Source: a virus (taxonomy: Duplodnaviria > Caudoviricetes). From it: a DNA stretch of 64,000 bases. Positions within the stretch are counted from its first letter, which is position 1, and each line of letters opens with the position of its first letter. The position numbers and the translations under genes are program-made. The stretch covers positions 8,723-72,722 of the IMG/VR virus record IMGVR_UViG_3300033120_000925. The stretch is one strand, 5' to 3'. This document shows, one piece after another, positions 1 to 64,000 of this stretch. The notes under the pieces were generated by a model, which did not search any database, was not told where the DNA came from, and saw only the letters and a program-made list of their open reading frames with translations.

Positions 1-195
1 AGAAAATCAATTCCAAAAATTGAATACTCTCCGGAGCTAAAACAGCGTCAAGTAGATTTACGTAAATTCCTCCGTTCGGTTCCGGAAATAAAATGGAAAG
101 AACTCCGCCCATTTGGGTTTGAAATAGATGTCGGAACAATTCCTGATTCCGCCGCCGAAGAATTCCTAAAAATAGCAAATTCTGTTAAAGTTTAG
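1..195 (+). CDS. 3' end of a hypothetical protein (runs off the window)
   Basis: Open frame 1 (RKSIPKIEYSPELK...ANSVKV) ending TAG 193-195. Confidence 0.6.
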   Translation, partial: RKSIPKIEYSPELKQRQVDLRKFLRSVPEIKWKELRPFGFEIDVGTIPDSAAEEFLKIANSVKV

Positions 196-320
196 CAAAA
201 TGCCATAAACCTAATTTATAACATAAAAAATAGGCTTTATGACAATTATCACTTTTTAATATGCTATAATACCTACATTTACTTTAATTAATTAATTAAC
301 CTAACCCCTAAAAATAAAAT

Positions 321-485
321 ATGTCAAAATTAAACATCGAACAGAAGAATTACATCAAAAGTCTTGACTCAAAAGAAGATCGTAAAGAAGTCAAAAAAGC
401 ATTCAAGAAATGCAATAAAGAAAAAGAAATTATCGACTCCGTGAAAGTTTTGAGGGAATTCTTCAAAAGTATATCTCCAAAATAA
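321..485 (+). CDS. small hypothetical protein (54 aa)
   Basis: ATG 321 after A-rich leader, MSKLNIEQKNYIK..., TAA 483-485 just before a terminator. Confidence 0.6.
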   Translation: MSKLNIEQKNYIKSLDSKEDRKEVKKAFKKCNKEKEIIDSVKVLREFFKSISPK

Positions 486-490
486 AATTA

Positions 491-520
491 AAAAGCCTCT
501 ACTTATTAGCAGAGGCTTTT
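491..520. terminator. bidirectional intrinsic terminator
   Basis: AAAAGCCTCT-N10-AGAGGCTTTT between convergent genes. Confidence 0.85.
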
Positions 521-523
521 CTT

Positions 524-3500
524 TTATGGGTTAATTTTCATTCTTCCAAAATTAGGAACGCCTGGAACTCCTTTTTTAGAACTTTTAGACTTTTCTTCAA
601 AATCAGGGTCTTTTCTTAATCCAAAACTTTCTACTATTCCTCCTTGGAAAAATCCGTTTAGGAAGCCACTCGTGTAGTAGTTAGTTTTGTCGTATTCTCC
701 TTTTACTAATCCTTTGTAAATTTGTTTTACATCTTTCGCTGCTCTTACAGGGCCGGGGAATTCAAATCGTTTTCCTAACATCGCTCCTAAATCTCCTGAA
801 GCCTCGCTTATTTTTACTTCATCATTTTCCGTATATCCTTTGGCATATTTTTCAAGTATTTTATAAGTATTTTTTTGATCGTCGAAGAAGTCTGCTTTTA
901 CATTAACCATTTTTGCAATATATCTTCCAAAATCTTTATCTTTAATAGCAAGTATCAAAACTACTGCGTCAGGAACAGTTTTGTCAAAATACTTTTTAGC
1001 CCACTTATTTTCTTTAAGCCATTTTTCTATTTCGTCGTCGGCTCCAGAAGCAGACATTCCCCCGATAATAGAAGCGGTTATTATTGCTCCCATAAGCATT
1101 GTGGCTGATGTACTTCTTAAATTCATACCTCGATATAATGACTCCTCCATATTTTTAATTCCTTCGTCGGTAGTTACATCAAGTTTTCCTGCCATTTTTA
1201 ATTGCATCACGTCATCTCGCAATGAAACTAAACTTAATGGATTGGCGCTTTTTTGAAGTCCTTTTACAAACCAGTTTGTTCCTCCTCCTACGAATGTAGA
1301 AATGAAATTTTTCCATATTATTTGATTAACAACTGCTCCTGCGGCATTACTCCATTTTTTTTCTTTTATGGCATCAGCAACTTTCTTTTCAATTTGAGCG
1401 CCTTTAGCTGATATTTGGTCAGTAACCCAGTTATTTGATACGTGGCCAATATCTTTTCCTGCTGATTTATATGCTGCGGCGTAAATTGCTTTTAGTTCGG
1501 TTTCCGTCAATTGTCCTCCGCTTACCAATGATTCTTTTACGATGTCGGCGGCGAGAGATTTTATAGATGATTCAGAATCGTTAAGCAGTTTTCTCCCTGC
1601 ATCTTCATTAACTTTTTCAATTAATGCTTTTGCTTTTACCAATGCTTCTTTCATAGAATCTCCGGTAATAGCTTTTGCCACATAGTCTAAAGCATCAGAA
1701 TTGCTCATTCCTTTTGCTTCTAAAACCTTGATTGTGGCACGAACCATTTTAGCTTCTGTAATCAATATTTTATTGTAACTATCCGCACCTTCCAATACGG
1801 GTTTAGCCATATAGGTAGAGATAATTGCGTGATACACTCTATTGGTAGTGGCATTATTGAAATAATCCTCAACAGCACTATGGTTTAGTAAAAGCGAAGA
1901 TGTATCTCCATAAGATTCCGCCGCTTCCAATGTAATACCTCTTAGTTTTGCTCTTGCGTTTATTTTAGATTGTGCTTTTATCGCTTTATTTGATGTTTTT
2001 TTACCACTTGCGATATTTGCCATTGCATCCATCATATTATTAGCGGCTCTTGCCATCATTCCGGAAGATATATTTTCAGCTAAATTCCCAAGATTTACCA
2101 ATTTAAAACGAGTGGATAAATTGGTAATTTCGCTTAATGCAACGGCAAGTTTAAATTTCCAATCTGCTTGTGAAAAAGCAAGCGTGGCTACTAATCGAGA
2201 TTGTCTTCTGCTTAAAGAGTTTACGGCACTTTTGATTTCAGTGTCCGAAAGTCCTGAATCCATTAAAACAGCATAACCTCTAGCTATCTCTTTCATTTCA
2301 TCGAACGCCATTTGGTCTAATCCATTAAATCCTAAAACACTATTGATGATTTTTTCGTAGCTATCTTTGTTTTTTTCGAATAATCCATAATTGTAAAGTT
2401 CAGCGAGTTTCTTGGCCGCCGATTTAGTATTTACAGGTTTTCTATCTGCATTTCTGTTTTGAAGTTCATTTAATCCTTTTTCGATAACGTCCGAAGTCAA
2501 TCTTACATACTCTCTCTCAAGAGCTTTTTTCATTTCGTTTATCTCGGCTTTGGAATATTTGCTTCCTTTGAGAGATTCCTCTACATTTTTACGGATATTA
2601 GAAATTGTTCCCGCTTCACCCGCAAGTTTTTTCCAATCTAATACGGTACGTTTTTCTTTTGTTTTTACATTTCTACCATCCGCATCTTTCACCAATTTAC
2701 CCGAAGCATCTCTTTCATTTTTAGTAACGGTTATTTCCCTGCTAAAACCTTTTTCTATCAACGCTTTTTTTACAATTTCCTTTACAGAATCTTGCTTTTC
2801 TTGGGCTTCTGTTTTTGGCTTGGCTTTTTTAATGGAATGTTCTTTTAAAATATCTGAAACATCTGTTTTGTTTATTCCTGGAAAGACTTCTTTGATGTCG
2901 TTGTAAACCTCGTTTACTATTTGTCGTGTGGTCATTCCACCAAGTTCTGCCAATAGTTTTGACAGTTTTATGATATGAGGAGCCACAGCCTGTAATTGGG
3001 CTGCATAAGGAATGGAAGACATCGCTGCGTTTCCTTTTGCTACTTTTAGCAGGTCTTTTCTCATTTGGGCCAAAACATTACTAATGTCTTTTTTTACGGC
3101 CTCTTTGTTTCTTTTTACAGTTGGTTCCTCAATAACAAAATCTTCATCACTTTCCTGATTTTCAGATTCATTATTTATGTCGTCAGGGCTAACTTGTATT
3201 AGTTTTTGAATTTTACCTTTGTCGTTTTTTTGCTTAGTAGTAAGTATTGCATTAGTAAATTCTTCTTCTGAAAATCCGTTTTTAGCCAATTCTCTAAATC
3301 TTTCAATTCTAAAACGACCTGCCCCCATAGCTCTTGCACTATTAGCTAAAAACTCTTGGGATTTGGCACGAACTAAATCTTGCAATTTCTGAACTCCTAC
3401 ATTTTTAGGAAATTCTTTTACTCTTGCATCCATTTCGTTTTCAAGCAATACATAAGCCACAGCTTTCTTTTCAGGGCTTAAATTAGCTTGTTCTATGAAT

Positions 3501-6500
3501 GATAAAGTTTTTTCTACATATTCTGCTCCAAACAATCTTTTTGCGTGTTCTATGGCTCTAATTCCAATTTGAACTCTCGCAAAATCTTTTTGAACTTCGT
3601 AGTCTTGGTTGTTTCTTGTTTCACCGTGTTCTCTTGCGATAGTTCGCCCACTATCGTATTGGTTAATTTCATCCGAACTTGGATCTAAATTCCAACTATC
3701 TCTGAAATCCTCCATATCTTTAGAAGATTCTTTAGATTCAGGTTTTTGTGGCTCGGCTTCCTTCTTAGGATTAATCCTTTCCTTTATTTCGTCGATGTTT
3801 ACGTCGAAATCAATGGTTTTTTTAAGGTGTTCAATAGTTTTTGAGATTGCTTCGTCAATATGTATTCCGGCGGCGATTGCTTGTTTTGCGATATTTGCAA
3901 TCACTTCTACAATGTCAATTCCGTTTTTGTTTAATCCCTCGATGTCGTCAACTTTTATCTTTATTCCAAAGATAGAGTCGATACCGTTTAAGGCATCTTT
4001 GATATTATCTACTTTGGCGTCGGATAGTTTTATCCTTTCGGCTATTTTTTCTTTGGTTGTGGGCTTTGGTTTTTCGGGAGAAAATAAAGGCACTGATTCT
4101 CCCGTTAATTCAGTATTAATTCTTTGCCATATAGTGAAATTATCTATGTTCTTTCCATTCCTTATTTCTTCTGCACGCTCAAGTCCTTTTGTAAGATTTT
4201 CTTCTTTTGTTTTTTCGCTAACGTGGTCTGCATACTTATCTTCTTTTCTGATTCCACGTTGTATTTTAGCCCAATCATCAGCAACTTTATTTAAAGCGTC
4301 ACTTAATCTTTTTCCTGAAACTTGTTCGCCTGTATGTGTTGTAAATTTTAAATCCTCTACACCACCTTCTTTTTTATTTGACAGAGGCACATTAGTGTCC
4401 CCCTGTGCAATTTCCACGATTTTACCTTTTACATCATCGTAAAATTTGCCAAACGCTTCTTTCGTAGATAATTCTCCTTTTGGGTCGTATTTATCCCTGA
4501 AGGATTTTGACGTTTCGCTTGAAACCCCCTGAATATTTTTAATTTTATCAAAAGCCTCATCAACTGATTTACTTTCATTGACTACTTTTTCAAATTCAGC
4601 AAAAGGACTTACTTCAACATCTCCTTTTGATTTAGGTTGGGGAGTTTCGGCGGTTTTTTTAAGTTCAATACTATAATTTTTTATTTCATTTTTTAAATCC
4701 TGAAAATACTTTACTGTTTCTTCTCCTTTTTTCTGCGCTATTCCATTAAGCATAACCTTAACTTTATCATAAAGCACATCCAGTGCTTTTAAATCATTTT
4801 CTGATTTTGCTCTCTGAAACTCTTTATCCCAAGAATTATTATTTCCACCTACCGAAGCATCTCCCTTAACTTCTCCACCGTCAACGGAACTCGGTACACT
4901 ACTTTTTGAATTACTTTTTGGCTTGGCGTTTCCACTTTCTCCCACATTTGAAGCTCCAAGTTGAACGTTTCCATCAATAGGAGTATTTGTTTCCGGTGTT
5001 GCTTCATTTCTTGGGTTATTTTCTATGAAATTATTTTTATAAGCACTATTCCTTCCTCCTTTGTTTTGAGAATCTTTTATTACTACAGTTTCATTTGTGC
5101 TTGGTGCGTGTAAAACACTTTCTCCTTGAATAGTTTTACCCACTTCGAACCATCCGTTCCCTTCATTTTTAACTCCATCAACTAAAGCCTTATCCCAATG
5201 CTCCTGATTATTAATAATTTTTTCAGTTATTTCAGGCTCATTATCAATATTTGCATCTTTAATATCTACAGCCTGTGCGTTTTCCAAAGAAGGAGTTTTT
5301 GTAAAATTATATTTTCGCCCCTCAACACTCGGAGCAACTACATCTTCTACTGGAGGTGTTTCTACTTTCTCTGCTTCGGCTTGTTGTGGTACTTCGGCTT
5401 GTGGTTGGGCTTCTGGAGTAGGGGGAGTTTGCTCATTGGTTTCGTTTATGATGGTTGTATTTTCGTCGTCAAGAGTTTTGTATTCTTCTTTCAATCCGTC
5501 AAGAACAGTTTTTTTAGCGACATCATCTAGTTCGAAATCTTCTTTTACATCAACGGCTTTTTGTTGTATTTCGGATATTTTTTTGCTATTCTCATAAACT
5601 GTTTCTATTTTTTCCAATGGCATTTCTCCCATTTTATCAATAGTTTTGTTTATGATTTCAGAACTTTCCTTGGTCGCTTTAGTTATTTGCTGTTCAATTA
5701 CTGTTTTGGTCGCTTCGCTAATGTTTTCGTTATCCAATTGCTTCGATAATTCCGCTATTTTTTTGGCGTTGATGTCCATTGCTTTTACATTGGCTTTGTC
5801 TGTAAAAGTTTTCACCGCTGAAATAGCAACGTGAGGAATTGCTCCGGTTGCGCCTATCATTCCCGTAAGCAAAGCAGTGTCTTTTAATGTCTTGATGGAA
5901 TTGTCAAAATAACCTACTTTTTTATCCCCAAGAATATCCCTGTTTATGGCATTTTGAACGATATTGTCGGCCAATTCCGTGGACATTTCTTTTCCGGTAT
6001 CTTTAGCTATGTTTTTCGCAATGCTTTTTCCAGTAGTTTTTATTGCTTGGTCAATTAACTCCTTTCCTGCCGTTTCTTTTAAAGCGGAACGCCACACGTT
6101 TGCACTGTTTCTTAAAGTAGATATAGTAGGAAGTTCGGATAAAATAGCCGTGGATAGCCCACTAACAAACGGAGTAATTGCCATCTGTGCAGGAGTATAG
6201 TTTTTCCCGTTCTTTTGAGCCTGAAACATTTCAGAATATTTATCTCCGGCGCCTTCAACTCCTAAAAGAGCTGCTCCAAAAATACCTCCGGTAGCAACTT
6301 GTGACAGAGTTCCCGTTTGGTTTGCTAATAAGTCTGTAGAGTATTGAAAGAAATTATCTAAAGTTATCTCTTTGTTGTCAGGACGAAAACTATCTTTTTT
6401 TTCTTGAAGAAATTCTTTTGCTTCCTTGATTCCTTCTTGTTTGTATTCTTCATTTGCGCCGAGCATATTGGCAACGTAATTGGCTCCTGAATACAAACTT

Positions 6501-7537
6501 ACTCCCGCATTGGCTATTGATGAAACAGCCCTCGAAACAGTATTGTCAAAAGCATTGTAGTTTCTTTTAAACGCATCAAATTCGTCTTGTGCCGTACCCA
6601 ATTCGCTATTAGTTGTGGTGAATTTTTTATAGTCAGAATCTAAATATTTTATGATTTTATTTCGCTCATTTGTCAGTTCTAATCTGTCGTTTTCAGAAAG
6701 ATTGGAGTTTTCTAAATCCGCCGTCAATTGCTCAAAATACGTTTGATTTAAACCTATTCTATTAGTAATATCCTTTTTGTCCTTGGATAGTGTTTTAAAT
6801 CTTTCGTCGGCATCAATTTTTAATGTAGATTTAGTTTGCGGATCAACATTTTCAAGGTAAGTATTTATTTTCTGTTGCTTTTTCTCCAAATTTATATTGT
6901 CAACGTAAATTTGCTTGGCCTTGGCGTTAATGTCTTCTTTTTTAGGACTTTTAATACCTTCCATCTTCAATGACTCAATTGCTTCTTTTTTCTCGTCGGC
7001 AAAAGGGTCTGTGTTTATTTTTAAGTCTTCTGGAGTAGCGCCTTCATCTGTCATTTTTAAAACAAAATCACTGGCAGTATTCAAAAAATCTTTCGTACCG
7101 GCTTTGATGTTATTCCAAATACCTTCTTGGTTGGTTTTTGCTAATAAATCAGCTTGAGTATCTTGTTTTTCCTGTTCAGAAAGTTTGGTGTTTGCTCGGT
7201 ATTTTAAGATTTCTTTCTTCTGTAATTCCTTTCTTTTGGCAATATTTTCAGGAGAATTTATTACAGCCTCAACTTTTTTATTTACTTTAGGCAATGGAAT
7301 TTCAGGCGAATTCATTTTTTTTAAATCCACCGGAGAAAAACCGTCAAAACTCTTAATACTAGATTTTACTCCACCCGAAGAACCAGTAGGAGTTCCCGAA
7401 CCCGATTTTTGAGGAGTTGAAGTAGGTTTCGATTCGTCTTTTTTTTTTAATTCTACACTATCAGTAGGAGGAACGAATGTGTCACTATTTGATTTTGCAG
7501 TTACTTTTCCATCTGTAGGCGGTATGAACTCTCCCAT
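524..7537 (-). CDS. very large putative internal virion/ejection protein (2337 aa)
   Basis: Last and largest gene of the structural arm; helical/low-complexity with a central PEAQ linker; the position is typical of podovirus core proteins; no catalytic motif recognised. Confidence 0.65.
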   Translation of the reverse strand: MGEFIPPTDGKVTAKSNSDTFVPPTDSVELKKKDESKPTSTPQKSGSGTPTGSSGGVKSSIKSFDGFSPVDLKKMNSPEIPLPKVNKKVEAVINSPENIAKRKELQKKEILKYRANTKLSEQEKQDTQADLLAKTNQEGIWNNIKAGTKDFLNTASDFVLKMTDEGATPEDLKINTDPFADEKKEAIESLKMEGIKSPKKEDINAKAKQIYVDNINLEKKQQKINTYLENVDPQTKSTLKIDADERFKTLSKDKKDITNRIGLNQTYFEQLTADLENSNLSENDRLELTNERNKIIKYLDSDYKKFTTTNSELGTAQDEFDAFKRNYNAFDNTVSRAVSSIANAGVSLYSGANYVANMLGANEEYKQEGIKEAKEFLQEKKDSFRPDNKEITLDNFFQYSTDLLANQTGTLSQVATGGIFGAALLGVEGAGDKYSEMFQAQKNGKNYTPAQMAITPFVSGLSTAILSELPTISTLRNSANVWRSALKETAGKELIDQAIKTTGKSIAKNIAKDTGKEMSTELADNIVQNAINRDILGDKKVGYFDNSIKTLKDTALLTGMIGATGAIPHVAISAVKTFTDKANVKAMDINAKKIAELSKQLDNENISEATKTVIEQQITKATKESSEIINKTIDKMGEMPLEKIETVYENSKKISEIQQKAVDVKEDFELDDVAKKTVLDGLKEEYKTLDDENTTIINETNEQTPPTPEAQPQAEVPQQAEAEKVETPPVEDVVAPSVEGRKYNFTKTPSLENAQAVDIKDANIDNEPEITEKIINNQEHWDKALVDGVKNEGNGWFEVGKTIQGESVLHAPSTNETVVIKDSQNKGGRNSAYKNNFIENNPRNEATPETNTPIDGNVQLGASNVGESGNAKPKSNSKSSVPSSVDGGEVKGDASVGGNNNSWDKEFQRAKSENDLKALDVLYDKVKVMLNGIAQKKGEETVKYFQDLKNEIKNYSIELKKTAETPQPKSKGDVEVSPFAEFEKVVNESKSVDEAFDKIKNIQGVSSETSKSFRDKYDPKGELSTKEAFGKFYDDVKGKIVEIAQGDTNVPLSNKKEGGVEDLKFTTHTGEQVSGKRLSDALNKVADDWAKIQRGIRKEDKYADHVSEKTKEENLTKGLERAEEIRNGKNIDNFTIWQRINTELTGESVPLFSPEKPKPTTKEKIAERIKLSDAKVDNIKDALNGIDSIFGIKIKVDDIEGLNKNGIDIVEVIANIAKQAIAAGIHIDEAISKTIEHLKKTIDFDVNIDEIKERINPKKEAEPQKPESKESSKDMEDFRDSWNLDPSSDEINQYDSGRTIAREHGETRNNQDYEVQKDFARVQIGIRAIEHAKRLFGAEYVEKTLSFIEQANLSPEKKAVAYVLLENEMDARVKEFPKNVGVQKLQDLVRAKSQEFLANSARAMGAGRFRIERFRELAKNGFSEEEFTNAILTTKQKNDKGKIQKLIQVSPDDINNESENQESDEDFVIEEPTVKRNKEAVKKDISNVLAQMRKDLLKVAKGNAAMSSIPYAAQLQAVAPHIIKLSKLLAELGGMTTRQIVNEVYNDIKEVFPGINKTDVSDILKEHSIKKAKPKTEAQEKQDSVKEIVKKALIEKGFSREITVTKNERDASGKLVKDADGRNVKTKEKRTVLDWKKLAGEAGTISNIRKNVEESLKGSKYSKAEINEMKKALEREYVRLTSDVIEKGLNELQNRNADRKPVNTKSAAKKLAELYNYGLFEKNKDSYEKIINSVLGFNGLDQMAFDEMKEIARGYAVLMDSGLSDTEIKSAVNSLSRRQSRLVATLAFSQADWKFKLAVALSEITNLSTRFKLVNLGNLAENISSGMMARAANNMMDAMANIASGKKTSNKAIKAQSKINARAKLRGITLEAAESYGDTSSLLLNHSAVEDYFNNATTNRVYHAIISTYMAKPVLEGADSYNKILITEAKMVRATIKVLEAKGMSNSDALDYVAKAITGDSMKEALVKAKALIEKVNEDAGRKLLNDSESSIKSLAADIVKESLVSGGQLTETELKAIYAAAYKSAGKDIGHVSNNWVTDQISAKGAQIEKKVADAIKEKKWSNAAGAVVNQIIWKNFISTFVGGGTNWFVKGLQKSANPLSLVSLRDDVMQLKMAGKLDVTTDEGIKNMEESLYRGMNLRSTSATMLMGAIITASIIGGMSASGADDEIEKWLKENKWAKKYFDKTVPDAVVLILAIKDKDFGRYIAKMVNVKADFFDDQKNTYKILEKYAKGYTENDEVKISEASGDLGAMLGKRFEFPGPVRAAKDVKQIYKGLVKGEYDKTNYYTSGFLNGFFQGGIVESFGLRKDPDFEEKSKSSKKGVPGVPNFGRMKINP

Positions 7538-7540
7538 TTT

Positions 7541-8887
7541 TTAGTTTTTAGTATATGTATTTCCGTCTAATCCAACTAGTTTTTGACCTTTTTTTAACTT
7601 CGCCCACGAAGCATTCCATTGAGCTTGTGTTTGCTTTGGAGTTTCCTTTACTACTGGTTTGGTAGAAGGAGTTTTCGAATTAACTTTTGTAGAAGTTCTT
7701 ATAACCTTGAATGAACCAGCAGGCCAATCTTCGCTAGTCATATTTTTACCTTTGTTTTCAGGTTTAGAATAGAAATCTTTTTTAGCTTTGGCGCCAATAT
7801 CTGTAAATTTATATTCTGTAGTTCCTACGGTAACGGTATTTTTGTCTAGTTGTTTTTCGTTGAATTCCTTGGCTTTAAAATCATTCGCTATTTTATCTTG
7901 ACCTTTTTCATAATCAAACTTCATTTGGTCTAAATATGGTTTTTCCGATGTCGTTGTAGGCGTGGTTTCCATCAAAAGTCCTTTATAATAATCGGCTACC
8001 TTCGCTAAAACTTCTGGATTCTTGTAATTAGATTCGTCATCCGGATCAATTTTTAATTCCGGCATTTGCTCTATTGCAGAGTAAACAGCACTGTGGTTTT
8101 GAATAAGTTCTTGTGCTTTGGCCGTGGCCACTTTTTCTGCTCCTGGATATGTAGTTGTAGTAATTTCTTTGTTCCCTACTATTTTTGGAGTTACCGTTGC
8201 TTTGCCTACGTTTTTTTGATACTGTTCAATCAATCCTTTTTCTCCCGAAATATCAAATTTAGGCTCCACGGTAAGTAAGTCCGTAATTTGTTTGGAATTT
8301 AATTTACTGTAGAGAATTTTTGACACATTTCCGTTTTCATCTCTATCTACCAATGTATAAACTGCACGTCCGTTTTCGTCGTTTTCCTGCATCAAATCTC
8401 CTTTAGCCATCTTGTCTAAGATAGCTTTCTTTTTGGACATACTAGAAGGGCTGTAGCCCGCTTCATTTTTTTTCCAATCTTCCATTTTTAACGCTAATGC
8501 TTTAGGCATTTCGTTAAGATTGTTGATGCTTGATTTTGCGTTTTCGGCTACGGCAAGATATTTTTTATCGCCGGTTTTACGGTAATTGTCCTGCGCTTCT
8601 AAATATGATTTTTGAGCATTGTCAATAGCTTGTCGATTAGCTCCATCGATACTTGTCCCTGTGGCAATAAACGGGTATTTCGAACTAAACTCCATAGAAT
8701 CATTGAAATCCCTTCTTCTTTGCTCTTGTAAGTTTTGCTCATCTGCAATACGTGTTCTCTCGTCCGCTATACGTTGAGCATTTTGCCTATACATACTATC
8801 TTGTACGTTAGACATTGCTTCTCCTAAATAATTTCTTGTAGGGCCTACTGTTGCGTAACCTGCTTCTCCGCCTATAACTCCTGCCAT
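7541..8887 (-). CDS. putative internal virion (ejection) protein
   Basis: Between the tail genes and the giant protein; Gly/Ala N-terminus then Q/R-rich helix. Confidence 0.55.
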   Translation of the reverse strand: MAGVIGGEAGYATVGPTRNYLGEAMSNVQDSMYRQNAQRIADERTRIADEQNLQEQRRRDFNDSMEFSSKYPFIATGTSIDGANRQAIDNAQKSYLEAQDNYRKTGDKKYLAVAENAKSSINNLNEMPKALALKMEDWKKNEAGYSPSSMSKKKAILDKMAKGDLMQENDENGRAVYTLVDRDENGNVSKILYSKLNSKQITDLLTVEPKFDISGEKGLIEQYQKNVGKATVTPKIVGNKEITTTTYPGAEKVATAKAQELIQNHSAVYSAIEQMPELKIDPDDESNYKNPEVLAKVADYYKGLLMETTPTTTSEKPYLDQMKFDYEKGQDKIANDFKAKEFNEKQLDKNTVTVGTTEYKFTDIGAKAKKDFYSKPENKGKNMTSEDWPAGSFKVIRTSTKVNSKTPSTKPVVKETPKQTQAQWNASWAKLKKGQKLVGLDGNTYTKN

Positions 8888-8890
8888 AAT

Positions 8891-9583
8891 TTATCCGTTT
8901 TTAGGTCGTGTTGATGATATTCCTGCTCCCATTGAAGCAAAATCATATTTCTTTTTAACTCCTTTAAACTTATTTAATATATCTGAATTATCAGTATTTA
9001 CAAGTCCGCTTGGAGTTATTTCAGAAACAGAAGTTAATTTTGCATTTGGAGTTTTGGGCGTTCCTGCTAATTTTCCAGAACCCGATGCTGCGCCTGCCGC
9101 CATACCAAATCCTTGCATCATATTCCCCATACCTTGTGCTTGTGCGTCTTGCGCTCCTGCGTATTGAGAACTTAGCGCGGCTAGTTTCGCTTGTTGTCGT
9201 TGCTCTTTAGTCATCTGGATTCGGCCTTCATCTTGGGCTTTCATCATATCGATGTTCTTTTGTTGAGCGTCCAAGTCGGCGGCGATGTTTGCATTTACGT
9301 TTTGGTTTTGCGCCGAAACTCGACCTACACCAACGCCTAATGCTCTCGATCCTGCATCAGCCAAAGCGCTTGTTTGAGTGGCGGCCAATCTCGCTTGTTC
9401 CTCTTTCTGCAAATCAGAACCAAGCGTAGAAACTTGTAATCCATCTGCGATATTAGTGAGTTTCACTTCTTTTTGATTGGCAATTTCTTGCGCTATTTTT
9501 TTCTTTTGTTTACCGGCACTTATTGCGTTTATTCCACCCATTATCGCCGATGCTCCACCTACTCCTACGGCCACCCAAGTCAA
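8891..9583 (-). CDS. putative internal virion/pilot protein
   Basis: MTWVAVGVGGASAIMGGINA Gly/Ala-rich N-terminus and Q/A-rich coiled coil, typical of podoviral ejection proteins. Confidence 0.6.
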   Translation of the reverse strand: MTWVAVGVGGASAIMGGINAISAGKQKKKIAQEIANQKEVKLTNIADGLQVSTLGSDLQKEEQARLAATQTSALADAGSRALGVGVGRVSAQNQNVNANIAADLDAQQKNIDMMKAQDEGRIQMTKEQRQQAKLAALSSQYAGAQDAQAQGMGNMMQGFGMAAGAASGSGKLAGTPKTPNAKLTSVSEITPSGLVNTDNSDILNKFKGVKKKYDFASMGAGISSTRPKNG

Positions 9584-9618
9584 AGCGTATGTTTTTTAAG
9601 GTTATTTTTCATCTTTTT

Positions 9619-10071
9619 TTATTTTAAAAGTTTTTTTATCCTGTTTTTCATTTCCAAAGACAAACACGGGTTGTCGTGCTTCTCTATAATTCTTTCTCCT
9701 ATTTGCTCTACCGTTTCGTTTTCAGGATTGGGGTGAGAAGTCGCCCAAATACAATCTTCTAATATGTACAAAACTCTACGTGTATTAGGTTCAGTAATTC
9801 CGATGTACGGCGCTTCAATTAAATGCTCCACTCCATCTATCCACACAATACACTTTCCTTTCATTACAAAATAAGTGTGTTGTGTTTTATGTATTTTTGA
9901 CGTAATCAACGAACCTGCTGGCATAAATATCTCTCTTACATAAAGCCCTTCTGTAAATCTATGCGTAACAGGACAATCCACAATCGGTAAATTTTCCAAC
10001 ATTACCGCTTCTAATTCATCGATTTTATGAGTTAGCGTTTGTTTAGCTATCGTCTTTGAGTTCAATTCCAT
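9619..10071 (-). CDS. cupin-fold phage protein
   Basis: HRFTEGLYVREIFMPAGSLITSKIHKTQH cupin-like motif. Confidence 0.6.
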   Translation of the reverse strand: MELNSKTIAKQTLTHKIDELEAVMLENLPIVDCPVTHRFTEGLYVREIFMPAGSLITSKIHKTQHTYFVMKGKCIVWIDGVEHLIEAPYIGITEPNTRRVLYILEDCIWATSHPNPENETVEQIGERIIEKHDNPCLSLEMKNRIKKLLK

Positions 10072-10085
10072 TCAAATAATTTTAA

Positions 10086-10127
10086 CAAAGATAAAAATAA
10101 AACAATTACAAATGTTTGTTGTCGTTT
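10086..10127 (-). promoter_or_regulatory. late-type promoter (operator motif + N15 + TAnnTTTG)
   Basis: + strand CAAAGATA 10086-10093, 15 bp, then CAAATGTTTGTTGTCGTTT. Confidence 0.7.
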
Positions 10128-13100
10128 AATTAAACGATTTTACCACTTCGGAGTTAACCGCAAATAATTCAGTTTTAGTGTTTTTAGTAAGTGTCCCTGA
10201 AACTGTCAAGTGATAACCAAGCAATGAATTTACATTCGCGCTTTGCGGTTTCGAACACATTACATAATCTCCGCTTACAATATTTGCAACGGCATTTAAC
10301 GTTAATGTAGTAGCGGTTTTATTCGTTATTGTCCCTACAAGTTGGTTTGATAAATTCCTCACGTCGTCGCCGATGGAAATATCGCTACTAAGCGAAAATC
10401 CAAAACTCAAAACAAGCCCCGATACGGCACAATTTCCAATCCCCTGCACACTTAACAATGAAGTGTCGATAACTGCATTTGAAAGTCTTGCGTAGGCTTT
10501 ATACACACCTTCTTCTTTATTGAAATCGGATGCGTTCACATATCCCGTGTCAATATCGGTAAGTAAGCCTACTTGCCACGCATCTGTTCCTTCAATTTCT
10601 ACGGTTTTGTAGTTTTTGCGCATCGATGGCTCTTGACTGAAATTTATCGTCCAAGCGCTTGGTGTTTCTACTCCATAAAACGTGTTCCTAACAGATTCGT
10701 TATGTTGATAGATTTCCCCGTTGAAAAATGACAAAAACTTTCCGTTCACGCGGCACATATCTTCCGGATTGAACGTTATTCTACCCAACCATCCATTATC
10801 TTTATCAGAATAAACCCAAGTTACGTAAGAGCCGCTATTGTATTTTATGTTCAATACATATACATCGTGGTATTGGTCGTATTCTCCAATGATTTGATTG
10901 ATTGCGTTGTCACGAAATAGTTTCTTGAAATACGAATTCATTCCCTGGCTTGAAATTTCAAACAGTCCATTGTTGGATTTCTTTAATACAACTCCTCGTT
11001 TTGTGTCTGTCAAGTAGGAGTTGAACGCATATTCGTCAAAACTTTCCGGATGATAGGAAATGCCATATTCTCCGCCGTACATTTCCTGTCCTTTTCCTAA
11101 AACCTCATCTGTAACGGTTAAGTTTGAACTTCCGTCGGCGTTAAACAAGAAATCTTTTCCATAATAAACCTTGCTACATTTGTCTTCTTGATACACTTCG
11201 ATATTGGTATCAGTACCTTTTATTTTCAAGATTGGGCCATAACTTTTTTCAATGTCTTCCTTGAAATTCGCCAAATACAAATTAAATTCATTCAGCCTGT
11301 TTACGTTGGTGCTTGAATTATAAACTCCGGAATACGTAATATCTGTTTGGCGATTTACTTTTTTGAACCCATCTGCGCTAACCGCCGTGGCCGGAAAGTC
11401 AATCGATAAGTATCTTTCGTTGAAAGCATCCCTGATTTGGTAACTTTCGGCACCGTTGCCCATTACAAAACAATTGAAGGTATGTACCAATGAATGAACC
11501 CCGTCAACTACATTGGTTCCGTTGTAAACGTGCAATCCGTTCACGATAGGAAACACGTCTGGAGTTTCATAGAAAAGACTGGAGCTTTCTTCAAGTCCTT
11601 GTTTCTCGAATATCATAAATCCGGCATTGGTCCTCAAAGTAACTTTCACGTCAAGGAATCCGCTTTTTGGATTTATAACCGTATTCCTGCCGTTGGAGGT
11701 TCCTGTTATTTTAAAAGTTGTTGCCGTTGTCGATTCTTTGGCAAAAACACCGCCAAAATCAACTCCCGTGTTGTTTCCTTGAAACACCATCGTGGCAATC
11801 TGGGCATTGTAAAAATTTTGAAAATCAGGATAATCACTCGACGCTACAATATCGGCATCATAATCATTAAATTCATCTTCGTGGCTAAAACTACTCTTCA
11901 AAGAAATTGAAAGTATGGAGTTTCGAGGAATGTTTCCTGTTACCACCGAATTTGGAATAGTCAATGTAACCGTCGGATAACCACTTCGTTGACCTGCACT
12001 TCCTATAAATTCTCTATAGCCATCAGGATCGTATTTCATATCGAATCCTACCGGTTTTATTTTCATATAAAGCCCTGAAATTTCAGAAACTCCACCTGCA
12101 ATAAAATCCTGGTCTTGAACTTTTACCTCCAAAACTTTTACGGTAACCGGTTTTGCGTGAATACTCGACACATCACTTTTTACCAACAACGTATCTCCTT
12201 CTTTCACTTTGTTTTTGGTTTCGCCTTCTAATCGAACCCATCTGAAATAGCCATCTTCATAAAAATCCGTGGTATAAATTTCTTCGTAGGTCTTGATGGT
12301 TTCTTTTATGGCGAATTTATACGTTGTCGCCCAAGCAGGAGGCATCGTGGTTCCCATATTTACCGTAAGCGTGTTCTTGGAAGTAGATTTCGATAACGGA
12401 ATGAAAACGGTATTTTTTTCACTGGTCAATGCTGTGGTTTTTCTCCCTTGCGCGTCTCGATACAAAGTAGCTATTTCATAACTCCTGTAGCTTTTCATAC
12501 TTTTTTTGCTTGCAATCGAATCTACATAAGCAGCCGTAAGACTGTCTTGGTAGTATTCCGTGACAAAGGTGTTGGGTCCCGACGGTAATACTTCAATTTC
12601 ATATTTCATCGACGGAAACACAATGTCAATTACATTGGTGCTTACTACGGCAACCGTAAATCCATTGTACAACGAAGGAGGAAATCCCAATGAACCTCCT
12701 GGCAACACCAGAAAAGTACTTTTAAACAAATCGTTGAAATAACCTTCAATCCCAGATTTGAATAAATTAATGGAGTCGTCGGCAATAACATCCGAGATGC
12801 TGTCATAATCTTTGTCCAAAACCGTCACGTAAGAATTGTCAAAAACTGCAATAGGTCTTGTTGGAGTTAACGGAGGAACAACGGCAATCGATTTTATGTT
12901 GAATAAAATAGAAATAGCACCGTCCTTTTTTAGACTTTTTCCGGTAAAATCCAATCGTATTTTCCCGTCTACAATAGACGAAGCATCAAATAGGGAAGTG
13001 GCCGATAATTTAGTTACGGACAATGGAGAGGACTCCGGCGATAACGACGAAACTCCCACGGTATAATCCATAACCACGGGGTTTCCGTTTTTGTCAATCA

Positions 13101-14151
13101 GGTCTTTTCCTTCTACATAATTTGCATACATAACGCGATTACCCGCTATCGTTCCCGCAACTACACTTTCCGGAACGTTGTCGTAGGACCTGAAATATTG
13201 GTCTTCCGGCAAAACAGAAAATATTTTGTTGTTCGTAAAACGAATTGGTGCCGGAATAGTCACGTTGTCCGCCCAAGATTCTTCCGTTTTTACAAATTGG
13301 TCCACTTTGTAAACTACGGTTGAATTACTGTATTTAAACAACAAATCCACGCCTATTACTTCTCTTGGACCGGTGTTGAACGTAATGTCGCAACCATTGT
13401 AAATATTGACCATTCCTTTGTTCTCGCAAGAACTAGGGTTTAAATCAAAACGATTGGGCGTGAAAGCGTATTCCTGCCAAGACGAAATTGCCGAATAGTA
13501 ATTGTCTTTGTATTTATAACGCGTGGCAAAAGAAACATACTTGTCTTTCAGAAAATTTTCTTTTTCGTCCAAAGTTTTTACTTGAACTACCGTTGGCGGA
13601 AACAATGGTGGCGCTTTAATAAGCATAATCTCCTCGGCGGTAAACCAATCTATTCCGGAACCTGCTAATGCTAATTCTAAATCTATATATTTTTGTTTGA
13701 AACGAGCAATATTTAAAATCCTCGGCGGGTTGCTGTCGCCGGAAAACTTCAATAAAGTATCTGAAACGGTATTTCCGGAGATTACTTCTACATTCGTAAT
13801 ACGTTCTCCTGTACGGAAATTTAAACGTGTTCCGGTTGTAGATTGGGCGACAATTTCAGAAACGTATGTTTCGCTGTCGTACTCAATAATATAATCGTGA
13901 TTAGTTCCTTTTATGAAGTTGTAAACCTTGTTTTCGCTTGTGTTTACACCGTGTCCAATAGTATGACCACCTGTAATATTGTAGGCAGTTTTCAAGGCAT
14001 TTCCCAAGGCGTTCTTGCCAACGCCGCCAGAACTTGAATCTGTTGCAGAGACGAAAAAGTTTTCGGCATCAATCATCTCGGCAGAGTCAACAAATCTTGA
14101 ATCTAAATCCTTATTTATAATTCCTTTAGAAAATGTATTTTGTATTTTCAT
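10126..14151 (-). CDS. tail stabilisation/nozzle protein (P22 gp10-like position)
   Basis: 1341 aa, beta-rich, N-terminal FSKGIINKDLDSRF, directly after the ring-protein genes as in Bacteroidota podoviruses. Confidence 0.7.
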   Translation of the reverse strand: MKIQNTFSKGIINKDLDSRFVDSAEMIDAENFFVSATDSSSGGVGKNALGNALKTAYNITGGHTIGHGVNTSENKVYNFIKGTNHDYIIEYDSETYVSEIVAQSTTGTRLNFRTGERITNVEVISGNTVSDTLLKFSGDSNPPRILNIARFKQKYIDLELALAGSGIDWFTAEEIMLIKAPPLFPPTVVQVKTLDEKENFLKDKYVSFATRYKYKDNYYSAISSWQEYAFTPNRFDLNPSSCENKGMVNIYNGCDITFNTGPREVIGVDLLFKYSNSTVVYKVDQFVKTEESWADNVTIPAPIRFTNNKIFSVLPEDQYFRSYDNVPESVVAGTIAGNRVMYANYVEGKDLIDKNGNPVVMDYTVGVSSLSPESSPLSVTKLSATSLFDASSIVDGKIRLDFTGKSLKKDGAISILFNIKSIAVVPPLTPTRPIAVFDNSYVTVLDKDYDSISDVIADDSINLFKSGIEGYFNDLFKSTFLVLPGGSLGFPPSLYNGFTVAVVSTNVIDIVFPSMKYEIEVLPSGPNTFVTEYYQDSLTAAYVDSIASKKSMKSYRSYEIATLYRDAQGRKTTALTSEKNTVFIPLSKSTSKNTLTVNMGTTMPPAWATTYKFAIKETIKTYEEIYTTDFYEDGYFRWVRLEGETKNKVKEGDTLLVKSDVSSIHAKPVTVKVLEVKVQDQDFIAGGVSEISGLYMKIKPVGFDMKYDPDGYREFIGSAGQRSGYPTVTLTIPNSVVTGNIPRNSILSISLKSSFSHEDEFNDYDADIVASSDYPDFQNFYNAQIATMVFQGNNTGVDFGGVFAKESTTATTFKITGTSNGRNTVINPKSGFLDVKVTLRTNAGFMIFEKQGLEESSSLFYETPDVFPIVNGLHVYNGTNVVDGVHSLVHTFNCFVMGNGAESYQIRDAFNERYLSIDFPATAVSADGFKKVNRQTDITYSGVYNSSTNVNRLNEFNLYLANFKEDIEKSYGPILKIKGTDTNIEVYQEDKCSKVYYGKDFLFNADGSSNLTVTDEVLGKGQEMYGGEYGISYHPESFDEYAFNSYLTDTKRGVVLKKSNNGLFEISSQGMNSYFKKLFRDNAINQIIGEYDQYHDVYVLNIKYNSGSYVTWVYSDKDNGWLGRITFNPEDMCRVNGKFLSFFNGEIYQHNESVRNTFYGVETPSAWTINFSQEPSMRKNYKTVEIEGTDAWQVGLLTDIDTGYVNASDFNKEEGVYKAYARLSNAVIDTSLLSVQGIGNCAVSGLVLSFGFSLSSDISIGDDVRNLSNQLVGTITNKTATTLTLNAVANIVSGDYVMCSKPQSANVNSLLGYHLTVSGTLTKNTKTELFAVNSEVVKSFN

Positions 14152-15003
14152 CTATCGTAAGTATTGTCGTTTCGCATTCAAAACCAACATCGTGTCACCA
14201 ATCCTGACATCCATCATTCTGATTTTGGCATTGGTATATTCGGCGCGATATATTTTTTCTGCTTGTTTCTTTTCGTACATTGGTATTCCGGCATCCGAAA
14301 ACATCATATTGAAATTAATGTAGTGCAGGATGGCTGTTTCGGCGAGTTTGCTTACTTTGATGTCGGACTCGTTCAAAAACTCCAAACCATCCGAAACATA
14401 CTCAAGCATAATCACCCTGCTTGCATTATCCGAACTAAAGTGCATTCTGCCTTCTCTCGGAATAGGCTTGAAAGCTCCGTTGATATTTTTAGTCGTGTCT
14501 AAATTATAATTTGTGTCTTCCGAATTTACATCAAAACTACTCACGAAATTTCGCTCCGTAATCGTGTCTTTTAGCAAACTATGATAAGTAGTTCCCTCAA
14601 GAATAAAACCATCGTTGTCGAACAGGATATTGGCGTTGTGGTCTTGCAAATAAGCAGTTCCCGCCGGCAAGTCGTCATTCACCGATAAAAACATCAAATC
14701 GCCTGTAACCGGATGAACATACGAAACACGAACCCAATTAATGTAATCTACTGGCAGAATAATATCAAGCGTGTCACCCAACTCCAGTTCCACTTTTTTG
14801 GTTTCTCGCAAGGCATTTATAGTAAACTGTTTTATCCCCTGTTTGGCGTGGCGAACAATCTTTCTACGATTGGCTTTTCCTATCAGGGTTCCATTTCCCG
14901 TAAACGTATCGATAAAGTCATCTACAATATTTTCCAAACTCACATAAATATAGGAGTTCGTGGCAGGGTCGGAATAATATATTTCAGGATTAATTGCGCT
15001 CAT
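14152..15003 (-). CDS. tail tubular/ring (head-tail adaptor) protein
   Basis: 283 aa; synteny between capsid block and tail stabilisation gene. Confidence 0.6.
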   Translation of the reverse strand: MSAINPEIYYSDPATNSYIYVSLENIVDDFIDTFTGNGTLIGKANRRKIVRHAKQGIKQFTINALRETKKVELELGDTLDIILPVDYINWVRVSYVHPVTGDLMFLSVNDDLPAGTAYLQDHNANILFDNDGFILEGTTYHSLLKDTITERNFVSSFDVNSEDTNYNLDTTKNINGAFKPIPREGRMHFSSDNASRVIMLEYVSDGLEFLNESDIKVSKLAETAILHYINFNMMFSDAGIPMYEKKQAEKIYRAEYTNAKIRMMDVRIGDTMLVLNAKRQYLR

Positions 15004-15722
15004 TAGGATTGTTTATTTTCTGTTTTTACTTCTTCATTGTCGGCGATGGCGGCCACGTCATTTTCCTTGATGGAGATTCCGCAATACGATAATATTTTCG
15101 CTACAAGTAGAGGAAATAAAGGCTCCGCTAATTCAAAATCCTGCAAATCTCCGGCTCCCGCATTGTAAACAGGATTTCCGCCTGATAATACGTATGTCCA
15201 TTTAGGTGTTTTTGGCGTTCTTATGTAAAACAACTCCAATGAATATCCACTAGGAACAGTGGGGAAAACTCTGTAACTCACGCCAATTTTAGTGTAGATA
15301 GGATATGTATTTGTAGCTTCTTTTGAGGCAATATTCAACTCATATCCTTTGTGAACTTCTTGCACATCACGACGCTTCCCTGCGGCATTAATCAAGGTCA
15401 ATCCTTCGGTACGGTATAAATCATTTCCTATGTAACTCCATACATTATTTGGGGCGTTGTAGGTAAAATTCGAAGGAGTAGAGTAGGTTGCAAACACGTC
15501 AATCTGCTCCTGGATGTTCTGAACTATATCTGAATACTCCGAGTTTACGTATTTCTTAGTTTGATTGTTCGTGTGCTTATTTAATCTATAAAACAAATTC
15601 TCAAATAAGTCCATTTGAGCAAGATGACAAAAAGCGTCAAACTCCGACGTTCCAATTGCGCCGCGATTGTTCTTGTTAAGCAGGTGTAAAACCGTGTTTC
15701 TGACTTTATTTATGGAAATCAT
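15003..15722 (-). CDS. tail tubular/ring (head-tail adaptor) protein
   Basis: MISINKVRNTVLHLLNKNNRG start chosen downstream of the promoter; paralog-like neighbour of 14152-15003. Confidence 0.6.
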   Translation of the reverse strand: MISINKVRNTVLHLLNKNNRGAIGTSEFDAFCHLAQMDLFENLFYRLNKHTNNQTKKYVNSEYSDIVQNIQEQIDVFATYSTPSNFTYNAPNNVWSYIGNDLYRTEGLTLINAAGKRRDVQEVHKGYELNIASKEATNTYPIYTKIGVSYRVFPTVPSGYSLELFYIRTPKTPKWTYVLSGGNPVYNAGAGDLQDFELAEPLFPLLVAKILSYCGISIKENDVAAIADNEEVKTENKQS

Positions 15723-15743
15723 ATTGATATTATTTTCTATCAA

Positions 15744-15785
15744 CAAAGATATTCAATAATCATTTGCAAACATTTGTTGTCGGTT
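15744..15785 (-). promoter_or_regulatory. late-type promoter (operator motif + N15 + TAnnTTTG)
   Basis: CAAAGATA 15744-15751, 15 bp, then CAAACATTTGTTGTCGGTT. Confidence 0.7.
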
Positions 15786-15799
15786 GTTTTTTGAAACCA

Positions 15800-15831
15800 A
15801 AAACCCCGACTCCATAAAGAATCGGGGTTTT
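15800..15831. terminator. intrinsic terminator
   Basis: AAAACCCCGA...TCGGGGTTTT. Confidence 0.8.
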
Positions 15832-15853
15832 CTACATTCAAGCCTTACGTATT

Positions 15854-16915
15854 TTAGCTGATTGCGTTAGAAAGATAATCGTAGGTTGCTCTTCCTTCAT
15901 TGGTTTGGAAATACTCGGCGATGGCGTCGTATTCGTTTACGTTTCTTCCTACCTCAAGAATCACTTCTTTTCGGTCATTGATGAAACGGTATTTGTCAAA
16001 AACTAAATACCCCCTTGAAACTGCCGTACGAGCAACTCCTTTGTATTTTAATTTAGGGTCGTTGGCTAATTCTATGTACTTTTTAGGCTCTTTTTTGATG
16101 TAGGAGTAGATTTCCTCTTTGACGATAGACATATCCCAAGAATCGATATATCCAAGAGAAACTAAACTCGCAATAACTCTATTGGAACTATCCCCAATTT
16201 CACGGGCAAGTTTCTTGGCTTCAAAATCCAAATCCTCTGCTTCAACTGCTTTTCTTGATTTTTCGGTAACGTCAAATTCCTTGAATAGTATTCCGTTTTC
16301 AGGAGTAATAGCCAAGAATTGTTGTAACGCAATATCATTAGCTGAAGTATTTAGCGTACCATTTTTCAGGATGATATGTGCCGTACTTACGGAGCCTGGC
16401 TCTTTCGATTGTTGATCCATAAAGAATGAAGTCTGATTCGTGGCGTATCGTAACGCGTGAGATTTCTTCGTTTCTTTATTAAGGTAAGTCAATGGTTTTG
16501 CCTCTGTATGCTGATGGGTAATACTTGCCGAAAGTGGCTTACCATCCATCCAAACATAAGTTCTGTCCTTCATAACCCAATTCCTTAATTCAGGAATGTC
16601 ATTCGGGTCATTCGGTACTTCATAAACTATCCTTTCTTTTACAGACTCTTGTTTTTGGGGTTGTAGCGATGCTAATGCTTTGGCTAATTCGCTTGCTACT
16701 AATTTTTGAACTTCCGACAAAGGAATTGACGGCTCTTGTTCTTCTGTAGTCGTAGGCGGTTTTTCTTCCGTGGAATCTGAACTTTCGACGGATTTCAAAT
16801 ACTCGGCCAAAGGAATTTCTCCTACATATTTTTTATCTACTATTAATCCATCTACAACCATTTTTTTGTAGATATTAGACAAGTGAGAGGGTAACTTAAC
16901 TTCTTGTGTTTCCAT
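15854..16915 (-). CDS. putative auxiliary capsid/portal-vertex protein
   Basis: 353 aa immediately downstream of the MCP gene; synteny only. Confidence 0.45.
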   Translation of the reverse strand: METQEVKLPSHLSNIYKKMVVDGLIVDKKYVGEIPLAEYLKSVESSDSTEEKPPTTTEEQEPSIPLSEVQKLVASELAKALASLQPQKQESVKERIVYEVPNDPNDIPELRNWVMKDRTYVWMDGKPLSASITHQHTEAKPLTYLNKETKKSHALRYATNQTSFFMDQQSKEPGSVSTAHIILKNGTLNTSANDIALQQFLAITPENGILFKEFDVTEKSRKAVEAEDLDFEAKKLAREIGDSSNRVIASLVSLGYIDSWDMSIVKEEIYSYIKKEPKKYIELANDPKLKYKGVARTAVSRGYLVFDKYRFINDRKEVILEVGRNVNEYDAIAEYFQTNEGRATYDYLSNAIS

Positions 16916-16948
16916 TTCGATTTAATTTGATTTGAATTTATTTTTATT

Positions 16949-16976
16949 AAAAAGGCGAGAGTAATTCTCGCCTTTT
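16949..16976 (-). terminator. terminator after the major capsid gene
   Basis: AAAAAGGCGAGA-GTAA-TTCTCGCCTTTTT. Confidence 0.85.
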
Positions 16977-16996
16977 TCTTTATTCTAATGCTATGC

Positions 16997-18325
16997 TTAC
17001 CCCTGAAAAATGAACGTGTTAGCACGCCCTAGCACGACCAAAGCTTGTTCGGCCTGGAATTCAGTACGAATTTCATCTTTAGTACTTGTTCCATTTTTCC
17101 AGTCAAATACGCTCATCTCGTATTTCAAGTTTGTAGGTCCGTATGCTTTGTATCTAAGGTGAAGCAACGGTAAAGTAGCTTGTTTTCCTTTAGACGCATC
17201 GTAAACACTTTTTGAACCTGAAGGGAACATAATAGCGTGAACTTTTTTAGCACCTACCATAGAACCTTGGGCAGTTGGAGCTTCTACATATCTCCATCTT
17301 GATTTACCGAACTCATAACCACCTCTTTTGAATCCAGAGAATTCAAGGTTCAATGCCATTTTTTCGTTGTTGTCGAACATACCCCAAGATAATCCTGTAG
17401 TATTTACGGCTGACAAATAATCGTCAATGGTAGAGTTGAAAGCAGTTGTTCCGTACATAAATTGTTGTGACAAACCACCTTGTTTGTTGCTACGGTCAAT
17501 GATGGAATCTACTCCGGCCATTGTAGAAAGAGTACCTGTGTAGATGTTTCCTTCTCTAAATGCGTCGAACAAACCTTGGGAACCTTGATAACCTGCTGTA
17601 AGCAAATCACCGGCCCATTTTTTCTTGTTCAACAACCCTGATTCGATGGCGTTTTTGAAACGTTTTTCTGTGTTGGCATAGTTCAAGAAGTACCAAACGT
17701 GTTTCACTGAACCGTCTGCTCCTGTAATATCCAACCAAGAAATAGAAGCCATATTTGAACGATTCTCTTTAACCATTTCTTTGAATTTAGAAAGGTTTTG
17801 TTCAAATGAGGTAACTTTGGTGTTCAATGATTCTTGCATACCTTCAGAACCTTTCAAGAATTCGTTGGTATCTGCGAAAACTACAATTCCAGTAGTTCCG
17901 ATAGCAGTCCATCCGGCAGCTTCTCCACATAAAGCGGTGAAAGTTGTGCTTGTAACAGAACTAATACGTCCTTGTCTTACGTTAGCACCTGCTGTATCTC
18001 TGGCTACAATAACTTCTCCTGGACGGAAAGTATGGTCGGCAAGAGTAAATACGTCTGCTGTACGGGCAACGCCTTCTCCTAATTGAGTCAAACGGTCTTC
18101 TTCTTTCCAAAGAACGCTGTCGGCGGCGATTGCAATTTCTTTTCCTTGCAATTCAATCATACCTGTCAATTCTTGAGATCCGTAACGTTCTTGAATTTTA
18201 TTGTATGTTTCTGGTAATTCTTGTCTTAACCAGTCGTAATCTGCGCTACCCAAATAGTTTTCAGGGGTAGGGACTTTTGTGGCAGAAGGTGTAAAACTTA
18301 CTGCGGGGGATGTTTCTAATGCCAT
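16997..18325 (-). CDS. major capsid protein
   Basis: 442 aa, downstream of an acidic scaffold-like gene and followed by a strong terminator; beta-sandwich insertion region typical of Bacteroidota podovirus MCPs. Confidence 0.8.
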   Translation of the reverse strand: MALETSPAVSFTPSATKVPTPENYLGSADYDWLRQELPETYNKIQERYGSQELTGMIELQGKEIAIAADSVLWKEEDRLTQLGEGVARTADVFTLADHTFRPGEVIVARDTAGANVRQGRISSVTSTTFTALCGEAAGWTAIGTTGIVVFADTNEFLKGSEGMQESLNTKVTSFEQNLSKFKEMVKENRSNMASISWLDITGADGSVKHVWYFLNYANTEKRFKNAIESGLLNKKKWAGDLLTAGYQGSQGLFDAFREGNIYTGTLSTMAGVDSIIDRSNKQGGLSQQFMYGTTAFNSTIDDYLSAVNTTGLSWGMFDNNEKMALNLEFSGFKRGGYEFGKSRWRYVEAPTAQGSMVGAKKVHAIMFPSGSKSVYDASKGKQATLPLLHLRYKAYGPTNLKYEMSVFDWKNGTSTKDEIRTEFQAEQALVVLGRANTFIFQG

Positions 18326-18369
18326 TTCGTTTTTTGTGTTTAGTTATTATTTAACTTTTGCAAAAAGAA

Positions 18370-19497
18370 TTAGTCTTTTGATTCCTTAACAGTCCAAGTA
18401 GATGTAGGCGTATTGATGCTTTTTATCGTGTCTTGGGTGATATTCTTCGATAGTTTATCATCTTTTTCAACTTGGGAGGCTTTCCCTAAATTGTAGAAAT
18501 GTTCTGCTACCTTATCGGCATTTGCACCGAAGTACAATGCTTTGTGAAACCCTTTCGGGTCTTTTAGATTTCCTGTTTTTTCGTCAAAGAACTGTCTGTT
18601 AAAGTTGTTGATGTCTAATTGGGTATTCTTCGTTTCCTGAATATTTTCGGGTTTAATCGAAATTTCTTCAAAACCTGTTTTCTCATCTCCGACCTTCAAT
18701 TTGAAACCTTCAAAATCTTTCGTAAAAATGTCATTGGTTTTGGAAACATAGTCTTCCCTGTTTTTAGCCATCGCTAAACTGTATTCTTCCTGCTGTTTTT
18801 GTGAACTCTCCAATTCTGCTTTGGCATTTCGATATTCTTCCGGTATATAGTCTTCAGAACCTCTGTTGACCATATATTCCTCCTTCTGTTTGTCGAGGTA
18901 GCTGTGGGCTTTTTGTAAATCCACTTTTGCTTTAATCTGTTTTGATTTTATATCCCTGTCCGAGTCTATATCTTCATCAAAAACATATTTATCTTCATAT
19001 AGAAAATCAATATCCTCTTTATCAAGAGTTGGATTTTCTTTTTTTAGCAATTCCTTTAAAACCACTTCTTGACTTTCAGCCGTCCAATCTTTTTGGGTAG
19101 CTTCAAAATCCTTGTAACTGTGGTTTCCTGTTTTTTCCACGAACTCTTGAAACTTTTCGATTTCTGGAGCCAATTTCTTTTGTTCTTTCGGGGTCAACGA
19201 ATCCTGAAATTCCTCCACCGTCATTCCTCTTGATTCTGCCAAATATTGTAGGGCTAAATCCTCGTCAAGCTCCACCGCTTCAAATTCGTCTTCTACTACA
19301 TCAGTAACAACCTCTGCAACTTCTTCTGCTTTGGGAGTTTCCTCTGCTTTTGGCGTTTCTTCCGTAACCTCCGAAACCTTTACGATTTCTTCTGCCGGTT
19401 GTTCGGACCTGTCTACACTTTCGGTAACTTTATATTCTGATTGAGGAGTTTCTACGACTACTGCCGCCTCGTCAATAATTGTTTCGTCTTGTGGCAT
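18370..19497 (-). CDS. putative capsid scaffolding protein
   Basis: Highly acidic, helical, between portal and MCP. Confidence 0.65.
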   Translation of the reverse strand: MPQDETIIDEAAVVVETPQSEYKVTESVDRSEQPAEEIVKVSEVTEETPKAEETPKAEEVAEVVTDVVEDEFEAVELDEDLALQYLAESRGMTVEEFQDSLTPKEQKKLAPEIEKFQEFVEKTGNHSYKDFEATQKDWTAESQEVVLKELLKKENPTLDKEDIDFLYEDKYVFDEDIDSDRDIKSKQIKAKVDLQKAHSYLDKQKEEYMVNRGSEDYIPEEYRNAKAELESSQKQQEEYSLAMAKNREDYVSKTNDIFTKDFEGFKLKVGDEKTGFEEISIKPENIQETKNTQLDINNFNRQFFDEKTGNLKDPKGFHKALYFGANADKVAEHFYNLGKASQVEKDDKLSKNITQDTIKSINTPTSTWTVKESKD

Positions 19498-19523
19498 TTG
19501 AATTTGATTTGATTTAATTAGGA

Positions 19524-19565
19524 CAAAATTATGTAAAAAATGATTACAAACGTTTGTTGTCGGTT
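19524..19565 (-). promoter_or_regulatory. late-type promoter for scaffold/MCP
   Basis: CAAAATTA 19524-19531, 15 bp, then CAAACGTTTGTTGTCGGTT. Confidence 0.7.
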
Positions 19566-19583
19566 ATTTTATTTGTACATTTG
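19553..19583 (+). promoter_or_regulatory. host-type sigma promoter, divergent from the capsid promoter
   Basis: TTTG 19553-19556, N19, TACATTTG 19576-19583: matches the Bacteroidota -33/-7 consensus. Confidence 0.7.
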
Positions 19584-19589
19584 CATTAC

Positions 19590-19778
19590 TCTTGGCTCCA
19601 TATTAGGGCCAATGAGTTTCGAAACTCGATATTTCAAGATATTTACCGAGCTTTGCGGTAAGGCAGAATAAAGTTTGGACAGCGAAAGCAGAACTTAATT
19701 TAGACAGCCTTTGAGTTGATTCTTCCATTTGGAGAAACCAAATCTAAAAGCGGATAGCCTTGAAGTTATCCGCTTTTT
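19590..19778 (+). ncRNA. putative small structured RNA (or 19-aa peptide mRNA)
   Basis: Consensus promoter upstream, chain of hairpins, ends at a terminator; only a 19-codon ORF (19612-19671). Confidence 0.45.
19747..19778. terminator. bidirectional terminator
   Basis: AAAAGCGGATAGC...GTTATCCGCTTTTT. Confidence 0.8.
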
Positions 19779-19782
19779 GCTT

Positions 19783-20232
19783 TTAGACTTGCTTTGCTTT
19801 TTTAACAAAAACATTTTTGATTTTCGGCATTTCTTTCTCCAACGGTGCTGTTCTACTATAAGAATCCCTTGTAGACGTAGATATTCCGGTGCTGTATTTA
19901 TCGACTAGGTTAGAGTCGTTTACGTGTTCCCTTCCTCTCATTACCTGCGGAACTCCTCCTTTTAGCCTTGTTTCGTTTGCAGTTTTATTACCGGCTCTTG
20001 CTTGGTCAACAATATCTTTTCCGTCAAACTTGGCTTTTTTGGCTCCTGATATGCTGTCGCTTTTGGCCATAGACTCTACTTCATTTCTTTTTTTATTGTA
20101 ATCGGTAGTTTCGTTCACTTTTGCAATAAAGTCTTTGGAAAGCCCTTTCGGCACATAGGCTTCCATTTCTACTTTAGTTTCTGCTGTTTTTTTTGGCACT
20201 TTCACCATTACTTTTTTTGCTGGATTTGGCAT
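19783..20232 (-). CDS. basic hypothetical protein
   Basis: Intact Lys-rich ORF directly after portal. Confidence 0.65.
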   Translation of the reverse strand: MPNPAKKVMVKVPKKTAETKVEMEAYVPKGLSKDFIAKVNETTDYNKKRNEVESMAKSDSISGAKKAKFDGKDIVDQARAGNKTANETRLKGGVPQVMRGREHVNDSNLVDKYSTGISTSTRDSYSRTAPLEKEMPKIKNVFVKKAKQV

Positions 20233-20244
20233 CTTTTTTTATTT

Positions 20245-22674
20245 TTATTGGTTAATTTCAAATTGTTCCATTTCGGCTTTTTCTGACTCGAAATCTATAG
20301 GGTCTTTTTCCTTTGCTTTTTGGTCCGCAATACGACTGGTGTGCGTGGCCGCCGCCGCAAGATTTTTCTCTTTGTCGGATTGCATCTTTTCGAGTTTCTC
20401 GTGCGCTCCTGAATTGATTAGCATTTGAAGCTCTTGGTCATAAACCCTTTTGTCTGCAAGCGTCAAACGGTCTTGCTCTCCTCTTGCTTTTTCTTTGGCA
20501 ATTTCTCCTTGAGATATTGACTGTTGAACTTGCATTTTTATCTGTCCTTCAAGCTGTGCTGTTTGCTGTTTAAATTGCTCGGCTTGTTGGCTCGCCCTGA
20601 TATTCTCGTCGGCTTGCATCTTGAATTTTTGTGCTTCTTGTTCCTGTGTGATTTTGGCACGTTTCTTAATCAACAACGTCAAATACTGAACGGCCAAGTC
20701 CAATATTTTTATGCCGATGATTTTATACTTGTCGTCAATTCCTATCAATCCTTTTTCGATGGCAAGCGATAAATCAGCTTCTAATTTTGCTTTTTCTTCG
20801 TCGTCCGGCTCCAATGTAAGGTAAATGGCAAAATCACTTAAATGATGGTCTTGAACAGATTCTAAATCCGCTACCGCCGTCGCTCCTAATTTCTGGATTA
20901 ATTCCTCTTTTAGTTTTGGGAAGTATTTAAAAATATCCGCAATTCTATAACTGATACATTCGGCGGTTTTCAAGGTTACGTATTTCATCCCTTCCAAGAT
21001 ATGACGTGTAGCCAAGTTTGAGTTTAACGAAGCTATTTTTTGAATCCCCACCAAACTATCCTTGTCAGGAGTAGAGGCATCGCTGTATTCATTTAACCCG
21101 ATAACATCGGTAAGGCGTTTGATGTAATACGCACACTCATTACGCAATGCTACAAGTTTGTTGATACTATCACCGGTTTGTACTTCTTGAAATGGTTTTG
21201 CATTGGTATTGTCTCCACCCAATGTTTGACTGTTATAAAAGAAGTTACCCGATTGTAACCACATATTCAACATTGTATTGTGATCCGATTTGCTTCCGTC
21301 GGCAAATTCAATGTTGGCAATAGCCGCTAAGTCAATTGCAATACCATCGGGTTTTATTCCTTGGCTAATTTGAACAGCTTTTAGTTCGGTTATGTTACAT
21401 TGGTCCTCGATAGGAATCATTCTGTAAACCAAACTGTCTATAAATCCGTCTTGGTAGTTTGGAGCAATTCCGTTGTATTGTTCCACTACTTTTTGCTTGT
21501 TTCCTTTTGGACGCGACATATTTTGGGCCACTTCCCATTTCAATAAAATATCGGTTCCCAATACGTGAACTCCTTCGAACAAAACTTCCTCAACCAAAGA
21601 AGTAGTTTTATACTTTCTATAGTCTTTTTTCTTGTTAGCTTCGGGAGTAAATTCCCCAACTACTTTACCGCCTGTTTCGGTTTCTATAACTTTTTTTACC
21701 TTTTCCCTAGTAGTTTTATAGGTAAAGTAAAGTAGGTTGGTGGTGCCTTTTAATCTTTGGTTTTGATTAATGCTGTTGTAGTTGTTCCATTGCTCTCCTG
21801 AATTCAAAAGTTGCTCTTTTTGGGAAGCGTATTTTTCCTCATTCAAGTACGGATATTCAATCAAAACATCGCTGACAAGAGTAGTTTTCAACTCTCCGTG
21901 ATAGAAACAATCCCTGAAATAAGGGTCGTTGGTTTGTGATTGTATTTTATTGGCAGGGTCAACGTACTCCAGGATAATTCCTTTACCTGGATGAAATCTA
22001 TTTTTCTCCCAACCCACACCACAAACTACCAAGTCCGTAACAATTTGTTTCTCTATGGTTTGCTTGTGCATATTTTCTTCAAGCACCATTGCAATAAGCA
22101 TTTCTTCCGAAAGACAATTCGAAGGCTTGTATTCCATTTGTAAATGCAAATTCAACTCATCTTCTGTTTGAGGCAATTGGTCGATAGGCATACTTGCAAT
22201 ATCCATCCCGAAAGTTTCCTTTGCTTTTTGGATGATGGGTAGGGATTTTTGGTCATCCTGAATACGTTTTCTATACGCTTGTTTCCCACCCAAAGAGATA
22301 GGGTCGATGGCGTTGGCGTGAATAGAATAGTTGCGATTTGTCATTCCGTTTACCACGACATCCACTAATTTCGGGATAATGGACAACGATTTTTTAGGCA
22401 GGTTCAATAACGAAACATCACCATTTGTACCGATGCTTGGCAGGTATTTTGTCATCGGAACTTTTCCTTTGGCATACATCCTGCGCTCCAAGAAATCAGC
22501 CCTTGCCGTGTAGAATTTCGAGGAAACTCCCCCAATCCCCACATTAAAAAACCATTCACTCGCAATAGCTTGCGCCATCGACATACCCCAATCAGCAGTA
22601 CTCTTCTTTTCGAAGCTGTCCAATTGGCTCGGATAGGATAAATTCCCCTTAATTATTCCTCTTGTATCTGTCAT
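20245..22674 (-). CDS. portal protein
   Basis: 809 aa immediately after terminase, long Q/E-rich coiled-coil C-terminus as in P22/crAss-type portals. Confidence 0.85.
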   Translation of the reverse strand: MTDTRGIIKGNLSYPSQLDSFEKKSTADWGMSMAQAIASEWFFNVGIGGVSSKFYTARADFLERRMYAKGKVPMTKYLPSIGTNGDVSLLNLPKKSLSIIPKLVDVVVNGMTNRNYSIHANAIDPISLGGKQAYRKRIQDDQKSLPIIQKAKETFGMDIASMPIDQLPQTEDELNLHLQMEYKPSNCLSEEMLIAMVLEENMHKQTIEKQIVTDLVVCGVGWEKNRFHPGKGIILEYVDPANKIQSQTNDPYFRDCFYHGELKTTLVSDVLIEYPYLNEEKYASQKEQLLNSGEQWNNYNSINQNQRLKGTTNLLYFTYKTTREKVKKVIETETGGKVVGEFTPEANKKKDYRKYKTTSLVEEVLFEGVHVLGTDILLKWEVAQNMSRPKGNKQKVVEQYNGIAPNYQDGFIDSLVYRMIPIEDQCNITELKAVQISQGIKPDGIAIDLAAIANIEFADGSKSDHNTMLNMWLQSGNFFYNSQTLGGDNTNAKPFQEVQTGDSINKLVALRNECAYYIKRLTDVIGLNEYSDASTPDKDSLVGIQKIASLNSNLATRHILEGMKYVTLKTAECISYRIADIFKYFPKLKEELIQKLGATAVADLESVQDHHLSDFAIYLTLEPDDEEKAKLEADLSLAIEKGLIGIDDKYKIIGIKILDLAVQYLTLLIKKRAKITQEQEAQKFKMQADENIRASQQAEQFKQQTAQLEGQIKMQVQQSISQGEIAKEKARGEQDRLTLADKRVYDQELQMLINSGAHEKLEKMQSDKEKNLAAAATHTSRIADQKAKEKDPIDFESEKAEMEQFEINQ

Positions 22675-22680
22675 CTCTTT

Positions 22681-25332
22681 TTAATTATTATATCTTTTTA
22701 GGTTTAAAACAAATGGTTTATCTTCTCCTTGTTTCGGCTTGTATGGAGTTCTATTTACAGCCATAATTGCATATCCTGACGCAATCGTGGCGTCAAAATC
22801 AGTCCTTTTAGCCACGTTAAATTTACCCCAATCCCTTAACGTTCTGTCAAAAGGCATACTTCCTATTTCGCCTTCTTCTCTAACTGGGTGAACATTTTGC
22901 CCTTGGACATAATGCCCTACATATTTATCGATGTAGCTTTCAATTCCTGTCCAGTGTTGGGTAATTATATCGGCTCCCGAACTCGGCACTCCACCCAGAT
23001 CTTTTTCTACTTGAGATAGTTTATTCATTGGTTTGTCGAACCGGTGTATGGAATATCCTCGATAACCCCTATTTCTAAAGTGGAGCAAAAACCTTGTTTT
23101 GTTATTTTCGATTAAATTTGGCATACCGTAAAAAACACAAGCCATTAAGCAGTCCTCAAAGAATATCTCCGCAGTTTGTGGTCGTGTGATGTATTCCAAA
23201 AAGAAATAATTACTGGGAGCATTTTTCATTGTAGTTTTAGTAAGTCCTAACATAGCCCCTTTCGAACCGCCGTTATATTCTGATCCATTTTCCGTATCTT
23301 CCAACTTGCTTCCCTGAACAGAGTCTTGGTCATAGGTATCTGTTCCAAAAGCACCTAAATCATCGTTTAATGGGTGTTTTGAAACGTGTCCAAATTCATT
23401 TCTCTTTATTATCCATCTGTTTTGCATTTCGGCAGGAGGAATCCATCCAACCAAGAACCTTCCTTTTTCGGTTGGAGTCCAAATAACACGACTATCAGGA
23501 ATGTTGTTCTCCCACGAAAAATTACCTCTCGTTAAGGTTTTTCTAATATCGTAGGTTTCGTTATGTTCTAATTGGTCGTTTATTTTTTGTTGGTCAAGTA
23601 ATGTTGAAACTGATTCGTCTCTAAAGGCATCGGCTTTTGTAATCGGGTCTAGTCTTCGAGCATTCCAATAATTCTTTTCTCCTAATAACCTTGCTGATTT
23701 GAATTCGTTTTCTAAATACTGTAATGCCCCGTAGAGTTTTAGTTCGCCTTGTGCGTTTATAAAACTTTTGCCGGTTTCCACTACTGAATGGCAAACTCCA
23801 TATTTATCGGTGTAATCCTCTGCGTTTTGATGCGCAGGAAGGAAATAAGCGTATAATCCTGTAATTGTTCTTCCGTTATCATTACGCTTTAATACATTCG
23901 AGCCTATATCCATTAATTTGAAATCGCTACCTCCTTTGTTCATAGGATTAAGCGTCGAACCAATAAATGATTTTCCAACAACTCTACCTCCTTGAATCAT
24001 TGTAGGTTTTATATTTGCCCAATGTGCCAAATAGCTTAAATACTCCCATTTTGAGGCTTCATCACCTAAATACATATTAAGTTTTACGGAGTCATAAGAA
24101 AGTATCGCAGTGGCTCTATAATCGACTGTTGTGTTTAAATAATCGTGAGTAGATGTATCTTTAGTTTTCTTGGCCGCCCTTGAATTGTCAGAAGGTTTTC
24201 CAAACACCATTTTCTTAATGTCGTCGATTTTCCCCTTCACAATAGGTTGAAAAAAGAAAGGTAAATTCTGAATTACATAAGAGTATTTTTGAAAAGCAAC
24301 CATCGCATCCGTATCGGATTTTGATGTTATTCCTATCTTTTGATTTTTGGTTGTTGTAGATAATTGAACTAAATGGTCAAGTGCCATCTCTGTGAACCCC
24401 GTACGACGTCCTTTTGTAAAAAACATCCCAATACACCTTCTGTCAATAAGGCACGCTTTGGCGAAGTAATACATATTAGCTTGTGCCATACGAAATTCTT
24501 TATAACCACCTGTGTCGGCCATTTGATTCCATTGCATTCCCATATAATGCTCAGGGGTAAGATAAACTGCCTCGCCATTATTCATAAACCAAACTCCTTC
24601 ACGTCGGCGTTTGAATTCCTTAATTATGTATTCTGCAAATGCTTCTTCAGTATCAGGAGTCAATCCTTTTGGAAACTCTTGCCTTCTCCAAAACTGTTGC
24701 TCTTTTGGCATCCTGTGGAATAATATATCCGTATTTTTAGGCTTTTTAGGCAACATAATATTTAGCCCGTCAAGCGTAATCACCTTGCCTTTTGTTCCTA
24801 AAGGGCAAATCATTACACTGTCAGTATCTACATCATACCATTCTTTATGATAGTTTTTTAATGGTAAAAACTCTTGGTTAGCAAACTTTTCAGGATACCC
24901 CCTTTTGAATTCTCTTGATTGTAAGTCAAACTTATCGGCTTCTATTTGGTTTTTAAGGTCAATATTTCCCGCATTAATATCAGTAATTGCCTTTAATATA
25001 ATTGGTTTGGAACGAATAGCGTTTCCGTATTTTTCGGCATCTAAGTCTTCGAAATTGATGTCTTTTTTTAATGCTTTTCTAAGGACTTCGATTGATTTTT
25101 CTCCCGCGCGTACAAGTTCTACTACGTAATTTTTAAACTTCTCGTGGCTAGGAGCATTTGGAGAATTTTGCCAAGTGACTAAAAGTTCTTTAATCGCAGA
25201 AAATGAATCAATTCTTGATTTAACCAAGGAAGACAGTTTATCATCGTCAACTTTTGTCAAGTCAACATTTATCTCCATACCTTGTAAGGCATTGATAATT
25301 GATAATTCTATTTCTTCACTTAATCCAATCAT
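22681..25332 (-). CDS. terL: terminase large subunit with long N-terminal helical extension
   Basis: Walker A-like KGRRTGFT, Walker B MYLGDEASKW, nuclease FGTDTYD and late D in DATIASG; start could be 25332 (leaderless) or 25278. Confidence 0.9.
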   Translation of the reverse strand: MIGLSEEIELSIINALQGMEINVDLTKVDDDKLSSLVKSRIDSFSAIKELLVTWQNSPNAPSHEKFKNYVVELVRAGEKSIEVLRKALKKDINFEDLDAEKYGNAIRSKPIILKAITDINAGNIDLKNQIEADKFDLQSREFKRGYPEKFANQEFLPLKNYHKEWYDVDTDSVMICPLGTKGKVITLDGLNIMLPKKPKNTDILFHRMPKEQQFWRRQEFPKGLTPDTEEAFAEYIIKEFKRRREGVWFMNNGEAVYLTPEHYMGMQWNQMADTGGYKEFRMAQANMYYFAKACLIDRRCIGMFFTKGRRTGFTEMALDHLVQLSTTTKNQKIGITSKSDTDAMVAFQKYSYVIQNLPFFFQPIVKGKIDDIKKMVFGKPSDNSRAAKKTKDTSTHDYLNTTVDYRATAILSYDSVKLNMYLGDEASKWEYLSYLAHWANIKPTMIQGGRVVGKSFIGSTLNPMNKGGSDFKLMDIGSNVLKRNDNGRTITGLYAYFLPAHQNAEDYTDKYGVCHSVVETGKSFINAQGELKLYGALQYLENEFKSARLLGEKNYWNARRLDPITKADAFRDESVSTLLDQQKINDQLEHNETYDIRKTLTRGNFSWENNIPDSRVIWTPTEKGRFLVGWIPPAEMQNRWIIKRNEFGHVSKHPLNDDLGAFGTDTYDQDSVQGSKLEDTENGSEYNGGSKGAMLGLTKTTMKNAPSNYFFLEYITRPQTAEIFFEDCLMACVFYGMPNLIENNKTRFLLHFRNRGYRGYSIHRFDKPMNKLSQVEKDLGGVPSSGADIITQHWTGIESYIDKYVGHYVQGQNVHPVREEGEIGSMPFDRTLRDWGKFNVAKRTDFDATIASGYAIMAVNRTPYKPKQGEDKPFVLNLKRYNN

Positions 25333-25336
25333 AAAA

Positions 25337-25378
25337 CAAAGGTATATTTTATATGTTTACAAACGTTTGTTGTCGTTT
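25337..25378 (-). promoter_or_regulatory. late-type promoter for terminase/portal
   Basis: CAAAGGTA 25337-25344, 15 bp, then CAAACGTTTGTTGTCGTTT. Confidence 0.7.
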
Positions 25379-25391
25379 AAAAATCGCAAGA

Positions 25392-25955
25392 CTAATCTTG
25401 TAGTTTGGCAAGAACACGATTGCTTTTCATCATATACAATCGCTCTCCGTCGATATTGAATTCATATTCTGCATCAAAATGAAAGGCAATTTTATCTCCT
25501 GGATTTACGCCTTCTGACTGTAGAGTTTTGTTCACGTAGCGTACAATCCCAACGTGTTCTTTTTCTACCTCTCCAAGCCATTTATCATTTTCGATAATTG
25601 GTTCCACGAATACCACGTTGTCAACGGCCACTTTCTTGCCGTCACGAATAGCCATATAAATCAAATCCGGCTCCACTTGAAACAGATTATCTTTGATATG
25701 AAAGTCGCTTTCCCTAATTTTTCCTGTACCCGAATAACTGATGCGAAAGATGTTGTGATGCACTACAACTTCATCGCCTACTTTTATGTCGCCATTGTAG
25801 GTTAGGGGTACGGCGACAACAACTCCTATTCGTTGCACATTTGCAGCGTGTTCGATGGAGGTATTTACAGTTAACTCCTTGTCCCCAATCTTTACGGTAT
25901 TAATGTACTGCTCGTTGTTTCTTGGACTTACGATAAAATGAAATGGCATTCTCAT
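25392..25955 (-). CDS. GroES-like co-chaperonin, probably two tandem GroES folds
   Basis: GVVVAVP...IKVGDEVVVHH and GIVRY...GVNPGDKIAF...FNIDGERLYMM repeat the GroES pattern. Confidence 0.7.
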   Translation of the reverse strand: MRMPFHFIVSPRNNEQYINTVKIGDKELTVNTSIEHAANVQRIGVVVAVPLTYNGDIKVGDEVVVHHNIFRISYSGTGKIRESDFHIKDNLFQVEPDLIYMAIRDGKKVAVDNVVFVEPIIENDKWLGEVEKEHVGIVRYVNKTLQSEGVNPGDKIAFHFDAEYEFNIDGERLYMMKSNRVLAKLQD

Positions 25956-25957
25956 AA

Positions 25958-26200
25958 TTAGTCGATAAAATAAATAACGTTTACCCTATCACTTTTAGCA
26001 ATGTCGCACCAATGTTGTGAGGTTTCGCCTGTTCCAATATATATTTCGTAGCAAGTTTCAGATTCTATGATTTCAAATATTGTACGTTTCTGAACTACAT
26101 CTTTTATGGGTAAATTTCTCGTTTGGCCCACGGTATAAACAAAAGGCTCTCTTCCGAAGATGGCTTCTGTAATCTGTCTAATTCTTTTGTTATTTGGCAT
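25958..26200 (-). CDS. hypothetical protein
   Basis: Intact ORF in operon. Confidence 0.65.
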   Translation of the reverse strand: MPNNKRIRQITEAIFGREPFVYTVGQTRNLPIKDVVQKRTIFEIIESETCYEIYIGTGETSQHWCDIAKSDRVNVIYFID

Positions 26201-26210
26201 TTTTTATGAT

Positions 26211-26621
26211 TTAAAAATTTACTGAATTTATTGTAGGAATAGCAACGGCACTACTTCTTCCGGTTATGGTTACTGTACAAATTGAATCCAACGGGCTTAT
26301 AGGCATATATGCATAACCTGATGAAGCCACTCCGCTGGAATCTAACGTAACATATCCTGTGCGTATTAAATGTGTTGAATCTACCATTGGAACACTTATT
26401 GGCGCTGAAAACTCTAATGAATCAAAGTCTACGGCGGCAGAAACTACAAAACTCAAATCAAGGACTTCAAACGGCTCTCCGTTTAGAAAGTCTAATGTTC
26501 CTGTTCCTGCTAATGCCCCCTCTAAAATAGGAGAGGAAGCGGTAATTGTTAATTCGGTTTCGGGAGGCGGTATTAAAGAGTCTCGCCTCAACATATAAAT
26601 CATTTTTTTGAATGGGTGCAT
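26211..26621 (-). CDS. putative virion accessory protein (beta-rich, Ig-like?)
   Basis: S/T/V-rich beta composition, follows the collagen fibre gene. Confidence 0.4.
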   Translation of the reverse strand: MHPFKKMIYMLRRDSLIPPPETELTITASSPILEGALAGTGTLDFLNGEPFEVLDLSFVVSAAVDFDSLEFSAPISVPMVDSTHLIRTGYVTLDSSGVASSGYAYMPISPLDSICTVTITGRSSAVAIPTINSVNF

Positions 26622-26624
26622 AAT

Positions 26625-27452
26625 TTATACTTTTAGGTTTCCGAGAAGTGTGCATATTTGGTTGTTGTTGTCTCTTTCGATGAAGGCAGGGTCGTATTGG
26701 GCGTTTATTCTGTACCCTACAGGATTGTTCAATACCATTGTTCCGCCGCCGACGAAGGAAACCTCGCCAACTCCTTTGCGGATAAACCCGCAACAAAACT
26801 TGGCTATGGTCAAAGTATCGGGAATCGTTACCACAATGTCCGTGGCGTTTTTCAATTGTATGATGTAGTTGTTGTCCGAATCCGCCACCGAAAAACTGGT
26901 GCTCATATCGCGCTGTAGATTATTGGAAGCGTCTATTCCATTCGTTCCGTTTGTGCCGTTAGTTCCATTTGTTCCCGCTACTCCCTGAATGCCCTGTATT
27001 CCTTGTATTCCCTGAATGCCTTGCGCTCCCGTAGCACCTGTAGCACCAGTCGCTCCTGTAGGGCCAACTGATGTAGGTATGGTGATAAAATCCCCTGCTG
27101 TAACCGGTGTTTTGTCTAGTCCTATTTCCACGTCCTGTAGTTTCAATATCGACTTGGCTCCGTTCAGGCTAACAACAACTACGTGGTATTGGTCTACGAC
27201 AAAAAACGGATCAAGAGCATTTACTACTTCCTCTACCGTATCGTATGCTTCTCCTGTATAGCTTATTTCAGTAAATCGCAATGTTCCTCCGGTCAATGGC
27301 GAAAGTCCACTTTTGAAATAAGCTCTTAATTTTCCCATCAAGAAATTCTTGGTTGTCTTGGCCGTCGTGTTGCCGTCGGTTCCAATGATTGAGTCTAAGT
27401 CAGAAACATCCGTGTCTATGATATAAACGTCTTGATTGCTTATTTTTGTCAT
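26625..27452 (-). CDS. collagen-like fibre protein
   Basis: [43 protein letters not shown] Gly-X-Y run; N-terminus resembles that of the main tail fibre. Confidence 0.75.
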
Positions 27453-27458
27453 TTTTGA

Positions 27459-27692
27459 TTAGTTTAGTTTTTCTATAATTACGTTATTCTCTTCCAATAT
27501 TTCTGCGATTGCTTCGAAAACTAAATCTAAAGCCCCGTTGTCGTCGCCTTCAAACTTGTAGGATATTTTCTTTTTCAGGTTGCAGGTAATCTCGTGTAAA
27601 GAATCAAACATTCCATCTGCATTGTTGTACAAATTGTAATCCCTTAAATCATTTTCCCTTCTTAAATCAAGTTTTATCGTTACTTTTGCCAT
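27459..27692 (-). CDS. hypothetical protein
   Basis: Intact ORF in operon. Confidence 0.65.
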   Translation of the reverse strand: MAKVTIKLDLRRENDLRDYNLYNNADGMFDSLHEITCNLKKKISYKFEGDDNGALDLVFEAIAEILEENNVIIEKLN

Positions 27693-27693
27693 C

Positions 27694-27894
27694 TTATTTA
27701 GGTTTTATCATATCATTAAAAAATTCGATAAAGTCATTCGATGCTTGATTTATCGGTTCTTGAATAAACTCCTCAATCTGAACAGCATTCTTGATGTGTT
27801 CGCGAACTTTTACTTTCGCCTCCGTAATGTTTTCGGCCTCGACTTTGTATTTAAAATCAATTCCTTTTAGCGTGCAAATGAAGTTGTATATCAT
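27694..27894 (-). CDS. hypothetical protein
   Basis: Intact ORF in operon. Confidence 0.6.
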   Translation of the reverse strand: MIYNFICTLKGIDFKYKVEAENITEAKVKVREHIKNAVQIEEFIQEPINQASNDFIEFFNDMIKPK

Positions 27895-28106
27895 AATAAA
27901 GTTGTTTTTGCTTAATAAACTAGATAGGTTTATTGTTGTTTTTTTGGTTTATTATCCCAATAATATTCACAATTTCCTTTTTCATCTTTCGGCGGAATCG
28001 TAAAAAAAGACTGCATATACTTGCTTTGTGGAGCAGTATAGCGATAGCACTTTTCTTTTAAAGGACAATCCCTGCCCGAACACATTGTTATATCTGCCAT
28101 AGCTTT

Positions 28107-28295
28107 TTATTTAGGATTAAAACCTTTTTTTAATTTCATATAATTAGCAGCTCTTTCTTTTGGAGTTAATTCTAAATTAACCGTGATTTTTCTTGTTTCA
28201 CACCCCATTTTATGAACTCCGTCTTTCTGACCGCAATATTTACATTTTACCATTTTCATACTTTGTTCATTATTATGTTCACGAATAATGAACAT
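28107..28295 (-). CDS. small zinc-finger-like protein
   Basis: CKYCGQKDGVHKMGC; the true start is probably the internal MKMVKC. Confidence 0.5.
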   Translation of the reverse strand: MFIIREHNNEQSMKMVKCKYCGQKDGVHKMGCETRKITVNLELTPKERAANYMKLKKGFNPK

Positions 28296-28700
28296 TTACG
28301 TTTCCGTGAACATTACTTTTTAGTGAACAATAAACCCCAATTTTTAGGGTTTAACTTTCGGCAAAAAGTAATGATATGTGCCGAAAGTTAATTTTTGCTA
28401 AACGTACCGTTTTATGGTACTTACCGCAACATTTTACTTCTTCATTTGTCCAGTTTTTAGCGCAATAAACTGGACATTTCGTTTGCGCTTTACTACACAT
28501 TGTGTAGTGATTTTGTCACATTTGTAATCTAAATTTGTGACAAACTTTTTCGAACACCTACTTAGTACTTTTTTTGCTATTTCCCTTATTTTACAGTGCT
28601 TTAGCCTGGTACGTTTGTCGCAATTATCCGCTATATTTGCGACAATTTTGTAACACATCTGTCTAATGTTTGTTACGAAAACAAATACTTGTTGTCGTTT

Positions 28701-29930
28701 TTACATTTTGCCAAAAATGTAATTGTTTATCCCTTTTTGTTCCTCGAAATAATTGAAATGCGTAAAGCAACTCAATGTGTTCTTAAAATTTGATTTAACC
28801 CAGTCTGATGGAGGACTAAACGCTCCGAAATTCTGGTATTCAAATGCTGTGCTGCTCGTGAAATCAAACATTAATTGGTGTGAATCTCCCTTGCTGAACT
28901 CTACTTTGTATTGATATAGTTTGTATTCGTCAATATAGTTTTTGATTTTCTCTATTTGCGCCGCGTCCAATATTGGTTTAAAACCAAACTTCAAACTTTT
29001 TTCGTCTTTCCCGTGGGTCAAAATAAAACAACGGTTCTGGATGATGTAATGGTCAATGAACTTTCTTTGGTTAATTACTTCTATGGTGTTTGGGTATTTA
29101 AGCTCTATATAGGCTTTAAATGCGCTATTTACTATATATCCAAAACTCCCTGCGTGATTGTCGTTGCAAATATTTATGAAGCTAATTTTGTCAAAATACG
29201 GCATCAAATTATCTACCAATGCAACCTTGAATTTCAATCCAATGTCAAACATTTGTTGGTTATCCATATTCTGTGGAAGTTTATGTCCTCCTCTCGTGGT
29301 AAAACCGTCGAATCCATCAAGGTAATCTCCAAGGTCTTGTATAACAAGTGTGTTCGATTTCTTATTTTCGATGGTGTGATTCACCAGTTCTCCAAGTCTT
29401 TTGAATAACGTTGCTTCGTCCCATTCTCCATCATATAAAGCATATCCGTCTTTGTTTACATCCATTCCTATATGAATATCGGTAATTACCAATCTATCAA
29501 ATAAGGCTGTAGGCTTAAAATTATCAATCGGCTTTAAGGCAATAGCCTGTATTTTATCCTTGAATATCGACAAAAAGTCAATTTCCTTGACGATTTTGTC
29601 TTCCTCAACTGGCGCCACGTAATTAGGATTCACAATAAATCCACTCACGCCACTTCCGTCTTTGTTTTTTGTTTTGATCCAAAGGTTTTTGGCCGACGTG
29701 AAATCTACTTTTATTTCATCGCAAGCATCGTAAACGCCTTCATTTCTATCCAATATTCGGCTTTTATTCCTTCTGATGTACTTGGAACAAGCCTGTCTTC
29801 CGAAAGCATCTAATTCGAGCTTGAGGCGATTAACCACCTCAATCGGCTCAATGCCTTCGTTTTCTTGTAATATTTTCTTAATCTCGTTATCATAAATGTT
29901 CCATTGACTTCCTGTGTGCTGATTTGACAT
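28701..29930 (-). CDS. calcineurin-like metallophosphoesterase
   Basis: DIHIG, DLGDYLDG, NDNH, THG, GDSH motifs. Confidence 0.75.
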   Translation of the reverse strand: MSNQHTGSQWNIYDNEIKKILQENEGIEPIEVVNRLKLELDAFGRQACSKYIRRNKSRILDRNEGVYDACDEIKVDFTSAKNLWIKTKNKDGSGVSGFIVNPNYVAPVEEDKIVKEIDFLSIFKDKIQAIALKPIDNFKPTALFDRLVITDIHIGMDVNKDGYALYDGEWDEATLFKRLGELVNHTIENKKSNTLVIQDLGDYLDGFDGFTTRGGHKLPQNMDNQQMFDIGLKFKVALVDNLMPYFDKISFINICNDNHAGSFGYIVNSAFKAYIELKYPNTIEVINQRKFIDHYIIQNRCFILTHGKDEKSLKFGFKPILDAAQIEKIKNYIDEYKLYQYKVEFSKGDSHQLMFDFTSSTAFEYQNFGAFSPPSDWVKSNFKNTLSCFTHFNYFEEQKGINNYIFGKM

Positions 29931-29961
29931 ATTTGATTTAATTTGATTTCTAATAAGAACT

Positions 29962-30642
29962 TTACTGCGTAATGAGTAGATAACCGGCTCCAACAATTAC
30001 GGCTCCAGCGGCAACCTGCCAGAATGTTTTTTTGTTTTTCTCTTTGCGTAGCGACTTTTCGGCGTTGTCGATGATTTTTTCCTGCGTAAAAACCGCTTTA
30101 TGCAGGTCGATATTCGCTTCGGTGATGTTTTCTATAATCGTGTCTTTAACTATCCCTTTTTTTTCCTCAAGTTGTAGTTGTACCTTAAATAATTTTACTT
30201 CATGGAAACAACCGTCTTTTTCGATTAACTCCACAATATTCTTTTTGGCGATGGTGTCCGATAGTGAAACTCCATATTGTGTGATTGTAACGGGCAATTT
30301 GTAGCGTTCCTGATAGTAATTCGCAATTTGCTTGGTAGTTAGTGCAGGAACTTTTTTAATGGCTGTATCGGTCTTTTTTTGGATGTAGACGATTTCGGTT
30401 TTCACCTTTTGCTTTTGGTTTTCCAACTGCACGATTTTGTCGTTTAGCTCGTTTACTTTGTCGGCGTATTTGTCGGCGCTTGCCACAAGTTCTTTGGCTT
30501 CTAATTTCAGATTGCGATTTGCGATTTGCAATTCCTCGCTTCCGTTGCAGGACCTAAAAAGAAAAAAACTCAAAATAATAATTAAAAGGTATTGTCCGTA
30601 ATCCGAAACCAAGGATTTTAATATTGATAGGTCTGTTTTCAT
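29962..30642 (-). CDS. membrane-anchored coiled-coil lysis accessory (spanin-like)
   Basis: N-terminal TM with FRSC, long coiled coil, C-terminal hydrophobic segment; next to the endolysin. Confidence 0.5.
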   Translation of the reverse strand: MKTDLSILKSLVSDYGQYLLIIILSFFLFRSCNGSEELQIANRNLKLEAKELVASADKYADKVNELNDKIVQLENQKQKVKTEIVYIQKKTDTAIKKVPALTTKQIANYYQERYKLPVTITQYGVSLSDTIAKKNIVELIEKDGCFHEVKLFKVQLQLEEKKGIVKDTIIENITEANIDLHKAVFTQEKIIDNAEKSLRKEKNKKTFWQVAAGAVIVGAGYLLITQ

Positions 30643-31190
30643 TTGATTAGATTTTCGTAGTGAATAATAATGTCGGCGTGTTTTGACGCTAATTCTACTT
30701 TATTCGTTTGGTAGGCTTTCAAGTCGCCGGCGTTTGATATAAAACACAATTCAACCAAAGCAACCGTTCCATTTTCACGCATTAGTCCAAGACTTCCACG
30801 GTGGCTGTCGGCCTCTGTTTTTACTCCACGGTTTTTAATTCCAATGTATTTGGATGTGGAGTCAACCAATTCTTTGGCAAACGCCTTGTCCAGCCTGTCG
30901 GCATCGTTGCCTATCAAAGATGTTGCGCCGGTGGCTGTAGGATTTTCCGATGCGTCGAAGTGATATTCCACAACAACGGAACCATTTCCGGTTTGAATTC
31001 GTTTTAAATAATCCCCCAATCGTTCGTCGTCGTTGTCAGTAATTACTTTTATGTTTTTTTTCTTTAATTCAGCGACAACCAAGTTTCGAAACTCCACGGC
31101 CAAGTCGGCTTCGTGATAACCGTTTCCAACTGCTCCTGGATCTACTTTAATTCCTTTTGGGTTATGACCCGCGCTTACGAATATTGCCAT
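30639..31190 (-). CDS. N-acetylmuramoyl-L-alanine amidase endolysin (Amidase_3 type)
   Basis: IFVSAGH, HEADL, VEYHFDA, ALVELCFISN zinc-amidase motifs. Confidence 0.9.
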   Translation of the reverse strand: MAIFVSAGHNPKGIKVDPGAVGNGYHEADLAVEFRNLVVAELKKKNIKVITDNDDERLGDYLKRIQTGNGSVVVEYHFDASENPTATGATSLIGNDADRLDKAFAKELVDSTSKYIGIKNRGVKTEADSHRGSLGLMRENGTVALVELCFISNAGDLKAYQTNKVELASKHADIIIHYENLIK

Positions 31191-31192
31191 AA

Positions 31193-31627
31193 TTACTTTT
31201 GGTTTTTTTCTACAATTTTTAATTTTTTCAAAACAGCATCGTACTTTGCATTTAGAATTTCGTATTTCTCGCTCAATTCCCTGTATAGTTTTTCCCAGTT
31301 TTGAGATACTTCAACTTCTTTTGCATACGAAATATTCATCGTGTTGAACTGTTCTTGTAGGGTAGATATTTTTTTGTCGCTCTTGTCCATTTCAGTCCTG
31401 AAATATTCTTTATCTACAATTCTTTCAGATTTCAATTGAGCATTTTCCGCTTTCAAAAACTCCCTGTCTTTTTTTAAATCATCAACGAGATTGTCGTATA
31501 TGCCTTGAACTTTAGCCGTAAACTCGGCATTGTTGTTTTTTCGACCATAGAAAATCCAACCTAATAACCCAGTTGCACTACCTCCGCCCAATAAAACTCC
31601 CCAGTTTGATGAAATAAAATCAACCAT
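31193..31627 (-). CDS. holin-like membrane protein with coiled coil
   Basis: N-terminal TM (WGVLLGGGSATGLLGWIFY), lysis block. Confidence 0.5.
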   Translation of the reverse strand: MVDFISSNWGVLLGGGSATGLLGWIFYGRKNNNAEFTAKVQGIYDNLVDDLKKDREFLKAENAQLKSERIVDKEYFRTEMDKSDKKISTLQEQFNTMNISYAKEVEVSQNWEKLYRELSEKYEILNAKYDAVLKKLKIVEKNQK

Positions 31628-31630
31628 AAT

Positions 31631-31855
31631 CTATACTTCTTTACTTTTTTTACCAATAAATTCTTGTAACTTGTTTATCAGGAAATCAGGCGAGAATATC
31701 AACAAAATCCCCACAGCCAATAAAATTGACATTATCACATAATCTGGAGCCACTCCATTAATTAACGATAACCCCACATAAGCCAATCCCGACACAAAAA
31801 GAATAATTCCTATCAGCGTCGATTTCCATCCTTTGTAAATGTTTTTTATGCTCAT
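31631..31855 (-). CDS. putative holin
   Basis: 74 aa, two TM segments, basic C-terminus, upstream of the endolysin. Confidence 0.6.
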   Translation of the reverse strand: MSIKNIYKGWKSTLIGIILFVSGLAYVGLSLINGVAPDYVIMSILLAVGILLIFSPDFLINKLQEFIGKKSKEV

Positions 31856-31930
31856 AATTAGTGTTTTTATGTTTTAAAGGCGGCCTCGTTCTCTCCAACC
31901 AGCATTTCGTATTTATGCACCCGCCTTTTT

Positions 31931-32254
31931 TTATTTATCTATTGATTTAAAGCAATGGTTTTTATCCAATTTATTCAAAACAGAAACCAAATTCTTTCCT
32001 GTTTTTGTAAGCGTTTTGTCGCGCTCGTTTTTTCCTAAAACTCCGGAAATAGTTTCATTAATATCTCCGAATTTATGTCCTGATTCCAATATCAAAGTTT
32101 TATTTAAAAGCGTTCGATACTCCCGATTTCCAAACTTGTCCAAGTTGATTGCAGAACTCTTGAAATAACCTGATTTGTTTTTGACCACGCAATAATTAAT
32201 AAGACTCAAAGGCAAAAACAAAACGTATGCTATGATGAATAATAAGAACCCCAT
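31931..32254 (-). CDS. conserved phage membrane protein
   Basis: TM N-terminus, FGDINETISGVLGKN...LDKNHC; start coupled to the upstream TAA. Confidence 0.6.
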   Translation of the reverse strand: MGFLLFIIAYVLFLPLSLINYCVVKNKSGYFKSSAINLDKFGNREYRTLLNKTLILESGHKFGDINETISGVLGKNERDKTLTKTGKNLVSVLNKLDKNHCFKSIDK

Positions 32255-32616
32255 TATACCGTAAACTCCCAATCACTTGGATTTAAACCCCTGATTGTTT
32301 TTCCGTTTGGTAATAAATTAGATTGCGTGTCAAGCATTAAAGCCAACTTCACTTTTAACCATTCTTTTTCCGATTTTGTCATTCCTGTAAAATCATTAGT
32401 AGATTCTAAATAAGCGTCTAATTGGTTTATCTTTTCGTTATCGTAAAACACTTCTTTAGATGAAATCGCTTCGGGTGGCGATAGCGTAATATCCCAATCG
32501 ATAACTAAATAATTGATACCTTCTTTTTTCATTTCAAGAGGCCTAACTTCTACCATAACTTTACCTTGTTTATCGCTTCGATTACCGTATGCAATAATGT
32601 TTTTTGTTTGTATCAT
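32254..32616 (-). CDS. hypothetical protein, possible fibre chaperone
   Basis: Directly after the tail fibre gene. Confidence 0.5.
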   Translation of the reverse strand: MIQTKNIIAYGNRSDKQGKVMVEVRPLEMKKEGINYLVIDWDITLSPPEAISSKEVFYDNEKINQLDAYLESTNDFTGMTKSEKEWLKVKLALMLDTQSNLLPNGKTIRGLNPSDWEFTV

Positions 32617-32626
32617 TTTTTTATAT

Positions 32627-35600
32627 TTAATTAGCAACCCAATTTGTGCCATTATAAAATACAGGAGTTATAACTGCACCACCACCTACTATTGTAGTCA
32701 TATATGTTGGCGATAACGCATCACTTACGACTGCAGTTTCTCCTGTTGTAGCAGTTGGTAAAGTAGCAACTGTGTATATTTTTAATTTTACTGGCGCAAA
32801 AAATTCTGAAACTCCTAATTCATTAATTTCCATTCTCACAGTTTCAGTTTGCATATCTGTTCCTGATGTAGTTTTTGCACCTGTAATAAGTTGAATTTTC
32901 GAACCTCCAGTTCCTTTTCCTGTTCCAGATTTTAACTTTAAAACCCCACCATTTAAATTTGCAGTCCCTAATGCATTATTATTTTGGATATAAATGTCTC
33001 CCCCGTTAACATTTGCGTACACATTCCCATTAGGAGCTGCAGCCATTCCATTCCAGTATTTTGTTCCTTGCCCTAATGCTACAAAATTTCCTGTTCCAGC
33101 AGTCTGCATATAAATATCGCCTCCACTTACGAAGGCATGTATATTCCCATTTGGCGCGGCAGTCATACCATACCAATTCCTAGCAGTTTGCCCTAATGCT
33201 ACAAAATTTCCTGTTCCGGCAGTCTGCATATAAATATCGCCTCCACTTACTAAGGCATACACATTTCCATTTGGCGCGGCAGTCATACCATACCAAGTTC
33301 TTGAAGTTTGCCCTAATGCTACAAAATTTCCTGTTCCGGCAGTCTGCATATAAATATCGCCGCTAGAAAGACAAGCATACACATTCCCATTAGGAGCTGC
33401 AGCCATTCCATTCCAACTCCTTGAGGTTTGGCTTAATGGGTTGAAATTTCCTGTTCCGGCAGTCTGCATATAAATATCGCCGCTTCCCACGCAAGCATAC
33501 ACATTTCCATTTGGCGCGGCAGTCATACCTGTCCAGTTCCTAGCAGTTTGGCTTAATGGGTTGAAATTTCCTGTTCCGGTAGTCTGCATATAAATATCGC
33601 CGCTTACGACACTAGCATATATGTTACCTGCCGAGGAAGCCGTCATACCTGCCCAAACCCTAAAAGTTTGACTTAAGGGGTTAAAATTTATATTAGGAAC
33701 ATAATTGATTGCTCGCCCAGCAACTATAGTTAAGTTACGTCCAATTACGGTATTAGCACTCTCTTCTACGCCTATTTCACTATCTACTTGATTACCTAAA
33801 GTAATATCTTTTGTTGGAGAGGCATATGTCCCAATTCCAAGATAAGTTCCTGTGTCCCACAAACGGGATGAACCCATAGTTGTCGCAGTCAGAAATTTCG
33901 GCAAATAATTAACTACCCCGCCAGTTGGAATGTTCATCTTGTTCGTGTTCACAGAAGCAATGTCCGTCAAGTCAGCAAGCGTTCCGTCCCTATTTTGTAG
34001 GGTGTAGGTTCTCGCTGCTGTATTGGAATTTGTAAAAAATGACGTAAAAGTGTTAGCCACATTACGAAGTCCAAACATTCCAGATAAAAAAGTTTTTAAT
34101 CCTGAAACAGTTTGAGTTGATGCCAATACCATATCGCCACCACCTCCAACTGCTGGATGCGTATGTGTCGTGATTTCCCCGGTAAGTTTCGCTTCAATTT
34201 CGGCTTTTGTAATGTCGCTGTTCTTTTGCGCGTTGTTTGGAGCCGTTGATGGCGTGAAACCCAAAGCTGCAATCACATTGGCATAAGTCAAATTCGCCAA
34301 AAATCGTGCAACTGTCCAGTATAGGTTTGTGCTTCCTTCGGGTAAGGCATCGGTTGTACTTGCTCCTGTAGCCCCACCAACTATCCAACCCGCTTCATTA
34401 TCCCAAATCCATTCTTTTGCATCAACTCCTGTTCCTGAATCTACAATAGCGTAATCGCCATCTGTAGCTGTAGGATGTGCCGTGGTCAATGCGCCTGAAC
34501 TAGTGTATTTTCCTTTAAAATGTTGGTTGTATGAGGATGCGTCGAGTTTTGAGTCTAAAGCCGTTTGTTGCGCTGTAGAAATAGGCTTGTTGATGTCGGA
34601 GGTGTTGTCTACGTTTCCTAATCCTACTTGTGTTTTGGTTTGGTTGGCAGGCGTAATGGTAATTTCTTTACCTACTGCGCTTACGACTGCTCCATTTCCT
34701 CCTTTTAAAGTAAATGTATCGTCTTTTATCGTAGCATTGGCTATTCCGCTATCGGTAACAATACTGGTAATCGCTTTTTGGGTTGGAGACACAACTGAAC
34801 TTCCTTTTACCAAAACTACGTTGTCAATACTAAATCCTGCATTTGCCCAAGGGAATACTATTTTAATCGTGTCAAAACTAACTCCAGTGAATGTAAAAGA
34901 AGAAAAATCTACAACTAAAGATTGGTATGATCCAAAACTGCCAAACTTGTAATTATTGAGTCCTGTTTTTATTACATAACTTCCTATAGTATTCGAGCCG
35001 TTTAAAAAGTAAACATTGATTCCATGTGTTTTACCGTAATTTTCAACAAAAAACAAGTCGAATTTTAGCGTGTTAAAGTCGGATATGCTTTTGGTGGTGG
35101 ATGATACAAATTGCGTAAACATTCCTGAAGATGGATTCACGATGTCTGCATTTTTAACTCCTTTTGATGGTCTATTGGTCGCGTTAAAATTTACTAATCC
35201 GCCAAGAGAAGATGTCGCCCATTCCGTATTCTCGTTATAAACCTGCTCAATGGATGAATCTACAGGGGTTGTGGATAAAGCCGTAACTAATTCAGAAGTA
35301 ACAAATAATTCTATCCCTTCATCTATGGTAGGAATTAAAGGATTCAACGCAGGGATTCCTGTGGCTTTTTGCGCCCCTAAAGCATTTACATAAATAACGT
35401 CAAACCTCGGATAAGTAGCGTCTGATGCGTTTAGTGTAATTTGCTGTGTTGCCCCTGGATACAAAACTCCCTGAATGTAGTAATCAGGATAAATTACGTC
35501 ATAAACATATCCTACTCCTGTCCATACAGCGAAAGCCTGTCCTGTAAAATTAGTGTTAAGGTCCTGCAAGTTCTCCAAAACCAAAATCCTGTCGTCTATG

Positions 35601-36181
35601 TCTTTGGCCGTTCCTGTATATCCGTCTTTGTCTAGTTTTAGCGGATCCGATGTTCCTGCCGATGTCGCTTTTAATTCAAAGTCAAAAAAGTAAACATTTA
35701 GGTTTTCCAACAAAGGCAAAAACTCGTTTTCCTTAAAAACTGTTATGTTAAGAATAAAATAATCCGGAAAATCTTCGATGCTCGCAATGTCGAAATAAAC
35801 CGCATTGTTTTGGTTGTTCGAGTTTCGTAGTTTCAAATAGAAATCCGTGGCGTTGGCCTGAAGAAACAAATAAAGTTCCTGCAAATTATCCCCTGAATTA
35901 TTAAACTTATTTATGTATAACTTAGTTAATGATGGCGTACTTAACTCATTTTCGTCAGACAAAAATCGTCCCTCAAGTAAAACTTCAGTACTTAAATAAG
36001 GAGAAGTACTGAATACGTAATTTAATATTGGGGTTCCGTTTAGCTTATTCACCAAACCCGCCACCTCTTCAAATCCAAAATTTACGGTTTTGTTGAAATC
36101 CTCACTATCTGTACCTACAAAATAGTCGGATGAAATAGGTTTTTTCTTCGGGTAGGCAGTCTTTGAGGATATTTTTGTCAT
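32627..36181 (-). CDS. tail fibre/receptor-binding protein with C-terminal repeat beta-propeller
   Basis: 1184 aa; fibre-like G/S/T-rich modules; six 40-aa repeats (NFxxLxQTxRxWxGMxAAPNGNVYA...GDIYMQT). Confidence 0.85.
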   Translation of the reverse strand: MTKISSKTAYPKKKPISSDYFVGTDSEDFNKTVNFGFEEVAGLVNKLNGTPILNYVFSTSPYLSTEVLLEGRFLSDENELSTPSLTKLYINKFNNSGDNLQELYLFLQANATDFYLKLRNSNNQNNAVYFDIASIEDFPDYFILNITVFKENEFLPLLENLNVYFFDFELKATSAGTSDPLKLDKDGYTGTAKDIDDRILVLENLQDLNTNFTGQAFAVWTGVGYVYDVIYPDYYIQGVLYPGATQQITLNASDATYPRFDVIYVNALGAQKATGIPALNPLIPTIDEGIELFVTSELVTALSTTPVDSSIEQVYNENTEWATSSLGGLVNFNATNRPSKGVKNADIVNPSSGMFTQFVSSTTKSISDFNTLKFDLFFVENYGKTHGINVYFLNGSNTIGSYVIKTGLNNYKFGSFGSYQSLVVDFSSFTFTGVSFDTIKIVFPWANAGFSIDNVVLVKGSSVVSPTQKAITSIVTDSGIANATIKDDTFTLKGGNGAVVSAVGKEITITPANQTKTQVGLGNVDNTSDINKPISTAQQTALDSKLDASSYNQHFKGKYTSSGALTTAHPTATDGDYAIVDSGTGVDAKEWIWDNEAGWIVGGATGASTTDALPEGSTNLYWTVARFLANLTYANVIAALGFTPSTAPNNAQKNSDITKAEIEAKLTGEITTHTHPAVGGGGDMVLASTQTVSGLKTFLSGMFGLRNVANTFTSFFTNSNTAARTYTLQNRDGTLADLTDIASVNTNKMNIPTGGVVNYLPKFLTATTMGSSRLWDTGTYLGIGTYASPTKDITLGNQVDSEIGVEESANTVIGRNLTIVAGRAINYVPNINFNPLSQTFRVWAGMTASSAGNIYASVVSGDIYMQTTGTGNFNPLSQTARNWTGMTAAPNGNVYACVGSGDIYMQTAGTGNFNPLSQTSRSWNGMAAAPNGNVYACLSSGDIYMQTAGTGNFVALGQTSRTWYGMTAAPNGNVYALVSGGDIYMQTAGTGNFVALGQTARNWYGMTAAPNGNIHAFVSGGDIYMQTAGTGNFVALGQGTKYWNGMAAAPNGNVYANVNGGDIYIQNNNALGTANLNGGVLKLKSGTGKGTGGSKIQLITGAKTTSGTDMQTETVRMEINELGVSEFFAPVKLKIYTVATLPTATTGETAVVSDALSPTYMTTIVGGGAVITPVFYNGTNWVAN
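32985..33690 (-). repeat. six tandem 120-bp coding repeats
   Basis: GTCTGCATATAAATATCGC recurs at 33102, 33222, 33342, 33462 and 33582. Confidence 0.95.
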
Positions 36182-36203
36182 CGGTATAATTGCTTAATCT
36201 TGA

Positions 36204-36245
36204 CAAAGATATAAATTAAAAGACCACAAACGTTTGTTGTCGTTT
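36204..36245 (-). promoter_or_regulatory. late-type promoter for the tail fibre/lysis operon
   Basis: CAAAGATA 36204-36211, 15 bp, then CAAACGTTTGTTGTCGTTT. Confidence 0.7.
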
Positions 36246-36264
36246 AAAAAAATGCGTAAATTTG
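36233..36264 (+). promoter_or_regulatory. host-type promoter for groEL
   Basis: TTTG 36233-36236, N20, TAAATTTG 36257-36264. Confidence 0.65.
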
Positions 36265-36299
36265 TGCCTGAAACTTTAATTAACTTAAATCAAATAACT

Positions 36300-37847
36300 A
36301 TGTCGCAACGAATCGTCAAGAATTTGACCAATGGCACTATCGCCAAAGAAAAACAACTAAACGCTATTAATAAAGTAGCAGATGCAGTAGGTTCAACATT
36401 AGGCTACCGAGGGCGAACCGTTATAATCGAAACTGATTTCGGCCTGCCGCAAGTCACAAAAGACGGTAGAGATGTGCTGCAAGCAATTTTCCTTGAAGAC
36501 CCCGTAGAAGCGGCGGCTTGCGAATTACTAAAAGAGGCAGCCGAAAAAACATACAAAGAAGCGGGAGATTCTACAACTGCCACGGTAGTATTAGCACAGG
36601 CTTTTATTCAAAACTCCATAAAAGCATTAAACGAAGGTAAAAGTTCTATTGATATTAAGCGCGAAACCGAAAATTCAGTCGCCAAAATAGTCGAATATCT
36701 AAAAAGCATTTCCATAGACATTACGGATGAATTAATTTACGATGTGGCTAAAACTTCTGCAAACGGCGACGAAGAAATCGCCAAGATAATCCAAAAAGCA
36801 TTCGTGGATGCAGGACAGTACGGCGACGTCTCCTACGAACGAAGCAACAACGACGATACTTTTGTAGAATACAATGAAGGTACATTGGTCGAAAGCGGAT
36901 TCAAGGACGAAGGATTTATCAATAAAGTCGATAGTCAATCGGTGATTTTTGACAACAATCCTTTAGTGTTATGCTCCCTGAACAACTTCCAAACCCTGAA
37001 AGAAATCAAACATTTTATGGAGTATGCCGTCGCCAACGAAAGACCATTGGTAATTATCTCTGAAATGGAGTACGACCTACTAAACTCCATACTCATAAAT
37101 GCTAGAAAAGGATTTCAATTTGCAGTAGTTTCCCCGCCAAGCCACGGCAAGAAGCAAAAAGACACAATGAATGACTTAGCCTTGATTTTAGGTTGTGATG
37201 TAGTATCGGGATTATCTGGACACATCTTCGAAGGAAAAGAAGAATTATACTTGGGAACCTGCTCAAAAATCGTAATCACAAGAAACAACACTCGTATTAT
37301 CCCAAGTTTAATGGTAGATATCGAACCCGTAAAAGGAAAAGTTTCTGAATTAGTAGGATTGCTCAAAACCGACATTGGAGAATCTGAAAAAAAATATCTT
37401 GAAAACAGAATTTCAAAATTATCAGGCGGAGTTTCCGTGATAAAAGTAGGAGGGATTACCCCAAACGAAGTCGAGGAAAAACTAGCAAGGGTAGATGATG
37501 CTGTTTGCGCCGTTCGTTCCGCAAAGGAAGAAGGAGTTGTTGCGGGAGGAGGAATTGCCTTGTTAAGCGCAGGGGGTAATTTGGATTTAGACGAAATCAC
37601 AAGCAAATCTATTCAAGCGCCATTCAAGAAAATCATCAAAAATGCCAATTGCAAAGAACTTATAGAAATCGCAGATTACCCTAATGGATATGACGTAAAG
37701 TCCTATGAAGAAGTAAATATGTTCGATGCCGGAATTGTAAATGCTACAAAAGCAGAACGCAATGCTCTTGTAAATGCCGTTTCCGCCTCAAACAACCTAC
37801 TTGGATCAGATTATGTAATAACCCTAAAACGTATTGGAGATGAGTAA
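36300..37847 (+). CDS. groL: phage GroEL-like chaperonin
   Basis: STLGYRGRTV, VTKDG, AGDSTTATVVLAQA, KTSANGD, RISKLSGGVSVIKVGG, RVDDAVCAVRSA; start MSQRIV placed after the promoter. Confidence 0.95.
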   Translation: MSQRIVKNLTNGTIAKEKQLNAINKVADAVGSTLGYRGRTVIIETDFGLPQVTKDGRDVLQAIFLEDPVEAAACELLKEAAEKTYKEAGDSTTATVVLAQAFIQNSIKALNEGKSSIDIKRETENSVAKIVEYLKSISIDITDELIYDVAKTSANGDEEIAKIIQKAFVDAGQYGDVSYERSNNDDTFVEYNEGTLVESGFKDEGFINKVDSQSVIFDNNPLVLCSLNNFQTLKEIKHFMEYAVANERPLVIISEMEYDLLNSILINARKGFQFAVVSPPSHGKKQKDTMNDLALILGCDVVSGLSGHIFEGKEELYLGTCSKIVITRNNTRIIPSLMVDIEPVKGKVSELVGLLKTDIGESEKKYLENRISKLSGGVSVIKVGGITPNEVEEKLARVDDAVCAVRSAKEEGVVAGGGIALLSAGGNLDLDEITSKSIQAPFKKIIKNANCKELIEIADYPNGYDVKSYEEVNMFDAGIVNATKAERNALVNAVSASNNLLGSDYVITLKRIGDE

Positions 37848-38133
37848 TTTCAAAGGACAAGCCCTAAACTATAATGTAGTAATAAAAGAAGTAGAAGTAG
37901 AGAACGTTTCTACAACGGGATTGGATTTTTCCAACGAAGCCGACAAAAACGACAAGCAGAAAACAGGAATCATTGTTTCGGTTGGATTGGGATGCCCGAA
38001 ATTCGACGATGGTACTTACACCATAAATACAGGAGAAATGGTAATGTTCGATAAATACAAATCTACCTCCCTAACATTAGACGGGGAGTTTTACAAGATT
38101 GTTTATTACGCAGATATTGTAATGAAGTTTTAG
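37840..38133 (+). CDS. groS: GroES-like co-chaperonin
   Basis: TGIIVSVGLG...GEMVMFDKYKSTSLTLDGEFYKIVYYADI; overlaps the groEL stop. Confidence 0.85.
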   Translation: MSNFKGQALNYNVVIKEVEVENVSTTGLDFSNEADKNDKQKTGIIVSVGLGCPKFDDGTYTINTGEMVMFDKYKSTSLTLDGEFYKIVYYADIVMKF

Positions 38134-38150
38134 GTTAATGAGTTTCAAAG

Positions 38151-38192
38151 AAAAACCGCGACTCCTTTAATTTAGGAAGTTCGCGGTTTTTT
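38151..38192. terminator. bidirectional terminator
   Basis: AAAAACCGCGA...TCGCGGTTTTT between convergent operons. Confidence 0.85.
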
Positions 38193-38252
38193 ATTATTTA
38201 TTCTTTTCTCCCTCAATTAAGAGGTTTTCAAATTCTACTAATTCCTGCTCCA

Positions 38253-38651
38253 TTATTCTTCGTTAGGAGTTTCGGCGACAATCACTTCCGGAGCTACAAT
38301 TTCAGGCTCAACTACTTCGGGTTCGATAACCTCAATTTCTGCATTTGCTTCTTTAATTAAAGCATCTGATTCTTCCGGAGATAATGTAGATACAATACCT
38401 ACTGTTCCTTCTTCTGATAATTCGTATGGTTCTTCTACTACCTCTGATTTTCGTTGAATCTCGTTATCCGTAGCATTGTCGAAATTTACGTCCGAAAGTA
38501 CTACATACGCTTCATCTTCTACTTGAACCCAATCCGATTCGTGTATCACTAATCCATCGAAATGCTCATTTAGACTCTCTACTTTGAAGAATGTTCTTCC
38601 ACCGATGAGTTTTGTTTCAACTCCTTTTAAAATCATTTTTTCTGTGTTCAT
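38253..38651 (-). CDS. hypothetical protein with acidic C-terminal tail
   Basis: EPE-rich C-terminus. Confidence 0.65.
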   Translation of the reverse strand: MNTEKMILKGVETKLIGGRTFFKVESLNEHFDGLVIHESDWVQVEDEAYVVLSDVNFDNATDNEIQRKSEVVEEPYELSEEGTVGIVSTLSPEESDALIKEANAEIEVIEPEVVEPEIVAPEVIVAETPNEE

Positions 38652-38660
38652 AGTTTTTAT

Positions 38661-39464
38661 TTAATTTGTTAATTTTTCTTGCGGTTTGTTTCCTAACTGA
38701 ATCTCCATAATCTCATCATTCATCTCCTGAATCAACTGTTTTACTTCAGGACTTAATGGTGTGAGTGTAGGTTGTTTTATTCGTATTGGGTTCATTTTTC
38801 CAAGGGTACGATAGATATAAGTGAGTTTTGTCACAAAGGCTTTTGTTAATCGAAATAAGCCCGTTGGTTCCATTTTATCCTCGGCGTTGTACACTTTTGC
38901 CCGATGAATAATTTCTTCGATTATCCCCTCCCTAATGAGCCTACTTACCCTGTTTGAACTCGTTCCTGTTATTAATATGCACGCATTTTCAATCCGATCA
39001 CGAGTAAAAGGAATATTATCGTAGAAATAAAACCCCAACTCAATGTCGTGTTTCCGGATTCCGTACTTGGTAGAATAAAAATTAATGACTATCCCGTAGA
39101 ACTTTAAAAAGTCAAACTCCCTATCCGTAGGCTGAATAACCATAAACTTATTTTTAGTTTCTATGGAGTGCCTATCACGATTACGCTTGAAAATTCTTAA
39201 AGGGTGGTATTGGGCCAATTCTTCAATTTCATCAATCTCTTTCACCCGACGGCGACGCGTCCTTTTTTGCCATTGCTCTTTTGTTTCGTTATCTCTAACT
39301 TTCATAAACTCTGCCATCGTCCGTTTTTGATAATCCGAAAGCCCTGGTTTTATCTTCCCGAACTTTGACAAATCACCGTATTTTTTCTTAGGAGATTTTG
39401 GCTTATGACGAGGTTGCTTCTTCATACCCGGCCATTTCTTGTTTTCGTTTCGAATATTAGCCAT
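38661..39464 (-). CDS. putative winged-helix DNA-binding protein
   Basis: Basic N-terminus; SSNRVSRLIREGIIEEI...GLFRLTKAF recognition helix plus wing pattern. Confidence 0.5.
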   Translation of the reverse strand: MANIRNENKKWPGMKKQPRHKPKSPKKKYGDLSKFGKIKPGLSDYQKRTMAEFMKVRDNETKEQWQKRTRRRRVKEIDEIEELAQYHPLRIFKRNRDRHSIETKNKFMVIQPTDREFDFLKFYGIVINFYSTKYGIRKHDIELGFYFYDNIPFTRDRIENACILITGTSSNRVSRLIREGIIEEIIHRAKVYNAEDKMEPTGLFRLTKAFVTKLTYIYRTLGKMNPIRIKQPTLTPLSPEVKQLIQEMNDEIMEIQLGNKPQEKLTN

Positions 39465-39795
39465 TGTGTTCTTTTAGGTATAAATCAATCGCCATTTTTG
39501 TTTTCTCCAAATCTTCTTTGAACTGTCCTTTTTTCCTGCAACGAACAATTCTTTTAATTATATCAAATTCCCAAGGGTTTAGTTCTTGGTCATTGCAGAA
39601 TTTATAAATAGAGCCGTTTTCGTTGTTGTAGTGGGAGGGTTTTGCATCGTAACCTTGTAGAATACCTTTATTTAGGTAGGCGTCTTCGATTTCTTTTATA
39701 ATTTTATCGTATTTTTCTCCATATACATAATTAATCTTTGGCATCATCCAAAGAAGATATTCTAATCCTTTTTCTTCTTTCTGTTTTGAATTCAT
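39457..39795 (-). CDS. DUF3310-like phage protein
   Basis: KPSHYN...KRIVRCRKKGQFKEDLEKTKMAIDL. Confidence 0.65.
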   Translation of the reverse strand: MNSKQKEEKGLEYLLWMMPKINYVYGEKYDKIIKEIEDAYLNKGILQGYDAKPSHYNNENGSIYKFCNDQELNPWEFDIIKRIVRCRKKGQFKEDLEKTKMAIDLYLKEHNG

Positions 39796-39797
39796 AT

Positions 39798-40100
39798 TTA
39801 TTGTTTTAGGTCGTTAATTAAAGTATCGTAGAGTTCTTCCGCCGTAATTTCATCGCTGTTTTCAGTGGTACGCCCAAATTCCAAACAATCAATAAAGAAT
39901 TCAATCCTACAAAAGTCCTCAGTCTTAGGGAAATAGATTTGTAGTAGGTCTAAAATCGAGCGTACAAGTAGGTTGTCGTTGTAGGAGCATTTAGTTTTGA
40001 TACCAAACATATCACAGATAGCATCTCCATTTTTTCTATCCAAATACATTTGTTGGCGTAGATTTTCTATTATTTGGCAAAATATTTCTTTGCTTATCAT
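39798..40100 (-). CDS. hypothetical protein
   Basis: Intact ORF, coupled in operon. Confidence 0.65.
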   Translation of the reverse strand: MISKEIFCQIIENLRQQMYLDRKNGDAICDMFGIKTKCSYNDNLLVRSILDLLQIYFPKTEDFCRIEFFIDCLEFGRTTENSDEITAEELYDTLINDLKQ

Positions 40101-40300
40101 ATATTTTTTTTATTAGCGATTTCTTTTTCTAACTCAAAGAACTCCATCCAGCATAGATAATTCCATTCAGGTTTTGGAACTTCCCATAGTCTGTGGTCGG
40201 GATAGTGCCATAATACAGCACTCAATTCAGCGTTTTTGTGTTCCTGTTGCCATTTTTTAGCTAAACGACCTTTTTTTAAACTCAATCCGGTTATGCCCAT
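40097..40300 (-). CDS. hypothetical protein
   Basis: Intact ORF, coupled in operon. Confidence 0.6.
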   Translation of the reverse strand: MGITGLSLKKGRLAKKWQQEHKNAELSAVLWHYPDHRLWEVPKPEWNYLCWMEFFELEKEIANKKNI

Positions 40301-40423
40301 CTATTTTCTGAATTTTATGGTTAAAATCCAAGCAATAATCCCGAACTGAATTTCGTGTAGGTCGATGGCGATTCCGAGTACAAATCCATCGCTTTGGTCG
40401 AATGAGAAACGTGGTTTTTTCAT

Positions 40424-40687
40424 CTACAAAAGATTAAATTTGATATTCCAATTTGGGATTGTGCCTTTTAGGAAATGAGAAATTAAATCCTCTCTTTCTA
40501 CCTGTTGTCTTGCAGGGTTGTTTTCCGCATTTAACTTATAAAGCGATTTCGCCTCTTTTTTTTCTTTCTTCGTAAAGAAACTTTGCGCCTGTTGCAAAAT
40601 ATTTCCTTCGCTCTCATACAAGAAGAAGTTTTTTACGATGTGAACTCCATTTCCTTTTTCCTCTAAAACGTGTGTGATTTTTTGCAT
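40424..40687 (-). CDS. hypothetical protein
   Basis: Intact ORF in operon. Confidence 0.6.
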   Translation of the reverse strand: MQKITHVLEEKGNGVHIVKNFFLYESEGNILQQAQSFFTKKEKKEAKSLYKLNAENNPARQQVEREDLISHFLKGTIPNWNIKFNLL

Positions 40688-40688
40688 T

Positions 40689-40886
40689 TTATTTTTTAGT
40701 TTTTATGGTTACTTTTACTTCTTTCGATTTTGAATTTCGTCGAACCCAATCGTCCAAAAACTCGTAAAGCTCATTTAATGCTACTGAATTACTTTCATTT
40801 GGGCGGTTATACCGTATCGTATTAGGACTTCCTGTCAAGATTTTCGATACCTCGCTGTATTTTATTATTTTCTTAAAATCTGACAT
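40689..40886 (-). CDS. small helical DNA-binding-like protein
   Basis: IKYSEVSKILTGSPNTIRYNR, HTH-like. Confidence 0.45.
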   Translation of the reverse strand: MSDFKKIIKYSEVSKILTGSPNTIRYNRPNESNSVALNELYEFLDDWVRRNSKSKEVKVTIKTKK

Positions 40887-41045
40887 TTCGCTGCTATTTA
40901 AATTAAAAAATGTGAGGTTGAACTAGGCATACGCTCTCTTCCTTCCGTACTCACCCAATCTTTGCGTAGATTGACGCTCCATTCGAGATTTTACCGTAAT
41001 CCAATGGCTTTACCTTCTCCTAGCGGTGTCTAAGGCAACAGTATT

Positions 41046-41429
41046 TTAAAATGGTAAATCTTGATTGTCATCTTCACCACCGGCTTGCGAAGGATTTGTT
41101 TTCGTGTTGTATTGCTCGACTGCGCTATTCGTCGCCGGACTTTGTTTCGATGTGTCTTCTTTTGCGATTCTCCACGCTGATATGGTATTAAAATAGACAT
41201 CTTCTCCTTGTGGGTTTACCCAAATTCTTCCATTGATATTGATGTCAACTTTTACTGCATCTCCTACTTTGTAGCTATCTAATACATCGCATTTGTCTTT
41301 TACAAACTGCATAATAATATGCTGTGGATATTCGCTATCTGTTGTGATTACGAAATCTCTTTTTTTGAATCCTTGAGTTCCGACCTCTTTAGTCGTGTCA
41401 ATCATCTTGATTTTTCCTGAAATGTCCAT
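41046..41429 (-). CDS. single-stranded DNA-binding protein (DUF3127 type)
   Basis: GFKKRDFVITT...YPQHI...VKVDININGRIW...FNTISAWRI, acidic DLPF tail. Confidence 0.85.
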   Translation of the reverse strand: MDISGKIKMIDTTKEVGTQGFKKRDFVITTDSEYPQHIIMQFVKDKCDVLDSYKVGDAVKVDININGRIWVNPQGEDVYFNTISAWRIAKEDTSKQSPATNSAVEQYNTKTNPSQAGGEDDNQDLPF

Positions 41430-41571
41430 TTGTATTTGTTTTAAATTTTAAAATATTTTCGTTTTTTGTTTCCGTACCAAATAAGCCAATCTCCTTCGCT
41501 TGTTCTGTCAAGTCTTGGATGTAGCCAAAACTCTATAATCCCTAAAATGATAATTCCTGTAATCATACCGT

Positions 41572-41763
41572 TTAGTTTTGCTTACTCCAAAAACTCTTGT
41601 GAAACCAACCTATTCTTTCCGGATTTCCTTCCTGCGAAAAAAGAACCTTTATCCTGTCAAGCCTTTCGTCGCATTTTTTTACGGTTCCAAAGTACTTTTG
41701 GCCCTCAAGAACGACGAAAACTCTATCGTCAACTTCAAATCCGGTGCTGTTGAATAATTCCAT
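41572..41763 (-). CDS. hypothetical protein (SH3/Tudor-like)
   Basis: Small beta-rich ORF. Confidence 0.5.
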   Translation of the reverse strand: MELFNSTGFEVDDRVFVVLEGQKYFGTVKKCDERLDRIKVLFSQEGNPERIGWFHKSFWSKQN

Positions 41764-41943
41764 TAGTTTTCTGTTTTTAATTAAATCGGCTTTGATGTTA
41801 TCTCCACCGATTCCTCTCTATCTAGCGGGATTTCATTGCTACTAAGTTTTGTCGGGTGATTTTATTAAGCTGTAACAATCTGAAATCACTTAATCGATTC
41901 GTTACCCATTTTTCCGTCCGACAAAAACTCATTACTTTCCCTA

Positions 41944-42150
41944 TTATGGTTCAATTTTATACTGCGCAAACCCCTTCTGAAACTCCTGATACCGAAACCC
42001 TTTCTGCTTCACCATATTCTTGAAATCTCCGTGTGACATTTCCTTTGTTCCGATGTACTCTCCGGTTTTCTTGTTGTACTTCACTACTTCCATAATATGA
42101 CTTGCAGGGATTAAATCAGGTGCATATTTACTCTTATCTTGTTTTGCCAT
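41944..42150 (-). CDS. hypothetical protein
   Basis: Intact ORF in operon. Confidence 0.6.
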   Translation of the reverse strand: MAKQDKSKYAPDLIPASHIMEVVKYNKKTGEYIGTKEMSHGDFKNMVKQKGFRYQEFQKGFAQYKIEP

Positions 42151-42546
42151 TTACTACCATCGAGTTTCTTTCGGGCAGTTCGCCGACGTTTCCCGCAACT
42201 CCTTCAATAACCACGACCAAAACTCTCTGAACTTATTCATAATTTATTTTTTTAATGTTTCATTCCAATATTCAATAGCTGGGTTTAAAATGACAATATA
42301 CCCTATGGCAAAAAATACCCATCTATACCAATTATGCAGTTGAAAATAAACACCAATACAAGTGAATCCTACCACAAAAAGAATCCCTACTATAAAAAAT
42401 CTTACTGCTTTTTCTTTCATAATTTTAGTTTTTGTTTGATAATATTCCTGTAAACCGAATTAACGGATTCCTTGTTTCCTCCTCGGCGAGTTAAATACTC
42501 CATTACCCTAACTATTCTTTGAAGGGGTGAGGTCTTTTGGACTTTT

Positions 42547-42792
42547 CTACTCATTTTTGATTTGTTTTTTAATGTCGCCAATCGTAAATATTCCTTGAGC
42601 CGTATTGTCTAATGGATAAACTTTTGTTTCGTCTGATAGTTTTGAAGCAATCGGGTTAATCCATCGAATCTCGCTACTCCTAAAAGCCACATCTTCAAAT
42701 TCCACATAATCCCTAATACCTTCTGGAATATCGCCGTATTCGTCCAATTCGAAATCTTCCCCACTAATTAAAATCCCAAATATTGTACTCAT
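42547..42792 (-). CDS. hypothetical protein
   Basis: Intact ORF in operon. Confidence 0.6.
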   Translation of the reverse strand: MSTIFGILISGEDFELDEYGDIPEGIRDYVEFEDVAFRSSEIRWINPIASKLSDETKVYPLDNTAQGIFTIGDIKKQIKNE

Positions 42793-43010
42793 AGCTTTTC
42801 GATTTCGAGTTTTAACTCTTGAAGGCCTTTGATGATATAATCCGAATACCCATCTAAAATACCTTTTCCGTAGCCGAAATGATTAATTGTACCTTGCTCT
42901 AACATTTTGTCAATCGCCACCAAAGCACATTTTTTAGCCACGATATAAGGCACTGTATGGTCAATTTTAAAATCCATTACGAATTCTTCCGCCGTTTGTT
43001 TTTTGCTCAT
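42789..43010 (-). CDS. hypothetical protein
   Basis: Intact ORF, coupled. Confidence 0.6.
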   Translation of the reverse strand: MSKKQTAEEFVMDFKIDHTVPYIVAKKCALVAIDKMLEQGTINHFGYGKGILDGYSDYIIKGLQELKLEIEKL

Positions 43011-43137
43011 AATTTCTCTTCGTTTATTACTAAATACTGAATTCCTTCTTCTGTTCTCTTCACTGTTCCTTTTGGGATGAGTGCCGTCGCTTTTTCGTCG
43101 CCCAATAAATGAAGAGTTTCGGCCATATAGATTACTT

Positions 43138-44343
43138 TCATAGTTTAAGTTTTGAAATTATTTCTACCAAGCAGTTTACTACTATGGAGTTTCCTGCTTG
43201 CTTGTAGGCTTGCGAATCCGAAACATCCCATTTGAAATCTTCGTTGAAATCCATCAATCGGAAGCATTCCGCCGGCGTAAGTCTTCTTATTCTTTGATTA
43301 CTTGTTATTTTTGGCTCTTGCCCACCTCCTTGCATAGTTGTAAGCGAAGGGGAAACTCCGTTTTTACCGTAAACTCTTGAGTTTTGTTCGTGATTACCAG
43401 GTAAATTAAACTCTACAACTACATTATCTTTCTGAACCGTAGTAAGCGCATTACTAACTCCACTTTCGTTTATTTCAAGCATTTGTTCTGTGGGTAATCC
43501 TGAAACTCTACTTAATGGATTTTGTGGATTACGACCTCGAATGGCGCCTATTTTTACTTGATTTATATAAGTATTTGTAATTGGCATTTTATGATAAACG
43601 GCAGGAATACAAGCGGCTACTTCTTCCGAATCAGAATCTAACGGTTTAAACATACCTGAAAACACACCTGTTTTAGTTGCAAAATGATTCAGCATACTAT
43701 CGCTTAAAAAATACTTTTCGTCAACTTCGCTTTCAAGAACATCTTTCAGTCTTTTAACCAAATGAAACTGCTTTGGGAACGAAAACTCATTATCCGAATC
43801 ATCACGAATCCCTATAATGAAAATTCTTTCACGGTTTTGTGGCACTCCGTAGTGTTTTGCATTCATAACCTGGTAGTACACATGATACGGAACGCTATTT
43901 TCGTGAGGGAAGATTACCGGATTACCGTTTACGGTTTTCCCGCCCAAATAATCAATCCAACGCTGAAAAGTCTTTCCGCCATCGTCGCTCAACAATCCTT
44001 TTACATTTTCGAATATGAAGTAACGAGGATTGTTCTTTTGGATAAATTCGTGGGAGTTGTAAAACAAAACTCCTTTATCGATATTTTCCCCTTGACGCTT
44101 ACCGGCCAAAGAAAACGATTGGCAAGGCGGCGAAGTCATATAAATATCCAATGAATCTGACGGAATCTCTCTATCATAAACATTCTCCGGATAGTATTTA
44201 GGCTCACCGTAATTCAAAATATAGGTTTGACGAGCGTATTTATCCATATCACAAGCGAACATCTTGTCCTGAACTATCCCCAATCTCGACAAAGCCTGAT
44301 CGAATGCCCCAACACCGCTAAAATCTGAACCTGTCTTAATCAT
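43138..44343 (-). CDS. DNA (cytosine-5) methyltransferase, orphan
   Basis: Motifs FSGVG, PPCQSFS, ENV, QNRER, C-terminal RRLTPAEC...AGNS. Confidence 0.95.
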   Translation of the reverse strand: MIKTGSDFSGVGAFDQALSRLGIVQDKMFACDMDKYARQTYILNYGEPKYYPENVYDREIPSDSLDIYMTSPPCQSFSLAGKRQGENIDKGVLFYNSHEFIQKNNPRYFIFENVKGLLSDDGGKTFQRWIDYLGGKTVNGNPVIFPHENSVPYHVYYQVMNAKHYGVPQNRERIFIIGIRDDSDNEFSFPKQFHLVKRLKDVLESEVDEKYFLSDSMLNHFATKTGVFSGMFKPLDSDSEEVAACIPAVYHKMPITNTYINQVKIGAIRGRNPQNPLSRVSGLPTEQMLEINESGVSNALTTVQKDNVVVEFNLPGNHEQNSRVYGKNGVSPSLTTMQGGGQEPKITSNQRIRRLTPAECFRLMDFNEDFKWDVSDSQAYKQAGNSIVVNCLVEIISKLKL

Positions 44344-44591
44344 ACTTTATTTCTTTTCATTCGTTCCTCGGCGTCCAACATCCATTTTGGCTTGGCCGGA
44401 GCAGATATTAATTCAGGATTGATTTTTACTCCTTCATTTTTAGCTTTTACTCCCTCATTTACTCCCTCACTCTTAACCAAAACTCGTTTATCCAAAAACT
44501 CCCTAACCATAACCTTAAATTCAGCCACAGAAGATGCAGGAACCTTAACCGGAACTCTTACTATTTCTTCACCGTACTTTAATGGCCTCAT
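44340..44591 (-). CDS. small putative DNA-binding protein (RHH-like)
   Basis: RPLKYGEEIVRVPVKVP; first gene of the leftward operon. Confidence 0.5.
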   Translation of the reverse strand: MRPLKYGEEIVRVPVKVPASSVAEFKVMVREFLDKRVLVKSEGVNEGVKAKNEGVKINPELISAPAKPKWMLDAEERMKRNKV

Positions 44592-44683
44592 ATCTTAATT
44601 AGTTTAGGGTGTCCATAACTACTATTTAGAGGTTTAGGGTGTACTAAACTAATCTCTCTAATAATTCAACAAGGCAAATTTAC

Positions 44684-44710
44684 GCCATTAGTTTCACATA
44701 ACCAAACAAA
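44684..44710 (-). promoter_or_regulatory. promoter of the leftward operon
   Basis: CAAATTTA 44684-44691 (TAAATTTG on minus), CAAA 15 bp further on. Confidence 0.45.
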
Positions 44711-45663
44711 AATGGAAATAATTTCACTTTCAATGGAAACTATTTCTGTAATCCAAATAAAGCCTTGTAAGCAACGATAACCAAAAATCCTATCCAAGAA
44801 CACAGGAATACCCCTTTTCGCTCGTAAGGAAGCGCCTATTTAAGCCTACGAATCTCCTAACGCTGATACTCGTGGGGAGGTTTAATATTAGAGAGAAAAG
44901 AGGAGGGTTGGGGTTATATACCATCATACGGTGTCAATCATAGCAAAGGAAACGTAATAAATTAAAGGGGTGGGGTGTGTTTTTGGTTTTCCTTTCTCAA
45001 ATGGTTTCAAATCGTGCTTTTCCTGGTTCTTATGTGTAAATATTGCAACTAAATTACAAACTTAATCTTATTATGATTAACTATTTTAACGTACAATCGT
45101 AGCAATAGCAAGGCTTAGCCAATTTACAACATCGTTTTACTCCGAGTTTTCTATTCAACATTAGGAAACTATTACGTATTACATTACAATTAAGACCAAA
45201 CAATTATAATTTGAATTAACTAGCCGTGTTTGTTGTTGTGATAGCCTCATACAGCCTATTCTAAACTATTTTTTAGACACGCCTAAATTTAATAATAAAC
45301 GTGTGTTTTTACTCTTGTGTTTTCCTCTTACTGTTTCCTTTCTTTCTTTGGGTAGTTTTGGCGGTATTCCTTGAATAACTTTTGTTTTTGGCTGGATTAT
45401 ATTGTCTATGTTATTTGATTGCTTATAACGTCTTAATTTGATTTGATAGTTTTGGGAGTTTTCGTGTATGATTTTAATTAGATGGTTTTTGTTGTTTGTT
45501 CCTGGTGTTTTACTTATTGTGGTTCTTTGTTTTATTTGGGAGTTTTGATGGTATTATTTTATTTTGTAGGATTTTATTCATAACATTAAATCCTTGTGAA
45601 GTATTGGTTTTACTCACTTTATTAACTTAGTCGTTTGTAAACGGAAATTATTTCACAATATAC

Positions 45664-45694
45664 TTGTGGGATATATTTGTTTGCCATACATTTG
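45664..45694 (+). promoter_or_regulatory. host-type early promoter
   Basis: TTG 45664-45666, N20, TACATTTG 45687-45694, upstream of the first rightward ORF. Confidence 0.7.
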
Positions 45695-45740
45695 CTACAT
45701 CAAAACGAAACAAACATTATTAATCTTATATCTTATTATT

Positions 45741-46106
45741 ATGAACTACTCAAACATTAAAAAATTAGCATTGAATGAATTAAAAGACTCTTTAAATTAT
45801 TCTAATTATGCTATTGGACACAATAATACTTATAATAATGGAAGAGGTAACGAACATTATTTAGAGTATGCAACAAGGTTAAGAGTTACAATTAGTCTTT
45901 TTGAACAAAAATTAAATAAAAGGTTTATTACTCTTTTTGTAAAACTGTTCAAACCTGATGTTTTATTAACACTGAAAGATTGTGATATTTCGCATTGCAT
46001 ATTATCATTATGTAACTACATTAATTTTGAAAGTGGAACTATTGATTTTGATAAAATCAAAGAAAACAATCGTTTAACCGAAAAACAACTAAATTATTTT
46101 AACTAA
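45741..46106 (+). CDS. early hypothetical protein
   Basis: MNYSNIKK start downstream of the promoter. Confidence 0.6.
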   Translation: MNYSNIKKLALNELKDSLNYSNYAIGHNNTYNNGRGNEHYLEYATRLRVTISLFEQKLNKRFITLFVKLFKPDVLLTLKDCDISHCILSLCNYINFESGTIDFDKIKENNRLTEKQLNYFN

Positions 46107-46258
46107 AAACTAAACAAATGAAAACACTATCTAAAATCTTCGACAAAATTAGTTTCTTTCTTTATGGCGGTAAGGCTATTGGAATTTACGCTTAATCGGG
46201 CAGTTTTGCCCATATTTCAAACTCAAACAAAAACAAATAACTCAAAATTTATAACATC

Positions 46259-46588
46259 ATGAAAATAGAACTAATTACCCCAGAACAACACGAAAAACTA
46301 TTTAATATTTATTCAAAATTTCCTGCTTTGACTCTTCAAAATAAAGGTTATGAGTATATTAAAAAAGATAGTTTAACCGACGAAGAAAAAACAGTCTTAA
46401 AAGAAGTTGAAGAAGTTTTAAAAAAATCAATTTGCGGCTTTAGTAGTTTTTCAAATTTCAGACTGGATAAAAATAACGATGTTCAGATACGAATACAATA
46501 TAATTATGGTGCTGAAGACAAAAGCAGTCAATTTATAGGCGCAGGATATATTTTATTAGACGAACTTTTAAACGGATTTAAAAACTAA
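46259..46588 (+). CDS. early hypothetical protein
   Basis: Intact ORF, A-rich leader. Confidence 0.7.
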   Translation: MKIELITPEQHEKLFNIYSKFPALTLQNKGYEYIKKDSLTDEEKTVLKEVEEVLKKSICGFSSFSNFRLDKNNDVQIRIQYNYGAEDKSSQFIGAGYILLDELLNGFKN

Positions 46589-46625
46589 AAATTTCACATT
46601 ATAACAACTTCAAAAAATACTAATT

Positions 46626-46868
46626 ATGATATCAACAAATTTAATCACGTTCGAAATATCATTTCAAAATAACGGTGCGGAAACATTAATTTTCAATGTT
46701 TCAAATGAAAGTTTAAACCAACTTTTAAACGTTTTAAAATCTCGAAAACTCTACACAAGTAAAATAAAAGAGTTTGACAGAACGCAAAGCAAGTTTAAAA
46801 CTGTAAGCAAAAAAAGACTTTTGCAATGTATCGACTATCATACAGAATTATTTGAACTTTTAAAATAA
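46626..46868 (+). CDS. early hypothetical protein
   Basis: Intact ORF, A-rich leader. Confidence 0.65.
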   Translation: MISTNLITFEISFQNNGAETLIFNVSNESLNQLLNVLKSRKLYTSKIKEFDRTQSKFKTVSKKRLLQCIDYHTELFELLK

Positions 46869-46972
46869 CCTTTTTTCCTCCCTTGTAAGTTTAAAGACTT
46901 TTAACCCTTATTCGTTTGGGGCTTGGGAACAATTTTAACAAAGAGTTTTAACCAAATTTAAAAACTATAGTT

Positions 46973-47137
46973 ATGAGAAAGACAATACACCAGTCAAAGA
47001 AAAATAACATAAAAGTTATTAAGGAATTTAAGAAAGATGGCGATTTTACATATTTGATATTTGATTTTCAAGGTAATTTAATTGAAAATTTAGGTAATAG
47101 AAATATTGAGGGAGTTAATAGATATTTAAAATTGTAA
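46973..47137 (+). CDS. early hypothetical protein (54 aa)
   Basis: MRKTIHQSKKNNIKVIKEF..., below the ORF-track cutoff. Confidence 0.5.
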   Translation: MRKTIHQSKKNNIKVIKEFKKDGDFTYLIFDFQGNLIENLGNRNIEGVNRYLKL

Positions 47138-47139
47138 TT

Positions 47140-47379
47140 ATGGAATATAGTATAAAGCATTTAGATAGTGACACGCATAAATCTTACAATTTTACAAGGG
47201 ATTATACGGAAAATTTCAACAGCGACGAAGAAGCATTTTTATTTGTAGCTAAAACAAACGAAAGTCAAAGTTTCTGTTATGGACAAAAAGACTTTTTTAA
47301 TGATGAAGAAATACAAAAAAAGTACGACAAATGGAGAAGCAATTTAACAATAGCTCAATACAAAAATTTAACCCAATGA
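47140..47379 (+). CDS. early hypothetical protein
   Basis: Intact ORF. Confidence 0.65.
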   Translation: MEYSIKHLDSDTHKSYNFTRDYTENFNSDEEAFLFVAKTNESQSFCYGQKDFFNDEEIQKKYDKWRSNLTIAQYKNLTQ

Positions 47380-47591
47380 AAAAGCAACCACAAATAATAT
47401 TTATAATCGTTTTGGGCATCTATTTTTTATTTAATGGATGTTTACCCCGAACAGAAAAGAAAGACTGGCAATTATACGCTATTGAATTGCAGGGGGAAGG
47501 TTGGAGCAAAGAAGCATCGGAACACATTGCAAAAGTAGAATTTAAAATAATTCCAGAAGATAGTCTTTACATAGCTTATATGGAGGATTAG
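47376..47591 (+). CDS. small membrane protein/lipoprotein
   Basis: MKKQPQIIFIIVLGIYFLFNGC signal/lipobox-like; ATGA overlap. Confidence 0.55.
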   Translation: MKKQPQIIFIIVLGIYFLFNGCLPRTEKKDWQLYAIELQGEGWSKEASEHIAKVEFKIIPEDSLYIAYMED

Positions 47592-47636
47592 ATTTAAGGC
47601 GAAAACTCAAATTTCAAATTTAAAAAATCACAAAAA

Positions 47637-47879
47637 ATGGAAAATATAAACATTACAACGCAAGGCGTTAAAGGACAAACAACAAAATCCCAAAATGTAG
47701 GCTATTTATTGGCTTGTTTAAGACACGAACAAGACAGGATTATAATTGATGATTTTGAAGGAACTGGAAAAGAGTACAAACAAAGAGAATTGCAAAAAAT
47801 AGAAATTATCCAAAACGGAAAAGTTTTGTTTAGTGGCGACAAATACGAACTTTTTGAAAAACTAAAATCAACTAACTAA
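47637..47879 (+). CDS. early hypothetical protein
   Basis: Intact ORF. Confidence 0.65.
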   Translation: MENINITTQGVKGQTTKSQNVGYLLACLRHEQDRIIIDDFEGTGKEYKQRELQKIEIIQNGKVLFSGDKYELFEKLKSTN

Positions 47880-47891
47880 ACACATATAAAG

Positions 47892-48203
47892 ATGAAAACT
47901 ACCATATTTTACGAAAACAGTTTTGGAATAATAAGCCAATGGACTGGCGAAATTTTAGAATTGAAAGGAAACGTAATAACTATCAAAACTTCGCCTAAAA
48001 AAGCCTATAAATTCGATTTGAAAGCCAATAGTGAGTTTATGATAGTTTGCAAAAAGAAAATAAAACCTTTACCGCTTTTAAATTCTGAACATCACAAAAA
48101 TTATTGGACTGCATTTGACGAAAAATTACGATTTGACATTTTGCAGGAACTCGAAAAAAACGACAATATCCAGGATTACTGGAACGGAAATAATTTTAAT
48201 TAA
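47892..48203 (+). CDS. early hypothetical protein
   Basis: Intact ORF. Confidence 0.65.
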   Translation: MKTTIFYENSFGIISQWTGEILELKGNVITIKTSPKKAYKFDLKANSEFMIVCKKKIKPLPLLNSEHHKNYWTAFDEKLRFDILQELEKNDNIQDYWNGNNFN

Positions 48204-48217
48204 CACATATAGAAACA

Positions 48218-48466
48218 ATGAAAAACTTTGATATTATTTTGAATCAGGCGAAAAAAGAAATTCTTTCAGACATAAACGAAGGTATTGTTCCTGATACCGT
48301 TGCGAGTTTTAGCGAATTACACGATTTTGTAGATGCTAATTATTACGGTGGTTTTTGTGACGAAAATTACAAAGCATCAAAACACTTTCAGTTTGAGGAC
48401 GAAATCCAAACAAAACTCGACGAATGGATTAAGTCCGAAGAATTTAAAAATCAATTTAAAAAATAG
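48218..48466 (+). CDS. early hypothetical protein
   Basis: Intact ORF. Confidence 0.65.
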   Translation: MKNFDIILNQAKKEILSDINEGIVPDTVASFSELHDFVDANYYGGFCDENYKASKHFQFEDEIQTKLDEWIKSEEFKNQFKK

Positions 48467-48471
48467 AAACA

Positions 48472-49026
48472 ATGGCGAATAACTGCAACAACTGGATAAC
48501 ATTAAATGGTAATGTTTCCGAGATTAAAGAGTTTTCAAAACTTTTAGAGATAGGAGAAAATCAAGAAAACGGTTATGATATTTACGCAAACTTATGCAAT
48601 GAGTTTGGAAAATCGGGAAATGATGGTAGATGGTTTGATATTGTCGTAACAAATGAGGACGAAAATGAAATCACAATTTCGGGAGATAGTGCTTGGTGTC
48701 CTTGCCTTGAATTATTCACGAAAATAAGCGAAAAATACCCATCGTTTGAAATTCATTATGAATACGAAGAACCGGGGTGCGACTTTGCGGGATTTGCGGA
48801 TATTTCAGAAGGAAATTGTAATGACAATCAGTTTACATATTGGGAAGGAAAAGCGGTTAACGATTATGATTATGCCTTTCAAAGCGCATTTGAGGACGTT
48901 TCTTGCTATTGCGACGAAACCGAAGAGGATTTTATCGAAAGTGACCTTTACAAAGCGTTTAAACCCGAAGAACAAAAAGAACTTTTAGAAGAATTTCAAC
49001 GAATGATAACCGAACAAAACCAATAA
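48472..49026 (+). CDS. DUF1281/YubB ferredoxin-like family protein
   Basis: MANNCNNWI...SAWCP...KYPSFEIHYEYEEPGCDFAG. Confidence 0.65.
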   Translation: MANNCNNWITLNGNVSEIKEFSKLLEIGENQENGYDIYANLCNEFGKSGNDGRWFDIVVTNEDENEITISGDSAWCPCLELFTKISEKYPSFEIHYEYEEPGCDFAGFADISEGNCNDNQFTYWEGKAVNDYDYAFQSAFEDVSCYCDETEEDFIESDLYKAFKPEEQKELLEEFQRMITEQNQ

Positions 49027-49028
49027 AA

Positions 49029-49265
49029 ATGGACAACTACGAAAAAATACAGGAAGCAAAAGCATTTCTAAAACAAAACGGATATTACACGGACAATCTT
49101 TGGCACGTTGACGACGTAAAAGCAAGGTTTCAATGTTCCGACGACGAAGCGCAAAAAGTCCTGCACGATGCTTTAAAAAACGATGCTACAATGGAGCAAA
49201 TTAGTTTTGCTATCGGATGGCACGGAGAAGAAGAAAACTTAACTAAAATCGAAGAAAACGACTAA
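49029..49265 (+). CDS. early hypothetical protein
   Basis: Intact ORF. Confidence 0.65.
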   Translation: MDNYEKIQEAKAFLKQNGYYTDNLWHVDDVKARFQCSDDEAQKVLHDALKNDATMEQISFAIGWHGEEENLTKIEEND

Positions 49266-49276
49266 AACTCAAAACA

Positions 49277-49459
49277 ATGGCAAAGACAAAAAAAGAATAC
49301 GAAAGAACAAAGGACAGAATCCTAAACTCGAAACTATCCGAGATTGAAAAAGGAAACCAACTATTTGGGAACTGGATAAATTATATTTGCTCCAGCACCG
49401 AAAAAGCAGAAAGCAACAGCCTTAAATATCAATCCGAGCAAATCCGGGTTAGAATGTAG
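49277..49459 (+). CDS. early hypothetical protein
   Basis: Intact ORF. Confidence 0.6.
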   Translation: MAKTKKEYERTKDRILNSKLSEIEKGNQLFGNWINYICSSTEKAESNSLKYQSEQIRVRM

Positions 49460-49522
49460 GCGAAAACTCAAAAAACAAATTATATTTACAGTAAAAAACA
49501 AAAACCTTAAATTATAGAAATT

Positions 49523-49711
49523 ATGAAAACATTATATTACATCTGGAATACAAAAACTGACGAAAATTTTGACCCAATCGAAATGAAATTTTACGGAGCT
49601 AATTGGGAGCCACAACTTGAAGAAGATAAAGCCTATCTTCAGGGATTAATCGACGACGACAAAGAAAAATTTAAAGACTGTATTATAGAAGAAAAAACCT
49701 TTGAAAACTAA
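49523..49711 (+). CDS. early hypothetical protein
   Basis: Intact ORF. Confidence 0.6.
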   Translation: MKTLYYIWNTKTDENFDPIEMKFYGANWEPQLEEDKAYLQGLIDDDKEKFKDCIIEEKTFEN

Positions 49712-49715
49712 CAAG

Positions 49716-49901
49716 ATGAAAAATAGAAAATTTGACATTAAAAAAGACTTTCAAGAACTCAACAAACTTGAAAACGAAATAATACCTTTAATTGACAAAA
49801 TGGACTATCAAGACGCTTTAGACGATGGCGAAAGTGAATATAAAAGAAATTTATTAAAAAATTATATTAGAATATTATTTCATAATCAATTTAAAAACTA
49901 A
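49716..49901 (+). CDS. early hypothetical protein
   Basis: MKNRKF start. Confidence 0.55.
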   Translation: MKNRKFDIKKDFQELNKLENEIIPLIDKMDYQDALDDGESEYKRNLLKNYIRILFHNQFKN

Positions 49902-49976
49902 GATGAAAAAAGAAAAAACAGACTTCTTGCCCCAGATAATTATTTTAGCATTGATAATTATAATTATTTGTGCATT

Positions 49977-50177
49977 ATGATAGTAGAAAAAGCATTTGAT
50001 AAAGAAGCTTTTTTAGCTGATATTAAGGAGGAAATGGCATATTTAGGGATGAAACTTTCGGAGCTTGCTATTCGGGCAAAAATCCCCCAAAAAAGGTTCA
50101 TTTGCTTGATGAACAACAAAGCAAAGTTCAAAAAAGAAGACATCGAAGCAATAGAGAATGTTTTAGGAATTAATTAA
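49977..50177 (+). CDS. XRE/Cro-like HTH protein
   Basis: LGMKLSELAIRAKIPQKRFICLMNNKAKFKKEDIEAIENVLG. Confidence 0.7.
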   Translation: MIVEKAFDKEAFLADIKEEMAYLGMKLSELAIRAKIPQKRFICLMNNKAKFKKEDIEAIENVLGIN

Positions 50178-50190
50178 AAAAAAAGAAATT

Positions 50191-50397
50191 ATGACAAATA
50201 TACAATTTTACGGAACTAGTTATTTACCACATCAAACTTGGGCGGACAATTATGAAACAACAAGAGATAAAGACAATTTACAGTTATTCGACGGCGAAGT
50301 TGAAGAAAGTTATTTTGCTACAAATGGAGATTTAATTCATTATGTTAAATATGAAAAAGGAACAATTCTAGTACAAGATAAAGATAAAAAAAATTAG
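50191..50397 (+). CDS. early hypothetical protein
   Basis: Intact ORF. Confidence 0.6.
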   Translation: MTNIQFYGTSYLPHQTWADNYETTRDKDNLQLFDGEVEESYFATNGDLIHYVKYEKGTILVQDKDKKN

Positions 50398-50402
50398 AAA
50401 TT

Positions 50403-50597
50403 ATGGAAAATACAGTTTATTTTCAACCTCCAGGAATTAAGCCTAAATATTGTGAAATTGGTATGGTTTCAGAAACAGACCCCGAATACATTTGGTATTT
50501 AGAAGAACCTTGTAAAATTCTAATTAGCGAGGTTAAAATCATAGATAAAGAAAATGTGATTTTTGACAAAAGAAGCCGTTTATATATTGTTAAATAA
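50403..50597 (+). CDS. early hypothetical protein
   Basis: Intact ORF. Confidence 0.6.
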   Translation: MENTVYFQPPGIKPKYCEIGMVSETDPEYIWYLEEPCKILISEVKIIDKENVIFDKRSRLYIVK

Positions 50598-50610
50598 AAA
50601 AAAACAACTA

Positions 50611-50835
50611 ATGACAACATCACAAGAAATAGGCGCAATCCTAAAATCCAAACGAAAATCCAAAAACCTAACCCAAAAACAACTAGCTGTTCTCGCCTAC
50701 AATGAAATAACCTATCAAGGATTAATATCCAGAATAGAAAGCGGAACTTACAAAGAAATTCGGTTTCAAGACGTAGCGATAATTTTAAGCGCATTTGGGA
50801 TTGAACTTATTGAACTAATCGAAAAAACCAACTAA
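50611..50835 (+). CDS. XRE-family HTH transcriptional regulator
   Basis: IGAILKSKRKSKNLTQKQLA...LISRIESG...IILSAFGIEL. Confidence 0.85.
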   Translation: MTTSQEIGAILKSKRKSKNLTQKQLAVLAYNEITYQGLISRIESGTYKEIRFQDVAIILSAFGIELIELIEKTN

Positions 50836-50838
50836 ACT

Positions 50839-51054
50839 ATGAACACAGTACAAACGGAATACTCAAAAGATTTTAATTTTTTCCTCAACGAACAAATAGG
50901 AATTAATGCAAGGAATCAAGGGAAATATATTTCTTTCTTTTCTCGACTAGATGGAAAACTTTTTAAAACTATCGACCATCACAAAGAAATTTCTAACGAA
51001 GAAATAATAGAAATGAGCAAAACTATTCATTTAACCCTCCCAAAATACGACTAA
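50839..51054 (+). CDS. early hypothetical protein
   Basis: Intact ORF. Confidence 0.6.
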   Translation: MNTVQTEYSKDFNFFLNEQIGINARNQGKYISFFSRLDGKLFKTIDHHKEISNEEIIEMSKTIHLTLPKYD

Positions 51055-51056
51055 AT

Positions 51057-51350
51057 ATGAACACAACACTTTTATTATCAGTAATCGCTTTAATTGTGCT
51101 TTGCGTGCTACTTTTGCGAAAAATCATCAAGCAAGAAATTATTATTTTTGATCTAAACGACAAACTTAATATTTCCGACTACGAATACATTTCCTTATTC
51201 GGGGAGAATAGAAAACTATCAAAAACTATTGATACATTCGCCGAAATTCGTCATTCTGAATCTTGGTATTCCGAAGAAAACGAAAAAAGAATGAATATTA
51301 TCGGGCAAAATGGCAACGACGGAGAACATTACAAAAACGAAAAATTATGA
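51057..51350 (+). CDS. membrane-anchored hypothetical protein
   Basis: N-terminal TM segment. Confidence 0.6.
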   Translation: MNTTLLLSVIALIVLCVLLLRKIIKQEIIIFDLNDKLNISDYEYISLFGENRKLSKTIDTFAEIRHSESWYSEENEKRMNIIGQNGNDGEHYKNEKL

Positions 51351-51577
51351 AATTATCTACAGACGACATATTTGTTTTGTCAATCGCTCTTGAACAATTA
51401 CACAATCCAAAAGGGAAATGCCCTTTAAATGAAGGCGGAATAAGAAAACTTGCTTCTATTCAAGCAAAAATGGCCGAACACTTATTGCCAGTAAAAGCAA
51501 AAGATATTGTTGATGGTCTCGCAGAACTATTATTAAAAAGTATAAATTACGACAAACAAAAAGCCTCCCAGAAATGA
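51347..51577 (+). CDS. hypothetical protein
   Basis: MKLSTDD start, ATGA overlap. Confidence 0.6.
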   Translation: MKLSTDDIFVLSIALEQLHNPKGKCPLNEGGIRKLASIQAKMAEHLLPVKAKDIVDGLAELLLKSINYDKQKASQK

Positions 51578-51590
51578 GAGGCTTTTTTTT
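51558..51590. terminator. bidirectional terminator
   Basis: AAAAAGCCTC...GAGGCTTTTTTTT between convergent genes. Confidence 0.85.
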
Positions 51591-51604
51591 ATGTTTAAAA
51601 ATGA

Positions 51605-51970
51605 CTAAAACTCTTTCTTAACCAAAAGAAAAAAATCATCTTTTATCTCACAATACCCTTTATCGTAAACAAAATAATACTTGTTTCCAGTTTTAGCCTC
51701 CAAAAAACTTGTAAAAAATTCAAAATCAAAACCTTTTTTCTTCAAAAGTTTACGTTCTACTTTTGGATTTTCGCATACATTTAATTCAGTCAAAATACGA
51801 TAATTTTTACGTAGGCGATTGTTTATATTCCTCACTAAATTTGTAGCGTCTTTGTTTTGACGGTTATTGTACGTATTCCGGCACTTGTTGGAGCAAAACA
51901 TCTTATCTTCCCTTCCAAAAATTTCTTCTCCACATTCGGCACAAAATCGCTTTTCTTTTATTGGTTCCAT
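51605..51970 (-). CDS. DUF2116-like zinc-ribbon protein
   Basis: CAECGEEIFGREDKMFCSNKCRNTYNN. Confidence 0.7.
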   Translation of the reverse strand: MEPIKEKRFCAECGEEIFGREDKMFCSNKCRNTYNNRQNKDATNLVRNINNRLRKNYRILTELNVCENPKVERKLLKKKGFDFEFFTSFLEAKTGNKYYFVYDKGYCEIKDDFFLLVKKEF

Positions 51971-53202
51971 TGTCGTTTCATTATTTCGGCATATTCTACC
52001 TTACTTGTTTTATTGTAGTGGTCTAATTGGGAGCTTTTTTTACTCCAGCCACAAATTGATTTTATCACGGCATCATCTACCTTGCCATAGTTATTCGTAG
52101 CAAAACTTCGGCGACAAACGTGTGACGAAATTAGTTTATATTTCTCGAAATACCCAACTTTTTTTCTTTTTAAAACTTTATCGAACAATTTACCGTAAAC
52201 CAAATTATCTATTTCGCATACTTGGCAAATGGTTTTAATGTGCTTGTTAAAATCCGAACTGCTTATTTTTTGGGGTAAATATCCAAAATTATCATTTAGT
52301 AATTTTTCTACTTGAAAATGAATCGGGATAACTACCTTAGCTTTTGTTTTTTGAGTTTTAATTGTAAAATTACCATCCTTTATATTATTTGCATCAAGTT
52401 TCAAAAAGTCACTCACACGAAGTCCTGTAAATAATCCCAAAATAAAGTTTTGCTTTGCAACGTTCAATTCTTCGTCATACGAAAAATCCTTGTCGATTAT
52501 CTTCTGGATTTCCTGCTCATTCAAATAAACTCCCTCAATATCATTTTCGGGATCGAAATAAATTCTTTCCTTAAATGCTTGACTTACTTCAAAATCCATT
52601 TCTGTAGCACGATTAAAAAAGAAGCGCAATCTACCTATGTTTCTTTCTATCGTAGAGTTTTGGTAGTTTTCGGTTTCCTGCCAATCGATAAATCCCTCCA
52701 AATCTTTTTTGGTATTGTTACGAAGCGTGATTTTCTCTCCTATTACTTTTTCGTATTCCACAAGAGTTTCGACGAATTTCTTGTATTGGTTCTTCGCCGG
52801 TTCTTCCATTTTCTTTTTGGCCGAAACTTTCCAGTCCGAGGAAAAATTTTCCAACCAATATGTAGCAAAGTCCGAAACGTAAATCGTATGTAATGGACTT
52901 ACCATCGAAATTTCCTCTTTCGGGCGCATAAATGTAGTTTTAATTACCTTTTGCAACCAAATCTTATCAATCAAAACTCCACGGCAAAAGTCTTTATTGT
53001 ATTGCTTTAAAATATCCGTTTTAAGCTCTTGTAAAGCAATAGTCACTTCATTATTCCCTACAACAGTTTCCGTCGCAGAAACCCATTCAGAATCCGTCAG
53101 CATCACGTTTATCGCTGCCGACACGTCCAACTTATGATGATAGAAGCGAACAGATAATTTCTTTATCGCCTTTGTTCCGTTTAATGTGAATTTGATATTC
53201 AT
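51958..53202 (-). CDS. int: tyrosine recombinase/integrase, Bacteroidota phage/MGE type
   Basis: Full catalytic set: TGLRVSD (R), KTQKT (K), SHVCRR (HxxR), CGWS (W), DHY (Y); arm-binding-like N-terminus. Confidence 0.95.
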   Translation of the reverse strand: MNIKFTLNGTKAIKKLSVRFYHHKLDVSAAINVMLTDSEWVSATETVVGNNEVTIALQELKTDILKQYNKDFCRGVLIDKIWLQKVIKTTFMRPKEEISMVSPLHTIYVSDFATYWLENFSSDWKVSAKKKMEEPAKNQYKKFVETLVEYEKVIGEKITLRNNTKKDLEGFIDWQETENYQNSTIERNIGRLRFFFNRATEMDFEVSQAFKERIYFDPENDIEGVYLNEQEIQKIIDKDFSYDEELNVAKQNFILGLFTGLRVSDFLKLDANNIKDGNFTIKTQKTKAKVVIPIHFQVEKLLNDNFGYLPQKISSSDFNKHIKTICQVCEIDNLVYGKLFDKVLKRKKVGYFEKYKLISSHVCRRSFATNNYGKVDDAVIKSICGWSKKSSQLDHYNKTSKVEYAEIMKRQWNQ

Positions 53203-53221
53203 AATATAAAGTTTTGATAAG

Positions 53222-53311
53222 CAAAGTTACATATAAATAATCAAATATAGATATATTTTCAGAAATAATTTCATTTTAACTGTCTATATATGAAATTAAT
53301 TCCTATCTTTG
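53222..53311. promoter_or_regulatory. divergent promoters for int and xis/array
   Basis: -7 boxes: CAAAGTTA 53222-53229 (minus) and TATCTTTG 53304-53311 (plus); -33 elements weak. Confidence 0.55.
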
Positions 53312-53342
53312 CGAAACAATTTCCATTTAAAAACAAATAAAA

Positions 53343-53576
53343 ATGAAAGAAAAGATATTTATAGAGCTAACAGATGACCAAATAAATAAAGTCTTTGAAT
53401 CTCGACAACCAAAAATAATTGAGCCAATAACTTTTTCAATAACGGATGCGGCTAAAAAATTAGGTATAAGCAAAGCGCATATTTACATACTAATAAACTC
53501 CGGCGAGATTAAAAAAATTATAATTGGAAAATCGCCAAGAATTCACATAGACGAAATAAATAAATTTTTGTTATGA
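53343..53576 (+). CDS. excisionase-like HTH protein
   Basis: FSITDAAKKLGISKAHIYILINSGEIKKIIIGKSPRIHIDEINKFL; divergent from int. Confidence 0.8.
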   Translation: MKEKIFIELTDDQINKVFESRQPKIIEPITFSITDAAKKLGISKAHIYILINSGEIKKIIIGKSPRIHIDEINKFLL

Positions 53577-54298
53577 AAGATCAAGTAGAGGTTTGGAAGC
53601 CTATTCCTGGATATGAAGGAAAGTATGAGTTTAGTAATTTACATAATGTAAAATCATTAAGTAGATTTATTAAAAGAGGAAATGGTGGTTTTTGGTCAAA
53701 AGAAAAGATATTAAAGATTTTTTTAGAGGAAGGATATTATAAAGTAGGGTTATGCTTAAATGGAAAATCTAAAAGTTTTGGAATACATCAATTAGTTGCT
53801 ATGGAGTTTTTAAATCATACTCCCTGTGGGTTTGAATTAGTTGTAGAACATAAAAATCAAATCAGGACTGATAATAGAATTGAAAATTTAGAGATAATTA
53901 CTCAAAGGAAAAACGCAAATAAAAAGCATTTAAAAAGCAGTAGTAAATACACTGGGGTTTCGTGGCATAAAAAGAATAATAAATGGAGGTCGGCAATAGT
54001 TATCGAAGGAAAAGTAAAACATTTAGGATATTTTGAGATAGAGGAAGAAGCATCAGAATACTATGAAAACGCATTGAAAAATCATTTATCAGGATTACCT
54101 ATTAAAACTAAAAATGCAAATTTTAGTTCTAAATACGAAGGAGTTTCTTTAAGTAAAGCAGCTAAAAAATATATGGCAAGAATAACGATAAAAGGAAAAC
54201 AAATTTATTTAGGTAGTTTCAATACAGAATTAGAAGCTCATCTAAAATATCAAAATCAATATCGGGAAATCGCCGAGGATATGCAGGGCAGAAATTGA
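53573..54298 (+). CDS. NUMOD4-HNH-AP2 homing endonuclease
   Basis: EVWKPIPGYEGKYEFSN (NUMOD4), HQLVA...VEHKNQIRTDNRIENLE (HNH), two SSKYxGVS...LGxF AP2 domains. Confidence 0.9.
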   Translation: MKDQVEVWKPIPGYEGKYEFSNLHNVKSLSRFIKRGNGGFWSKEKILKIFLEEGYYKVGLCLNGKSKSFGIHQLVAMEFLNHTPCGFELVVEHKNQIRTDNRIENLEIITQRKNANKKHLKSSSKYTGVSWHKKNNKWRSAIVIEGKVKHLGYFEIEEEASEYYENALKNHLSGLPIKTKNANFSSKYEGVSLSKAAKKYMARITIKGKQIYLGSFNTELEAHLKYQNQYREIAEDMQGRN

Positions 54299-54332
54299 CA
54301 AGTTTTTACCCGCTCCTGAATCGTAGTATTCC

Positions 54333-54463
54333 TGATAACGTTTTGCGTGTATAAGAAGTGGCGGATTAGAACTCCAAAACTTTCAGAAAGCACGAAACTG
54401 AAATAGAAAAACAGAACTTAAATTAATAACAAAACTAACGCTGAAATGTAGCTGTTGTTACAG
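54333..54463 (+). repeat. attC-like site A (chimeric, arms do not pair)
   Basis: TGATAAC...GTTACAG; left arm resembles site D, right arm resembles site C. Confidence 0.6.
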
Positions 54464-54487
54464 GACGGCACTAAAATCAAATAAAAA

Positions 54488-54757
54488 ATGGGAACATTAA
54501 GAAACTTAAAAGGAACTTCTGTAGAAGAAATTGAATGTGAATTTATCACAAAACCATCTGAAATAAAAGATGTTTTAAAAAACGGAAAAGCCTGTACTGC
54601 TGCTGACAGCAATGGTGCGATTAATATATGGAAAGATGATAACGGATTAATTCGTTGTGAATCTATGGCGTATTATCGCTCTCTTGATACAAAAGAATTT
54701 GAAAATATTAAGGACGTAGAAAATTGGGCTAAAAAATGGCTTCGCAAGATAAAGTAA
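54488..54757 (+). CDS. cassette ORF, hypothetical
   Basis: Flanked by GTTACAGGAC / GTCCTGTAAC. Confidence 0.7.
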   Translation: MGTLRNLKGTSVEEIECEFITKPSEIKDVLKNGKACTAADSNGAINIWKDDNGLIRCESMAYYRSLDTKEFENIKDVENWAKKWLRKIK

Positions 54758-54773
54758 TGTTGCTCTCGCTGTC

Positions 54774-55007
54774 CTGTAACGGGCTCCGGCTTGTTCGTCG
54801 TTCCGAGAGGAGCTTGCTCCGAAGCGGAATGCGTACAAGCCGGTGATGGGGAAAAGGGGCGTTCCGCTCACCAAGGCGAAGCCGGAGCCCGATGGAGTGC
54901 AGCCCGGAGGGATGTACTCCATCGGTCTAGCTTGTAGCTGTATGCCAAGATAGAACGTGAATAGAAAGAAAATAGTCATAGCATATAGCTACAAGCGTAT
55001 GTTAGGG
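54774..55007 (+). repeat. attC-like site B containing a GC-rich multi-hairpin module
   Basis: CTGTAAC...GTTAGGG, 234 bp; nested stems; 76 nt (54777-54852) identical to 63925-64000. Confidence 0.7.
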
Positions 55008-55100
55008 TTCGTTGCGGATGATTAAAGAAGGTTTCATCGAGTACAAAAACGTCTCTCACGATTGAAAGATAAGGCGTTCCTTCATTTTTAAATTTATATT

Positions 55101-55445
55101 ATGAAATTAACAGATAAACAATTTAGGGTTTTAGAGTTTTTGATAAATAAAGGAAGAAATTATAATACTTCTGTTCACGGAACTATGCTGACTAAAATTA
55201 TCTATGATGAAGAAACTATTAAAAAATATTCTTTTGCTAGAACTGCTAAAATGGTAATTGACACAATGACTTTTTCTTATCTAGGAAAAATGTGTCGTGC
55301 AGATTTAATTGGCTCTGAATATCAAACTATTGGCGACTTGTCAAGTAGAACTAAAGGCTATTCATATTATTGTGGACATTATTGCACAAAAAAAGGCAAG
55401 GAAGCGTATGATGAATTTCTTTTGAAAACGAAAATAGAGCAATGA
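55101..55445 (+). CDS. cassette ORF, hypothetical (winged-helix-like)
   Basis: Stop abuts GAGCCCTAAC; LGKMCRADLI...CTKKGKEAY. Confidence 0.65.
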   Translation: MKLTDKQFRVLEFLINKGRNYNTSVHGTMLTKIIYDEETIKKYSFARTAKMVIDTMTFSYLGKMCRADLIGSEYQTIGDLSSRTKGYSYYCGHYCTKKGKEAYDEFLLKTKIEQ

Positions 55446-55446
55446 G

Positions 55447-55526
55447 CCCTAACGTTCTGCGGCTACAGTTTCGGCAGCCTATGTACAAAGTTGCTTTCGG
55501 CTGCTGAAATGTAGCCGTTGTTATGC
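55447..55526 (+). repeat. attC-like site C (short class, 80 bp)
   Basis: CCCTAAC; CGGCTACAGTTTCGGCAGCC / GGCTGCTGAAATGTAGCCG with one extra G; GTTATGC. Confidence 0.9.
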
Positions 55527-55569
55527 CTAGTACGGCAAAATAAAATATTAACAATAAATTAAAAGTAAA

Positions 55570-55815
55570 ATGATTAAAGTATTAAGACAAGAATCTTCTT
55601 TTTATAAAGAATTAGAAGCGTTTAACGCCTATATGGCAACAAGAAATATAGAAGTGCAAATGACACCCCACAACGGTATCATTTACAAAATTCAAGATAA
55701 ATATTATAAATATCTTCAAGATGGCGAATATCCAGAATCATTACCTCCTTTTTTAGATGGAAAATATGTTGAATGTGATTATTTTGGAAATACTGATTAC
55801 TACCAAGAATCGTAG
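55570..55815 (+). CDS. cassette ORF, hypothetical
   Basis: Stop TAG inside the AATCGTAGTATT end motif. Confidence 0.7.
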   Translation: MIKVLRQESSFYKELEAFNAYMATRNIEVQMTPHNGIIYKIQDKYYKYLQDGEYPESLPPFLDGKYVECDYFGNTDYYQES

Positions 55816-55821
55816 TATTAG

Positions 55822-55951
55822 GCATAACGTTTGCGTGTATGGTTAGTGCGGAAAAATAAGCCGAATCGCTCCATTCAAGACCGAGTAATCCAAGTACAGA
55901 CAGAACTTTAAAATAAACCTAATACCGCATTAACTATACAAGCTGTTAGCA
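55822..55951 (+). repeat. attC-like site D (130 bp)
   Basis: GCATAAC; TGTATGGTTAGTGCGG / CCGCATTAACTATACA; GTTAGCA. Confidence 0.85.
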
Positions 55952-55963
55952 GCAGTTAAATTT

Positions 55964-56170
55964 ATGAAAACAATTATCATCGAACAGGCGATTTATAAAG
56001 TAACAGATAGAGAATTTAATGTTATAAAAGCAATGCAACAAAAAATAAAAAATGAAGCTACAGATTATAAAGCGTGTTTTAAAGCAGAAGATGAACTTAA
56101 CGAGTATTTAGATGTAGCGAAAACTCTTTATAAATTCGTAGGAACGGTTGATTTTCATTGTCAGCGTTAA
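55964..56170 (+). CDS. cassette ORF, hypothetical
   Basis: Between paired cassette ends. Confidence 0.7.
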   Translation: MKTIIIEQAIYKVTDREFNVIKAMQQKIKNEATDYKACFKAEDELNEYLDVAKTLYKFVGTVDFHCQR

Positions 56171-56174
56171 TTGC

Positions 56175-56306
56175 TGCTAACGTTCTGGCACTACAACGGG
56201 TTTGGGGTTAAAAATGCGTAATCTTTCGGTTATGTCTAATAATTACAAGCACAAAACAATAATTCAGAAAGTCCAATGCCCAAATCCGTTGTAGTGGCTG
56301 TTATGC
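56175..56306 (+). repeat. attC-like site E (132 bp)
   Basis: TGCTAAC; CACTACAACGGGTTTGGG / CCCAAATCCGTTGTAGTG; GTTATGC. Confidence 0.9.
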
Positions 56307-56348
56307 GTTCGGCTTTTTAAAACTAAATATTAATCAAAAAATAATAAA

Positions 56349-56666
56349 ATGAATACGGAAAAACAAAAAGAATTTTTAGAGTTAAAGACTAAACTACTAA
56401 ATGAAATTGAATATCGAGAAGGTGTTTTAAGACAATTAAATTTCGATTCAAATAGAGAAAAAGGATTTGTTTCTACTTTTTTAAAAGGATTTTTAAAGCA
56501 CAAAAAACAAGCTCCTAATTTATTCTGGAAAGATGGCGAAACTTACGGAAGATATTTAATTGATGCTGATAAAGAATTACATAAAGATATTGCATTAGCT
56601 TTTGAAAAATCAATTGAAAAACTAAAACGTGATTATAACGATTCGGTTCTGGAAGCTGACGCATAA
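56349..56666 (+). CDS. cassette ORF, hypothetical
   Basis: TAA stop lies inside GCATAAC. Confidence 0.7.
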   Translation: MNTEKQKEFLELKTKLLNEIEYREGVLRQLNFDSNREKGFVSTFLKGFLKHKKQAPNLFWKDGETYGRYLIDADKELHKDIALAFEKSIEKLKRDYNDSVLEADA

Positions 56667-56794
56667 CGGCGGAGGCTTTGTGATGTTGCCTTGAAAACAC
56701 ACCTAAAACTTTAAATTAAAAACAAATGAATCAAGAAAAAAACAATGTTTCAATTAATAACCAATCAGGCAATAGCACAAAACCTATGTTACAA
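56661..56794 (+). repeat. attC-like site F (134 bp)
   Basis: GCATAAC; AGGCTTTGTGATGTTGCCT / AGGCAATAGCACAAAACCT; GTTACAA. Confidence 0.8.
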
Positions 56795-57046
56795 GACGTT
56801 ACTCTTGTGAAAACGGATTTTAAACTTACTGGATTAGGGAGAAAAAAATCAATGACTTGCGAGCCATTAAATAACCAAAACATATTCTGGCCCAAAGTTG
56901 GATTAAGCCAAGACAGATTTGATGCGTTATGGGATTATTTTAAAGGAAATAAGCCAATGCAAATGATTGCTGAAATTGAACACGAAGGACTTTATGAAGA
57001 CGGAACCCCTATTAACGGAAATGTTGTAGGTGTACGTGATTTGTAA
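56726..57046 (+). CDS. cassette ORF starting in the site F loop
   Basis: ATG 56726 in the loop; a second ATG overlaps the GTTA core (ATG TTA). Confidence 0.65.
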   Translation: MNQEKNNVSINNQSGNSTKPMLQDVTLVKTDFKLTGLGRKKSMTCEPLNNQNIFWPKVGLSQDRFDALWDYFKGNKPMQMIAEIEHEGLYEDGTPINGNVVGVRDL

Positions 57047-57050
57047 TGTC

Positions 57051-57127
57051 TTGTAACGTTTGTCGCTTGTACTAGGCGGCTATGCGGTTGCGTATATTCT
57101 GCCGCTTAGTACAAACGATTGTTAGGA
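57051..57127 (+). repeat. attC-like site G (short class, 77 bp)
   Basis: TTGTAAC; TCGCTTGTACTAGGCGGC / GCCGCTTAGTACAAACGA; GTTAGGA. Confidence 0.9.
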
Positions 57128-57164
57128 GAATACCACTAAACACTAATTTAAAAACATATTTAAA

Positions 57165-57545
57165 ATGACAAAACAAGAAAAAATTAAAAAAGAATGGGGT
57201 AGTTTTTACACAGATAAAGTAAGCCCTGATGGATGGTTAAATATTCATCCAAAAAATTATTCAAATGATGAATTGTTTGATAGATTAAAATTTAATTCAG
57301 AAAGAGATTCAATTCGTCCTAAAACATTACAAGGAGTAGAACACAATCACGGTTGGACTAAAATTGAAAAAGAATCTGATTTACCTACAATTGGAGAATA
57401 TTATACGATTGCAAGTTTTGATAATTTAATCGTAGAAAGAGAGTTTCCGCACCCTAAATTTTCTTTAGAATTTAATAAAGAATGGTGGTTAAAATATATT
57501 ACCCACTATCAACAAATTATTAAGCCAGAGAAGCCACTATACTAG
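57165..57545 (+). CDS. cassette ORF, phage-type hypothetical
   Basis: GWTKIEKESDLP...ITHYQQI (DUF551-like ends). Confidence 0.7.
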   Translation: MTKQEKIKKEWGSFYTDKVSPDGWLNIHPKNYSNDELFDRLKFNSERDSIRPKTLQGVEHNHGWTKIEKESDLPTIGEYYTIASFDNLIVEREFPHPKFSLEFNKEWWLKYITHYQQIIKPEKPLY

Positions 57546-57553
57546 GCGGTTTC

Positions 57554-57675
57554 TCCTAACGTTACATCGCTTGGCTTAGTGCCGAGTTATGAAAACAATA
57601 ATTTCTAATTAAAAATAAACGTGATGAAAAACGATAAAAACGAAAATAAGGCATTGAGCCAAACGAGTGTTAGCA
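57554..57675 (+). repeat. attC-like site H (122 bp)
   Basis: TCCTAAC; TCGCTTGGCTTAGTGCC / GGCATTGAGCCAAACGA; GTTAGCA. Confidence 0.85.
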
Positions 57676-58046
57676 GTAGTGTTTTTTCTTTTGATGATTT
57701 TGATAAACTTATGAATACTAAAGAAGAAATACAAGAACTAATTAATATGCCTAAAGATGAATTTGTAGAAAAAACTAAAAAACTTCTTAACTACATATCA
57801 GACCAATATTCTAAAGGTTGGAAATCAAAAAGACTAACAGAAGAAGAATATCCTGAAGAAAGTGTTTGCGATAAATGTACAGGATGCGGAACTTTTAAAT
57901 TTAATGGAGAAGACGATGAATGTGTTGCAGACCGAGAAGAGGGCGAATGTTATGTTAGATATTTTGATGCTGAGGAATTTGGATTAGAAATTGAAGCAAC
58001 TATGGATGATGTTTATGAACTTCTTTTTATAGACAATATTGAGTAA
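57621..58046 (+). CDS. cassette ORF starting in the site H loop, Cys-containing
   Basis: Leader KALSQTSVSSS read through the hairpin arm; CDKCTGC motif. Confidence 0.65.
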   Translation: MMKNDKNENKALSQTSVSSSVFSFDDFDKLMNTKEEIQELINMPKDEFVEKTKKLLNYISDQYSKGWKSKRLTEEEYPEESVCDKCTGCGTFKFNGEDDECVADREEGECYVRYFDAEEFGLEIEATMDDVYELLFIDNIE

Positions 58047-58052
58047 CATTAC

Positions 58053-58183
58053 TGCTAACGCTTTGCTACTACAAGCAGTAGCGGACAAATAAAGACTAAT
58101 TCTCGGATAATTATAAATTATCCAAACACAAAACAATAATAACCAAAGCCAGATTAAGCTATTGATTGTAGTAGCTGTTATAT
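58053..58183 (+). repeat. attC-like site I (131 bp)
   Basis: TGCTAAC; GCTACTACAAGCAGTAGC / GCTATTGATTGTAGTAGC; GTTATAT. Confidence 0.85.
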
Positions 58184-58220
58184 TCTCGGCTTTTTTTTAC
58201 TAACAAATTAAATTAAAAAA

Positions 58221-58400
58221 ATGGAAATAGAAGATATTGAAGTAATAGTAATGATTGTTCAATTCAAAGATGGTTCTGCGCATCAAGTTTTGACATCAAA
58301 AGAAAATAAAAAAATAGCCTTGCAAATAATCGCAAGTGCTGATGGAAAATTAACGATTGATAAAGAACTCGCTCCTGTTGTATTCGAGTATGCAGAGTAG
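58221..58400 (+). CDS. cassette ORF (59 aa)
   Basis: MEIEDIEVIVMIVQFKDGSAHQVL...FEYAE, below the track cutoff. Confidence 0.65.
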   Translation: MEIEDIEVIVMIVQFKDGSAHQVLTSKENKKIALQIIASADGKLTIDKELAPVVFEYAE

Positions 58401-58429
58401 ATTTTGACGCAAAGTTGCTAGAAGCTGGA

Positions 58430-58436
58430 ATATAAC
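58430..58436 (+). repeat. half site J (left core only, hairpin missing)
   Basis: GAATATAAC complements the cassette start GTTATATTC at 58177; no hairpin or GTTA follows. Confidence 0.6.
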
Positions 58437-58468
58437 TACTTGCTTTGCGCATAAAATGTATTACAAAG

Positions 58469-58648
58469 ATGAAACAATACACAAAAACAAAGGTAATTCG
58501 CATTACAGAAACACAACACCAAACACTGGTAAAAATGCAATCTTACAATGTTGATGTAGCCGATTTTATCCGAAACGCAATATCTGAAAAAATAAAAAGG
58601 GAGTATAAGGACTTGATGCCGAAAGTTAAAAATGATTGCCCTTTCTAA
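58469..58648 (+). CDS. ribbon-helix-helix-like protein
   Basis: KTKVIRITETQHQTL...VDVADFIRNAISEKI. Confidence 0.6.
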   Translation: MKQYTKTKVIRITETQHQTLVKMQSYNVDVADFIRNAISEKIKREYKDLMPKVKNDCPF

Positions 58649-58701
58649 AACTCGGCAACTTAAACCATGCTAAAATACCAATTATTAAAACTAAAAATAA
58701 A

Positions 58702-58950
58702 ATGGAAAAAGAAATTAAAGAATTGATTAGAAACAATGGGAATGATTTAATGCGTTGGACTGAAAAAAGAGATAATTTAAGAAATAAAATTAAATTTTGC
58801 TCGGATCATAAATTCGAAGAGGAAGTAAGGATGTCACTTTCAAAATTAGAATCTATGGAAGGTGTTATTTATGATTATGAGCAAATGATTAAAGACTTGA
58901 AAATAATCTTAAAATCTTACCAAAATGATATTGCTGCGACTGAATCGTAG
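58702..58950 (+). CDS. cassette ORF, coiled coil
   Basis: Stop TAG inside the AATCGTAGTATT end motif. Confidence 0.65.
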   Translation: MEKEIKELIRNNGNDLMRWTEKRDNLRNKIKFCSDHKFEEEVRMSLSKLESMEGVIYDYEQMIKDLKIILKSYQNDIAATES

Positions 58951-58956
58951 TATTAG

Positions 58957-59033
58957 GCATAACGTTAAAACTATACTGCGGTTGCCTATGCGGTTTAGTA
59001 GATTCGGCAACTGCTGTATAGTGATTGTTACCA
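58957..59033 (+). repeat. attC-like site K (short class, 77 bp)
   Basis: GCATAAC; CTATACTGCGGTTGCC / GGCAACTGCTGTATAG; GTTACCA. Confidence 0.85.
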
Positions 59034-59076
59034 GAAGTACGGCAATTATAATTTAACAATTTAAAACAATAATAAA

Positions 59077-59586
59077 ATGAAAAACATACACATATTACCA
59101 ACAAAAAACCAAAGTAGGTTGTATTTTGATGTAGTAACAAAAAAATTACTATTACAAGAAAGATTAAGTCTTAATGCGACTTGTTTTCCAATTGAAAAAA
59201 GAAACATCTACATCACTAATGATGAAGAAATTAAAGATGAAGATTGGACATTAAAATTTCCTTTCCAAAAGGAAATTTTCAAAAATATTGAAGTAAGTAT
59301 TAATGAATATGTAAAAAGAGCAAAACTACATACATACCCATATAATTGGTGTCAAAAAATTATCCTTACTACTGACCCTGATTTAATCAAAGATGGTGTA
59401 CAAGCTATTGATGATGAGTTCTTAGAGTGGTTTGTTAAGAATCCAAGTTGTGAGGAAGTTGAAGTTAAGTGGGTAAAAACACCTGATGGTATATTTTATA
59501 CAAATGATGTTCCTTATGGATGTTATAAAATCATCATTCCAAAAGAAATTGATACTTTAGAATTAGGACAAATTAAAATCTACTAA
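59077..59586 (+). CDS. cassette ORF, Bacteroidota-phage-type hypothetical
   Basis: First of three genes in one cassette. Confidence 0.75.
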   Translation: MKNIHILPTKNQSRLYFDVVTKKLLLQERLSLNATCFPIEKRNIYITNDEEIKDEDWTLKFPFQKEIFKNIEVSINEYVKRAKLHTYPYNWCQKIILTTDPDLIKDGVQAIDDEFLEWFVKNPSCEEVEVKWVKTPDGIFYTNDVPYGCYKIIIPKEIDTLELGQIKIY

Positions 59587-59588
59587 AT

Positions 59589-59915
59589 ATGAAAGAAAAA
59601 ACAATTAACATTCCAATTTACTTTGGAAAATTAAAAATCATTACCACAGATTCGTGGAGCAAAGTAAATCTACTTTATAACACAAAAATTGATTCAAAAC
59701 TTTATGATGCGGTTGTTTTTGAAATAAAAAACAATGATGAATACATAGTTGCAATCAAAAAAGTAGAATGGTCAATAATAGCTCACGAAGTTGTGCATAT
59801 TGTAAATGCAATATTCTTAAAATGCGGTGTTGAACTTGACAGACAAAACGACGAACCGCAAGCCTATTTAACAGGATGGATTATAAATGAAATAGATAAA
59901 TTTTTAAATAAATAA
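59589..59915 (+). CDS. HExxH zincin-like phage protein
   Basis: IAHEVVH...DEPQAYL. Confidence 0.6.
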   Translation: MKEKTINIPIYFGKLKIITTDSWSKVNLLYNTKIDSKLYDAVVFEIKNNDEYIVAIKKVEWSIIAHEVVHIVNAIFLKCGVELDRQNDEPQAYLTGWIINEIDKFLNK

Positions 59916-59917
59916 TT

Positions 59918-60436
59918 ATGACACCAAGAAGAAATAAATTATGGTTAAATACACCCGCAGAATTAGCGATTTTCAATGCTATTCAAGAAGTTGAAACAGT
60001 AGGTGCTGATGTTAGATTGACAGAAATTACAAATATGCTTGTAAAAGCAAAAGACTTATTATCTGATTATATTGACAATACTAAAGATTTGCAAGGAACT
60101 GAATTAGCTAAAAAAACTTTGTTTAAAATTACAGATAAATTACCCGACGGGGTTCTTTGGGGAAAAGCAAGAGAATATTCAAAACAATTTACCTCTTTCG
60201 AAAAACCAGTTCAAAGTGAAATTGCAATGAGTGAAGCACAAGACCATTATTATAGAGGAATGATTGATTTAAGAGATATGATTGAACAACAGAATAATGA
60301 AGCCGTAGAAATGCTTGACGGTTTAGTTTCTGATGTAGGGAATCTACTTTGTGATGTTGCTGATTTAGATTTTGAATGGCAACAAGCAGGATATTATGAA
60401 ACTGCTAAAAAATGGTTATTAGAAAACAAATCGTAG
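59918..60436 (+). CDS. cassette ORF, hypothetical
   Basis: Stop TAG inside the AATCGTAGTATT end motif. Confidence 0.7.
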   Translation: MTPRRNKLWLNTPAELAIFNAIQEVETVGADVRLTEITNMLVKAKDLLSDYIDNTKDLQGTELAKKTLFKITDKLPDGVLWGKAREYSKQFTSFEKPVQSEIAMSEAQDHYYRGMIDLRDMIEQQNNEAVEMLDGLVSDVGNLLCDVADLDFEWQQAGYYETAKKWLLENKS

Positions 60437-60442
60437 TATTTC

Positions 60443-60573
60443 TGGTAACGTTGAAGCATTGTTGCAGTTGTGTATTAGGACTGCCAAATTATCGATTTAA
60501 AACTAACCAACCAAGTACAAAAACAATTATTAATCAAGCCAATTGCCACAATTGCTACAATGCATTGTTATAT
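60443..60573 (+). repeat. attC-like site L (131 bp)
   Basis: TGGTAAC; GCATTGTTGCAGTTGTG / CACAATTGCTACAATGC; GTTATAT. Confidence 0.85.
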
Positions 60574-60597
60574 GCTGGCTTTTTAACACTAAAAATT

Positions 60598-60864
60598 ATG
60601 AAAAACTTTAAACAATTCAGAAGAAGTCAAATTGCAGAAATGCGAGAAGTAACAGAAAATGATATTAATGTATTTAAGAATCACGGATTTATACATATAT
60701 CAGAATATCCATTTGGTTTTAACATATCTATTTCTGATGCAGACAAAAACAATGGAAGTCCTAAAATTGGAGATATGATTGCAAGGAATCCAAAAGACTA
60801 TTCAGACCAATGGTTAGTAGCTGAACAATATTTCAAAGATAATTTTGAGAAGTTAGTTGAGTAA
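60598..60864 (+). CDS. cassette ORF, phage-type hypothetical
   Basis: MKNFKQFRRSQIAEMR...GDMIARNPKDYSDQWLVAEQYFKDNF. Confidence 0.75.
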   Translation: MKNFKQFRRSQIAEMREVTENDINVFKNHGFIHISEYPFGFNISISDADKNNGSPKIGDMIARNPKDYSDQWLVAEQYFKDNFEKLVE

Positions 60865-60870
60865 GCTATC

Positions 60871-60993
60871 ATATAACGTTTCTCGGCTTTGTTTAGTGCC
60901 GACTTAGAAAAACTAAACTTTCAACTTAAATAATATATCTTATGAAAACAGAAAATAACGAAAACCAGGCATTGAACAAAACCGATGTTAGCA
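60871..60993 (+). repeat. attC-like site M (123 bp)
   Basis: ATATAAC; TCGGCTTTGTTTAGTGCC / GGCATTGAACAAAACCGA; GTTAGCA. Confidence 0.85.
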
Positions 60994-61178
60994 GCAGTGC
61001 GAGGTATATAATTATTGACGAAAGCCTTTCAGGACATTGCTGTTTTGAATTTACAATAATTGACACAGCAGCAGGTAAGGAAGATTATGGAGATTACTGG
61101 AAACGCTCAATGTGTGAAACATTTTATAGAGCAGAAGCAGAAATTATATGTGACGCTCTCAATAAGCATTGTTGCTAA
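60942..61178 (+). CDS. cassette ORF starting in the site M loop
   Basis: Leader QALNKTDVSSS; TAA stop inside the next TGCTAAC. Confidence 0.7.
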   Translation: MKTENNENQALNKTDVSSSARYIIIDESLSGHCCFEFTIIDTAAGKEDYGDYWKRSMCETFYRAEAEIICDALNKHCC

Positions 61179-61251
61179 CGTTCCGCAGCTACACGATGCC
61201 AGCCTATGCGGTTGCTATATTTCGGCTGGTATTGTGTAACTGCTGTTAGTA
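61173..61251 (+). repeat. attC-like site N (short class, 79 bp)
   Basis: TGCTAAC; GCAGCTACACGATGCCAGCC / GGCTGGTATTGTGTAACTGC; GTTAGTA. Confidence 0.9.
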
Positions 61252-61297
61252 GCTGTTTTTTTATTTTACATTTATTTTAAAAATATTTGTAATTTTA

Positions 61298-61328
61298 TTT
61301 GGTAGTTACAAAATTAGTCGTATATTTG
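61298..61328 (+). promoter_or_regulatory. host-type promoter inside a cassette
   Basis: TTTG 61298-61301, N19, TATATTTG 61321-61328. Confidence 0.75.
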
Positions 61329-61358
61329 TAAAAGAAATAACAACTAAAACAAATCAAA

Positions 61359-61556
61359 ATGAAAACATCTACTTATACTTACGAATTTGCAAATGGAACT
61401 TTTACTATCACAAAAGGAATAAAAACTAAATTTGATTGGTTTGTTTCTGTAAAGTTAAATGATGGTTTTATATCATTGAATCAAAATATTTTCTTAACAA
61501 AAAAAGAAGCGAAAAAAACAACTGAAAACTTACTAAACAAATACAAATTACTATGA
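61359..61556 (+). CDS. cassette ORF, hypothetical
   Basis: First gene after the internal promoter. Confidence 0.65.
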   Translation: MKTSTYTYEFANGTFTITKGIKTKFDWFVSVKLNDGFISLNQNIFLTKKEAKKTTENLLNKYKLL

Positions 61557-61906
61557 ATGAAAATTTTTATAAACAAGCTGTAAATAACTTTGAATTTAGA
61601 GCGAAAAGAATAAATAACGACATTGTTGTTTATGGACTACTTTCTTTTTATAATAATGAATTAGTTATAATTACAGAAGACAATAATGCATATCATATAA
61701 AACCTGATACGATTCAAGAATATACACGATTGAAAGATAAAAACAAAAATAAAGTTTTTGTTGGAGATAAAATAAAGCATTTTGAAGGACGTGAATTTGA
61801 AGTTGTTTTTTCAGATATAAAAGGAATTTTATTAAGTTCAATAAATGACAATGGAGAATATGCTAACGGTTATCCTTATTGGATTGATGATTGCGAAATA
61901 ATTTAG
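61553..61906 (+). CDS. YopX-family phage protein
   Basis: FEFRAK...VYG...IKPDTIQEYTRLKDKNKNKVFVGDKI. Confidence 0.75.
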   Translation: MNENFYKQAVNNFEFRAKRINNDIVVYGLLSFYNNELVIITEDNNAYHIKPDTIQEYTRLKDKNKNKVFVGDKIKHFEGREFEVVFSDIKGILLSSINDNGEYANGYPYWIDDCEII

Positions 61907-61911
61907 TAAAT

Positions 61912-62079
61912 ATGGAACGAAAAAATATTATAGTTTTCATTCAAAACGACCGAATAGAAACTTATGGAAATCTAAAAAAGTGTTGTGAGTTTGAAAATCT
62001 AAAATACCACACTTTAGCACGTTTAAAATTCCCAATTCGGATAAACGATGTAGTTATACACAAAACGTTGTTTAAATAG
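61912..62079 (+). CDS. small putative DNA-binding protein
   Basis: ETYGNLKKCCEFENLKYHTLARLKFP. Confidence 0.55.
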   Translation: MERKNIIVFIQNDRIETYGNLKKCCEFENLKYHTLARLKFPIRINDVVIHKTLFK

Positions 62080-62080
62080 C

Positions 62081-62213
62081 TACTGACGTATGGTGCTATA
62101 TTTCAGTAGCGGAAACACAAAACAATGCTTCGGTTGATGACCGAAAATAACAAGTACAAACAAATTATTGAATTTAACCCGATAACCGCTATTGAATATA
62201 GCAGTTGTTATAA
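62081..62213 (+). repeat. attC-like site O (133 bp, TGAC variant core)
   Basis: TACTGAC; GCTATATTTCAGTAGCGG / CCGCTATTGAATATAGC; GTTATAA. Confidence 0.8.
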
Positions 62214-62225
62214 GTAGCTTTTATT

Positions 62226-62507
62226 ATGATAACAGAATTTAATTTTACAAAAGAATGGCAAGAAGACAAACACAATTGGGTCGTTTTTTATGTTGAGAAT
62301 TTCCCAATAGATTTAAAAGTAGGTGATGAAATATGGATAAGTGATTTTAAACATCTATTTAAAAAAGGCGAATATTATTGTCCAGAAAATGAAATTTCAA
62401 ATGAATTTTTAGAAGAGTTTGATATTCCAGAAGGAAAAGTAACACATTTAAGGTATGGTTTACAAGACGGAAAAGTAGTTAAGATTTTAGAACTTTTGGC
62501 TACATAG
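62226..62507 (+). CDS. cassette ORF, hypothetical
   Basis: Between paired cassette ends. Confidence 0.7.
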   Translation: MITEFNFTKEWQEDKHNWVVFYVENFPIDLKVGDEIWISDFKHLFKKGEYYCPENEISNEFLEEFDIPEGKVTHLRYGLQDGKVVKILELLAT

Positions 62508-62521
62508 TTTGGTAAAGTTAC

Positions 62522-62653
62522 TTATAACGTTATCTCGCTTGGCGAGGTTGCTGACTTCGGAAAAATAAAACTTCAACTTAAAAATAAATATGATGCGAAA
62601 CGTGAACGTGAATAAACAACAAAATCAGCAATCTTGCCAAACGAGTGTTAGCG
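62522..62653 (+). repeat. attC-like site P (132 bp)
   Basis: TTATAAC; TCGCTTGGCGAGGTTGCTGA / TCAGCAATCTTGCCAAACGA; GTTAGCG. Confidence 0.9.
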
Positions 62654-62790
62654 GTTCGGTTACGGATGAGAACAATCGTAATTATGCTAAAAAAATATTG
62701 ATAAAATATATTCAAAGCGAAAGATTGCAATATAAACAAAAACAAGGAGATTATTCAATTGACGAATTATTAACAGAATTAGAAAAATAA
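62590..62790 (+). CDS. cassette ORF starting in the site P loop
   Basis: Leader QQSCQTSVSGS. Confidence 0.6.
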   Translation: MMRNVNVNKQQNQQSCQTSVSGSVTDENNRNYAKKILIKYIQSERLQYKQKQGDYSIDELLTELEK

Positions 62791-62792
62791 GT

Positions 62793-63362
62793 ATGGGAAG
62801 CATTAAAGGACAAAAACACAATCCTGAATTAGAAGGAAAATATGCTCACATAAACCCGAATGATGTGGTTTTTACGCCTGATTGGTTGGCGAAACAAATA
62901 GTATCAATGTTTGATATTAAAGGAAAAGTATTAGAACCGTGTAAAGGTGAGGGTGCGTTTTTAAATCACTTACCGAAAGATACAGAATGGTGTGAAATTG
63001 CAGAAGGTATAAACTATTATGATTATAATGAAAAAGTAGATTGGATTGTAACCAACCCACCTTATTCGGATTATAACAGGTTTCTTGAACATTCATTTGC
63101 ATTGGCTGATAATATTGTTTTATTAGTTCCTGTTGCGAAAATGTTTAAAAGTATGGGAACAATGAGCGATATATTTAATTATGGCGGATTTGTTGAAATA
63201 CACACATTGCCAAGTAGTAAAGCAGGATTTCCTTTTGGATTTCCAAGTGCGGTTTACTACTTAAAAAGGGGTTACAAAGGAGAAACTAAAATAAAAATGT
63301 TAGACGGAATTTCTTTTGAAAAGAAGAAGAAAAAAGCAAAAGTTTCTACTTTATTCGAGTAG
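62793..63362 (+). CDS. DNA N6-adenine (amino) methyltransferase, orphan
   Basis: DVVFTPDWLA, VLEPCKGEGAF (motif I), IVTNPPY (motif IV). Confidence 0.9.
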   Translation: MGSIKGQKHNPELEGKYAHINPNDVVFTPDWLAKQIVSMFDIKGKVLEPCKGEGAFLNHLPKDTEWCEIAEGINYYDYNEKVDWIVTNPPYSDYNRFLEHSFALADNIVLLVPVAKMFKSMGTMSDIFNYGGFVEIHTLPSSKAGFPFGFPSAVYYLKRGYKGETKIKMLDGISFEKKKKKAKVSTLFE

Positions 63363-63375
63363 TTGTTTAACTGAC

Positions 63376-63507
63376 TGCTAACGCCCTGTCGCTTGGCGAT
63401 GTGGCAAAAAAGTACACCCGAATTTTCGGATTATTACAAGTGCGTAAGGCACAAAACCAACTATAAATTAAACCTAAACTTGCCATATTGCCAAACGGCT
63501 GTTATGT
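63376..63507 (+). repeat. attC-like site Q (132 bp)
   Basis: TGCTAAC; GTCGCTTGGCGATGTGGCAA / TTGCCATATTGCCAAACGGC; GTTATGT. Confidence 0.9.
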
Positions 63508-63533
63508 GAGGTTGCGGGTAACTAAAACAAAGC

Positions 63534-63914
63534 GTGATGGAAAATAATTTATGCTCAAAATTCATAAAAAACTCATTAAGTGAAAACTATTGTGATAATT
63601 GCGGTAGAGAAGAATGGCATCATCCAAAGGAAAATGATTATAAAATGATTTTCTATAATGAGGGAATAAAAAGAGCTTCACAACATAATTTTAATCAAGC
63701 CGAAGCAGGTTATAATGCAAAATGGTTTAAAAGAGGAGCTATATTTGGGCGTATAGAAACACTAAAAGAAAATGAAGAATTATTAAACGCCCTATATCAA
63801 CTTGTTTCGTTAAAGAAATGGAAAGAAGAATTTGGAAAAGATGAATGGTATTTAGAAAAACAACCATTAGCTTGGAAAAATGCTGAAAAAGTTCTTATGG
63901 AATTTGAAATTTAG
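63534..63914 (+). CDS. cassette ORF with N-terminal Cys/His motif
   Basis: CSKF...CDNCGREEWHH. Confidence 0.7.
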   Translation: MMENNLCSKFIKNSLSENYCDNCGREEWHHPKENDYKMIFYNEGIKRASQHNFNQAEAGYNAKWFKRGAIFGRIETLKENEELLNALYQLVSLKKWKEEFGKDEWYLEKQPLAWKNAEKVLMEFEI

Positions 63915-63921
63915 CAATCTC

Positions 63922-64000
63922 ACATAACGGGCTCCGGCTTGTTCGTCGTTCCGAGAGGAGCTTGCTCCGAAGCGGAATGCGTACAAGCCGGTGATGGGGA
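63922..64000 (+). repeat. attC-like site R (GC-rich type, truncated by the window edge)
   Basis: ACATAAC then 72 nt identical to 54781-54852. Confidence 0.8.

Follow-up and report, generated by a model that had tools for sequence, protein, structure and literature searches.

Organization of the array

Between 54.3 and 64 kb of the window, the 64,000-nucleotide stretch of phage DNA analysed here, lie 16 complete sites of the form TAAC-hairpin-GTTA and two TAAC-only half sites (58436 and 63928). Together these account for all 18 cores listed by a sequence-only reading of the same DNA. The complete sites span 71-228 nt (n = 16), and folding predicts an imperfect hairpin at every one of them, with about 65 nt (short class) or about 120 nt (long class) between TAAC and GTTA. 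The array holds 17 cassettes, each made up of a structured site and the one to three ORFs downstream of it (Table 1). Four ORFs of the window start inside hairpins, and stop codons do fall within TAAC at 56664 and 61176, as had been read earlier. Scanning both strands of the whole 72,722-bp phage contig for TAAC, 45-260 nt, GTTA and a stable stem returned no site outside 55.4-63.5 kb of the window, by criteria that preselect hairpins and overlook degenerate cores since they demand exact TAAC/GTTA and a stem.

The ends of each cassette carry a distinctive signature, in that the stretch of 6-10 nt following GTTA is reverse-complementary to the 6-10 nt that precede the next TAAC. Over 8 nt, taken past GTTA at one end and, reverse-complemented, ahead of the following TAAC at the other, cognate ends match at a mean of 6.5/8 (range 5-7, 16 cassettes), against 2.0/8 for the left and right cores of one site and 2.4/8 for non-cognate cassette ends (256 pairs). 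The complementarity first noticed by eye is thus borne out. The left arm of cassette 1, TTCCTGA, has no partner anywhere in the genome, and this cassette is therefore taken as the distal end of the array. At the other end, neither a right arm nor GTTA was found in genome positions 1-300 beyond the terminal half site. The GC-rich insert that begins there is a second copy of the one in cassette 2, divided between the contig ends (window 63929-64000 and genome 1-76).

Table 1. Coordinates of the array and of the adjoining integrase gene
Feature	Position	Strand	Description
Integrase	51958..53202	-	414-aa tyrosine integrase (Phage_integrase + SAM_5) adjoining the array; context only
Cassette 1	54336..54779	+	Outermost complete site: TAAC 54336-54339, hairpin, GTTA 54457-54460; ORF 54488-54757
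Cassette 2	54777..55452	+	228-nt site, TAAC 54777-54780 to GTTA 55001-55004, holding GC-rich insert; ORF 55101-55445
GC-rich insert	54781..54925	+	145 nt, structured, immediately 3' of the TAAC core of the cassette 2 site
Cassette 3	55450..55827	+	Short-class site 55450-55523; ORF 55570-55815
Cassette 4	55825..56180	+	Long-class site 55825-55948; ORF 55964-56170
Cassette 5	56178..56666	+	Site 56178-56303; ORF 56349-56666, stop codon in TAAC
Cassette 6	56664..57056	+	Site 56664-56791; ORF 56726-57046, start within hairpin
Cassette 7	57054..57559	+	Short site 57054-57124; ORF 57165-57545 (phrog_27445)
Cassette 8	57557..58058	+	Site 57557-57672; ORF 57621-58046, start within hairpin
Cassette 9	58056..58436	+	Site 58056-58180; ORF 58221-58400; ends in half site GAATATAAC (58428-58436), no hairpin after
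Hairpin-less segment	58437..58962	+	ORFs 58469-58648 and 58636-58950; 3' end GAATCGTAGTATTAGGCATAAC duplicates 55807-55828
Cassette 11	58960..60448	+	Short site 58960-59030; ORFs 59077-59586, 59589-59915 (HExxH, phrog_1365), 59918-60436
Cassette 12	60446..60876	+	Site 60446-60570; ORF 60598-60864
Cassette 13	60874..61178	+	Site 60874-60990; ORF 60942-61178, start in hairpin (first own ATG only near its 3' end), stop codon in TAAC
Cassette 14	61176..62086	+	Short site 61176-61248; ORFs 61359-61556, 61553-61906 (weakly YopX-like), 61891-62079; ends in degenerate core, TGAC instead of TAAC (62084-62087)
Cassette 15	62084..62527	+	Site 62084-62210; ORF 62226-62507
Cassette 16	62525..63381	+	Site 62525-62650; ORF 62590-62790 (start in hairpin) and orphan DNA methyltransferase 62793-63362 (phrog_799)
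Cassette 17	63379..63928	+	Site 63379-63504; ORF 63534-63914; end CTCACATAAC complementary to GTTATGTGAG at 63501
Terminal half site	63925..64000	+	TAAC, then second GC-rich insert interrupted by contig end

The cargo had been described as phage-type, which holds for the methyltransferase (phrog_799, 3.8e-28). Less remains of the other assignments: the YopX-like ORF scores under the Pfam cut-off, the sole match of the HExxH ORF is a PHROG of unknown function, and the ORF called RHH has no family match.

The same arrays in other phages

Sites of this type recur, along with the end signature, in 88 other phage loci, which contribute 274 further cassettes and include the cultured Flavobacterium phages vB_FspS_snusmum6-1 and FPSV-D15. 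The ends of these 274 distinct cassettes match at 4.84/6 nt compared with 2.01 for shuffled partners, and 210 of them match at 5/6 nt or better. Compensatory changes were seen in 11 of the 17 stem pairs when 55 short sites were compared. Flavobacterium columnare (CP197485.1) has a complete element of this type in a prophage.

A small recombinase and an attI-like junction

The integrase encoded next to the array, which had been named earlier for a test of excision, is of a generic lysogeny type and only 22% identical to the recombinase associated with the arrays of relatives. That recombinase is a Xer/IntI-like tyrosine recombinase of 266-268 aa, encoded at the 3' end of the arrays. Its relatives are found on 289 viral contigs, and co-oriented sites lie directly upstream of the gene in 44 of the 47 loci with at least 3 kb of upstream sequence, while sites of any kind lie downstream in only 5/71. 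An alignment of four members, three from phages plus the Lutibacter homologue, shows the catalytic residues R, K, H, R, H and Y without variation. Against the integron-integrase model TIGR02249 the small recombinase matches in two pieces, skipping model positions 181-246, and it has no IntI-specific insertion.

In 42 of 43 loci examined the last cassette closes with an x'TAAC of its own, matching at 4 nt or more (5 or more in 40 loci). In 33 of those 42 loci a conserved sequence takes the place of the hairpin, some 52 nt ahead of the recombinase ATG; the resulting junction, x'TAAC|TAYTATATGTA, resembles an attI site. Judged by gene position and junction sequence, the small recombinase probably exchanges cassettes, though its main task could be a different one, such as resolution of genome multimers. 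In the window phage we found no integron integrase, no recombinase of the array family and no attI-like site. An enzyme would therefore be needed in trans, and for the same reason the array may be a fossil.

Cassette polarity and the probable point of crossover

Five Baltic Flavobacterium phages differ from each other by whole cassettes, in line with the earlier view of the region as a cassette platform on whose cores site-specific recombination has acted, and the units gained or lost consist of a hairpin and its downstream ORF. Window positions 60448-60878 are 90.6% identical to L050:11088-11519, a shared block that runs exactly from TAAC to TAAC between unrelated flanks. Likewise, the ORF body of cassette 5 is 95% identical to L236:7252-7630, and the matching block stops at TAAC. 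Of 362 distinct sites, 292 fold better as the coding strand (p = 1e-38). Taken together, the sister-phage gains and losses, the TAAC-to-TAAC block and the strand-biased folding suggest a crossover at TAA|C on the coding strand. A cassette would then be a hairpin plus the ORF downstream of it, the mirror image of the canonical ORF plus attC. Conserved G.T wobbles are found both at the core, where G5-T72 occurs in 55/55 short sites, and at the arms' outer end.

Junctions between relatives had been expected to fall at TAAC/GTTA. Ends of shared blocks are indeed enriched about 10-fold at cores, and right ends favour TAAC over GTTA (11 at TAAC and 2 at GTTA, with a chance level of 3.5% per core type), but left ends are mixed (7 at TAAC, 6 at GTTA) and 19 of 32 ends lie off cores. 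Because left ends are mixed and informative pairs in the linkage test are few, the other strand may instead be the one exchanged, or hairpins alone may be replaced.

Alternative explanations

Could the array be a canonical attC cluster from a host chromosomal integron, served by a host IntI with the usual polarity (ORF, then its own attC, crossover at G|TT)? The invariant AAC/GTT triplets of the cores and the complementary ends form the classic cassette signature, and small attC clusters without an integrase have already been published for phages. In addition, a 362-aa recombinase of Lutibacter sp. B2, whose best solved relative is IntI4 (2.4e-43), adjoins two cassettes with similar sites. This enzyme, however, likewise has no IntI insertion, and no protein above the TIGR02249 cut-off was found in the window phage or in five Flavobacteriaceae genomes. 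Integrons are almost absent from Bacteroidetes according to IntegronFinder 2.0. The present arrays are frequent in phages and seldom seen among the bacterial loci examined. Units and shared blocks stop at TAAC, not past the downstream hairpin, and the only one of six phage sites on which IntI1 failed, that of Polaribacter phage P12002L, is of the present type (Qi et al. 2023, Front Microbiol, PMC9892861). A canonical cluster served by a host IntI appears unlikely.

We regard as very unlikely a regulatory role for the hairpins (as terminators or as the promoter-stem-loops known from T4-type phages) combined with shuffling of the genes by homologous recombination between repeats. Hairpins do stand between co-oriented genes, some contain start codons and conserved A-rich tracts, hairpin families are common to unrelated phages with up to 100% identity (the cassette 7 site equals G009:30039-30111 between unrelated flanks), and the off-core block ends fit such exchange. 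Yet homologous exchange explains neither the variable complementary arms, seen in 16/16 cassettes here and widely elsewhere, nor a hairpin-less x'TAAC junction at fixed distance from a recombinase gene, nor the enrichment of block ends at cores. It is hardly credible that the array is host chromosome past the end of a prophage, or that the assembly falsely joined two sequences at the repeated GC-rich element. The contig end does fall within the repeat of a record that IMG/VR classes as linear, and the array is closely preceded by genes for an integrase and an excisionase-like protein. Against this, the two contig ends combined restore the GC-rich element, and phage genes (exonuclease, HNH) continue past the presumed circular junction. 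Arrays of this type also occur within the genomes of plaque-purified phages and within contigs that bear direct terminal repeats, and cargo matches phage protein families. With terminase, portal and virion genes on a virus record of 96% CheckV completeness, the array belongs to the phage genome.

Relation to known systems

No paper describing this system was found in the literature searched. The sequence-only reading knew of none characterised in a phage; phage attC clusters have in fact been published, but only small ones. Qi et al. 2023 (PMC9892861) described attC-like sites and integrase-less attC clusters in virulent and temperate phages, P12002L included, with 17 clusters in 10,705 phage genomes, some of just two sites. 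Orphan methyltransferases are frequent cargo there, as attC-type sites in phages and such a methyltransferase are found here. The text and supplement examined name no Flavobacterium phage, and a dedicated phage recombinase, an attI-like junction and reversed polarity are not reported there.

With integrons and CALINs (Cury et al. 2016, IntegronFinder) the arrays share short, mostly promoter-less, co-oriented cassettes, inverse cores (...AAC / GTT...) flanking an imperfect hairpin formed by single-stranded DNA, core arms that are specific to each cassette and would re-pair in the circle and, in relatives, a recombinase gene with a non-hairpin primary site at one array end. They differ in residing in phages of a phylum with almost no integrons by IntegronFinder, and in their small recombinase without the IntI-specific insertion. 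Furthermore, the probable TAA|C crossover lies on the coding strand, each ORF stands downstream of its own site and is read towards the recombinase gene, and hairpins can encode a start codon and N-terminus.

Xer-type recombination acts on folded single-stranded DNA in CTX phage integration, and Xer sites flank the pdif modules of Acinetobacter plasmids. These systems likewise combine a simple Xer-like tyrosine recombinase without arm-binding domain with modules bounded by recombination sites. Unlike them, the present arrays do not have 28-bp duplex sites of the dif type; their sites are long hairpins whose arms are specific to each cassette, and the recombinase of relatives is element-encoded and adjoins the array.

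Proposed mechanism

With a probability of roughly 0.75, we propose that the accessory region of this temperate Flavobacteriaceae phage contains, at 54.3-64 kb of the window, an integron-like array whose 17 mobile cassettes are exchanged at TAA|C by a small tyrosine recombinase. We infer the enzyme, the strand, a circular intermediate and any present-day activity in the window phage. In the excised circle the complementary arms would pair and lengthen the core stem, and the recombinase would swap strands at TAA|C on the folded coding strand, which corresponds to the "bottom" strand of canonical attC. The hairpin would move with its downstream ORF, for which it can supply the translation start, and the x'TAAC|TAYTATATGTA junction of relatives would act as attI. 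The window phage would have lost the recombinase and attI-like site or never possessed them, making its array the equivalent of an attC cluster without integron integrase. Rearrangement would then depend on a recombinase from elsewhere, whether a co-infecting phage, a prophage or the host provides it in trans.

Cassette sites in the window

Sixteen complete TAAC-hairpin-GTTA sites and two half sites that have only the TAAC lie between short ORFs, in the same orientation as these ORFs, and the 18 sites proposed by the sequence-only reading are thus confirmed far beyond chance. Every complete site folds into an imperfect hairpin. That reading had also claimed that the two ends of each cassette are reverse complements while the cores of one site match poorly, which the counts bear out: for cognate ends, the 8 nt after GTTA (variable arm x) and the reverse complement of those before the next TAAC (x') agree at 5-7 of 8 positions (mean 6.5), against 2.0/8 for the cores within one site and 2.4/8 for 256 non-cognate pairs. 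On both strands of the other 62 kb of the contig, at the same threshold, the scanner found zero sites outside the array; it requires exact TAAC and GTTA cores and a stable stem, and core invariance is thus built into the search.

An attC site consists of inverse cores (RYYYAAC/GTTRRRY) around an imperfect hairpin, and the window-type sites have this form, although the R/Y consensus beside the cores is followed only loosely, TAAC being preceded by A or C and GTTA followed by T or G. The complementary cassette ends place the cassette boundary inside the core, and the sites have a conserved C.A mismatch and an asymmetric spacer. RNAalifold gave no structure for a mixed-length alignment of 15 window sites because the arms were misaligned. 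Covariation was tested on a length-homogeneous alignment of 55 short sites (the short sites of the window and 51 from other loci), in which 11 of 17 stem pairs have compensatory changes on both sides. Rfam scans of the sites and of the GC-rich insert described below matched no family, neither at the gathering score nor with E allowed to rise to 5.

The loop of the short sites (columns 29-55 of their alignment, A4; GCCTATGCGGTTGCGTA.ATTCGGC) is more conserved than the stems, across many unrelated contigs, which suggests a putative protein-binding site. In four cassette ends a shared AATCGTAGTATT lies ahead of the variable arm and its TAAC; over 22 nt, two of these ends are identical.

Coordinates of features of the window phage (window positions unless marked genome, which refers to the whole record)
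Feature	Coordinates	Strand	Remark
Tyrosine integrase, 414 aa	51958-53202	-	sole PF00589 protein of the window genome; SAM_5 domain
HNH homing-endonuclease gene, array flank	53573-54298	+
HNH homing-endonuclease gene, array flank	genome 492-1019	-
GC-rich structured element, 145-150 nt	54781-54925		directly 3' of TAAC core
GC-rich structured element, 145-150 nt	63929-64000 and genome 1-76		directly 3' of TAAC core
Cassette ends with shared AATCGTAGTATT	54320-54339; 55807-55828; 58942-58963; 60430-60449
Duplicated cassette end	55807-55828 = 58942-58963
Half site	58436
ORFs beginning within a hairpin	56726; 57621; 60942; 62590		start positions
ORF without its own ATG until near its 3' end	60942-61178
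Cassette shared with contig L050	60448-60878		L050: 11088-11519
DNA methyltransferase ORF	62793-63362

Related arrays in other phages

Over 88 loci, which are phylogenetically non-independent (recombinases 49-100% identical to the query, cargo hardly overlapping), 362 distinct sites were collected, whose length distribution has one peak at 70-89 nt and another at 120-139 nt. A T stands 7 nt before TAAC in 93% of them. The ends of 274 distinct non-window cassettes from these loci agree at 4.84 of 6 nt, compared with 2.01 after partner shuffling, and the cargo is highly diverse: clustered with a threshold of 85% nucleotide identity, 298 cassette bodies form 279 clusters. The loop pattern of the short sites matched 56 IMG/VR contigs, about 30 of which carry 2-9 scanner sites of the same two length classes.

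Part of the window array resembles 77 Flavobacterium and 2 Polaribacter phage records. Among cultured phages, vB_FspS_snusmum6-1 has 8 sites and FPSV-D15 has 5, with complementary cassette ends in both. The window and its relatives have site families and the end signature in common; one window site is 100% identical to a site of another locus, G009, and a whole cassette is common to the window and contig L050. Polaribacter phage P12002L gave zero scanner matches at default settings; its sites are shorter and were read by eye. A Flavobacterium columnare prophage (CP197485.1, 1227983-1248786) combines five sites, an attI-like junction and a 267-aa recombinase. It resembles F. psychrophilum phage FPSV-D15 and represents a cultured system.

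An array-associated recombinase and an attI-like junction

Integrons carry beside the array an IntI with a specific additional domain (TIGR02249/intI_Cterm), which is absent here: a TIGR02249 search of the whole phage contig returned zero matches even at E = 10. The 414-aa integrase of the window phage reaches no more than about 40-47 bits against Xer models, and a search for related loci with it found no relatives. Among 25 array-bearing viral contigs, 22 have no tyrosine recombinase, and the other three encode an enzyme of 266-268 aa. It is 22% identical to the window integrase, and G009 carries both genes adjacent. The enzyme aligns to TIGR02249 only at positions 2-180 and 247-312, well under the cut-off; since the middle of the model is skipped, the IntI-specific insertion is missing from it. 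Among proteins of solved structure, XerA-like proteins and IntI4 are its best relatives.

A profile search found relatives of this enzyme in at least 289 viral contigs, and at least 120 protein clusters of 267-268 aa (at least 69% identity) carry PF13495 and PF00589. Among the 47 loci with at least 3 kb 5' of the recombinase gene, 44 have co-oriented sites directly upstream of it, and 39 have at least two; sites downstream of the gene occur in 5 of 71 loci. The last cassette ends in its own x'TAAC in 42 of 43 recombinase loci examined (4 or more nt match, and in 40 loci 5 or more do). In 33 of the 42 no hairpin comes next; the TAAC runs instead into a conserved TAYTATATGTA, and the recombinase ATG lies about 52 nt further on. 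This hairpin-less junction is the likeness, in flavobacterial phages, of the attI-cassette junction of integrons. From the position of the gene and the sequence of the junction, we infer that the 266-268-aa recombinase acts in cassette exchange.

An 'integrase' 35% identical to this enzyme is found in records of cultured North Sea phages, namely Polaribacter phages Freya_10 and Leef_1 and Cellulophaga phage Ingeline. About 55 nt 5' of it lies GCTAAC with a C-rich (A/G)CCCCTATA box, and no clear hairpin array was seen at these loci. From Freya_1 to Freya_10 the annotated start of the 'integrase' varies from 80 to 4177, which may reflect only where circular records were opened.

In bacterial genomes a 17-base pattern gave mostly chance matches (about 760 expected, an estimate), and only a few Flavobacteriaceae loci looked real; the bacterial contexts were mixed, and the search of the 'family' of Lutibacter spanned 21 genomes. 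Lutibacter sp. B2 encodes a 362-aa recombinase homologue, 44-46% identical to the array-associated enzyme, which has IntI4 as its best solved relative, lacks the insertion and adjoins two cassettes with similar sites (L185, L191, L126). These sites are about 57 nt long, and a second copy of the recombinase is interrupted by a stop codon. Two tiny contigs with phage-type arrays in an 'Erysipelotrichaceae' MAG (L131, L132) are probably mis-binned.

Polarity and crossover

Five Baltic Flavobacterium siphophages have a common backbone and differ by whole cassettes. Where cassette E, or G together with F, is missing, the hairpin that precedes the absent ORF has gone with it and the one that follows is kept; the mobile unit is thus a hairpin with its downstream ORF, bounded by TAAC. 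The cassette shared by the window and L050 is 90.6% identical from TAAC to TAAC, with both flanks unrelated. It had been proposed to compare relatives for changes of cassette order with junctions exactly at TAAC/GTTA. Differences by whole cassettes were found, and over all arrays the right ends of shared blocks favour TAAC (11, against 2 at GTTA) while the left ends are divided (7 at TAAC, 6 at GTTA; chance 3.5% per core type). The comparison of hairpin-ORF linkage comprises 13 informative pairs only. Of the 362 sites, 292 fold more stably as the coding strand than as its complement (p = 1e-38), and wobble G.T pairs that are conserved on this strand would be A.C mismatches on the opposite one.

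Taken together, the gained and lost units, the shared blocks, the strand-biased folding and the terminal junction point to a crossover on the coding strand between TAA and C of the left-hand core. Canonical polarity, with the ORF before its own attC and the crossover between G and TT of the right-hand core, does not fit these observations. In the terms of a canonical integron, the phage coding strand corresponds to the 'bottom' strand and the recombinase end to the attI end, with all ORFs reversed. Crossover at this position, which would place hairpin and ORF in one cassette, would explain why four window ORFs begin within a hairpin and read through GTTA. The sites of these four form one hairpin subfamily: each supplies the start codon and about 20 N-terminal residues, alike among the four (MK.N.N...L..T.VS.S), from which the reading frame runs on into the cassette ORF.

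State and cargo of the window array

Neither a member of the 266-268-aa recombinase family, at the 3' end of the array or elsewhere in the genome, nor an attI-like junction accompanies the window array: a profile built from 33 such junctions had no significant nhmmer match in the genome. Nowhere in the genome is there a partner for the left-most core arm, and the right end runs from x'TAAC through the GC-rich insert into phage DNA. A cluster of attC sites lacking an integron integrase (CALIN) comprises at least two attC in a row with no IntI nearby, as do the 16 sites here, provided that they count as attC. Having no recombinase and no attI-like sequence, the window array is the counterpart of such a cluster. 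The half site and the duplicated cassette end suggest that it was rearranged in the past.

Each observed copy of the GC-rich element stands directly after TAAC; the window phage has two, and other viral contigs have at least three (L306, L308, L309). In two genomes it coincides with contig breaks. An ordinary long site in L309 has a 5' arm equal to the first ~22 nt of the element, which could be a small mobile element aiming at the crossover point. The window spans positions 8723-72722 of a single virus record of 72,722 bp. The record is classed as linear in IMG/VR, with a CheckV completeness of 96%. Its end stops within the GC-rich element, the rest of which lies at the contig start; the genome is thus probably circular or permuted, with the assembly interrupted at the repeat.

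The phage has genes for the large terminase subunit, the portal and virion proteins, and also for a chaperonin, a C5 methyltransferase, an excisionase-like HTH protein and an HNH-AP2 endonuclease; the first 9 kb of the genome hold phage exonucleases and another HNH gene. Its closest cultured relatives are Flavobacterium and Cellulophaga phages. HNH homing-endonuclease genes lie at both flanks of the array, the one beyond the right end in the place that the attI-like site and the recombinase occupy in related phages. Most cassette ORFs have no Pfam family. The phage-type cargo that had been claimed holds for the methyltransferase, which PHROGs supports at 3.8e-28; the YopX match is below the Pfam cut-off; four other cassette ORFs match PHROGs of unknown function.

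Discussion

The usual view takes integrons for devices of bacteria whose hallmark is IntI with its extra domain. A far-reaching reading of the present arrays, to which we give a probability of roughly 60%, is that Flavobacteriaceae phages own a self-contained integron whose parts are hairpins resembling attC, a site resembling attI and a 267-aa recombinase without the IntI insertion. Under the mirror polarity each cassette would carry its own expression signals, and accessory genes such as anti-restriction methyltransferases would be moved among otherwise unrelated phages. The window array, as a recombinase-less member, would be rearranged only through a recombinase supplied in trans.

The remark in the sequence-only reading that it was aware of no such system characterised in a phage needs qualification, as phage attC clusters have been published. 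Qi et al. 2023 (PMC9892861) ran IntegronFinder over 10,705 phage genomes and reported 3 complete integrons, 1 integrase that has no cassettes and 17 clusters of attC (at least 2 sites each) that have no integrase. One of these clusters is that of Polaribacter phage P12002L. Its P12002L_attC1 belongs to the window site type, and of the six sites tested with IntI1 it alone did not recombine. A full-text search for literature on flavobacterial phages with integrons, or on viral contigs with attC, found nothing beyond that study. Integrons have been reported as near-absent from Bacteroidota: for Bacteroidetes, IntegronFinder 2.0 gives only integrases without cassettes from its earlier survey, and one complete integron, in Salinibacter. 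The insertion is incompletely conserved in an 'integron-like' subgroup (Smyshlyaev et al. 2021).

Among Baltic Flavobacterium phages, Nilsson et al. 2020 (PMC7077304) tied one methyltransferase gene, present in some phages and absent from others, to plating efficiency on a second host, with hairpins and cassettes unmentioned. The methyltransferase genes examined in these phages sit within cassette arrays, and with the link to plating efficiency, cassette turnover may thus directly affect host range.

A folded single-strand site and the cassette logic are common in flavobacterial phages, with a recombinase that has no extra domain and with polarity reversed. If the recombinase is active, the definition of an integron would be widened, a simpler enzyme would be available for the study of hairpin recognition, and the swapping of small accessory genes among flavobacterial phages would be accounted for. 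The 'integrase' annotated in several of these phages, and taken as a sign of lysogeny, may be something else.

Follow-up and report, generated by a model that had tools for sequence, protein, structure and literature searches.

A phage gene-cassette array whose hairpin sites favour the coding strand, in apparent mirror image of integron attC sites

We find that the window, a 64,000-nucleotide stretch of DNA from a flavobacterial phage, carries at 54336-63928 a row of 16 TAAC...GTTA hairpin sites, together with a solo TAAC and a terminal TAAC (Table 1); the genome that hosts them is one phage contig of 72,722 bp. We read this region, with a probability of about 0.7, as an integron-like gene-cassette array whose sites are the mirror image of classical attC, such that the coding strand is the one folded and exchanged. 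Mirror-image sites of this kind suggest that phages have a system for swapping genes that is largely undescribed. A preliminary description had started the array at 54774; we move its start to 54336 and set its end at the terminal TAAC. Site polarity is that of the ORFs in every array examined, and four ORFs of the window begin within the loop of the hairpin upstream of them. The first site, S0, is a weak folder (-5.0 versus -4.1 kcal/mol for the arms of the plus and the minus strand, DNA parameters). The S0b hairpin is present without its insert in L044 at position 118; the inserted module folds as RNA at -84.4 kcal/mol (z -6.8), and an Rfam search with it matched no family. Beyond the module copy that follows the terminal TAAC comes TACTTACTAAT, near the start of the contig, a sequence similar to the terminal junctions of relatives.

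Table 1 Features of the array and its left neighbourhood (positions in the window)
Feature	Position	Strand	Evidence and remarks
Tyrosine recombinase, 414 aa	51958..53202	-	PF00589, 1.9e-10; points away from array
HTH_17 protein, 77 aa, excisionase-like partner of integrase	53343..53576	+	PF12728, 2.5e-9
NUMOD4-HNH-AP2 endonuclease gene	53573..54298	+	Pfam matches
Left-flank motif of family, AATCGTAGTATT-CCTGA-TAAC	54312-54339		Sequence; after NUMOD4-HNH-AP2 gene
S0, first site	54336..54460	+	Left arm and right arm of different hairpin types; barely folds
S0b	54777..55004	+	Sequence; GC-rich insert between TAAC and hairpin
GC-rich structured module, 145 nt	54781..54925	+	Inserted exactly at TAAC^G
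S1, short-type, 74 nt	55450..55523	+	Bulged base in 5' arm
S2, long-type, 124 nt	55825..55948	+	Site pattern and folding
S3, long-type, 126 nt	56178..56303	+	Site pattern and folding
Cassette body	56304..56663	+	Matches a cassette body of another phage contig at 95% identity; hairpins on both sides differ there
S4	56664..56791	+	Loop contains start codon of next ORF (56726)
S5, short-type, 71 nt	57054..57124	+	Site pattern and folding
S6	57557..57672	+	ORF start within loop
S7, long-type, 125 nt	58056..58180	+	Site pattern and folding
Solo TAAC, degenerate junction	58432..58435	+	Left flank pairs with S7 right flank (14 Watson-Crick, 2 G.T); no hairpin after it
S8, short-type, 71 nt	58960..59030	+	Near-identical in three other phage contigs, flanks different each time
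S9, long-type, 125 nt	60446..60570	+	Site pattern and folding
S10	60874..60990	+	ORF start within loop
S11, short-type, 73 nt	61176..61248	+	Site pattern and folding
Bacteroidota-type promoter match, TTTG-N19-TATATTTG	61298..61328	+	Only one inside array
S11b	62084..62210	+	TGAC replaces TAAC; with the G, + strand retains a G.T pair
S12	62525..62650	+	ORF start within loop
S13, long-type, 126 nt	63379..63504	+	Site pattern and folding
Terminal TAAC of array	63925..63928	+	No hairpin after it; left flank pairs with S13 right flank (14 Watson-Crick, 1 G.T)
Second GC-rich module copy	63929..64000	+	76-nt repeat of 54777 onward; continues at contig start

We compared the two strands by joining the arms of each site through a GAAA loop and folding both versions, a check that the preliminary description had named. 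The arms of the plus (coding) strand were the more stable in 16/16 window sites; the energies sum to -408.8 versus -336.4 kcal/mol (RNA parameters) and -217.3 versus -187.3 kcal/mol (DNA parameters). Folding of whole sites with DNA parameters gave the plus strand the lower minimum free energy in 14 of 16 cases, 2 being ties; with RNA parameters it did so in 10, and 1 was a tie. The excess of G.T pairs on the coding strand, first seen in a hand count of the inner stems (22 versus 7), recurred in our arm alignment, which weights G.T and A.C equally and gave 19 G.T versus 8 A.C. Across the site family, taken from 17 phage contigs and thinned to 112 sites by removing those more than 85% alike, the inner stems hold 165 G.T versus 59 A.C (p 8.5e-13), and 77 sites are G.T-rich versus 7 that are A.C-rich. 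The bias is family-wide and is the product neither of chance nor of shared descent alone.

The same 112 sites have a lopsided internal loop, as had been proposed from the window. The left spacer has a median of 5 nt (exactly 5 in 68 sites) and the right spacer a median of 1 nt, the left being the longer in 108 sites. TAAC is present in 105 and GTTA in 103 of them, with a G after TAAC in 105 and a T before GTTA in 101, and the conserved core reads TAACG/TGTTA. Seven window sites (S4, S5, S6 and S10-S13) share a C.A mismatch at one equivalent stem position, in agreement with the first reading, and in the family a C.A occupies stem position 5 in 29/103 sites; G.T pairs peak at stem position 14 (48/103). 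Read along the plus strand, a site begins with 5'-flank-TAACG and some 4 bulged nt; the stem that follows measures 18 bp, is interrupted by a fixed C.A at position 5 and by G.T near positions 13-14, and returns after the loop to end in TGTTA-flank-3'. It is plausible that the C.A and the bulge act as specificity determinants for a distinct recombinase.

Pairing extends to the ends of the cassettes. In 16/17 window cassettes the bases that follow GTTA pair with those preceding the next TAAC, amounting to 225 Watson-Crick pairs, 25 G.T and 3 A.C; with 90 G.T versus 16 A.C in the 95 cassette-end stems of the family (p 1e-13), the earlier claim that mismatches here are nearly all G.T on the plus strand stands for the window and the family alike. 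The paired length averages 14 bp for the ends of 95 cassettes versus 8.9 bp for the flanks around a single hairpin. These ends lie 300-1500 nt apart yet are complementary, with compensatory changes. Excised junctions rebuilt under a model of left crossover averaged -24.2 kcal/mol on the plus strand versus -19.6 kcal/mol on the minus strand, the plus strand being better in 14/14. After excision, the two ends of a cassette would lengthen the hairpin stem by about 14 bp.

Such a fold could instead act mainly in RNA, where G.U-paired hairpins and pairing across ORFs would shape a polycistronic early transcript by processing it, stabilising it or presenting translation starts, mobility being secondary or unrelated. 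The fold always lies on the transcribed sense strand, its advantage is bigger with RNA than with DNA parameters, the G.T pairs suit an RNA fold equally well, and the four start codons located in hairpin loops have A-rich leaders. The array's 9.7 kb contain a single match to the Bacteroidota promoter, making long transcripts likely; sigma-70-like matches are no more frequent there than in shuffled sequence. However, the conserved C.A weakens an RNA helix, no Rfam family was matched, and three features would go unexplained: the complementarity of distant cassette ends with its compensatory changes, near-identical blocks that break precisely at TAAC, and the location of a recombinase gene, in dozens of phages, behind a TAAC that has no hairpin. 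We regard a primarily RNA-level function as improbable, and the coding-strand DNA fold may have an additional role in RNA.

Natural variants place the breaks at the left core. Between mumin6-1 and mumin6-3, a 506-nt indel bordered by TAACGTT repeats removes exactly one hairpin and its downstream ORF. Seven Baltic Flavobacterium phages share reshuffled blocks that are 98-100% identical and have both ends at a left TAAC. In the Cellulophaga phages phi13:2 and phi19:3, a common cassette, 99% identical, extends from (T)AAC to the next TAACGG, and the boundary of a Cellulophaga array with the backbone is TAAC; the breaks of some Cellulophaga blocks fall away from sites, within conserved gene leaders. 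Since the left arms of different hairpins are alike over 10-20 nt, the crossover can be placed no finer than from TAAC to about +20.

The linkage of hairpins and genes, which the preliminary description had singled out as a check, gave a concordant picture. Among 112 arrays we found 12 informative junctions, mostly from one Baltic phage group: the downstream hairpin was kept with the ORF in 0/7 and the upstream hairpin in 3/5. This linkage is not absolute. In two cassettes, one of them the cassette body of Table 1, both neighbouring hairpins have been swapped, so either the GTTA side is sometimes exchanged too or hairpins are replaced by another route. These breakpoint and linkage tests uphold the coding-strand reading and reject the classical arrangement. 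The proposal that the coding strand is the substrate, with a crossover at the left TAA/C and each hairpin moving with the gene downstream, is thus supported at the level of sequence by the indel, the left-TAAC block ends, the phi13:2/phi19:3 cassette and the junction counts, as well as by the hairpin-less TAAC beside the recombinase described below.

Ordinary attC sites, with the non-coding (bottom) strand recombined, a crossover at the 3' G/TT and each ORF travelling with its downstream hairpin, would share several traits with those found here: TAAC...GTTA fits the RYYYAAC/GTTRRRY cores, the cassette ends pair as they do in integrons, and in some stems the 5' arm of the plus strand has a bulged base, which on the minus strand would fall in the 3' arm, its classical place. 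The comparative data contradict this arrangement through the absence of downstream linkage in all seven junctions, the indel and block boundaries at the left TAAC, and the poorer fold of the minus strand in every one of the 16 sites. In addition, the genome lacks an integron integrase, and IntI1 did not recombine P12002L_attC1, a tested family member (PMC9892861). We consider bottom-strand recombination highly improbable.

The breakpoints might also arise without any site-specific recombinase, if folded hairpins juxtaposed TAACG(TT) microhomologies and cassettes were lost, gained or reordered by replication template-switching or by a phage single-strand annealing protein. The 7-nt direct repeat TAACGTT around the 506-nt indel, the likeness of left arms and the Cellulophaga breaks in gene leaders would suit this route; furthermore, the present phage encodes a Rad52-like annealing protein, its Cellulophaga relatives encode RecT, and shuffling also occurs in virulent phages without an annotated recombinase. 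However, right arms, which pair with the left, are as conserved, yet breaks cluster on the left; the core is the AAC/GTT core of integrons; and a specific recombinase family with a conserved attI-like junction accompanies the arrays. Recombinase-free shuffling therefore seems unlikely to us.

Under the coding-strand reading, the folded plus strand would undergo exchange at its 5' TAA/C(G), in an intermediate that is presumably single-stranded DNA. Chemistry and position would be those of the classical bottom strand, except that the genes are here written on the folded strand; the mobile unit would consequently comprise a hairpin, the ORF or ORFs downstream and a left flank, and each hairpin would move with the gene after it, in reverse of bacterial integrons.

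A tyrosine recombinase would perform the exchange. The 414-aa integrase, the only PF00589 match in the genome, is probably a lysogeny integrase. It shares 40% identity with its counterpart in Cellulophaga phage phi13:2, its NCBIfam Xer matches are weak (best XerD, 47 bits versus a cut-off of 330), and the same search returned no integron-integrase match. In relatives, a 266-aa Xer-like recombinase directly follows the hairpin-less terminal TAAC at a junction reading flank-TAAC|TAYTATATRT, which is what a left crossover predicts. Arrays with this recombinase occur in phages G001 and G005 and at 80 IMG/VR loci, and the recombinases of relatives score 124-147 bits on TIGR02249 (cut-off 265). Relatives of the 266-aa protein have 1.5 kb or more of upstream sequence at 58 loci, 52 of which show same-strand hairpins in it; at 78 Xer-like loci, two or more downstream hairpins were never seen, and the opposite strand had none at all. 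The present phage's sites belong to the family found at these loci, and the 266-aa recombinase was not found in its genome. Likewise, a PF00589 search found no tyrosine recombinase in the complete array-bearing genomes G004, G012, G007 and G002, nor does the annotation of the complete array-bearing Muminvirus phages and P12002L list one. We infer that the dedicated 266-aa recombinase is the candidate enzyme in many related phages, and that the present phage would be served in trans, by the host or by another phage co-infecting it, or with lower probability by its own 414-aa integrase.

Taken further, for which we see somewhat better than even odds, flavobacterial and other Bacteroidota phages would possess a true mirror-image integron, in which the coding strand is folded and exchanged, the site leads the gene and often gives it a start codon, a short Xer-type recombinase works without the domain thought necessary for hairpin recombination, and enzyme-less arrays are serviced in trans by co-infection or the host. 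If so, virulent phages would gain from this cassette store a shared pool of anti-defence genes.

A complete integron has IntI, with its extra domain, beside the array, and Vibrio-type chromosomal arrays have attC sites of about 125 nt. The phage arrays resemble classical integrons in their AAC/GTT core boxes, imperfect hairpins that have an unpaired spacer and imperfections at fixed places, cassette ends that complement each other in a cassette-specific way, mostly single, promoter-less ORFs and, in relatives, an attI-like terminal site that lacks a hairpin and has a tyrosine recombinase next to it. They differ in that the coding strand would be folded and exchanged, so that the hairpin precedes its gene; in spacers of 5 versus 1 nt and the conserved C.A, where attC has a near-symmetric central spacer and extrahelical bases; in an end complementarity of about 14 rather than about 7 bp; in genes transcribed toward the recombinase; and in being carried by phages. 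The associated 266-aa Xer-like protein scores under the integron-integrase cut-offs and falls short of the integron-integrase models (315-337 positions) by about 50 aa.

Clusters of attC sites without an integron integrase (CALINs) have been described in phages, including Polaribacter phage P12002L, in which two sites only were detected and treated as ordinary attC (Qi et al. 2023; PMC9892861). A single P12002L site, P12002L_attC1, is the only published trace of the present family that we found in the literature; HattCI had assigned its coding strand as the 'bottom' strand, and the family, its polarity, the Xer-like recombinase and the terminal site were not noted (PMC9892861). A CALIN is defined by at least two attC sites within a few kb, as called by IntegronFinder or HattCI models, and by the lack of an integron integrase; the present genome has no integron integrase, and HattCI called one family member in P12002L. 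Like the window, phage P12002L bears an array in which hairpins separate the genes (many encode methyltransferases), and it has no integron integrase.

Promoter-early stem-loops (PeSLs) are mobile regulatory cassettes of T4-type phages; each stem-loop element contains a promoter, and the cassettes rely on homologous recombination. They too are repeated stem-loops between small early genes, in a hyperplastic region whose genes are shuffled between relatives; the present array differs in its single promoter match, breakpoints at a 4-nt core and complementary cassette ends. Another parallel is the attP(+) hairpin of CTX-phi, which is recombined by XerCD: as proposed here, phage DNA folded as a single strand is the substrate of a Xer-type recombinase, and the fold sets strand specificity. 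That hairpin serves to integrate an entire phage genome at one site, whereas the hairpins described here form an array of gene cassettes.

The phage contig is a single piece of 72,722 bp, of which the window covers bases 8723–72722. Its tailed-phage gene set includes a 2337-aa ORF, a chaperonin and a C5 methylase, and its nearest isolates are the Cellulophaga phages phi13:2, phi18:3, phi46:3 and phi19:3 (Pachyviridae). The final 76 nt of the contig duplicate window 54777 onward and, since this repeat runs on at the contig start, the genome is probably circularly permuted, with the array ending at that junction. Small + strand ORFs are set apart in the array by 16 TAAC...GTTA hairpins (71–231 nt), in addition to which there are one solo TAAC and a terminal TAAC. 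The hairpins are much more conserved among phages than the intervening genes; one of them, S8, is near-identical in four otherwise unrelated arrays (the window's and those of loci L006, L010 and L011). The short-type loop CCTATGCGGTTGC is likewise widespread, a sign that the loop may be a target of recognition too.

Positions of the array, its sites and neighbouring features (window coordinates unless a locus is named)
Feature	Position	Strand	Remark
Tyrosine recombinase, 414 aa	51958-53202	-	window's only one; at array's upstream end, pointing away
NUMOD4-HNH endonuclease gene	53573-54298		flanks array
NUMOD4-HNH endonuclease gene	L077 (genome start) 492-1019		flanks array, other end
Hairpin array	54336-63928		
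S0	54336-54460	+	first site of array
GC-rich module	54781-54925		
GC-rich module	63929-64000		continues at contig start
Cassette shared with contig G015	56304-56663		
ORF start in S4 loop	56726	+	
ORF start in S6 loop	57624	+	
Solo TAAC	58432 (within 58380-58450)		
S8	58960-59030	+	71 nt
ORF start in S10 loop	60942	+	
Promoter-bearing cassette	61250-61330		
ORF start in S12 loop	62590	+	

The preliminary description had proposed that these sites fold preferentially as the + (coding) strand, with an excess of G.T over C.A mismatches. When the arms of each site were joined by a GAAA loop and both strands were folded, the + strand was the more stable in 16 of 16 window sites, the summed arm energies being −408.8 kcal/mol for the + and −336.4 kcal/mol for the − strand with RNA parameters, and −217.3 and −187.3 kcal/mol with DNA parameters. 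We then aligned each left arm to the reverse complement of the right arm, giving G.T and A.C mismatches the same score, and obtained 19 G.T versus 8 A.C in the window's inner stems. In 16 of 17 window cassettes, the 13–18 nt past the GTTA are complementary, across the ORF, to the 13–18 nt ahead of the next TAAC; in these cassette-end stems, where G.T had likewise been said to predominate, the same alignment gave 25 G.T versus 3 A.C. Both the folding advantage and the mismatch excess were thereby confirmed, and the hand counts of the preliminary description (about 22 G.T and 7 C.A over 15 inner stems) proved close.

We extended the sampling by running a pattern derived from four window sites, AATCGTAGTATTNNNNNTAACG, against IMG/VR, which matched 26 contigs, about 14 of them with such arrays. 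Larger stretches of 13 array contigs were rescanned with a fold-based detector, and removal of sites more than 85% alike left 112 non-redundant sites, as defined by this heuristic detection. Their inner stems contain 165 G.T versus 59 A.C (p = 8.5e-13), with 77 sites G.T-rich and 7 A.C-rich, and 95 cassette-end stems contain 90 G.T versus 16 A.C (p = 1e-13). True cassette ends pair over a mean of 14.0 nt, versus 8.9 nt for control flanks around one same hairpin, and ORF direction equals site polarity in all arrays examined. The lopsided spacer noted earlier is seen in the medians: the stretch that follows TAAC measures 5 nt, the one leading up to GTTA 1 nt. The base behind TAAC is G in 105 of 112 sites and the base ahead of GTTA is T in 101 of 112, so that TAACG/TGTTA, with a closing G.T pair and ~4 nt bulged out on the 5′ side, is a possible reading of the core. 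The C.A mismatch that had been assigned to one equivalent position occupies stem position 5 in 29 of 103 family sites, and G.T is most frequent at position 14 (48 of 103); the C of the former and the G of the latter are both in the left arm. Outside IMG/VR, a bacterial-genome scan with one short-type hairpin pattern returned ten contigs, nine of them chance matches in MAGs (44–66% G+C) and the tenth a misbinned phage fragment, and is therefore silent on chromosomal arrays. DNA comparison of the window array with GenBank phages gave a sole match of 100 nt at the promoter cassette; a single hairpin alone as query gave none.

Complementary cassette ends are expected whichever side of the hairpin is exchanged, so that only cassettes found in differing contexts can decide which hairpin moves with which gene. 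Cellulophaga phages phi13:2 and phi19:3 share a 99%-identical cassette that runs from (T)|AACG of the upstream hairpin to the following TAACGG|, and in the Cellulophaga phages the boundary between array and conserved backbone falls exactly at TAAC. Other Cellulophaga blocks are broken in conserved gene leaders, indicating that homologous exchange occurs too. In a Baltic Flavobacterium set (mumin6-1, mumin6-3, mymlan6-1, tooticki6-1, filifjonk9-1, hattifnatt9-1 and lillamy9-1), the arrays lie on the − strand and their blocks are 98–100% identical yet present, absent or reordered. Phage mumin6-3 equals mumin6-1 minus 506 nt, the deletion edges being TAACGTT repeats; what is lost is a hairpin whose loop contains a start codon, together with the ORF that belongs to it and the left flank, and the upstream flank is joined via TAAC to the next hairpin. 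Blocks in this set start at |TAACG... and end at ...TAAC(G)| or within the next 10–20 nt, the zone where different left arms are alike. The indel and the block boundaries thus agree with the crossover at the left TAAC that was one of two readings offered in the preliminary description.

The other part of that reading, the claim that each hairpin travels with the gene downstream of it, was examined by a co-occurrence tally drawn from 567 sites in 112 arrays, using cassettes whose bodies match at 88% identity or more across 90% or more of the length and of which one neighbour is unrelated. Where the downstream neighbour had changed, the downstream hairpin had changed too (7/7), and where the upstream neighbour had changed, the upstream hairpin was kept in 3/5; these 12 informative junctions come mostly from one phage group. 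The position of the crossover is resolved no more finely than TAAC through about +20. In the two exceptions, the window cassette that is 95% identical to one in contig G015 and the promoter-bearing cassette in hattifnatt9-1 and tooticki6-1, both flanking hairpins had been replaced. An early, underpowered association test of ORF families with hairpins gave hairpin identities mostly at background level among 19 homologous ORF pairs. The claim holds in that a hairpin normally moves with the gene that follows it, although the GTTA side is at times exchanged too.

Which enzyme might carry out such an exchange was considered next. The window's only tyrosine recombinase, partnered by an HTH_17 excisionase-like gene, looks like a lysogeny integrase; its relatives among GenBank phages are confined to the four Cellulophaga phages (38–40% identical), and an IMG/VR search gave none. 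A PF00589 search of ten IMG/VR array contigs matched in three, each time just downstream of the array and in the same direction, and gave no match in four nearly complete array genomes. In two of the contigs (G001 and G005) the recombinase has 266 aa, matches Xer-type models best and scores 124–147 bits on the integron-integrase model, whose cut-off is 265. We took 80 relatives (45–100% identical) from IMG/VR and counted hairpins as strict TAACG...TGTTA. At least one same-strand hairpin lies upstream in 52 of 58 loci with at least 1.5 kb upstream, and two or more in 46; two or more downstream were found in 0 of 78 loci, and opposite-strand hairpins in none. About 55–70 nt ahead of the recombinase start codon is a conserved hairpin-less junction, flank-TAAC|TAYTATATRT; in one relative (locus L049, recombinase gene at 1629-2429) the terminal junction reads TAAC|TACTATATGT. 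Such a TAAC is predicted by left crossover, whereas right crossover would leave a hairpin there. For the relatives, this is strong genomic evidence of a dedicated recombinase and an attI-like site; the 266-aa gene is absent from the window's phage genome. At the start of one contig (G006, locus L039, reverse strand), the Xer-like gene is 5′-truncated and follows immediately on a TAAC...GTTA junction, which gives the impression of an array encroaching on its own recombinase gene.

One rival reading takes the sites for ordinary attC sites used as the bottom strand, with each ORF moving with its downstream hairpin. This arrangement is contradicted by the comparative data, namely the indel, the block boundaries, the junction tally and the hairpin-less terminal junction. 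Exchange without a recombinase, in which the TAACGTT microhomology would promote template switching or annealing, fits the 506-nt indel and the enzyme-less phages, and the window phage encodes a Rad52-like protein; it leaves unexplained why breakpoints are rare at the equally conserved right arms. The fold may also have a role in RNA, as the start codons in loops and the single internal promoter of the array would suit, but such a role does not account for breaks within a core of 4 nt, for the covariation of cassette ends or for a linked recombinase. Transcription terminators were rejected: a consensus scan picks up sub-hairpins within some sites, but the T runs are not adjacent to the site stems. 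PeSL-like elements, with one promoter per hairpin, were rejected on the one internal promoter. Rfam at gathering thresholds gave no match in the entire window.

Several individual elements of the array deserve description. The ORFs that start in the S4, S6, S10 and S12 loops read in-frame through the right arm and GTTA, yielding alike N-terminal peptides (MK..N.N..QAL..T.VS.S); starts within loops occur likewise in Cellulophaga phage phi13:2 and in mumin6-1. S0, which combines an S2-like left arm with an S1-like right arm, fails to fold; it resembles what a deletion between two unlike hairpins would leave behind or, alternatively, an entry site that stays unfolded. The left flank of the solo TAAC pairs with the right flank of S7, and no hairpin follows; the cassette beyond it has two ORFs, and its end is the common AATCGTAGTATTAGGCA-TAAC flank, to which its start offers no counterpart. 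The promoter-bearing cassette (TTTG-N19-TATATTTG) has counterparts of 88–91% identity in 36 Baltic Flavobacterium phage genomes, where it is one of two with a non-conserved upstream hairpin. HNH genes, which flank the window array, are cassettes in phage P12002L and also lie near Muminvirus arrays. A GC-rich module of ~145 nt in AT-rich surroundings is inserted immediately behind the TAAC of two sites. Its fold as RNA has an energy of −84 kcal/mol (z −6.8); it matches no Rfam family, and an E-value scan around it gave nothing credible. An insert-free version of a module-bearing hairpin occurs in locus L044 at 118 (TAAC|GGTCTAGC), and the module's first 25 nt have exact copies in two other IMG/VR contigs (L074–L076). 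It behaves like a small ORF-less element targeting the crossover point.

Phage attC clusters without an integrase were described by Qi et al. 2023 (PMC9892861), and P12002L_attC1 from that work belongs to the window's hairpin family. We found its sequence, with further sites, on the coding strand of P12002L early genes; judged from the aadA7 control in the same table, the tabulated 'bottom' strand is this coding strand (PMC9892861). IntI1 did not integrate P12002L_attC1 (PMC9892861). Nilsson et al. 2020, on the Baltic phages, mention neither hairpins nor cassettes and tie methyltransferase gene differences to plating efficiency (PMC7077304); our full-text literature search found no account of the hairpin family, its polarity or its recombinase. 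If true, the proposed exchange would explain the fast swapping of methyltransferase and other early genes among virulent flavobacterial phages, the block-shuffled phages being those whose methyltransferase content has been tied to plating efficiency (PMC7077304). Most such arrays escape the integron tools now in use, and a search model can now be built from the site rules: TAACG, a ~4-nt bulge, a stem with C.A at position 5, and TGTTA.

Integrons provide the standard example of a recombinase that recognises a folded single strand, and their strand choice and dedicated IntI domain are regarded as defining. In the arrays described here, the + strand, on which the genes are written, would take the role of the classical bottom strand (5′-...AA|C ... 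GTT...-3′). If true, such a widespread phage system, sharing the integron core but opposite in gene polarity, would be a natural experiment on three questions: what governs the choice of strand, by what route cassettes are expressed when the site lies in the 5′ leader or even the coding sequence, and whether an IntI-specific domain is needed at all when the loop is shaped differently and the enzyme is a short Xer-like one.

Follow-up and report, generated by a model that had tools for sequence, protein, structure and literature searches.

Can a recombination site also hold the point at which translation of the gene behind it begins? The question is raised by a genome represented by one 72,722-bp phage-like contig of the Flavobacterium type, of which we analyzed bases 8723 to 72722 (64,000 nt; hereafter the window, whose own numbering is used throughout). 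An array of ~17 hairpin sites lies between small genes of the (+) strand at positions 54336 to 64000, and ~4 of the ~17 sites (F, H, M, and P) are of the starter type, in which the gene that follows opens within the hairpin; the non-starter cassettes of the array have an ATG of their own 16–95 nt 3′ of the GTTA. We consider it likely, with a probability of roughly 0.8, that the TAACG...GTTA hairpins are integron-type, attC-like sites of a phage cassette array and that the loop of the starter subset supplies both an initiation region and an ATG. Specifically, the starter loop (~65 nt, A-rich) would hold a Bacteroidota-style initiation region without a Shine-Dalgarno sequence, an ATG, and an open frame of fixed phase. 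This frame would read the right arm and core as ..ALxxTxV and continue through a conserved 5′ flank (S-S/G-S) into a body whose own start codon was lost or was absent from the outset, so that the gene straddles the recombination core; site F would follow the same principle in a second phase (..KP[LM], then LQDV).

Anatomy of the hairpin sites

Integron attC sites consist of the inverse cores R″ (RYYYAAC) and R′ (GTTRRRY) around an imperfect palindrome of ~57–141 bp, in which extrahelical bases together with an unpaired central spacer identify the bottom strand as the recombining one; an integron cassette is a gene with a 3′ attC, and crossover takes place only between the G and the TT. Single-strand folding of the sites analyzed here yielded an imperfect stem of 16–22 bp with TAAC/GTTA closure and a loop of ~65 nt. 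All strict sites open with TAAC[G/C] and close with GTT[A/G], and their lengths in the window are 71–74 or 116–128 nt. The RYYY and RRRY portions of the core sites fit loosely (e.g., TGCTAAC/GTTAGCA). Beside the core, the folds open into an asymmetric internal loop, with 6–7 nt on its left and 3 nt on its right side; a single C x A mismatch is conserved, and no clear pair of extrahelical bases was seen in the stems. A search of the 44–64 kb region against Rfam returned no attC-type match, just three unrelated sub-threshold matches near 51.5 kb. When the sites were folded as RNA, the start region was ~0.72–0.76 unpaired; the preceding gene ends with a stop codon within the TAAC that closes the stem, and the start of the next gene falls in the open loop.

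Probable loop start codons of F, H, M, and P

The four starter sites and their ORFs all lie on the (+) strand. Site F (56664–56791; 128 nt, TAACG..GTTA), recognized by arm complementarity and fold, is of the frame-1 type. ORF F (106 aa; 56726–57046) opens at loop ATG 56726, a start backed by the start-context PWM and by homologues, and its leader MNQEKNNVSINNQSGNSTKPMLQDVTL (56726–56806) is read across the core. The sequence-only reading had drawn attention to an ATG-TTA created by this core (56786–56791). The motif is present, but as a start the core ATG has a poor context (PWM score of −5.2, 53rd percentile, vs 8.8, 97th percentile, for the loop ATG), and two relatives of site F with the same leader type (L013 2600 and L028 2612) have CTG instead of ATG. 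The loop ATG is the likely start, and the ATG-TTA at the core is probably incidental.

The remaining three sites are of the frame-0 type, in which the core GTT is read as Val. Site H (57557–57672; 116 nt) is supported by its fold and by near-identical sites that head many unrelated bodies. Its loop holds both GTG 57621 and ATG 57624, the GTT at 57669–57671 is in frame, and ORF H (140 aa from the ATG; 57624–58046; PWM and homologues) comprises the leader MKNDKNENKALSQTSV, SSS, and the body, with ..KALSQTSVSSS as the junction peptide; the GTG is a possible alternative start (score of −1.7, vs 10.4 for the ATG). Site M (60874–60990; 117 nt), supported by its fold and by the same site on unrelated bodies in L004 and L005, leads into ORF M (78 aa; 60942–61178; ATG 60942 with a PWM score of 7.8, and homologues), which consists of the leader MKTENNENQALNKTDV, SSS, and a Cys-rich body (junction peptide ..QALNKTDVSSS). 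Site P (62525–62650; 126 nt; arm complementarity and fold) is 94% identical to positions 3001–3125 of L018, with unrelated flanks on either side. ORF P (62593–62790; PWM and homologues) measures 65 aa from ATG 62593 (score of 6.95) or 66 aa from ATG 62590 (1.6) and comprises the leader MRNVNVNKQQNQQSCQTSV, SGS, and the body (..QQSCQTSVSGS). The earlier observation that these ORFs run from an ATG in the A-rich loop through the right arm and core was confirmed for four of four.

If the loop ATGs were incidental, translation would start from later ATGs or from non-ATG codons within the bodies. Candidates exist: in ORF H, another in-frame ATG lies farther along (M33 of the 141-aa ORF), and in ORF F, GTG 56807 falls exactly at the Met position of leaderless homologues and could initiate. 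However, the contexts of this GTG and of the core ATG in F are poor and that of the loop ATG is good, and a start at M33 of H would remove an FDD(L/F)F region that is kept even in leaderless homologues. Moreover, the next in-frame ATG of ORF M lies 41 codons beyond the core, and ORF P has no in-frame ATG 3′ of the core.

Reading phase among related sites

A search of viral and metagenome contigs, in which sites were chosen solely by the right-arm pattern and a left TAAC, gave 96 unique related sites, many of which share descent and therefore do not amount to 96 independent trials. An in-frame, stop-free ATG was found within the site in 86/96, at −45 nt in 54 and at −51 nt in 18. At least 30 codons were open past the core in frame 0 (GTT = Val) at 89/96 sites, in frame 1 at 9/96, and in frame 2 at 0/96, the last frame being closed by a TAG built into the search pattern. 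Read-through in a fixed phase is thus a property of ~90% of the related sites. In 82 of 86 cases, the in-site ORF runs on in frame into the body; in the other 4, it ends after 10–12 codons. The bodies behind the 96 sites, which carry the same leader type and stem from related uncultured phages, represent 54 unrelated families. The exceptions are starter sites placed before cassettes with their own start (L028, L094, L104, and L122) and broken leaders in L017 (ACG), L115 (frameshift), and L121 (stop). Such a pattern of starter ATGs and open frames is not the product of chance, and phase conservation of this kind would be unexpected if the leaders were untranslated.

A second census, made with no arm pattern, comprised 117 strict sites, 57 of which have an in-site ATG with an ORF of at least 30 codons past the core (frames 0, 1, and 2: 40, 15, and 5, respectively). 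The start contexts of loop ATGs rank at the 95th to 98th percentile of the PWM, like those of the own-start genes of the array. An ATG occurs within the first 20 codons past the core in 15 of the 40 frame-0 bodies, which leaves room for a downstream start in these, and is absent from that stretch in the other 25. Methyltransferase bodies open with ..V SGS ALFQGDCL, so that a later start would cut a conserved motif.

Homologues of the cassette bodies

In phages that lack the hairpin, proteins homologous to the F, H, and M bodies begin at a Met of their own within a few residues of the junction, every database protein start being an automatic gene call. For the F body, 28 homologues begin with MK[ST]DFKL and 18 have N-terminal extensions; in 14 of these 18, the ancestral Met has been replaced and is now I, F, A, E, R, or L, a decay that speaks against initiation at this position. 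The H body has ~39 homologues, with at least six different leaders on one body, and the leaderless ones begin 3–6 residues past the junction, in hairpin-free clusters. For the M body, a homologue in L003, a high-GC phage without the hairpin, starts with MSQRYKVV, which aligns with SSARYIII, and L002 has another leader on this body. All 25–30 homologues of the P body bear leaders, of several types including that of H, and no leaderless form was found among them; the P-type leader also occurs on other bodies (P0137 and P0139).

The cassette bodies are whole proteins minus Met and not, as had been suggested, captured gene fragments. Judged by sequence, the genes of F, H, M, and P lack an intrinsic start signal, and their translation most likely begins at the ATG within the loop of the preceding hairpin; initiation within the bodies is very improbable. 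The central proposal of the sequence-only reading, that the site doubles as a translation-initiation module, holds. Both computational tests that it had put forward came out in its favor: a search with the leader motif found many such cassettes, in hairpins, and when the F, H, and M bodies are aligned with homologues that lack a hairpin, similarity sets in immediately past the junction. The outcomes that it had named as refuting, downstream starts and homologues without any association with hairpins, were not what we found. Either there is no downstream ATG, or initiation at one would remove conserved residues.

Properties of the leader peptide

The presence of one leader type on at least 54 unrelated small proteins could also mean that the leader is a functional peptide tag, e.g., a virion packaging or injection signal like the capsid-targeting sequence of T4 internal proteins, with selection at the protein level and the hairpin secondary. 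The composition of the leader, which stays hydrophilic throughout (K/N/E/D/T), suits a tag, as does the somewhat more variable third codon position in the loop, although the codon-position entropies (0.50/0.50/0.87) amount to a weak coding signal. Against a tag, amino-acid replacements are frequent among the loop codons, the arm codons are fixed because of their pairing with the left arm, several leader families exist in two reading phases, and the same body may carry at least six very different leaders or none. We regard a functional tag as improbable; the leader peptide is weakly constrained and probably mainly a by-product of the site sequence. The earlier idea of the shared leader as a tag is borne out in the sense of a usable search handle and not in that of a functional signal.

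Putative recombination footprint and mobile unit

The flank after GTT is complementary to the flank before the AAC of the next site at 7.26 of 10 positions (n = 206). The corresponding value is 3.88 both within a site and for random pairs. In the window, the 5′ flank of the H body, GTTAGCAGTAGTG (57669–57681, [+] strand), pairs with its 3′ flank, CATTACTGCTAAC (58047–58059, [+] strand), whose last bases are the TAAC of site I; the flanks of the H body co-vary in L039 and L040 (GTTACCAGT.. with ..ACTGGTAAC). As far as sequence comparison can tell, this pairing is the footprint of excision and integration via a folded or circular intermediate, and we infer that the hairpins are substrates of a site-specific recombinase.

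An alternative is a function chiefly in RNA: rather than being recombination sites, the hairpins would terminate transcription, undergo processing, or form a translational operator coupling the gene to its upstream neighbor, and the mosaic edges would stem from ordinary phage recombination at short conserved linkers. The placement of the upstream stop in the TAAC and of the start in the open loop would suit coupling, and RecT-type annealing proteins are present in related contigs. However, the pairing and co-variation of flanks have no RNA-level rationale, and the breaks fall at the exact bases TAAC and GTT, which makes a mainly RNA-level role unlikely. An additional role of this kind is compatible with recombination sites, as integron attC sites also affect translation (PMC8876359).

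Comparisons of loci that share a body indicate what moves. The interior of the 3′ hairpin differed in 15/15 informative comparisons (kept in 0/15). The 5′ hairpin is often kept with the same body, with breaks exactly at TAAC, a frequency biased by the ascertainment of loci via the starter-type right arm. Three clean shared units extend from the TAAC of the hairpin before the gene to the next TAAC, and breaks at GTT, which swap leaders, were also found. The earlier notion that the hairpin belongs to the upstream cassette is contradicted by these data; the exchange of N termini that accompanied it survives, through breaks at GTT. The usual mobile unit would be a hairpin plus the gene 3′ of it, i.e., an integron cassette mirrored, with the rarer GTT exchange re-pairing leaders and bodies.

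More tentatively, and with considerable doubt, the starter hairpin may be the head of a mirror-image integron cassette that unites recombination site, initiation region, start codon, and leader in one module. Such a module would travel together with the gene that follows it, and GTT would allow it to be joined anew to any ORF of suitable phase. If so, a start-less ORF would be made mobile and expressed in one step, which would offer a concrete route for the birth of new gene cassettes, an open question for integrons, and phages would have at hand a combinatorial set of small proteins, with counter-defence as the probable use.

Divergent from the array lies a gene for a 414-aa tyrosine recombinase (51958–53202, [−] strand; Pfam Phage_integrase, 1.9e-10), a homologue of which (46% identical) adjoins an array in L038. 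Its four NCBIfam matches (XerD, archaeal XerA, PRK00283, and XerC) are all far under the cut-offs and include no dedicated bacterial integron-integrase model; the description text of the archaeal XerA model reads 'tyrosine recombinase/integron integrase'. This protein is perhaps the enzyme acting on the hairpins. It is not IntI, and the array lacks the adjacent IntI of a complete integron. If the recombinase is identified, the system would be directly testable for cassette capture.

Comparison with known systems

The usual picture of an integron cassette is a promoterless gene with its recombination site behind it, and both the origin of cassettes and the expression of those without initiation signals are open questions. 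The phage array would represent a cassette system in which the site precedes the gene and the protein start is built in: ~120 nt of DNA would be common to recombination and translation initiation, and in dozens of mutually unrelated phage proteins the N terminus would be set by a DNA hairpin. Such starts will be mis-assigned by gene callers and homology searches, or the leaders will be mistaken for homology, and the leader or right-arm pattern offers a practical metagenome probe for such arrays. We found no published description of starter hairpins in the literature.

The array resembles integrons in its imperfect hairpins (71–128 nt here) within inverse cores (..TAAC and GTTA..), in the complementarity of a cassette's first bases to the flank of the next site, in small genes all in one direction, in the divergent tyrosine recombinase that adjoins it, and in the presence of methyltransferase cassettes. 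It differs in lacking an IntI-type integrase. Whereas attC travels with the 5′ gene, the interior of the phage hairpin does not follow the gene in front of it (0/15) and is often inherited with the gene behind. Furthermore, TAAC and GTT are both breakpoints here, and about a third to half of the sites contain a start codon and leader that belong to the following gene. Integrase-less attC clusters (CALINs) have been reported in phages, e.g., Polaribacter phage P12002L (Qi et al. 2023, PMC9892861).

Short ORFs are also known to occur inside integron attC sites, and ORF-11 and ORF-18 lie in attI1 of class 1 integrons (reviewed in PMC8876359). Like the phage leader ORFs, ORF-11 is a short ORF with its own initiation region in a recombination site, reaches across the crossover point, and aids the expression of cassettes without initiation signals. 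In contrast, ORF-11 resides in a single attI, as a rule runs into a stop codon provided by the cassette core, and acts by translational coupling, whereas the phage leader ORFs occur in many attC-like sites, are fused to the body in fixed phase, and would supply the only start codon of the cassette protein plus 16–27 N-terminal residues.

The capsid-targeting leader of T4 internal proteins is likewise short and conserved, and it occupies the N terminus of small phage proteins that are otherwise unrelated and are encoded in a highly variable region. It is a proven sorting and cleavage signal at a hyperplastic locus and not in a recombination hairpin; the leader described here is weakly constrained, its sequence being dictated by the hairpin. 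Finally, shufflons (e.g., R64 pilV) share with the array the location of site-specific recombination sites in a coding region and the joining of one N-terminal part to alternative downstream segments; however, they invert segments of a single gene and vary its C terminus, whereas the phage cassette array places a short leader on entire, mutually unrelated proteins.

Four cassette ORFs open within hairpin sites

From ~54.3 kb to the contig end, small ORFs on the (+) strand are each followed by an imperfect hairpin that starts with TAACG, ends with GTTA and measures either 71–74 nt or 116–128 nt. The sequence-only reading had proposed that the hairpins at sites F, H, M and P (starter sites) supply the start codon and N-terminal peptide of the next gene, and its statements on all four hold, positions included. 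Specifically, ORF F starts at ATG 56726 in site F (56664–56791), ORF H at ATG 57624 (GTG 57621) in site H (57557–57672), ORF M at ATG 60942 in site M (60874–60990) and ORF P at ATG 62590/62593 in site P (62525–62650), which confirms the observation that these ORFs start within hairpin sites. The GTT core at the right end of the hairpin is read as an in-frame Val (frame 0) in sites H, M and P, with SSS or SGS next to it; in site F, the frame lies one base off and the core reads ATG-TTA. Folded as single strands, the sites form stems of 16–22 bp closed by TAAC and GTTA, with loops of ~65 nt, and RNA folding left the 31 nt around each start ~0.72–0.76 unpaired and the right arm mostly paired.

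Candidate starts were scored with a start-context PWM trained on 53 long ORFs from this genome, each represented by its first ATG (mean of 6.0 for the training set and −5.4 for all ATGs). The loop ATGs scored 8.8 (F, 56726), 10.4 (H, 57624), 7.8 (M, 60942) and 6.95 (P, 62593), within the 95th to 98th percentile and similar to the own-start genes of the array, while GTG 57621 of H scored −1.7 and ATG 62590 of P scored 1.6. Initiation is predicted at 56726, 57624, 60942 and 62593, which would yield leaders (the peptides encoded by loop, right arm and core) such as ..NENKALSQTSVSSSVF. The ATG-TTA created by the core of F is unsupported as a start: its ATG (56786) scored −5.2 vs 8.8 for the loop ATG, and the core codon is CTG in the F-type relatives at loci L013 and L028, so it is probably incidental. 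The loop motif TTTAAATTAAAAA was rejected as a common promoter, its occurrence in the window being at chance level.

Starter sites precede unrelated genes in other contigs

We scanned public viral and metagenome contigs with a pattern built from the right arm only, leaving the loop unconstrained, and an additional filter for TAAC[G/C] 100–135 nt upstream yielded 96 unique sites. An in-frame, stop-free ATG was present within the site in 86 of the 96, located exactly 45 nt before the GTT in 54 and 51 nt before it in 18. Frame 0 remained open for at least 30 codons beyond the core in 89 of 96 sites, compared with 9 of 96 for the next frame and 0 of 96 for the third, which is closed by a TAG inside the search pattern. 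The 81 bodies (the remainder of each cassette protein) fell into 54 families unrelated at a BLASTP threshold of 1e-5. A pattern-free census of 117 strict hairpins from the window and the first 33 loci revealed an in-site ATG with an ORF of at least 30 codons beyond the core in 57 hairpins (40, 15 and 5 in frames 0, 1 and 2, respectively), and in 25 of the 40 frame-0 bodies the first 20 codons past the core contained no in-frame ATG. Starting later would truncate the conserved first motif of three methyltransferase bodies, which open with ..V SGS ALFQGDCL, ..V SRS TLLFGDCL and ..V SDS AYFINKIYNEDCL.

There are exceptions: four starter sites (L028, L094, L104 and L122) precede cassettes that have their own start, the leader ORF stopping after 10–12 codons, and damaged leaders lie before intact long bodies in L017 (ACG for ATG), L115 (frameshift) and L121 (stop). 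These could represent off-states, decay or sequencing errors. The ACG-for-ATG site of L017 (9983–10104; also in L069 and L096) precedes an intact 443-codon body, and this cassette may be silenced or may use a non-ATG start.

Similarity to body homologues begins past the junction

The prediction of the sequence-only reading that similarity would begin just past the junction was matched by the body homologues, the leaderless ones of F, H and M having their own Met near it. The M body lies behind another leader in phage contig L002 (MENKSSITDESKALQQADV|SSSARY) and has a right-arm remnant in front of it in phage contig L001, and a homologue in a hairpin-free high-GC phage begins MSQRYKVV, aligned to SSARYIII; the M-type site itself heads two unrelated bodies (L004 and L005). 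Among ~39 homologues of the H body, those within arrays carry at least six different leaders, every one ending ..V [ST]SS VFSFDD, and others have their own Met 3–6 residues past the junction (MKIDDFDNIF, MLYNFDDIF, MDIDDFF); the leaderless ones lie in tight gene clusters with no hairpins. The H protein as a query for related loci in viral contigs returned no locus. In hairpin-free phages, an Acb2/Tad1-like anti-defence gene (PF24729) adjoins a leaderless H-body homologue (L034, 1991–2212; L035, 493–714).

For the F body, 28 homologues begin MK[ST]DFKL and 18 are extended at the N terminus by 8 or more residues. Fourteen of these 18 have V, I, L, F, A, E or R at the ancestral Met position, and in ORF F of the window the codon there is GTG (56807), a replacement that appears as expected if the old start were dispensable. 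Every one of the 25–30 homologues of the P body bears a leader; these leaders are of several types, the H type among them, and the P-type leader is also found on other bodies. This comparative evidence strongly supports the proposal that the start codon and N-terminal peptide come from the recombination hairpins.

The leader peptide itself shows a weak coding signal. Across codons 2–8 of the loop in 33 unique sites of the −45 type, mean entropy was 0.50 at each of the first two codon positions and 0.87 at the third, and replacements were frequent (N/T/K, N/K/I). Since the arm codons are dictated by pairing with the left arm and a single body may have many leader types, this weak signal suggests a peptide that arises largely as a by-product of the site; a role as a tag is conceivable.

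Probable recombination footprint and inheritance of the hairpins

Across 206 cassettes, the 10 nt after the GTT were compared with the reverse-complemented 10 nt that precede the next site's AAC and matched them at 7.26 of 10 positions, vs 3.88 of 10 for the flank of their own site, equal to random pairs. The flanks of the H body co-vary (GTTAGCAGT.../...ACTGCTAAC vs GTTACCAGT.../...ACTGGTAAC), and this complementarity and co-variation are the footprint of integron-type cassettes. Complementarity peaked at 9/10 and reached 10/10 in none of the 206 cassettes, suggesting that a single position within the extended core is systematically unpaired.

The hairpin interior is not inherited in an integron-like way. 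When the same body was compared in different contexts (15 informative pairs), the 3′ interior differed in all 15, leaving unsupported the suggestion that the hairpin belongs to the upstream cassette. The 5′ interior was the same in 5 pairs, a count inflated by ascertainment via starter-type arms, intermediate in 7 and different in 3; this ascertainment cannot explain a 3′ interior kept in 0 of 15. In three clean pairs (L086/L090; L007/L078; L122 vs site L of the window with ORF 60598–60864), the shared unit runs exactly from the TAAC of the hairpin before the gene to the next TAAC. Other breaks fall at the GTT: the site before the H body is of H type in the window but of M type in L038, the sequence being identical from the GTT on, and the cassette from 61245 has three different hairpins before it (window, L028 and L008). 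From these TAAC-bounded units and GTT breaks, the leader usually seems to move with its body and sometimes to be swapped. Site P and a site in L018 share 94% identity, the flanks on both sides being unrelated.

A promoter-like stretch (61245–61350) with a TAnnTTTG-type motif heads the three-gene cassette from 61245, and this stretch starts exactly at site N's GTT. Flavobacterium vB_FspS phages share ~90% identity with it, L028 shares 94% and L008 88%, and the hairpin before the cassette differs in each phage.

Recombinase and other features of the array

The window covers bases 8723–72722 of one contig of 72,722 bp. This contig is phage-like, with long ORFs of structural type lying on the (−) strand, together with a C5 methyltransferase and a GroEL-like gene. 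A tyrosine recombinase of 414 aa (51958–53202, (−) strand; Pfam Phage_integrase match) is divergent from the array; after it, on the (+) strand, come an excisionase-like ORF and an HNH-AP2 endonuclease. The NCBIfam matches of the recombinase, all weak and far below cut-offs, did not include any dedicated bacterial integron-integrase model, and it retrieved no related locus from viral contigs. A 46%-identical homologue (L038, 1245–2495) immediately follows the final cassette of a different array, oriented as the cassettes are. Pfam assigned no family to the cassette proteins, and Rfam, run on 44–64 kb, returned only three sub-threshold unrelated matches near 51.5 kb.

The first site of the array (54336–54460) has a left arm like that of site D and a right arm like that of site C, which do not pair together; it could be of hybrid origin, or else serve as an attI-like point of entry. 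A GC-rich element of ~145 nt (54781–54925) sits in site B directly past its TAAC; another copy is divided between the two contig ends, the assembly breaking within it. Site O (62084–62210) has TGAC in place of TAAC, the gene upstream of it ends ..CTACTAAC in L008 and L028, and it is probably a decayed site now fusing two cassettes.

Distribution and comparison with known systems

BLASTN searches with sites H and M found no match among 50,697 GenBank phage records; the sole near match of the region there was a 106-bp promoter-like stretch in common with Flavobacterium vB_FspS phages. The right-arm pattern matched 17 times in 185,579 prokaryote genomes, approximately the chance number by our estimate, and only one match, in an uncultured Flavobacterium MAG (L161), is a window-like site, no other resembling a hairpin site. 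Repeated matches in a 'Pseudomonadales NORP220' MAG and in Nitrososphaeraceae proved to be other repeats without TAAC hairpins.

In the literature, we found no account of attC-like (phage) hairpins, attC being the integron cassette recombination site, in which cassette genes have their start codon and leader. Integrase-less attC clusters have been reported from phages, one of them a Polaribacter phage whose cassettes include methyltransferases (PMC9892861), and ORF-11 and ORF-18 of attI1, as well as short ORFs in attC, help translate cassettes that have no initiation signals (PMC8876359). The starter hairpins would represent a variant within integron-type cassettes.
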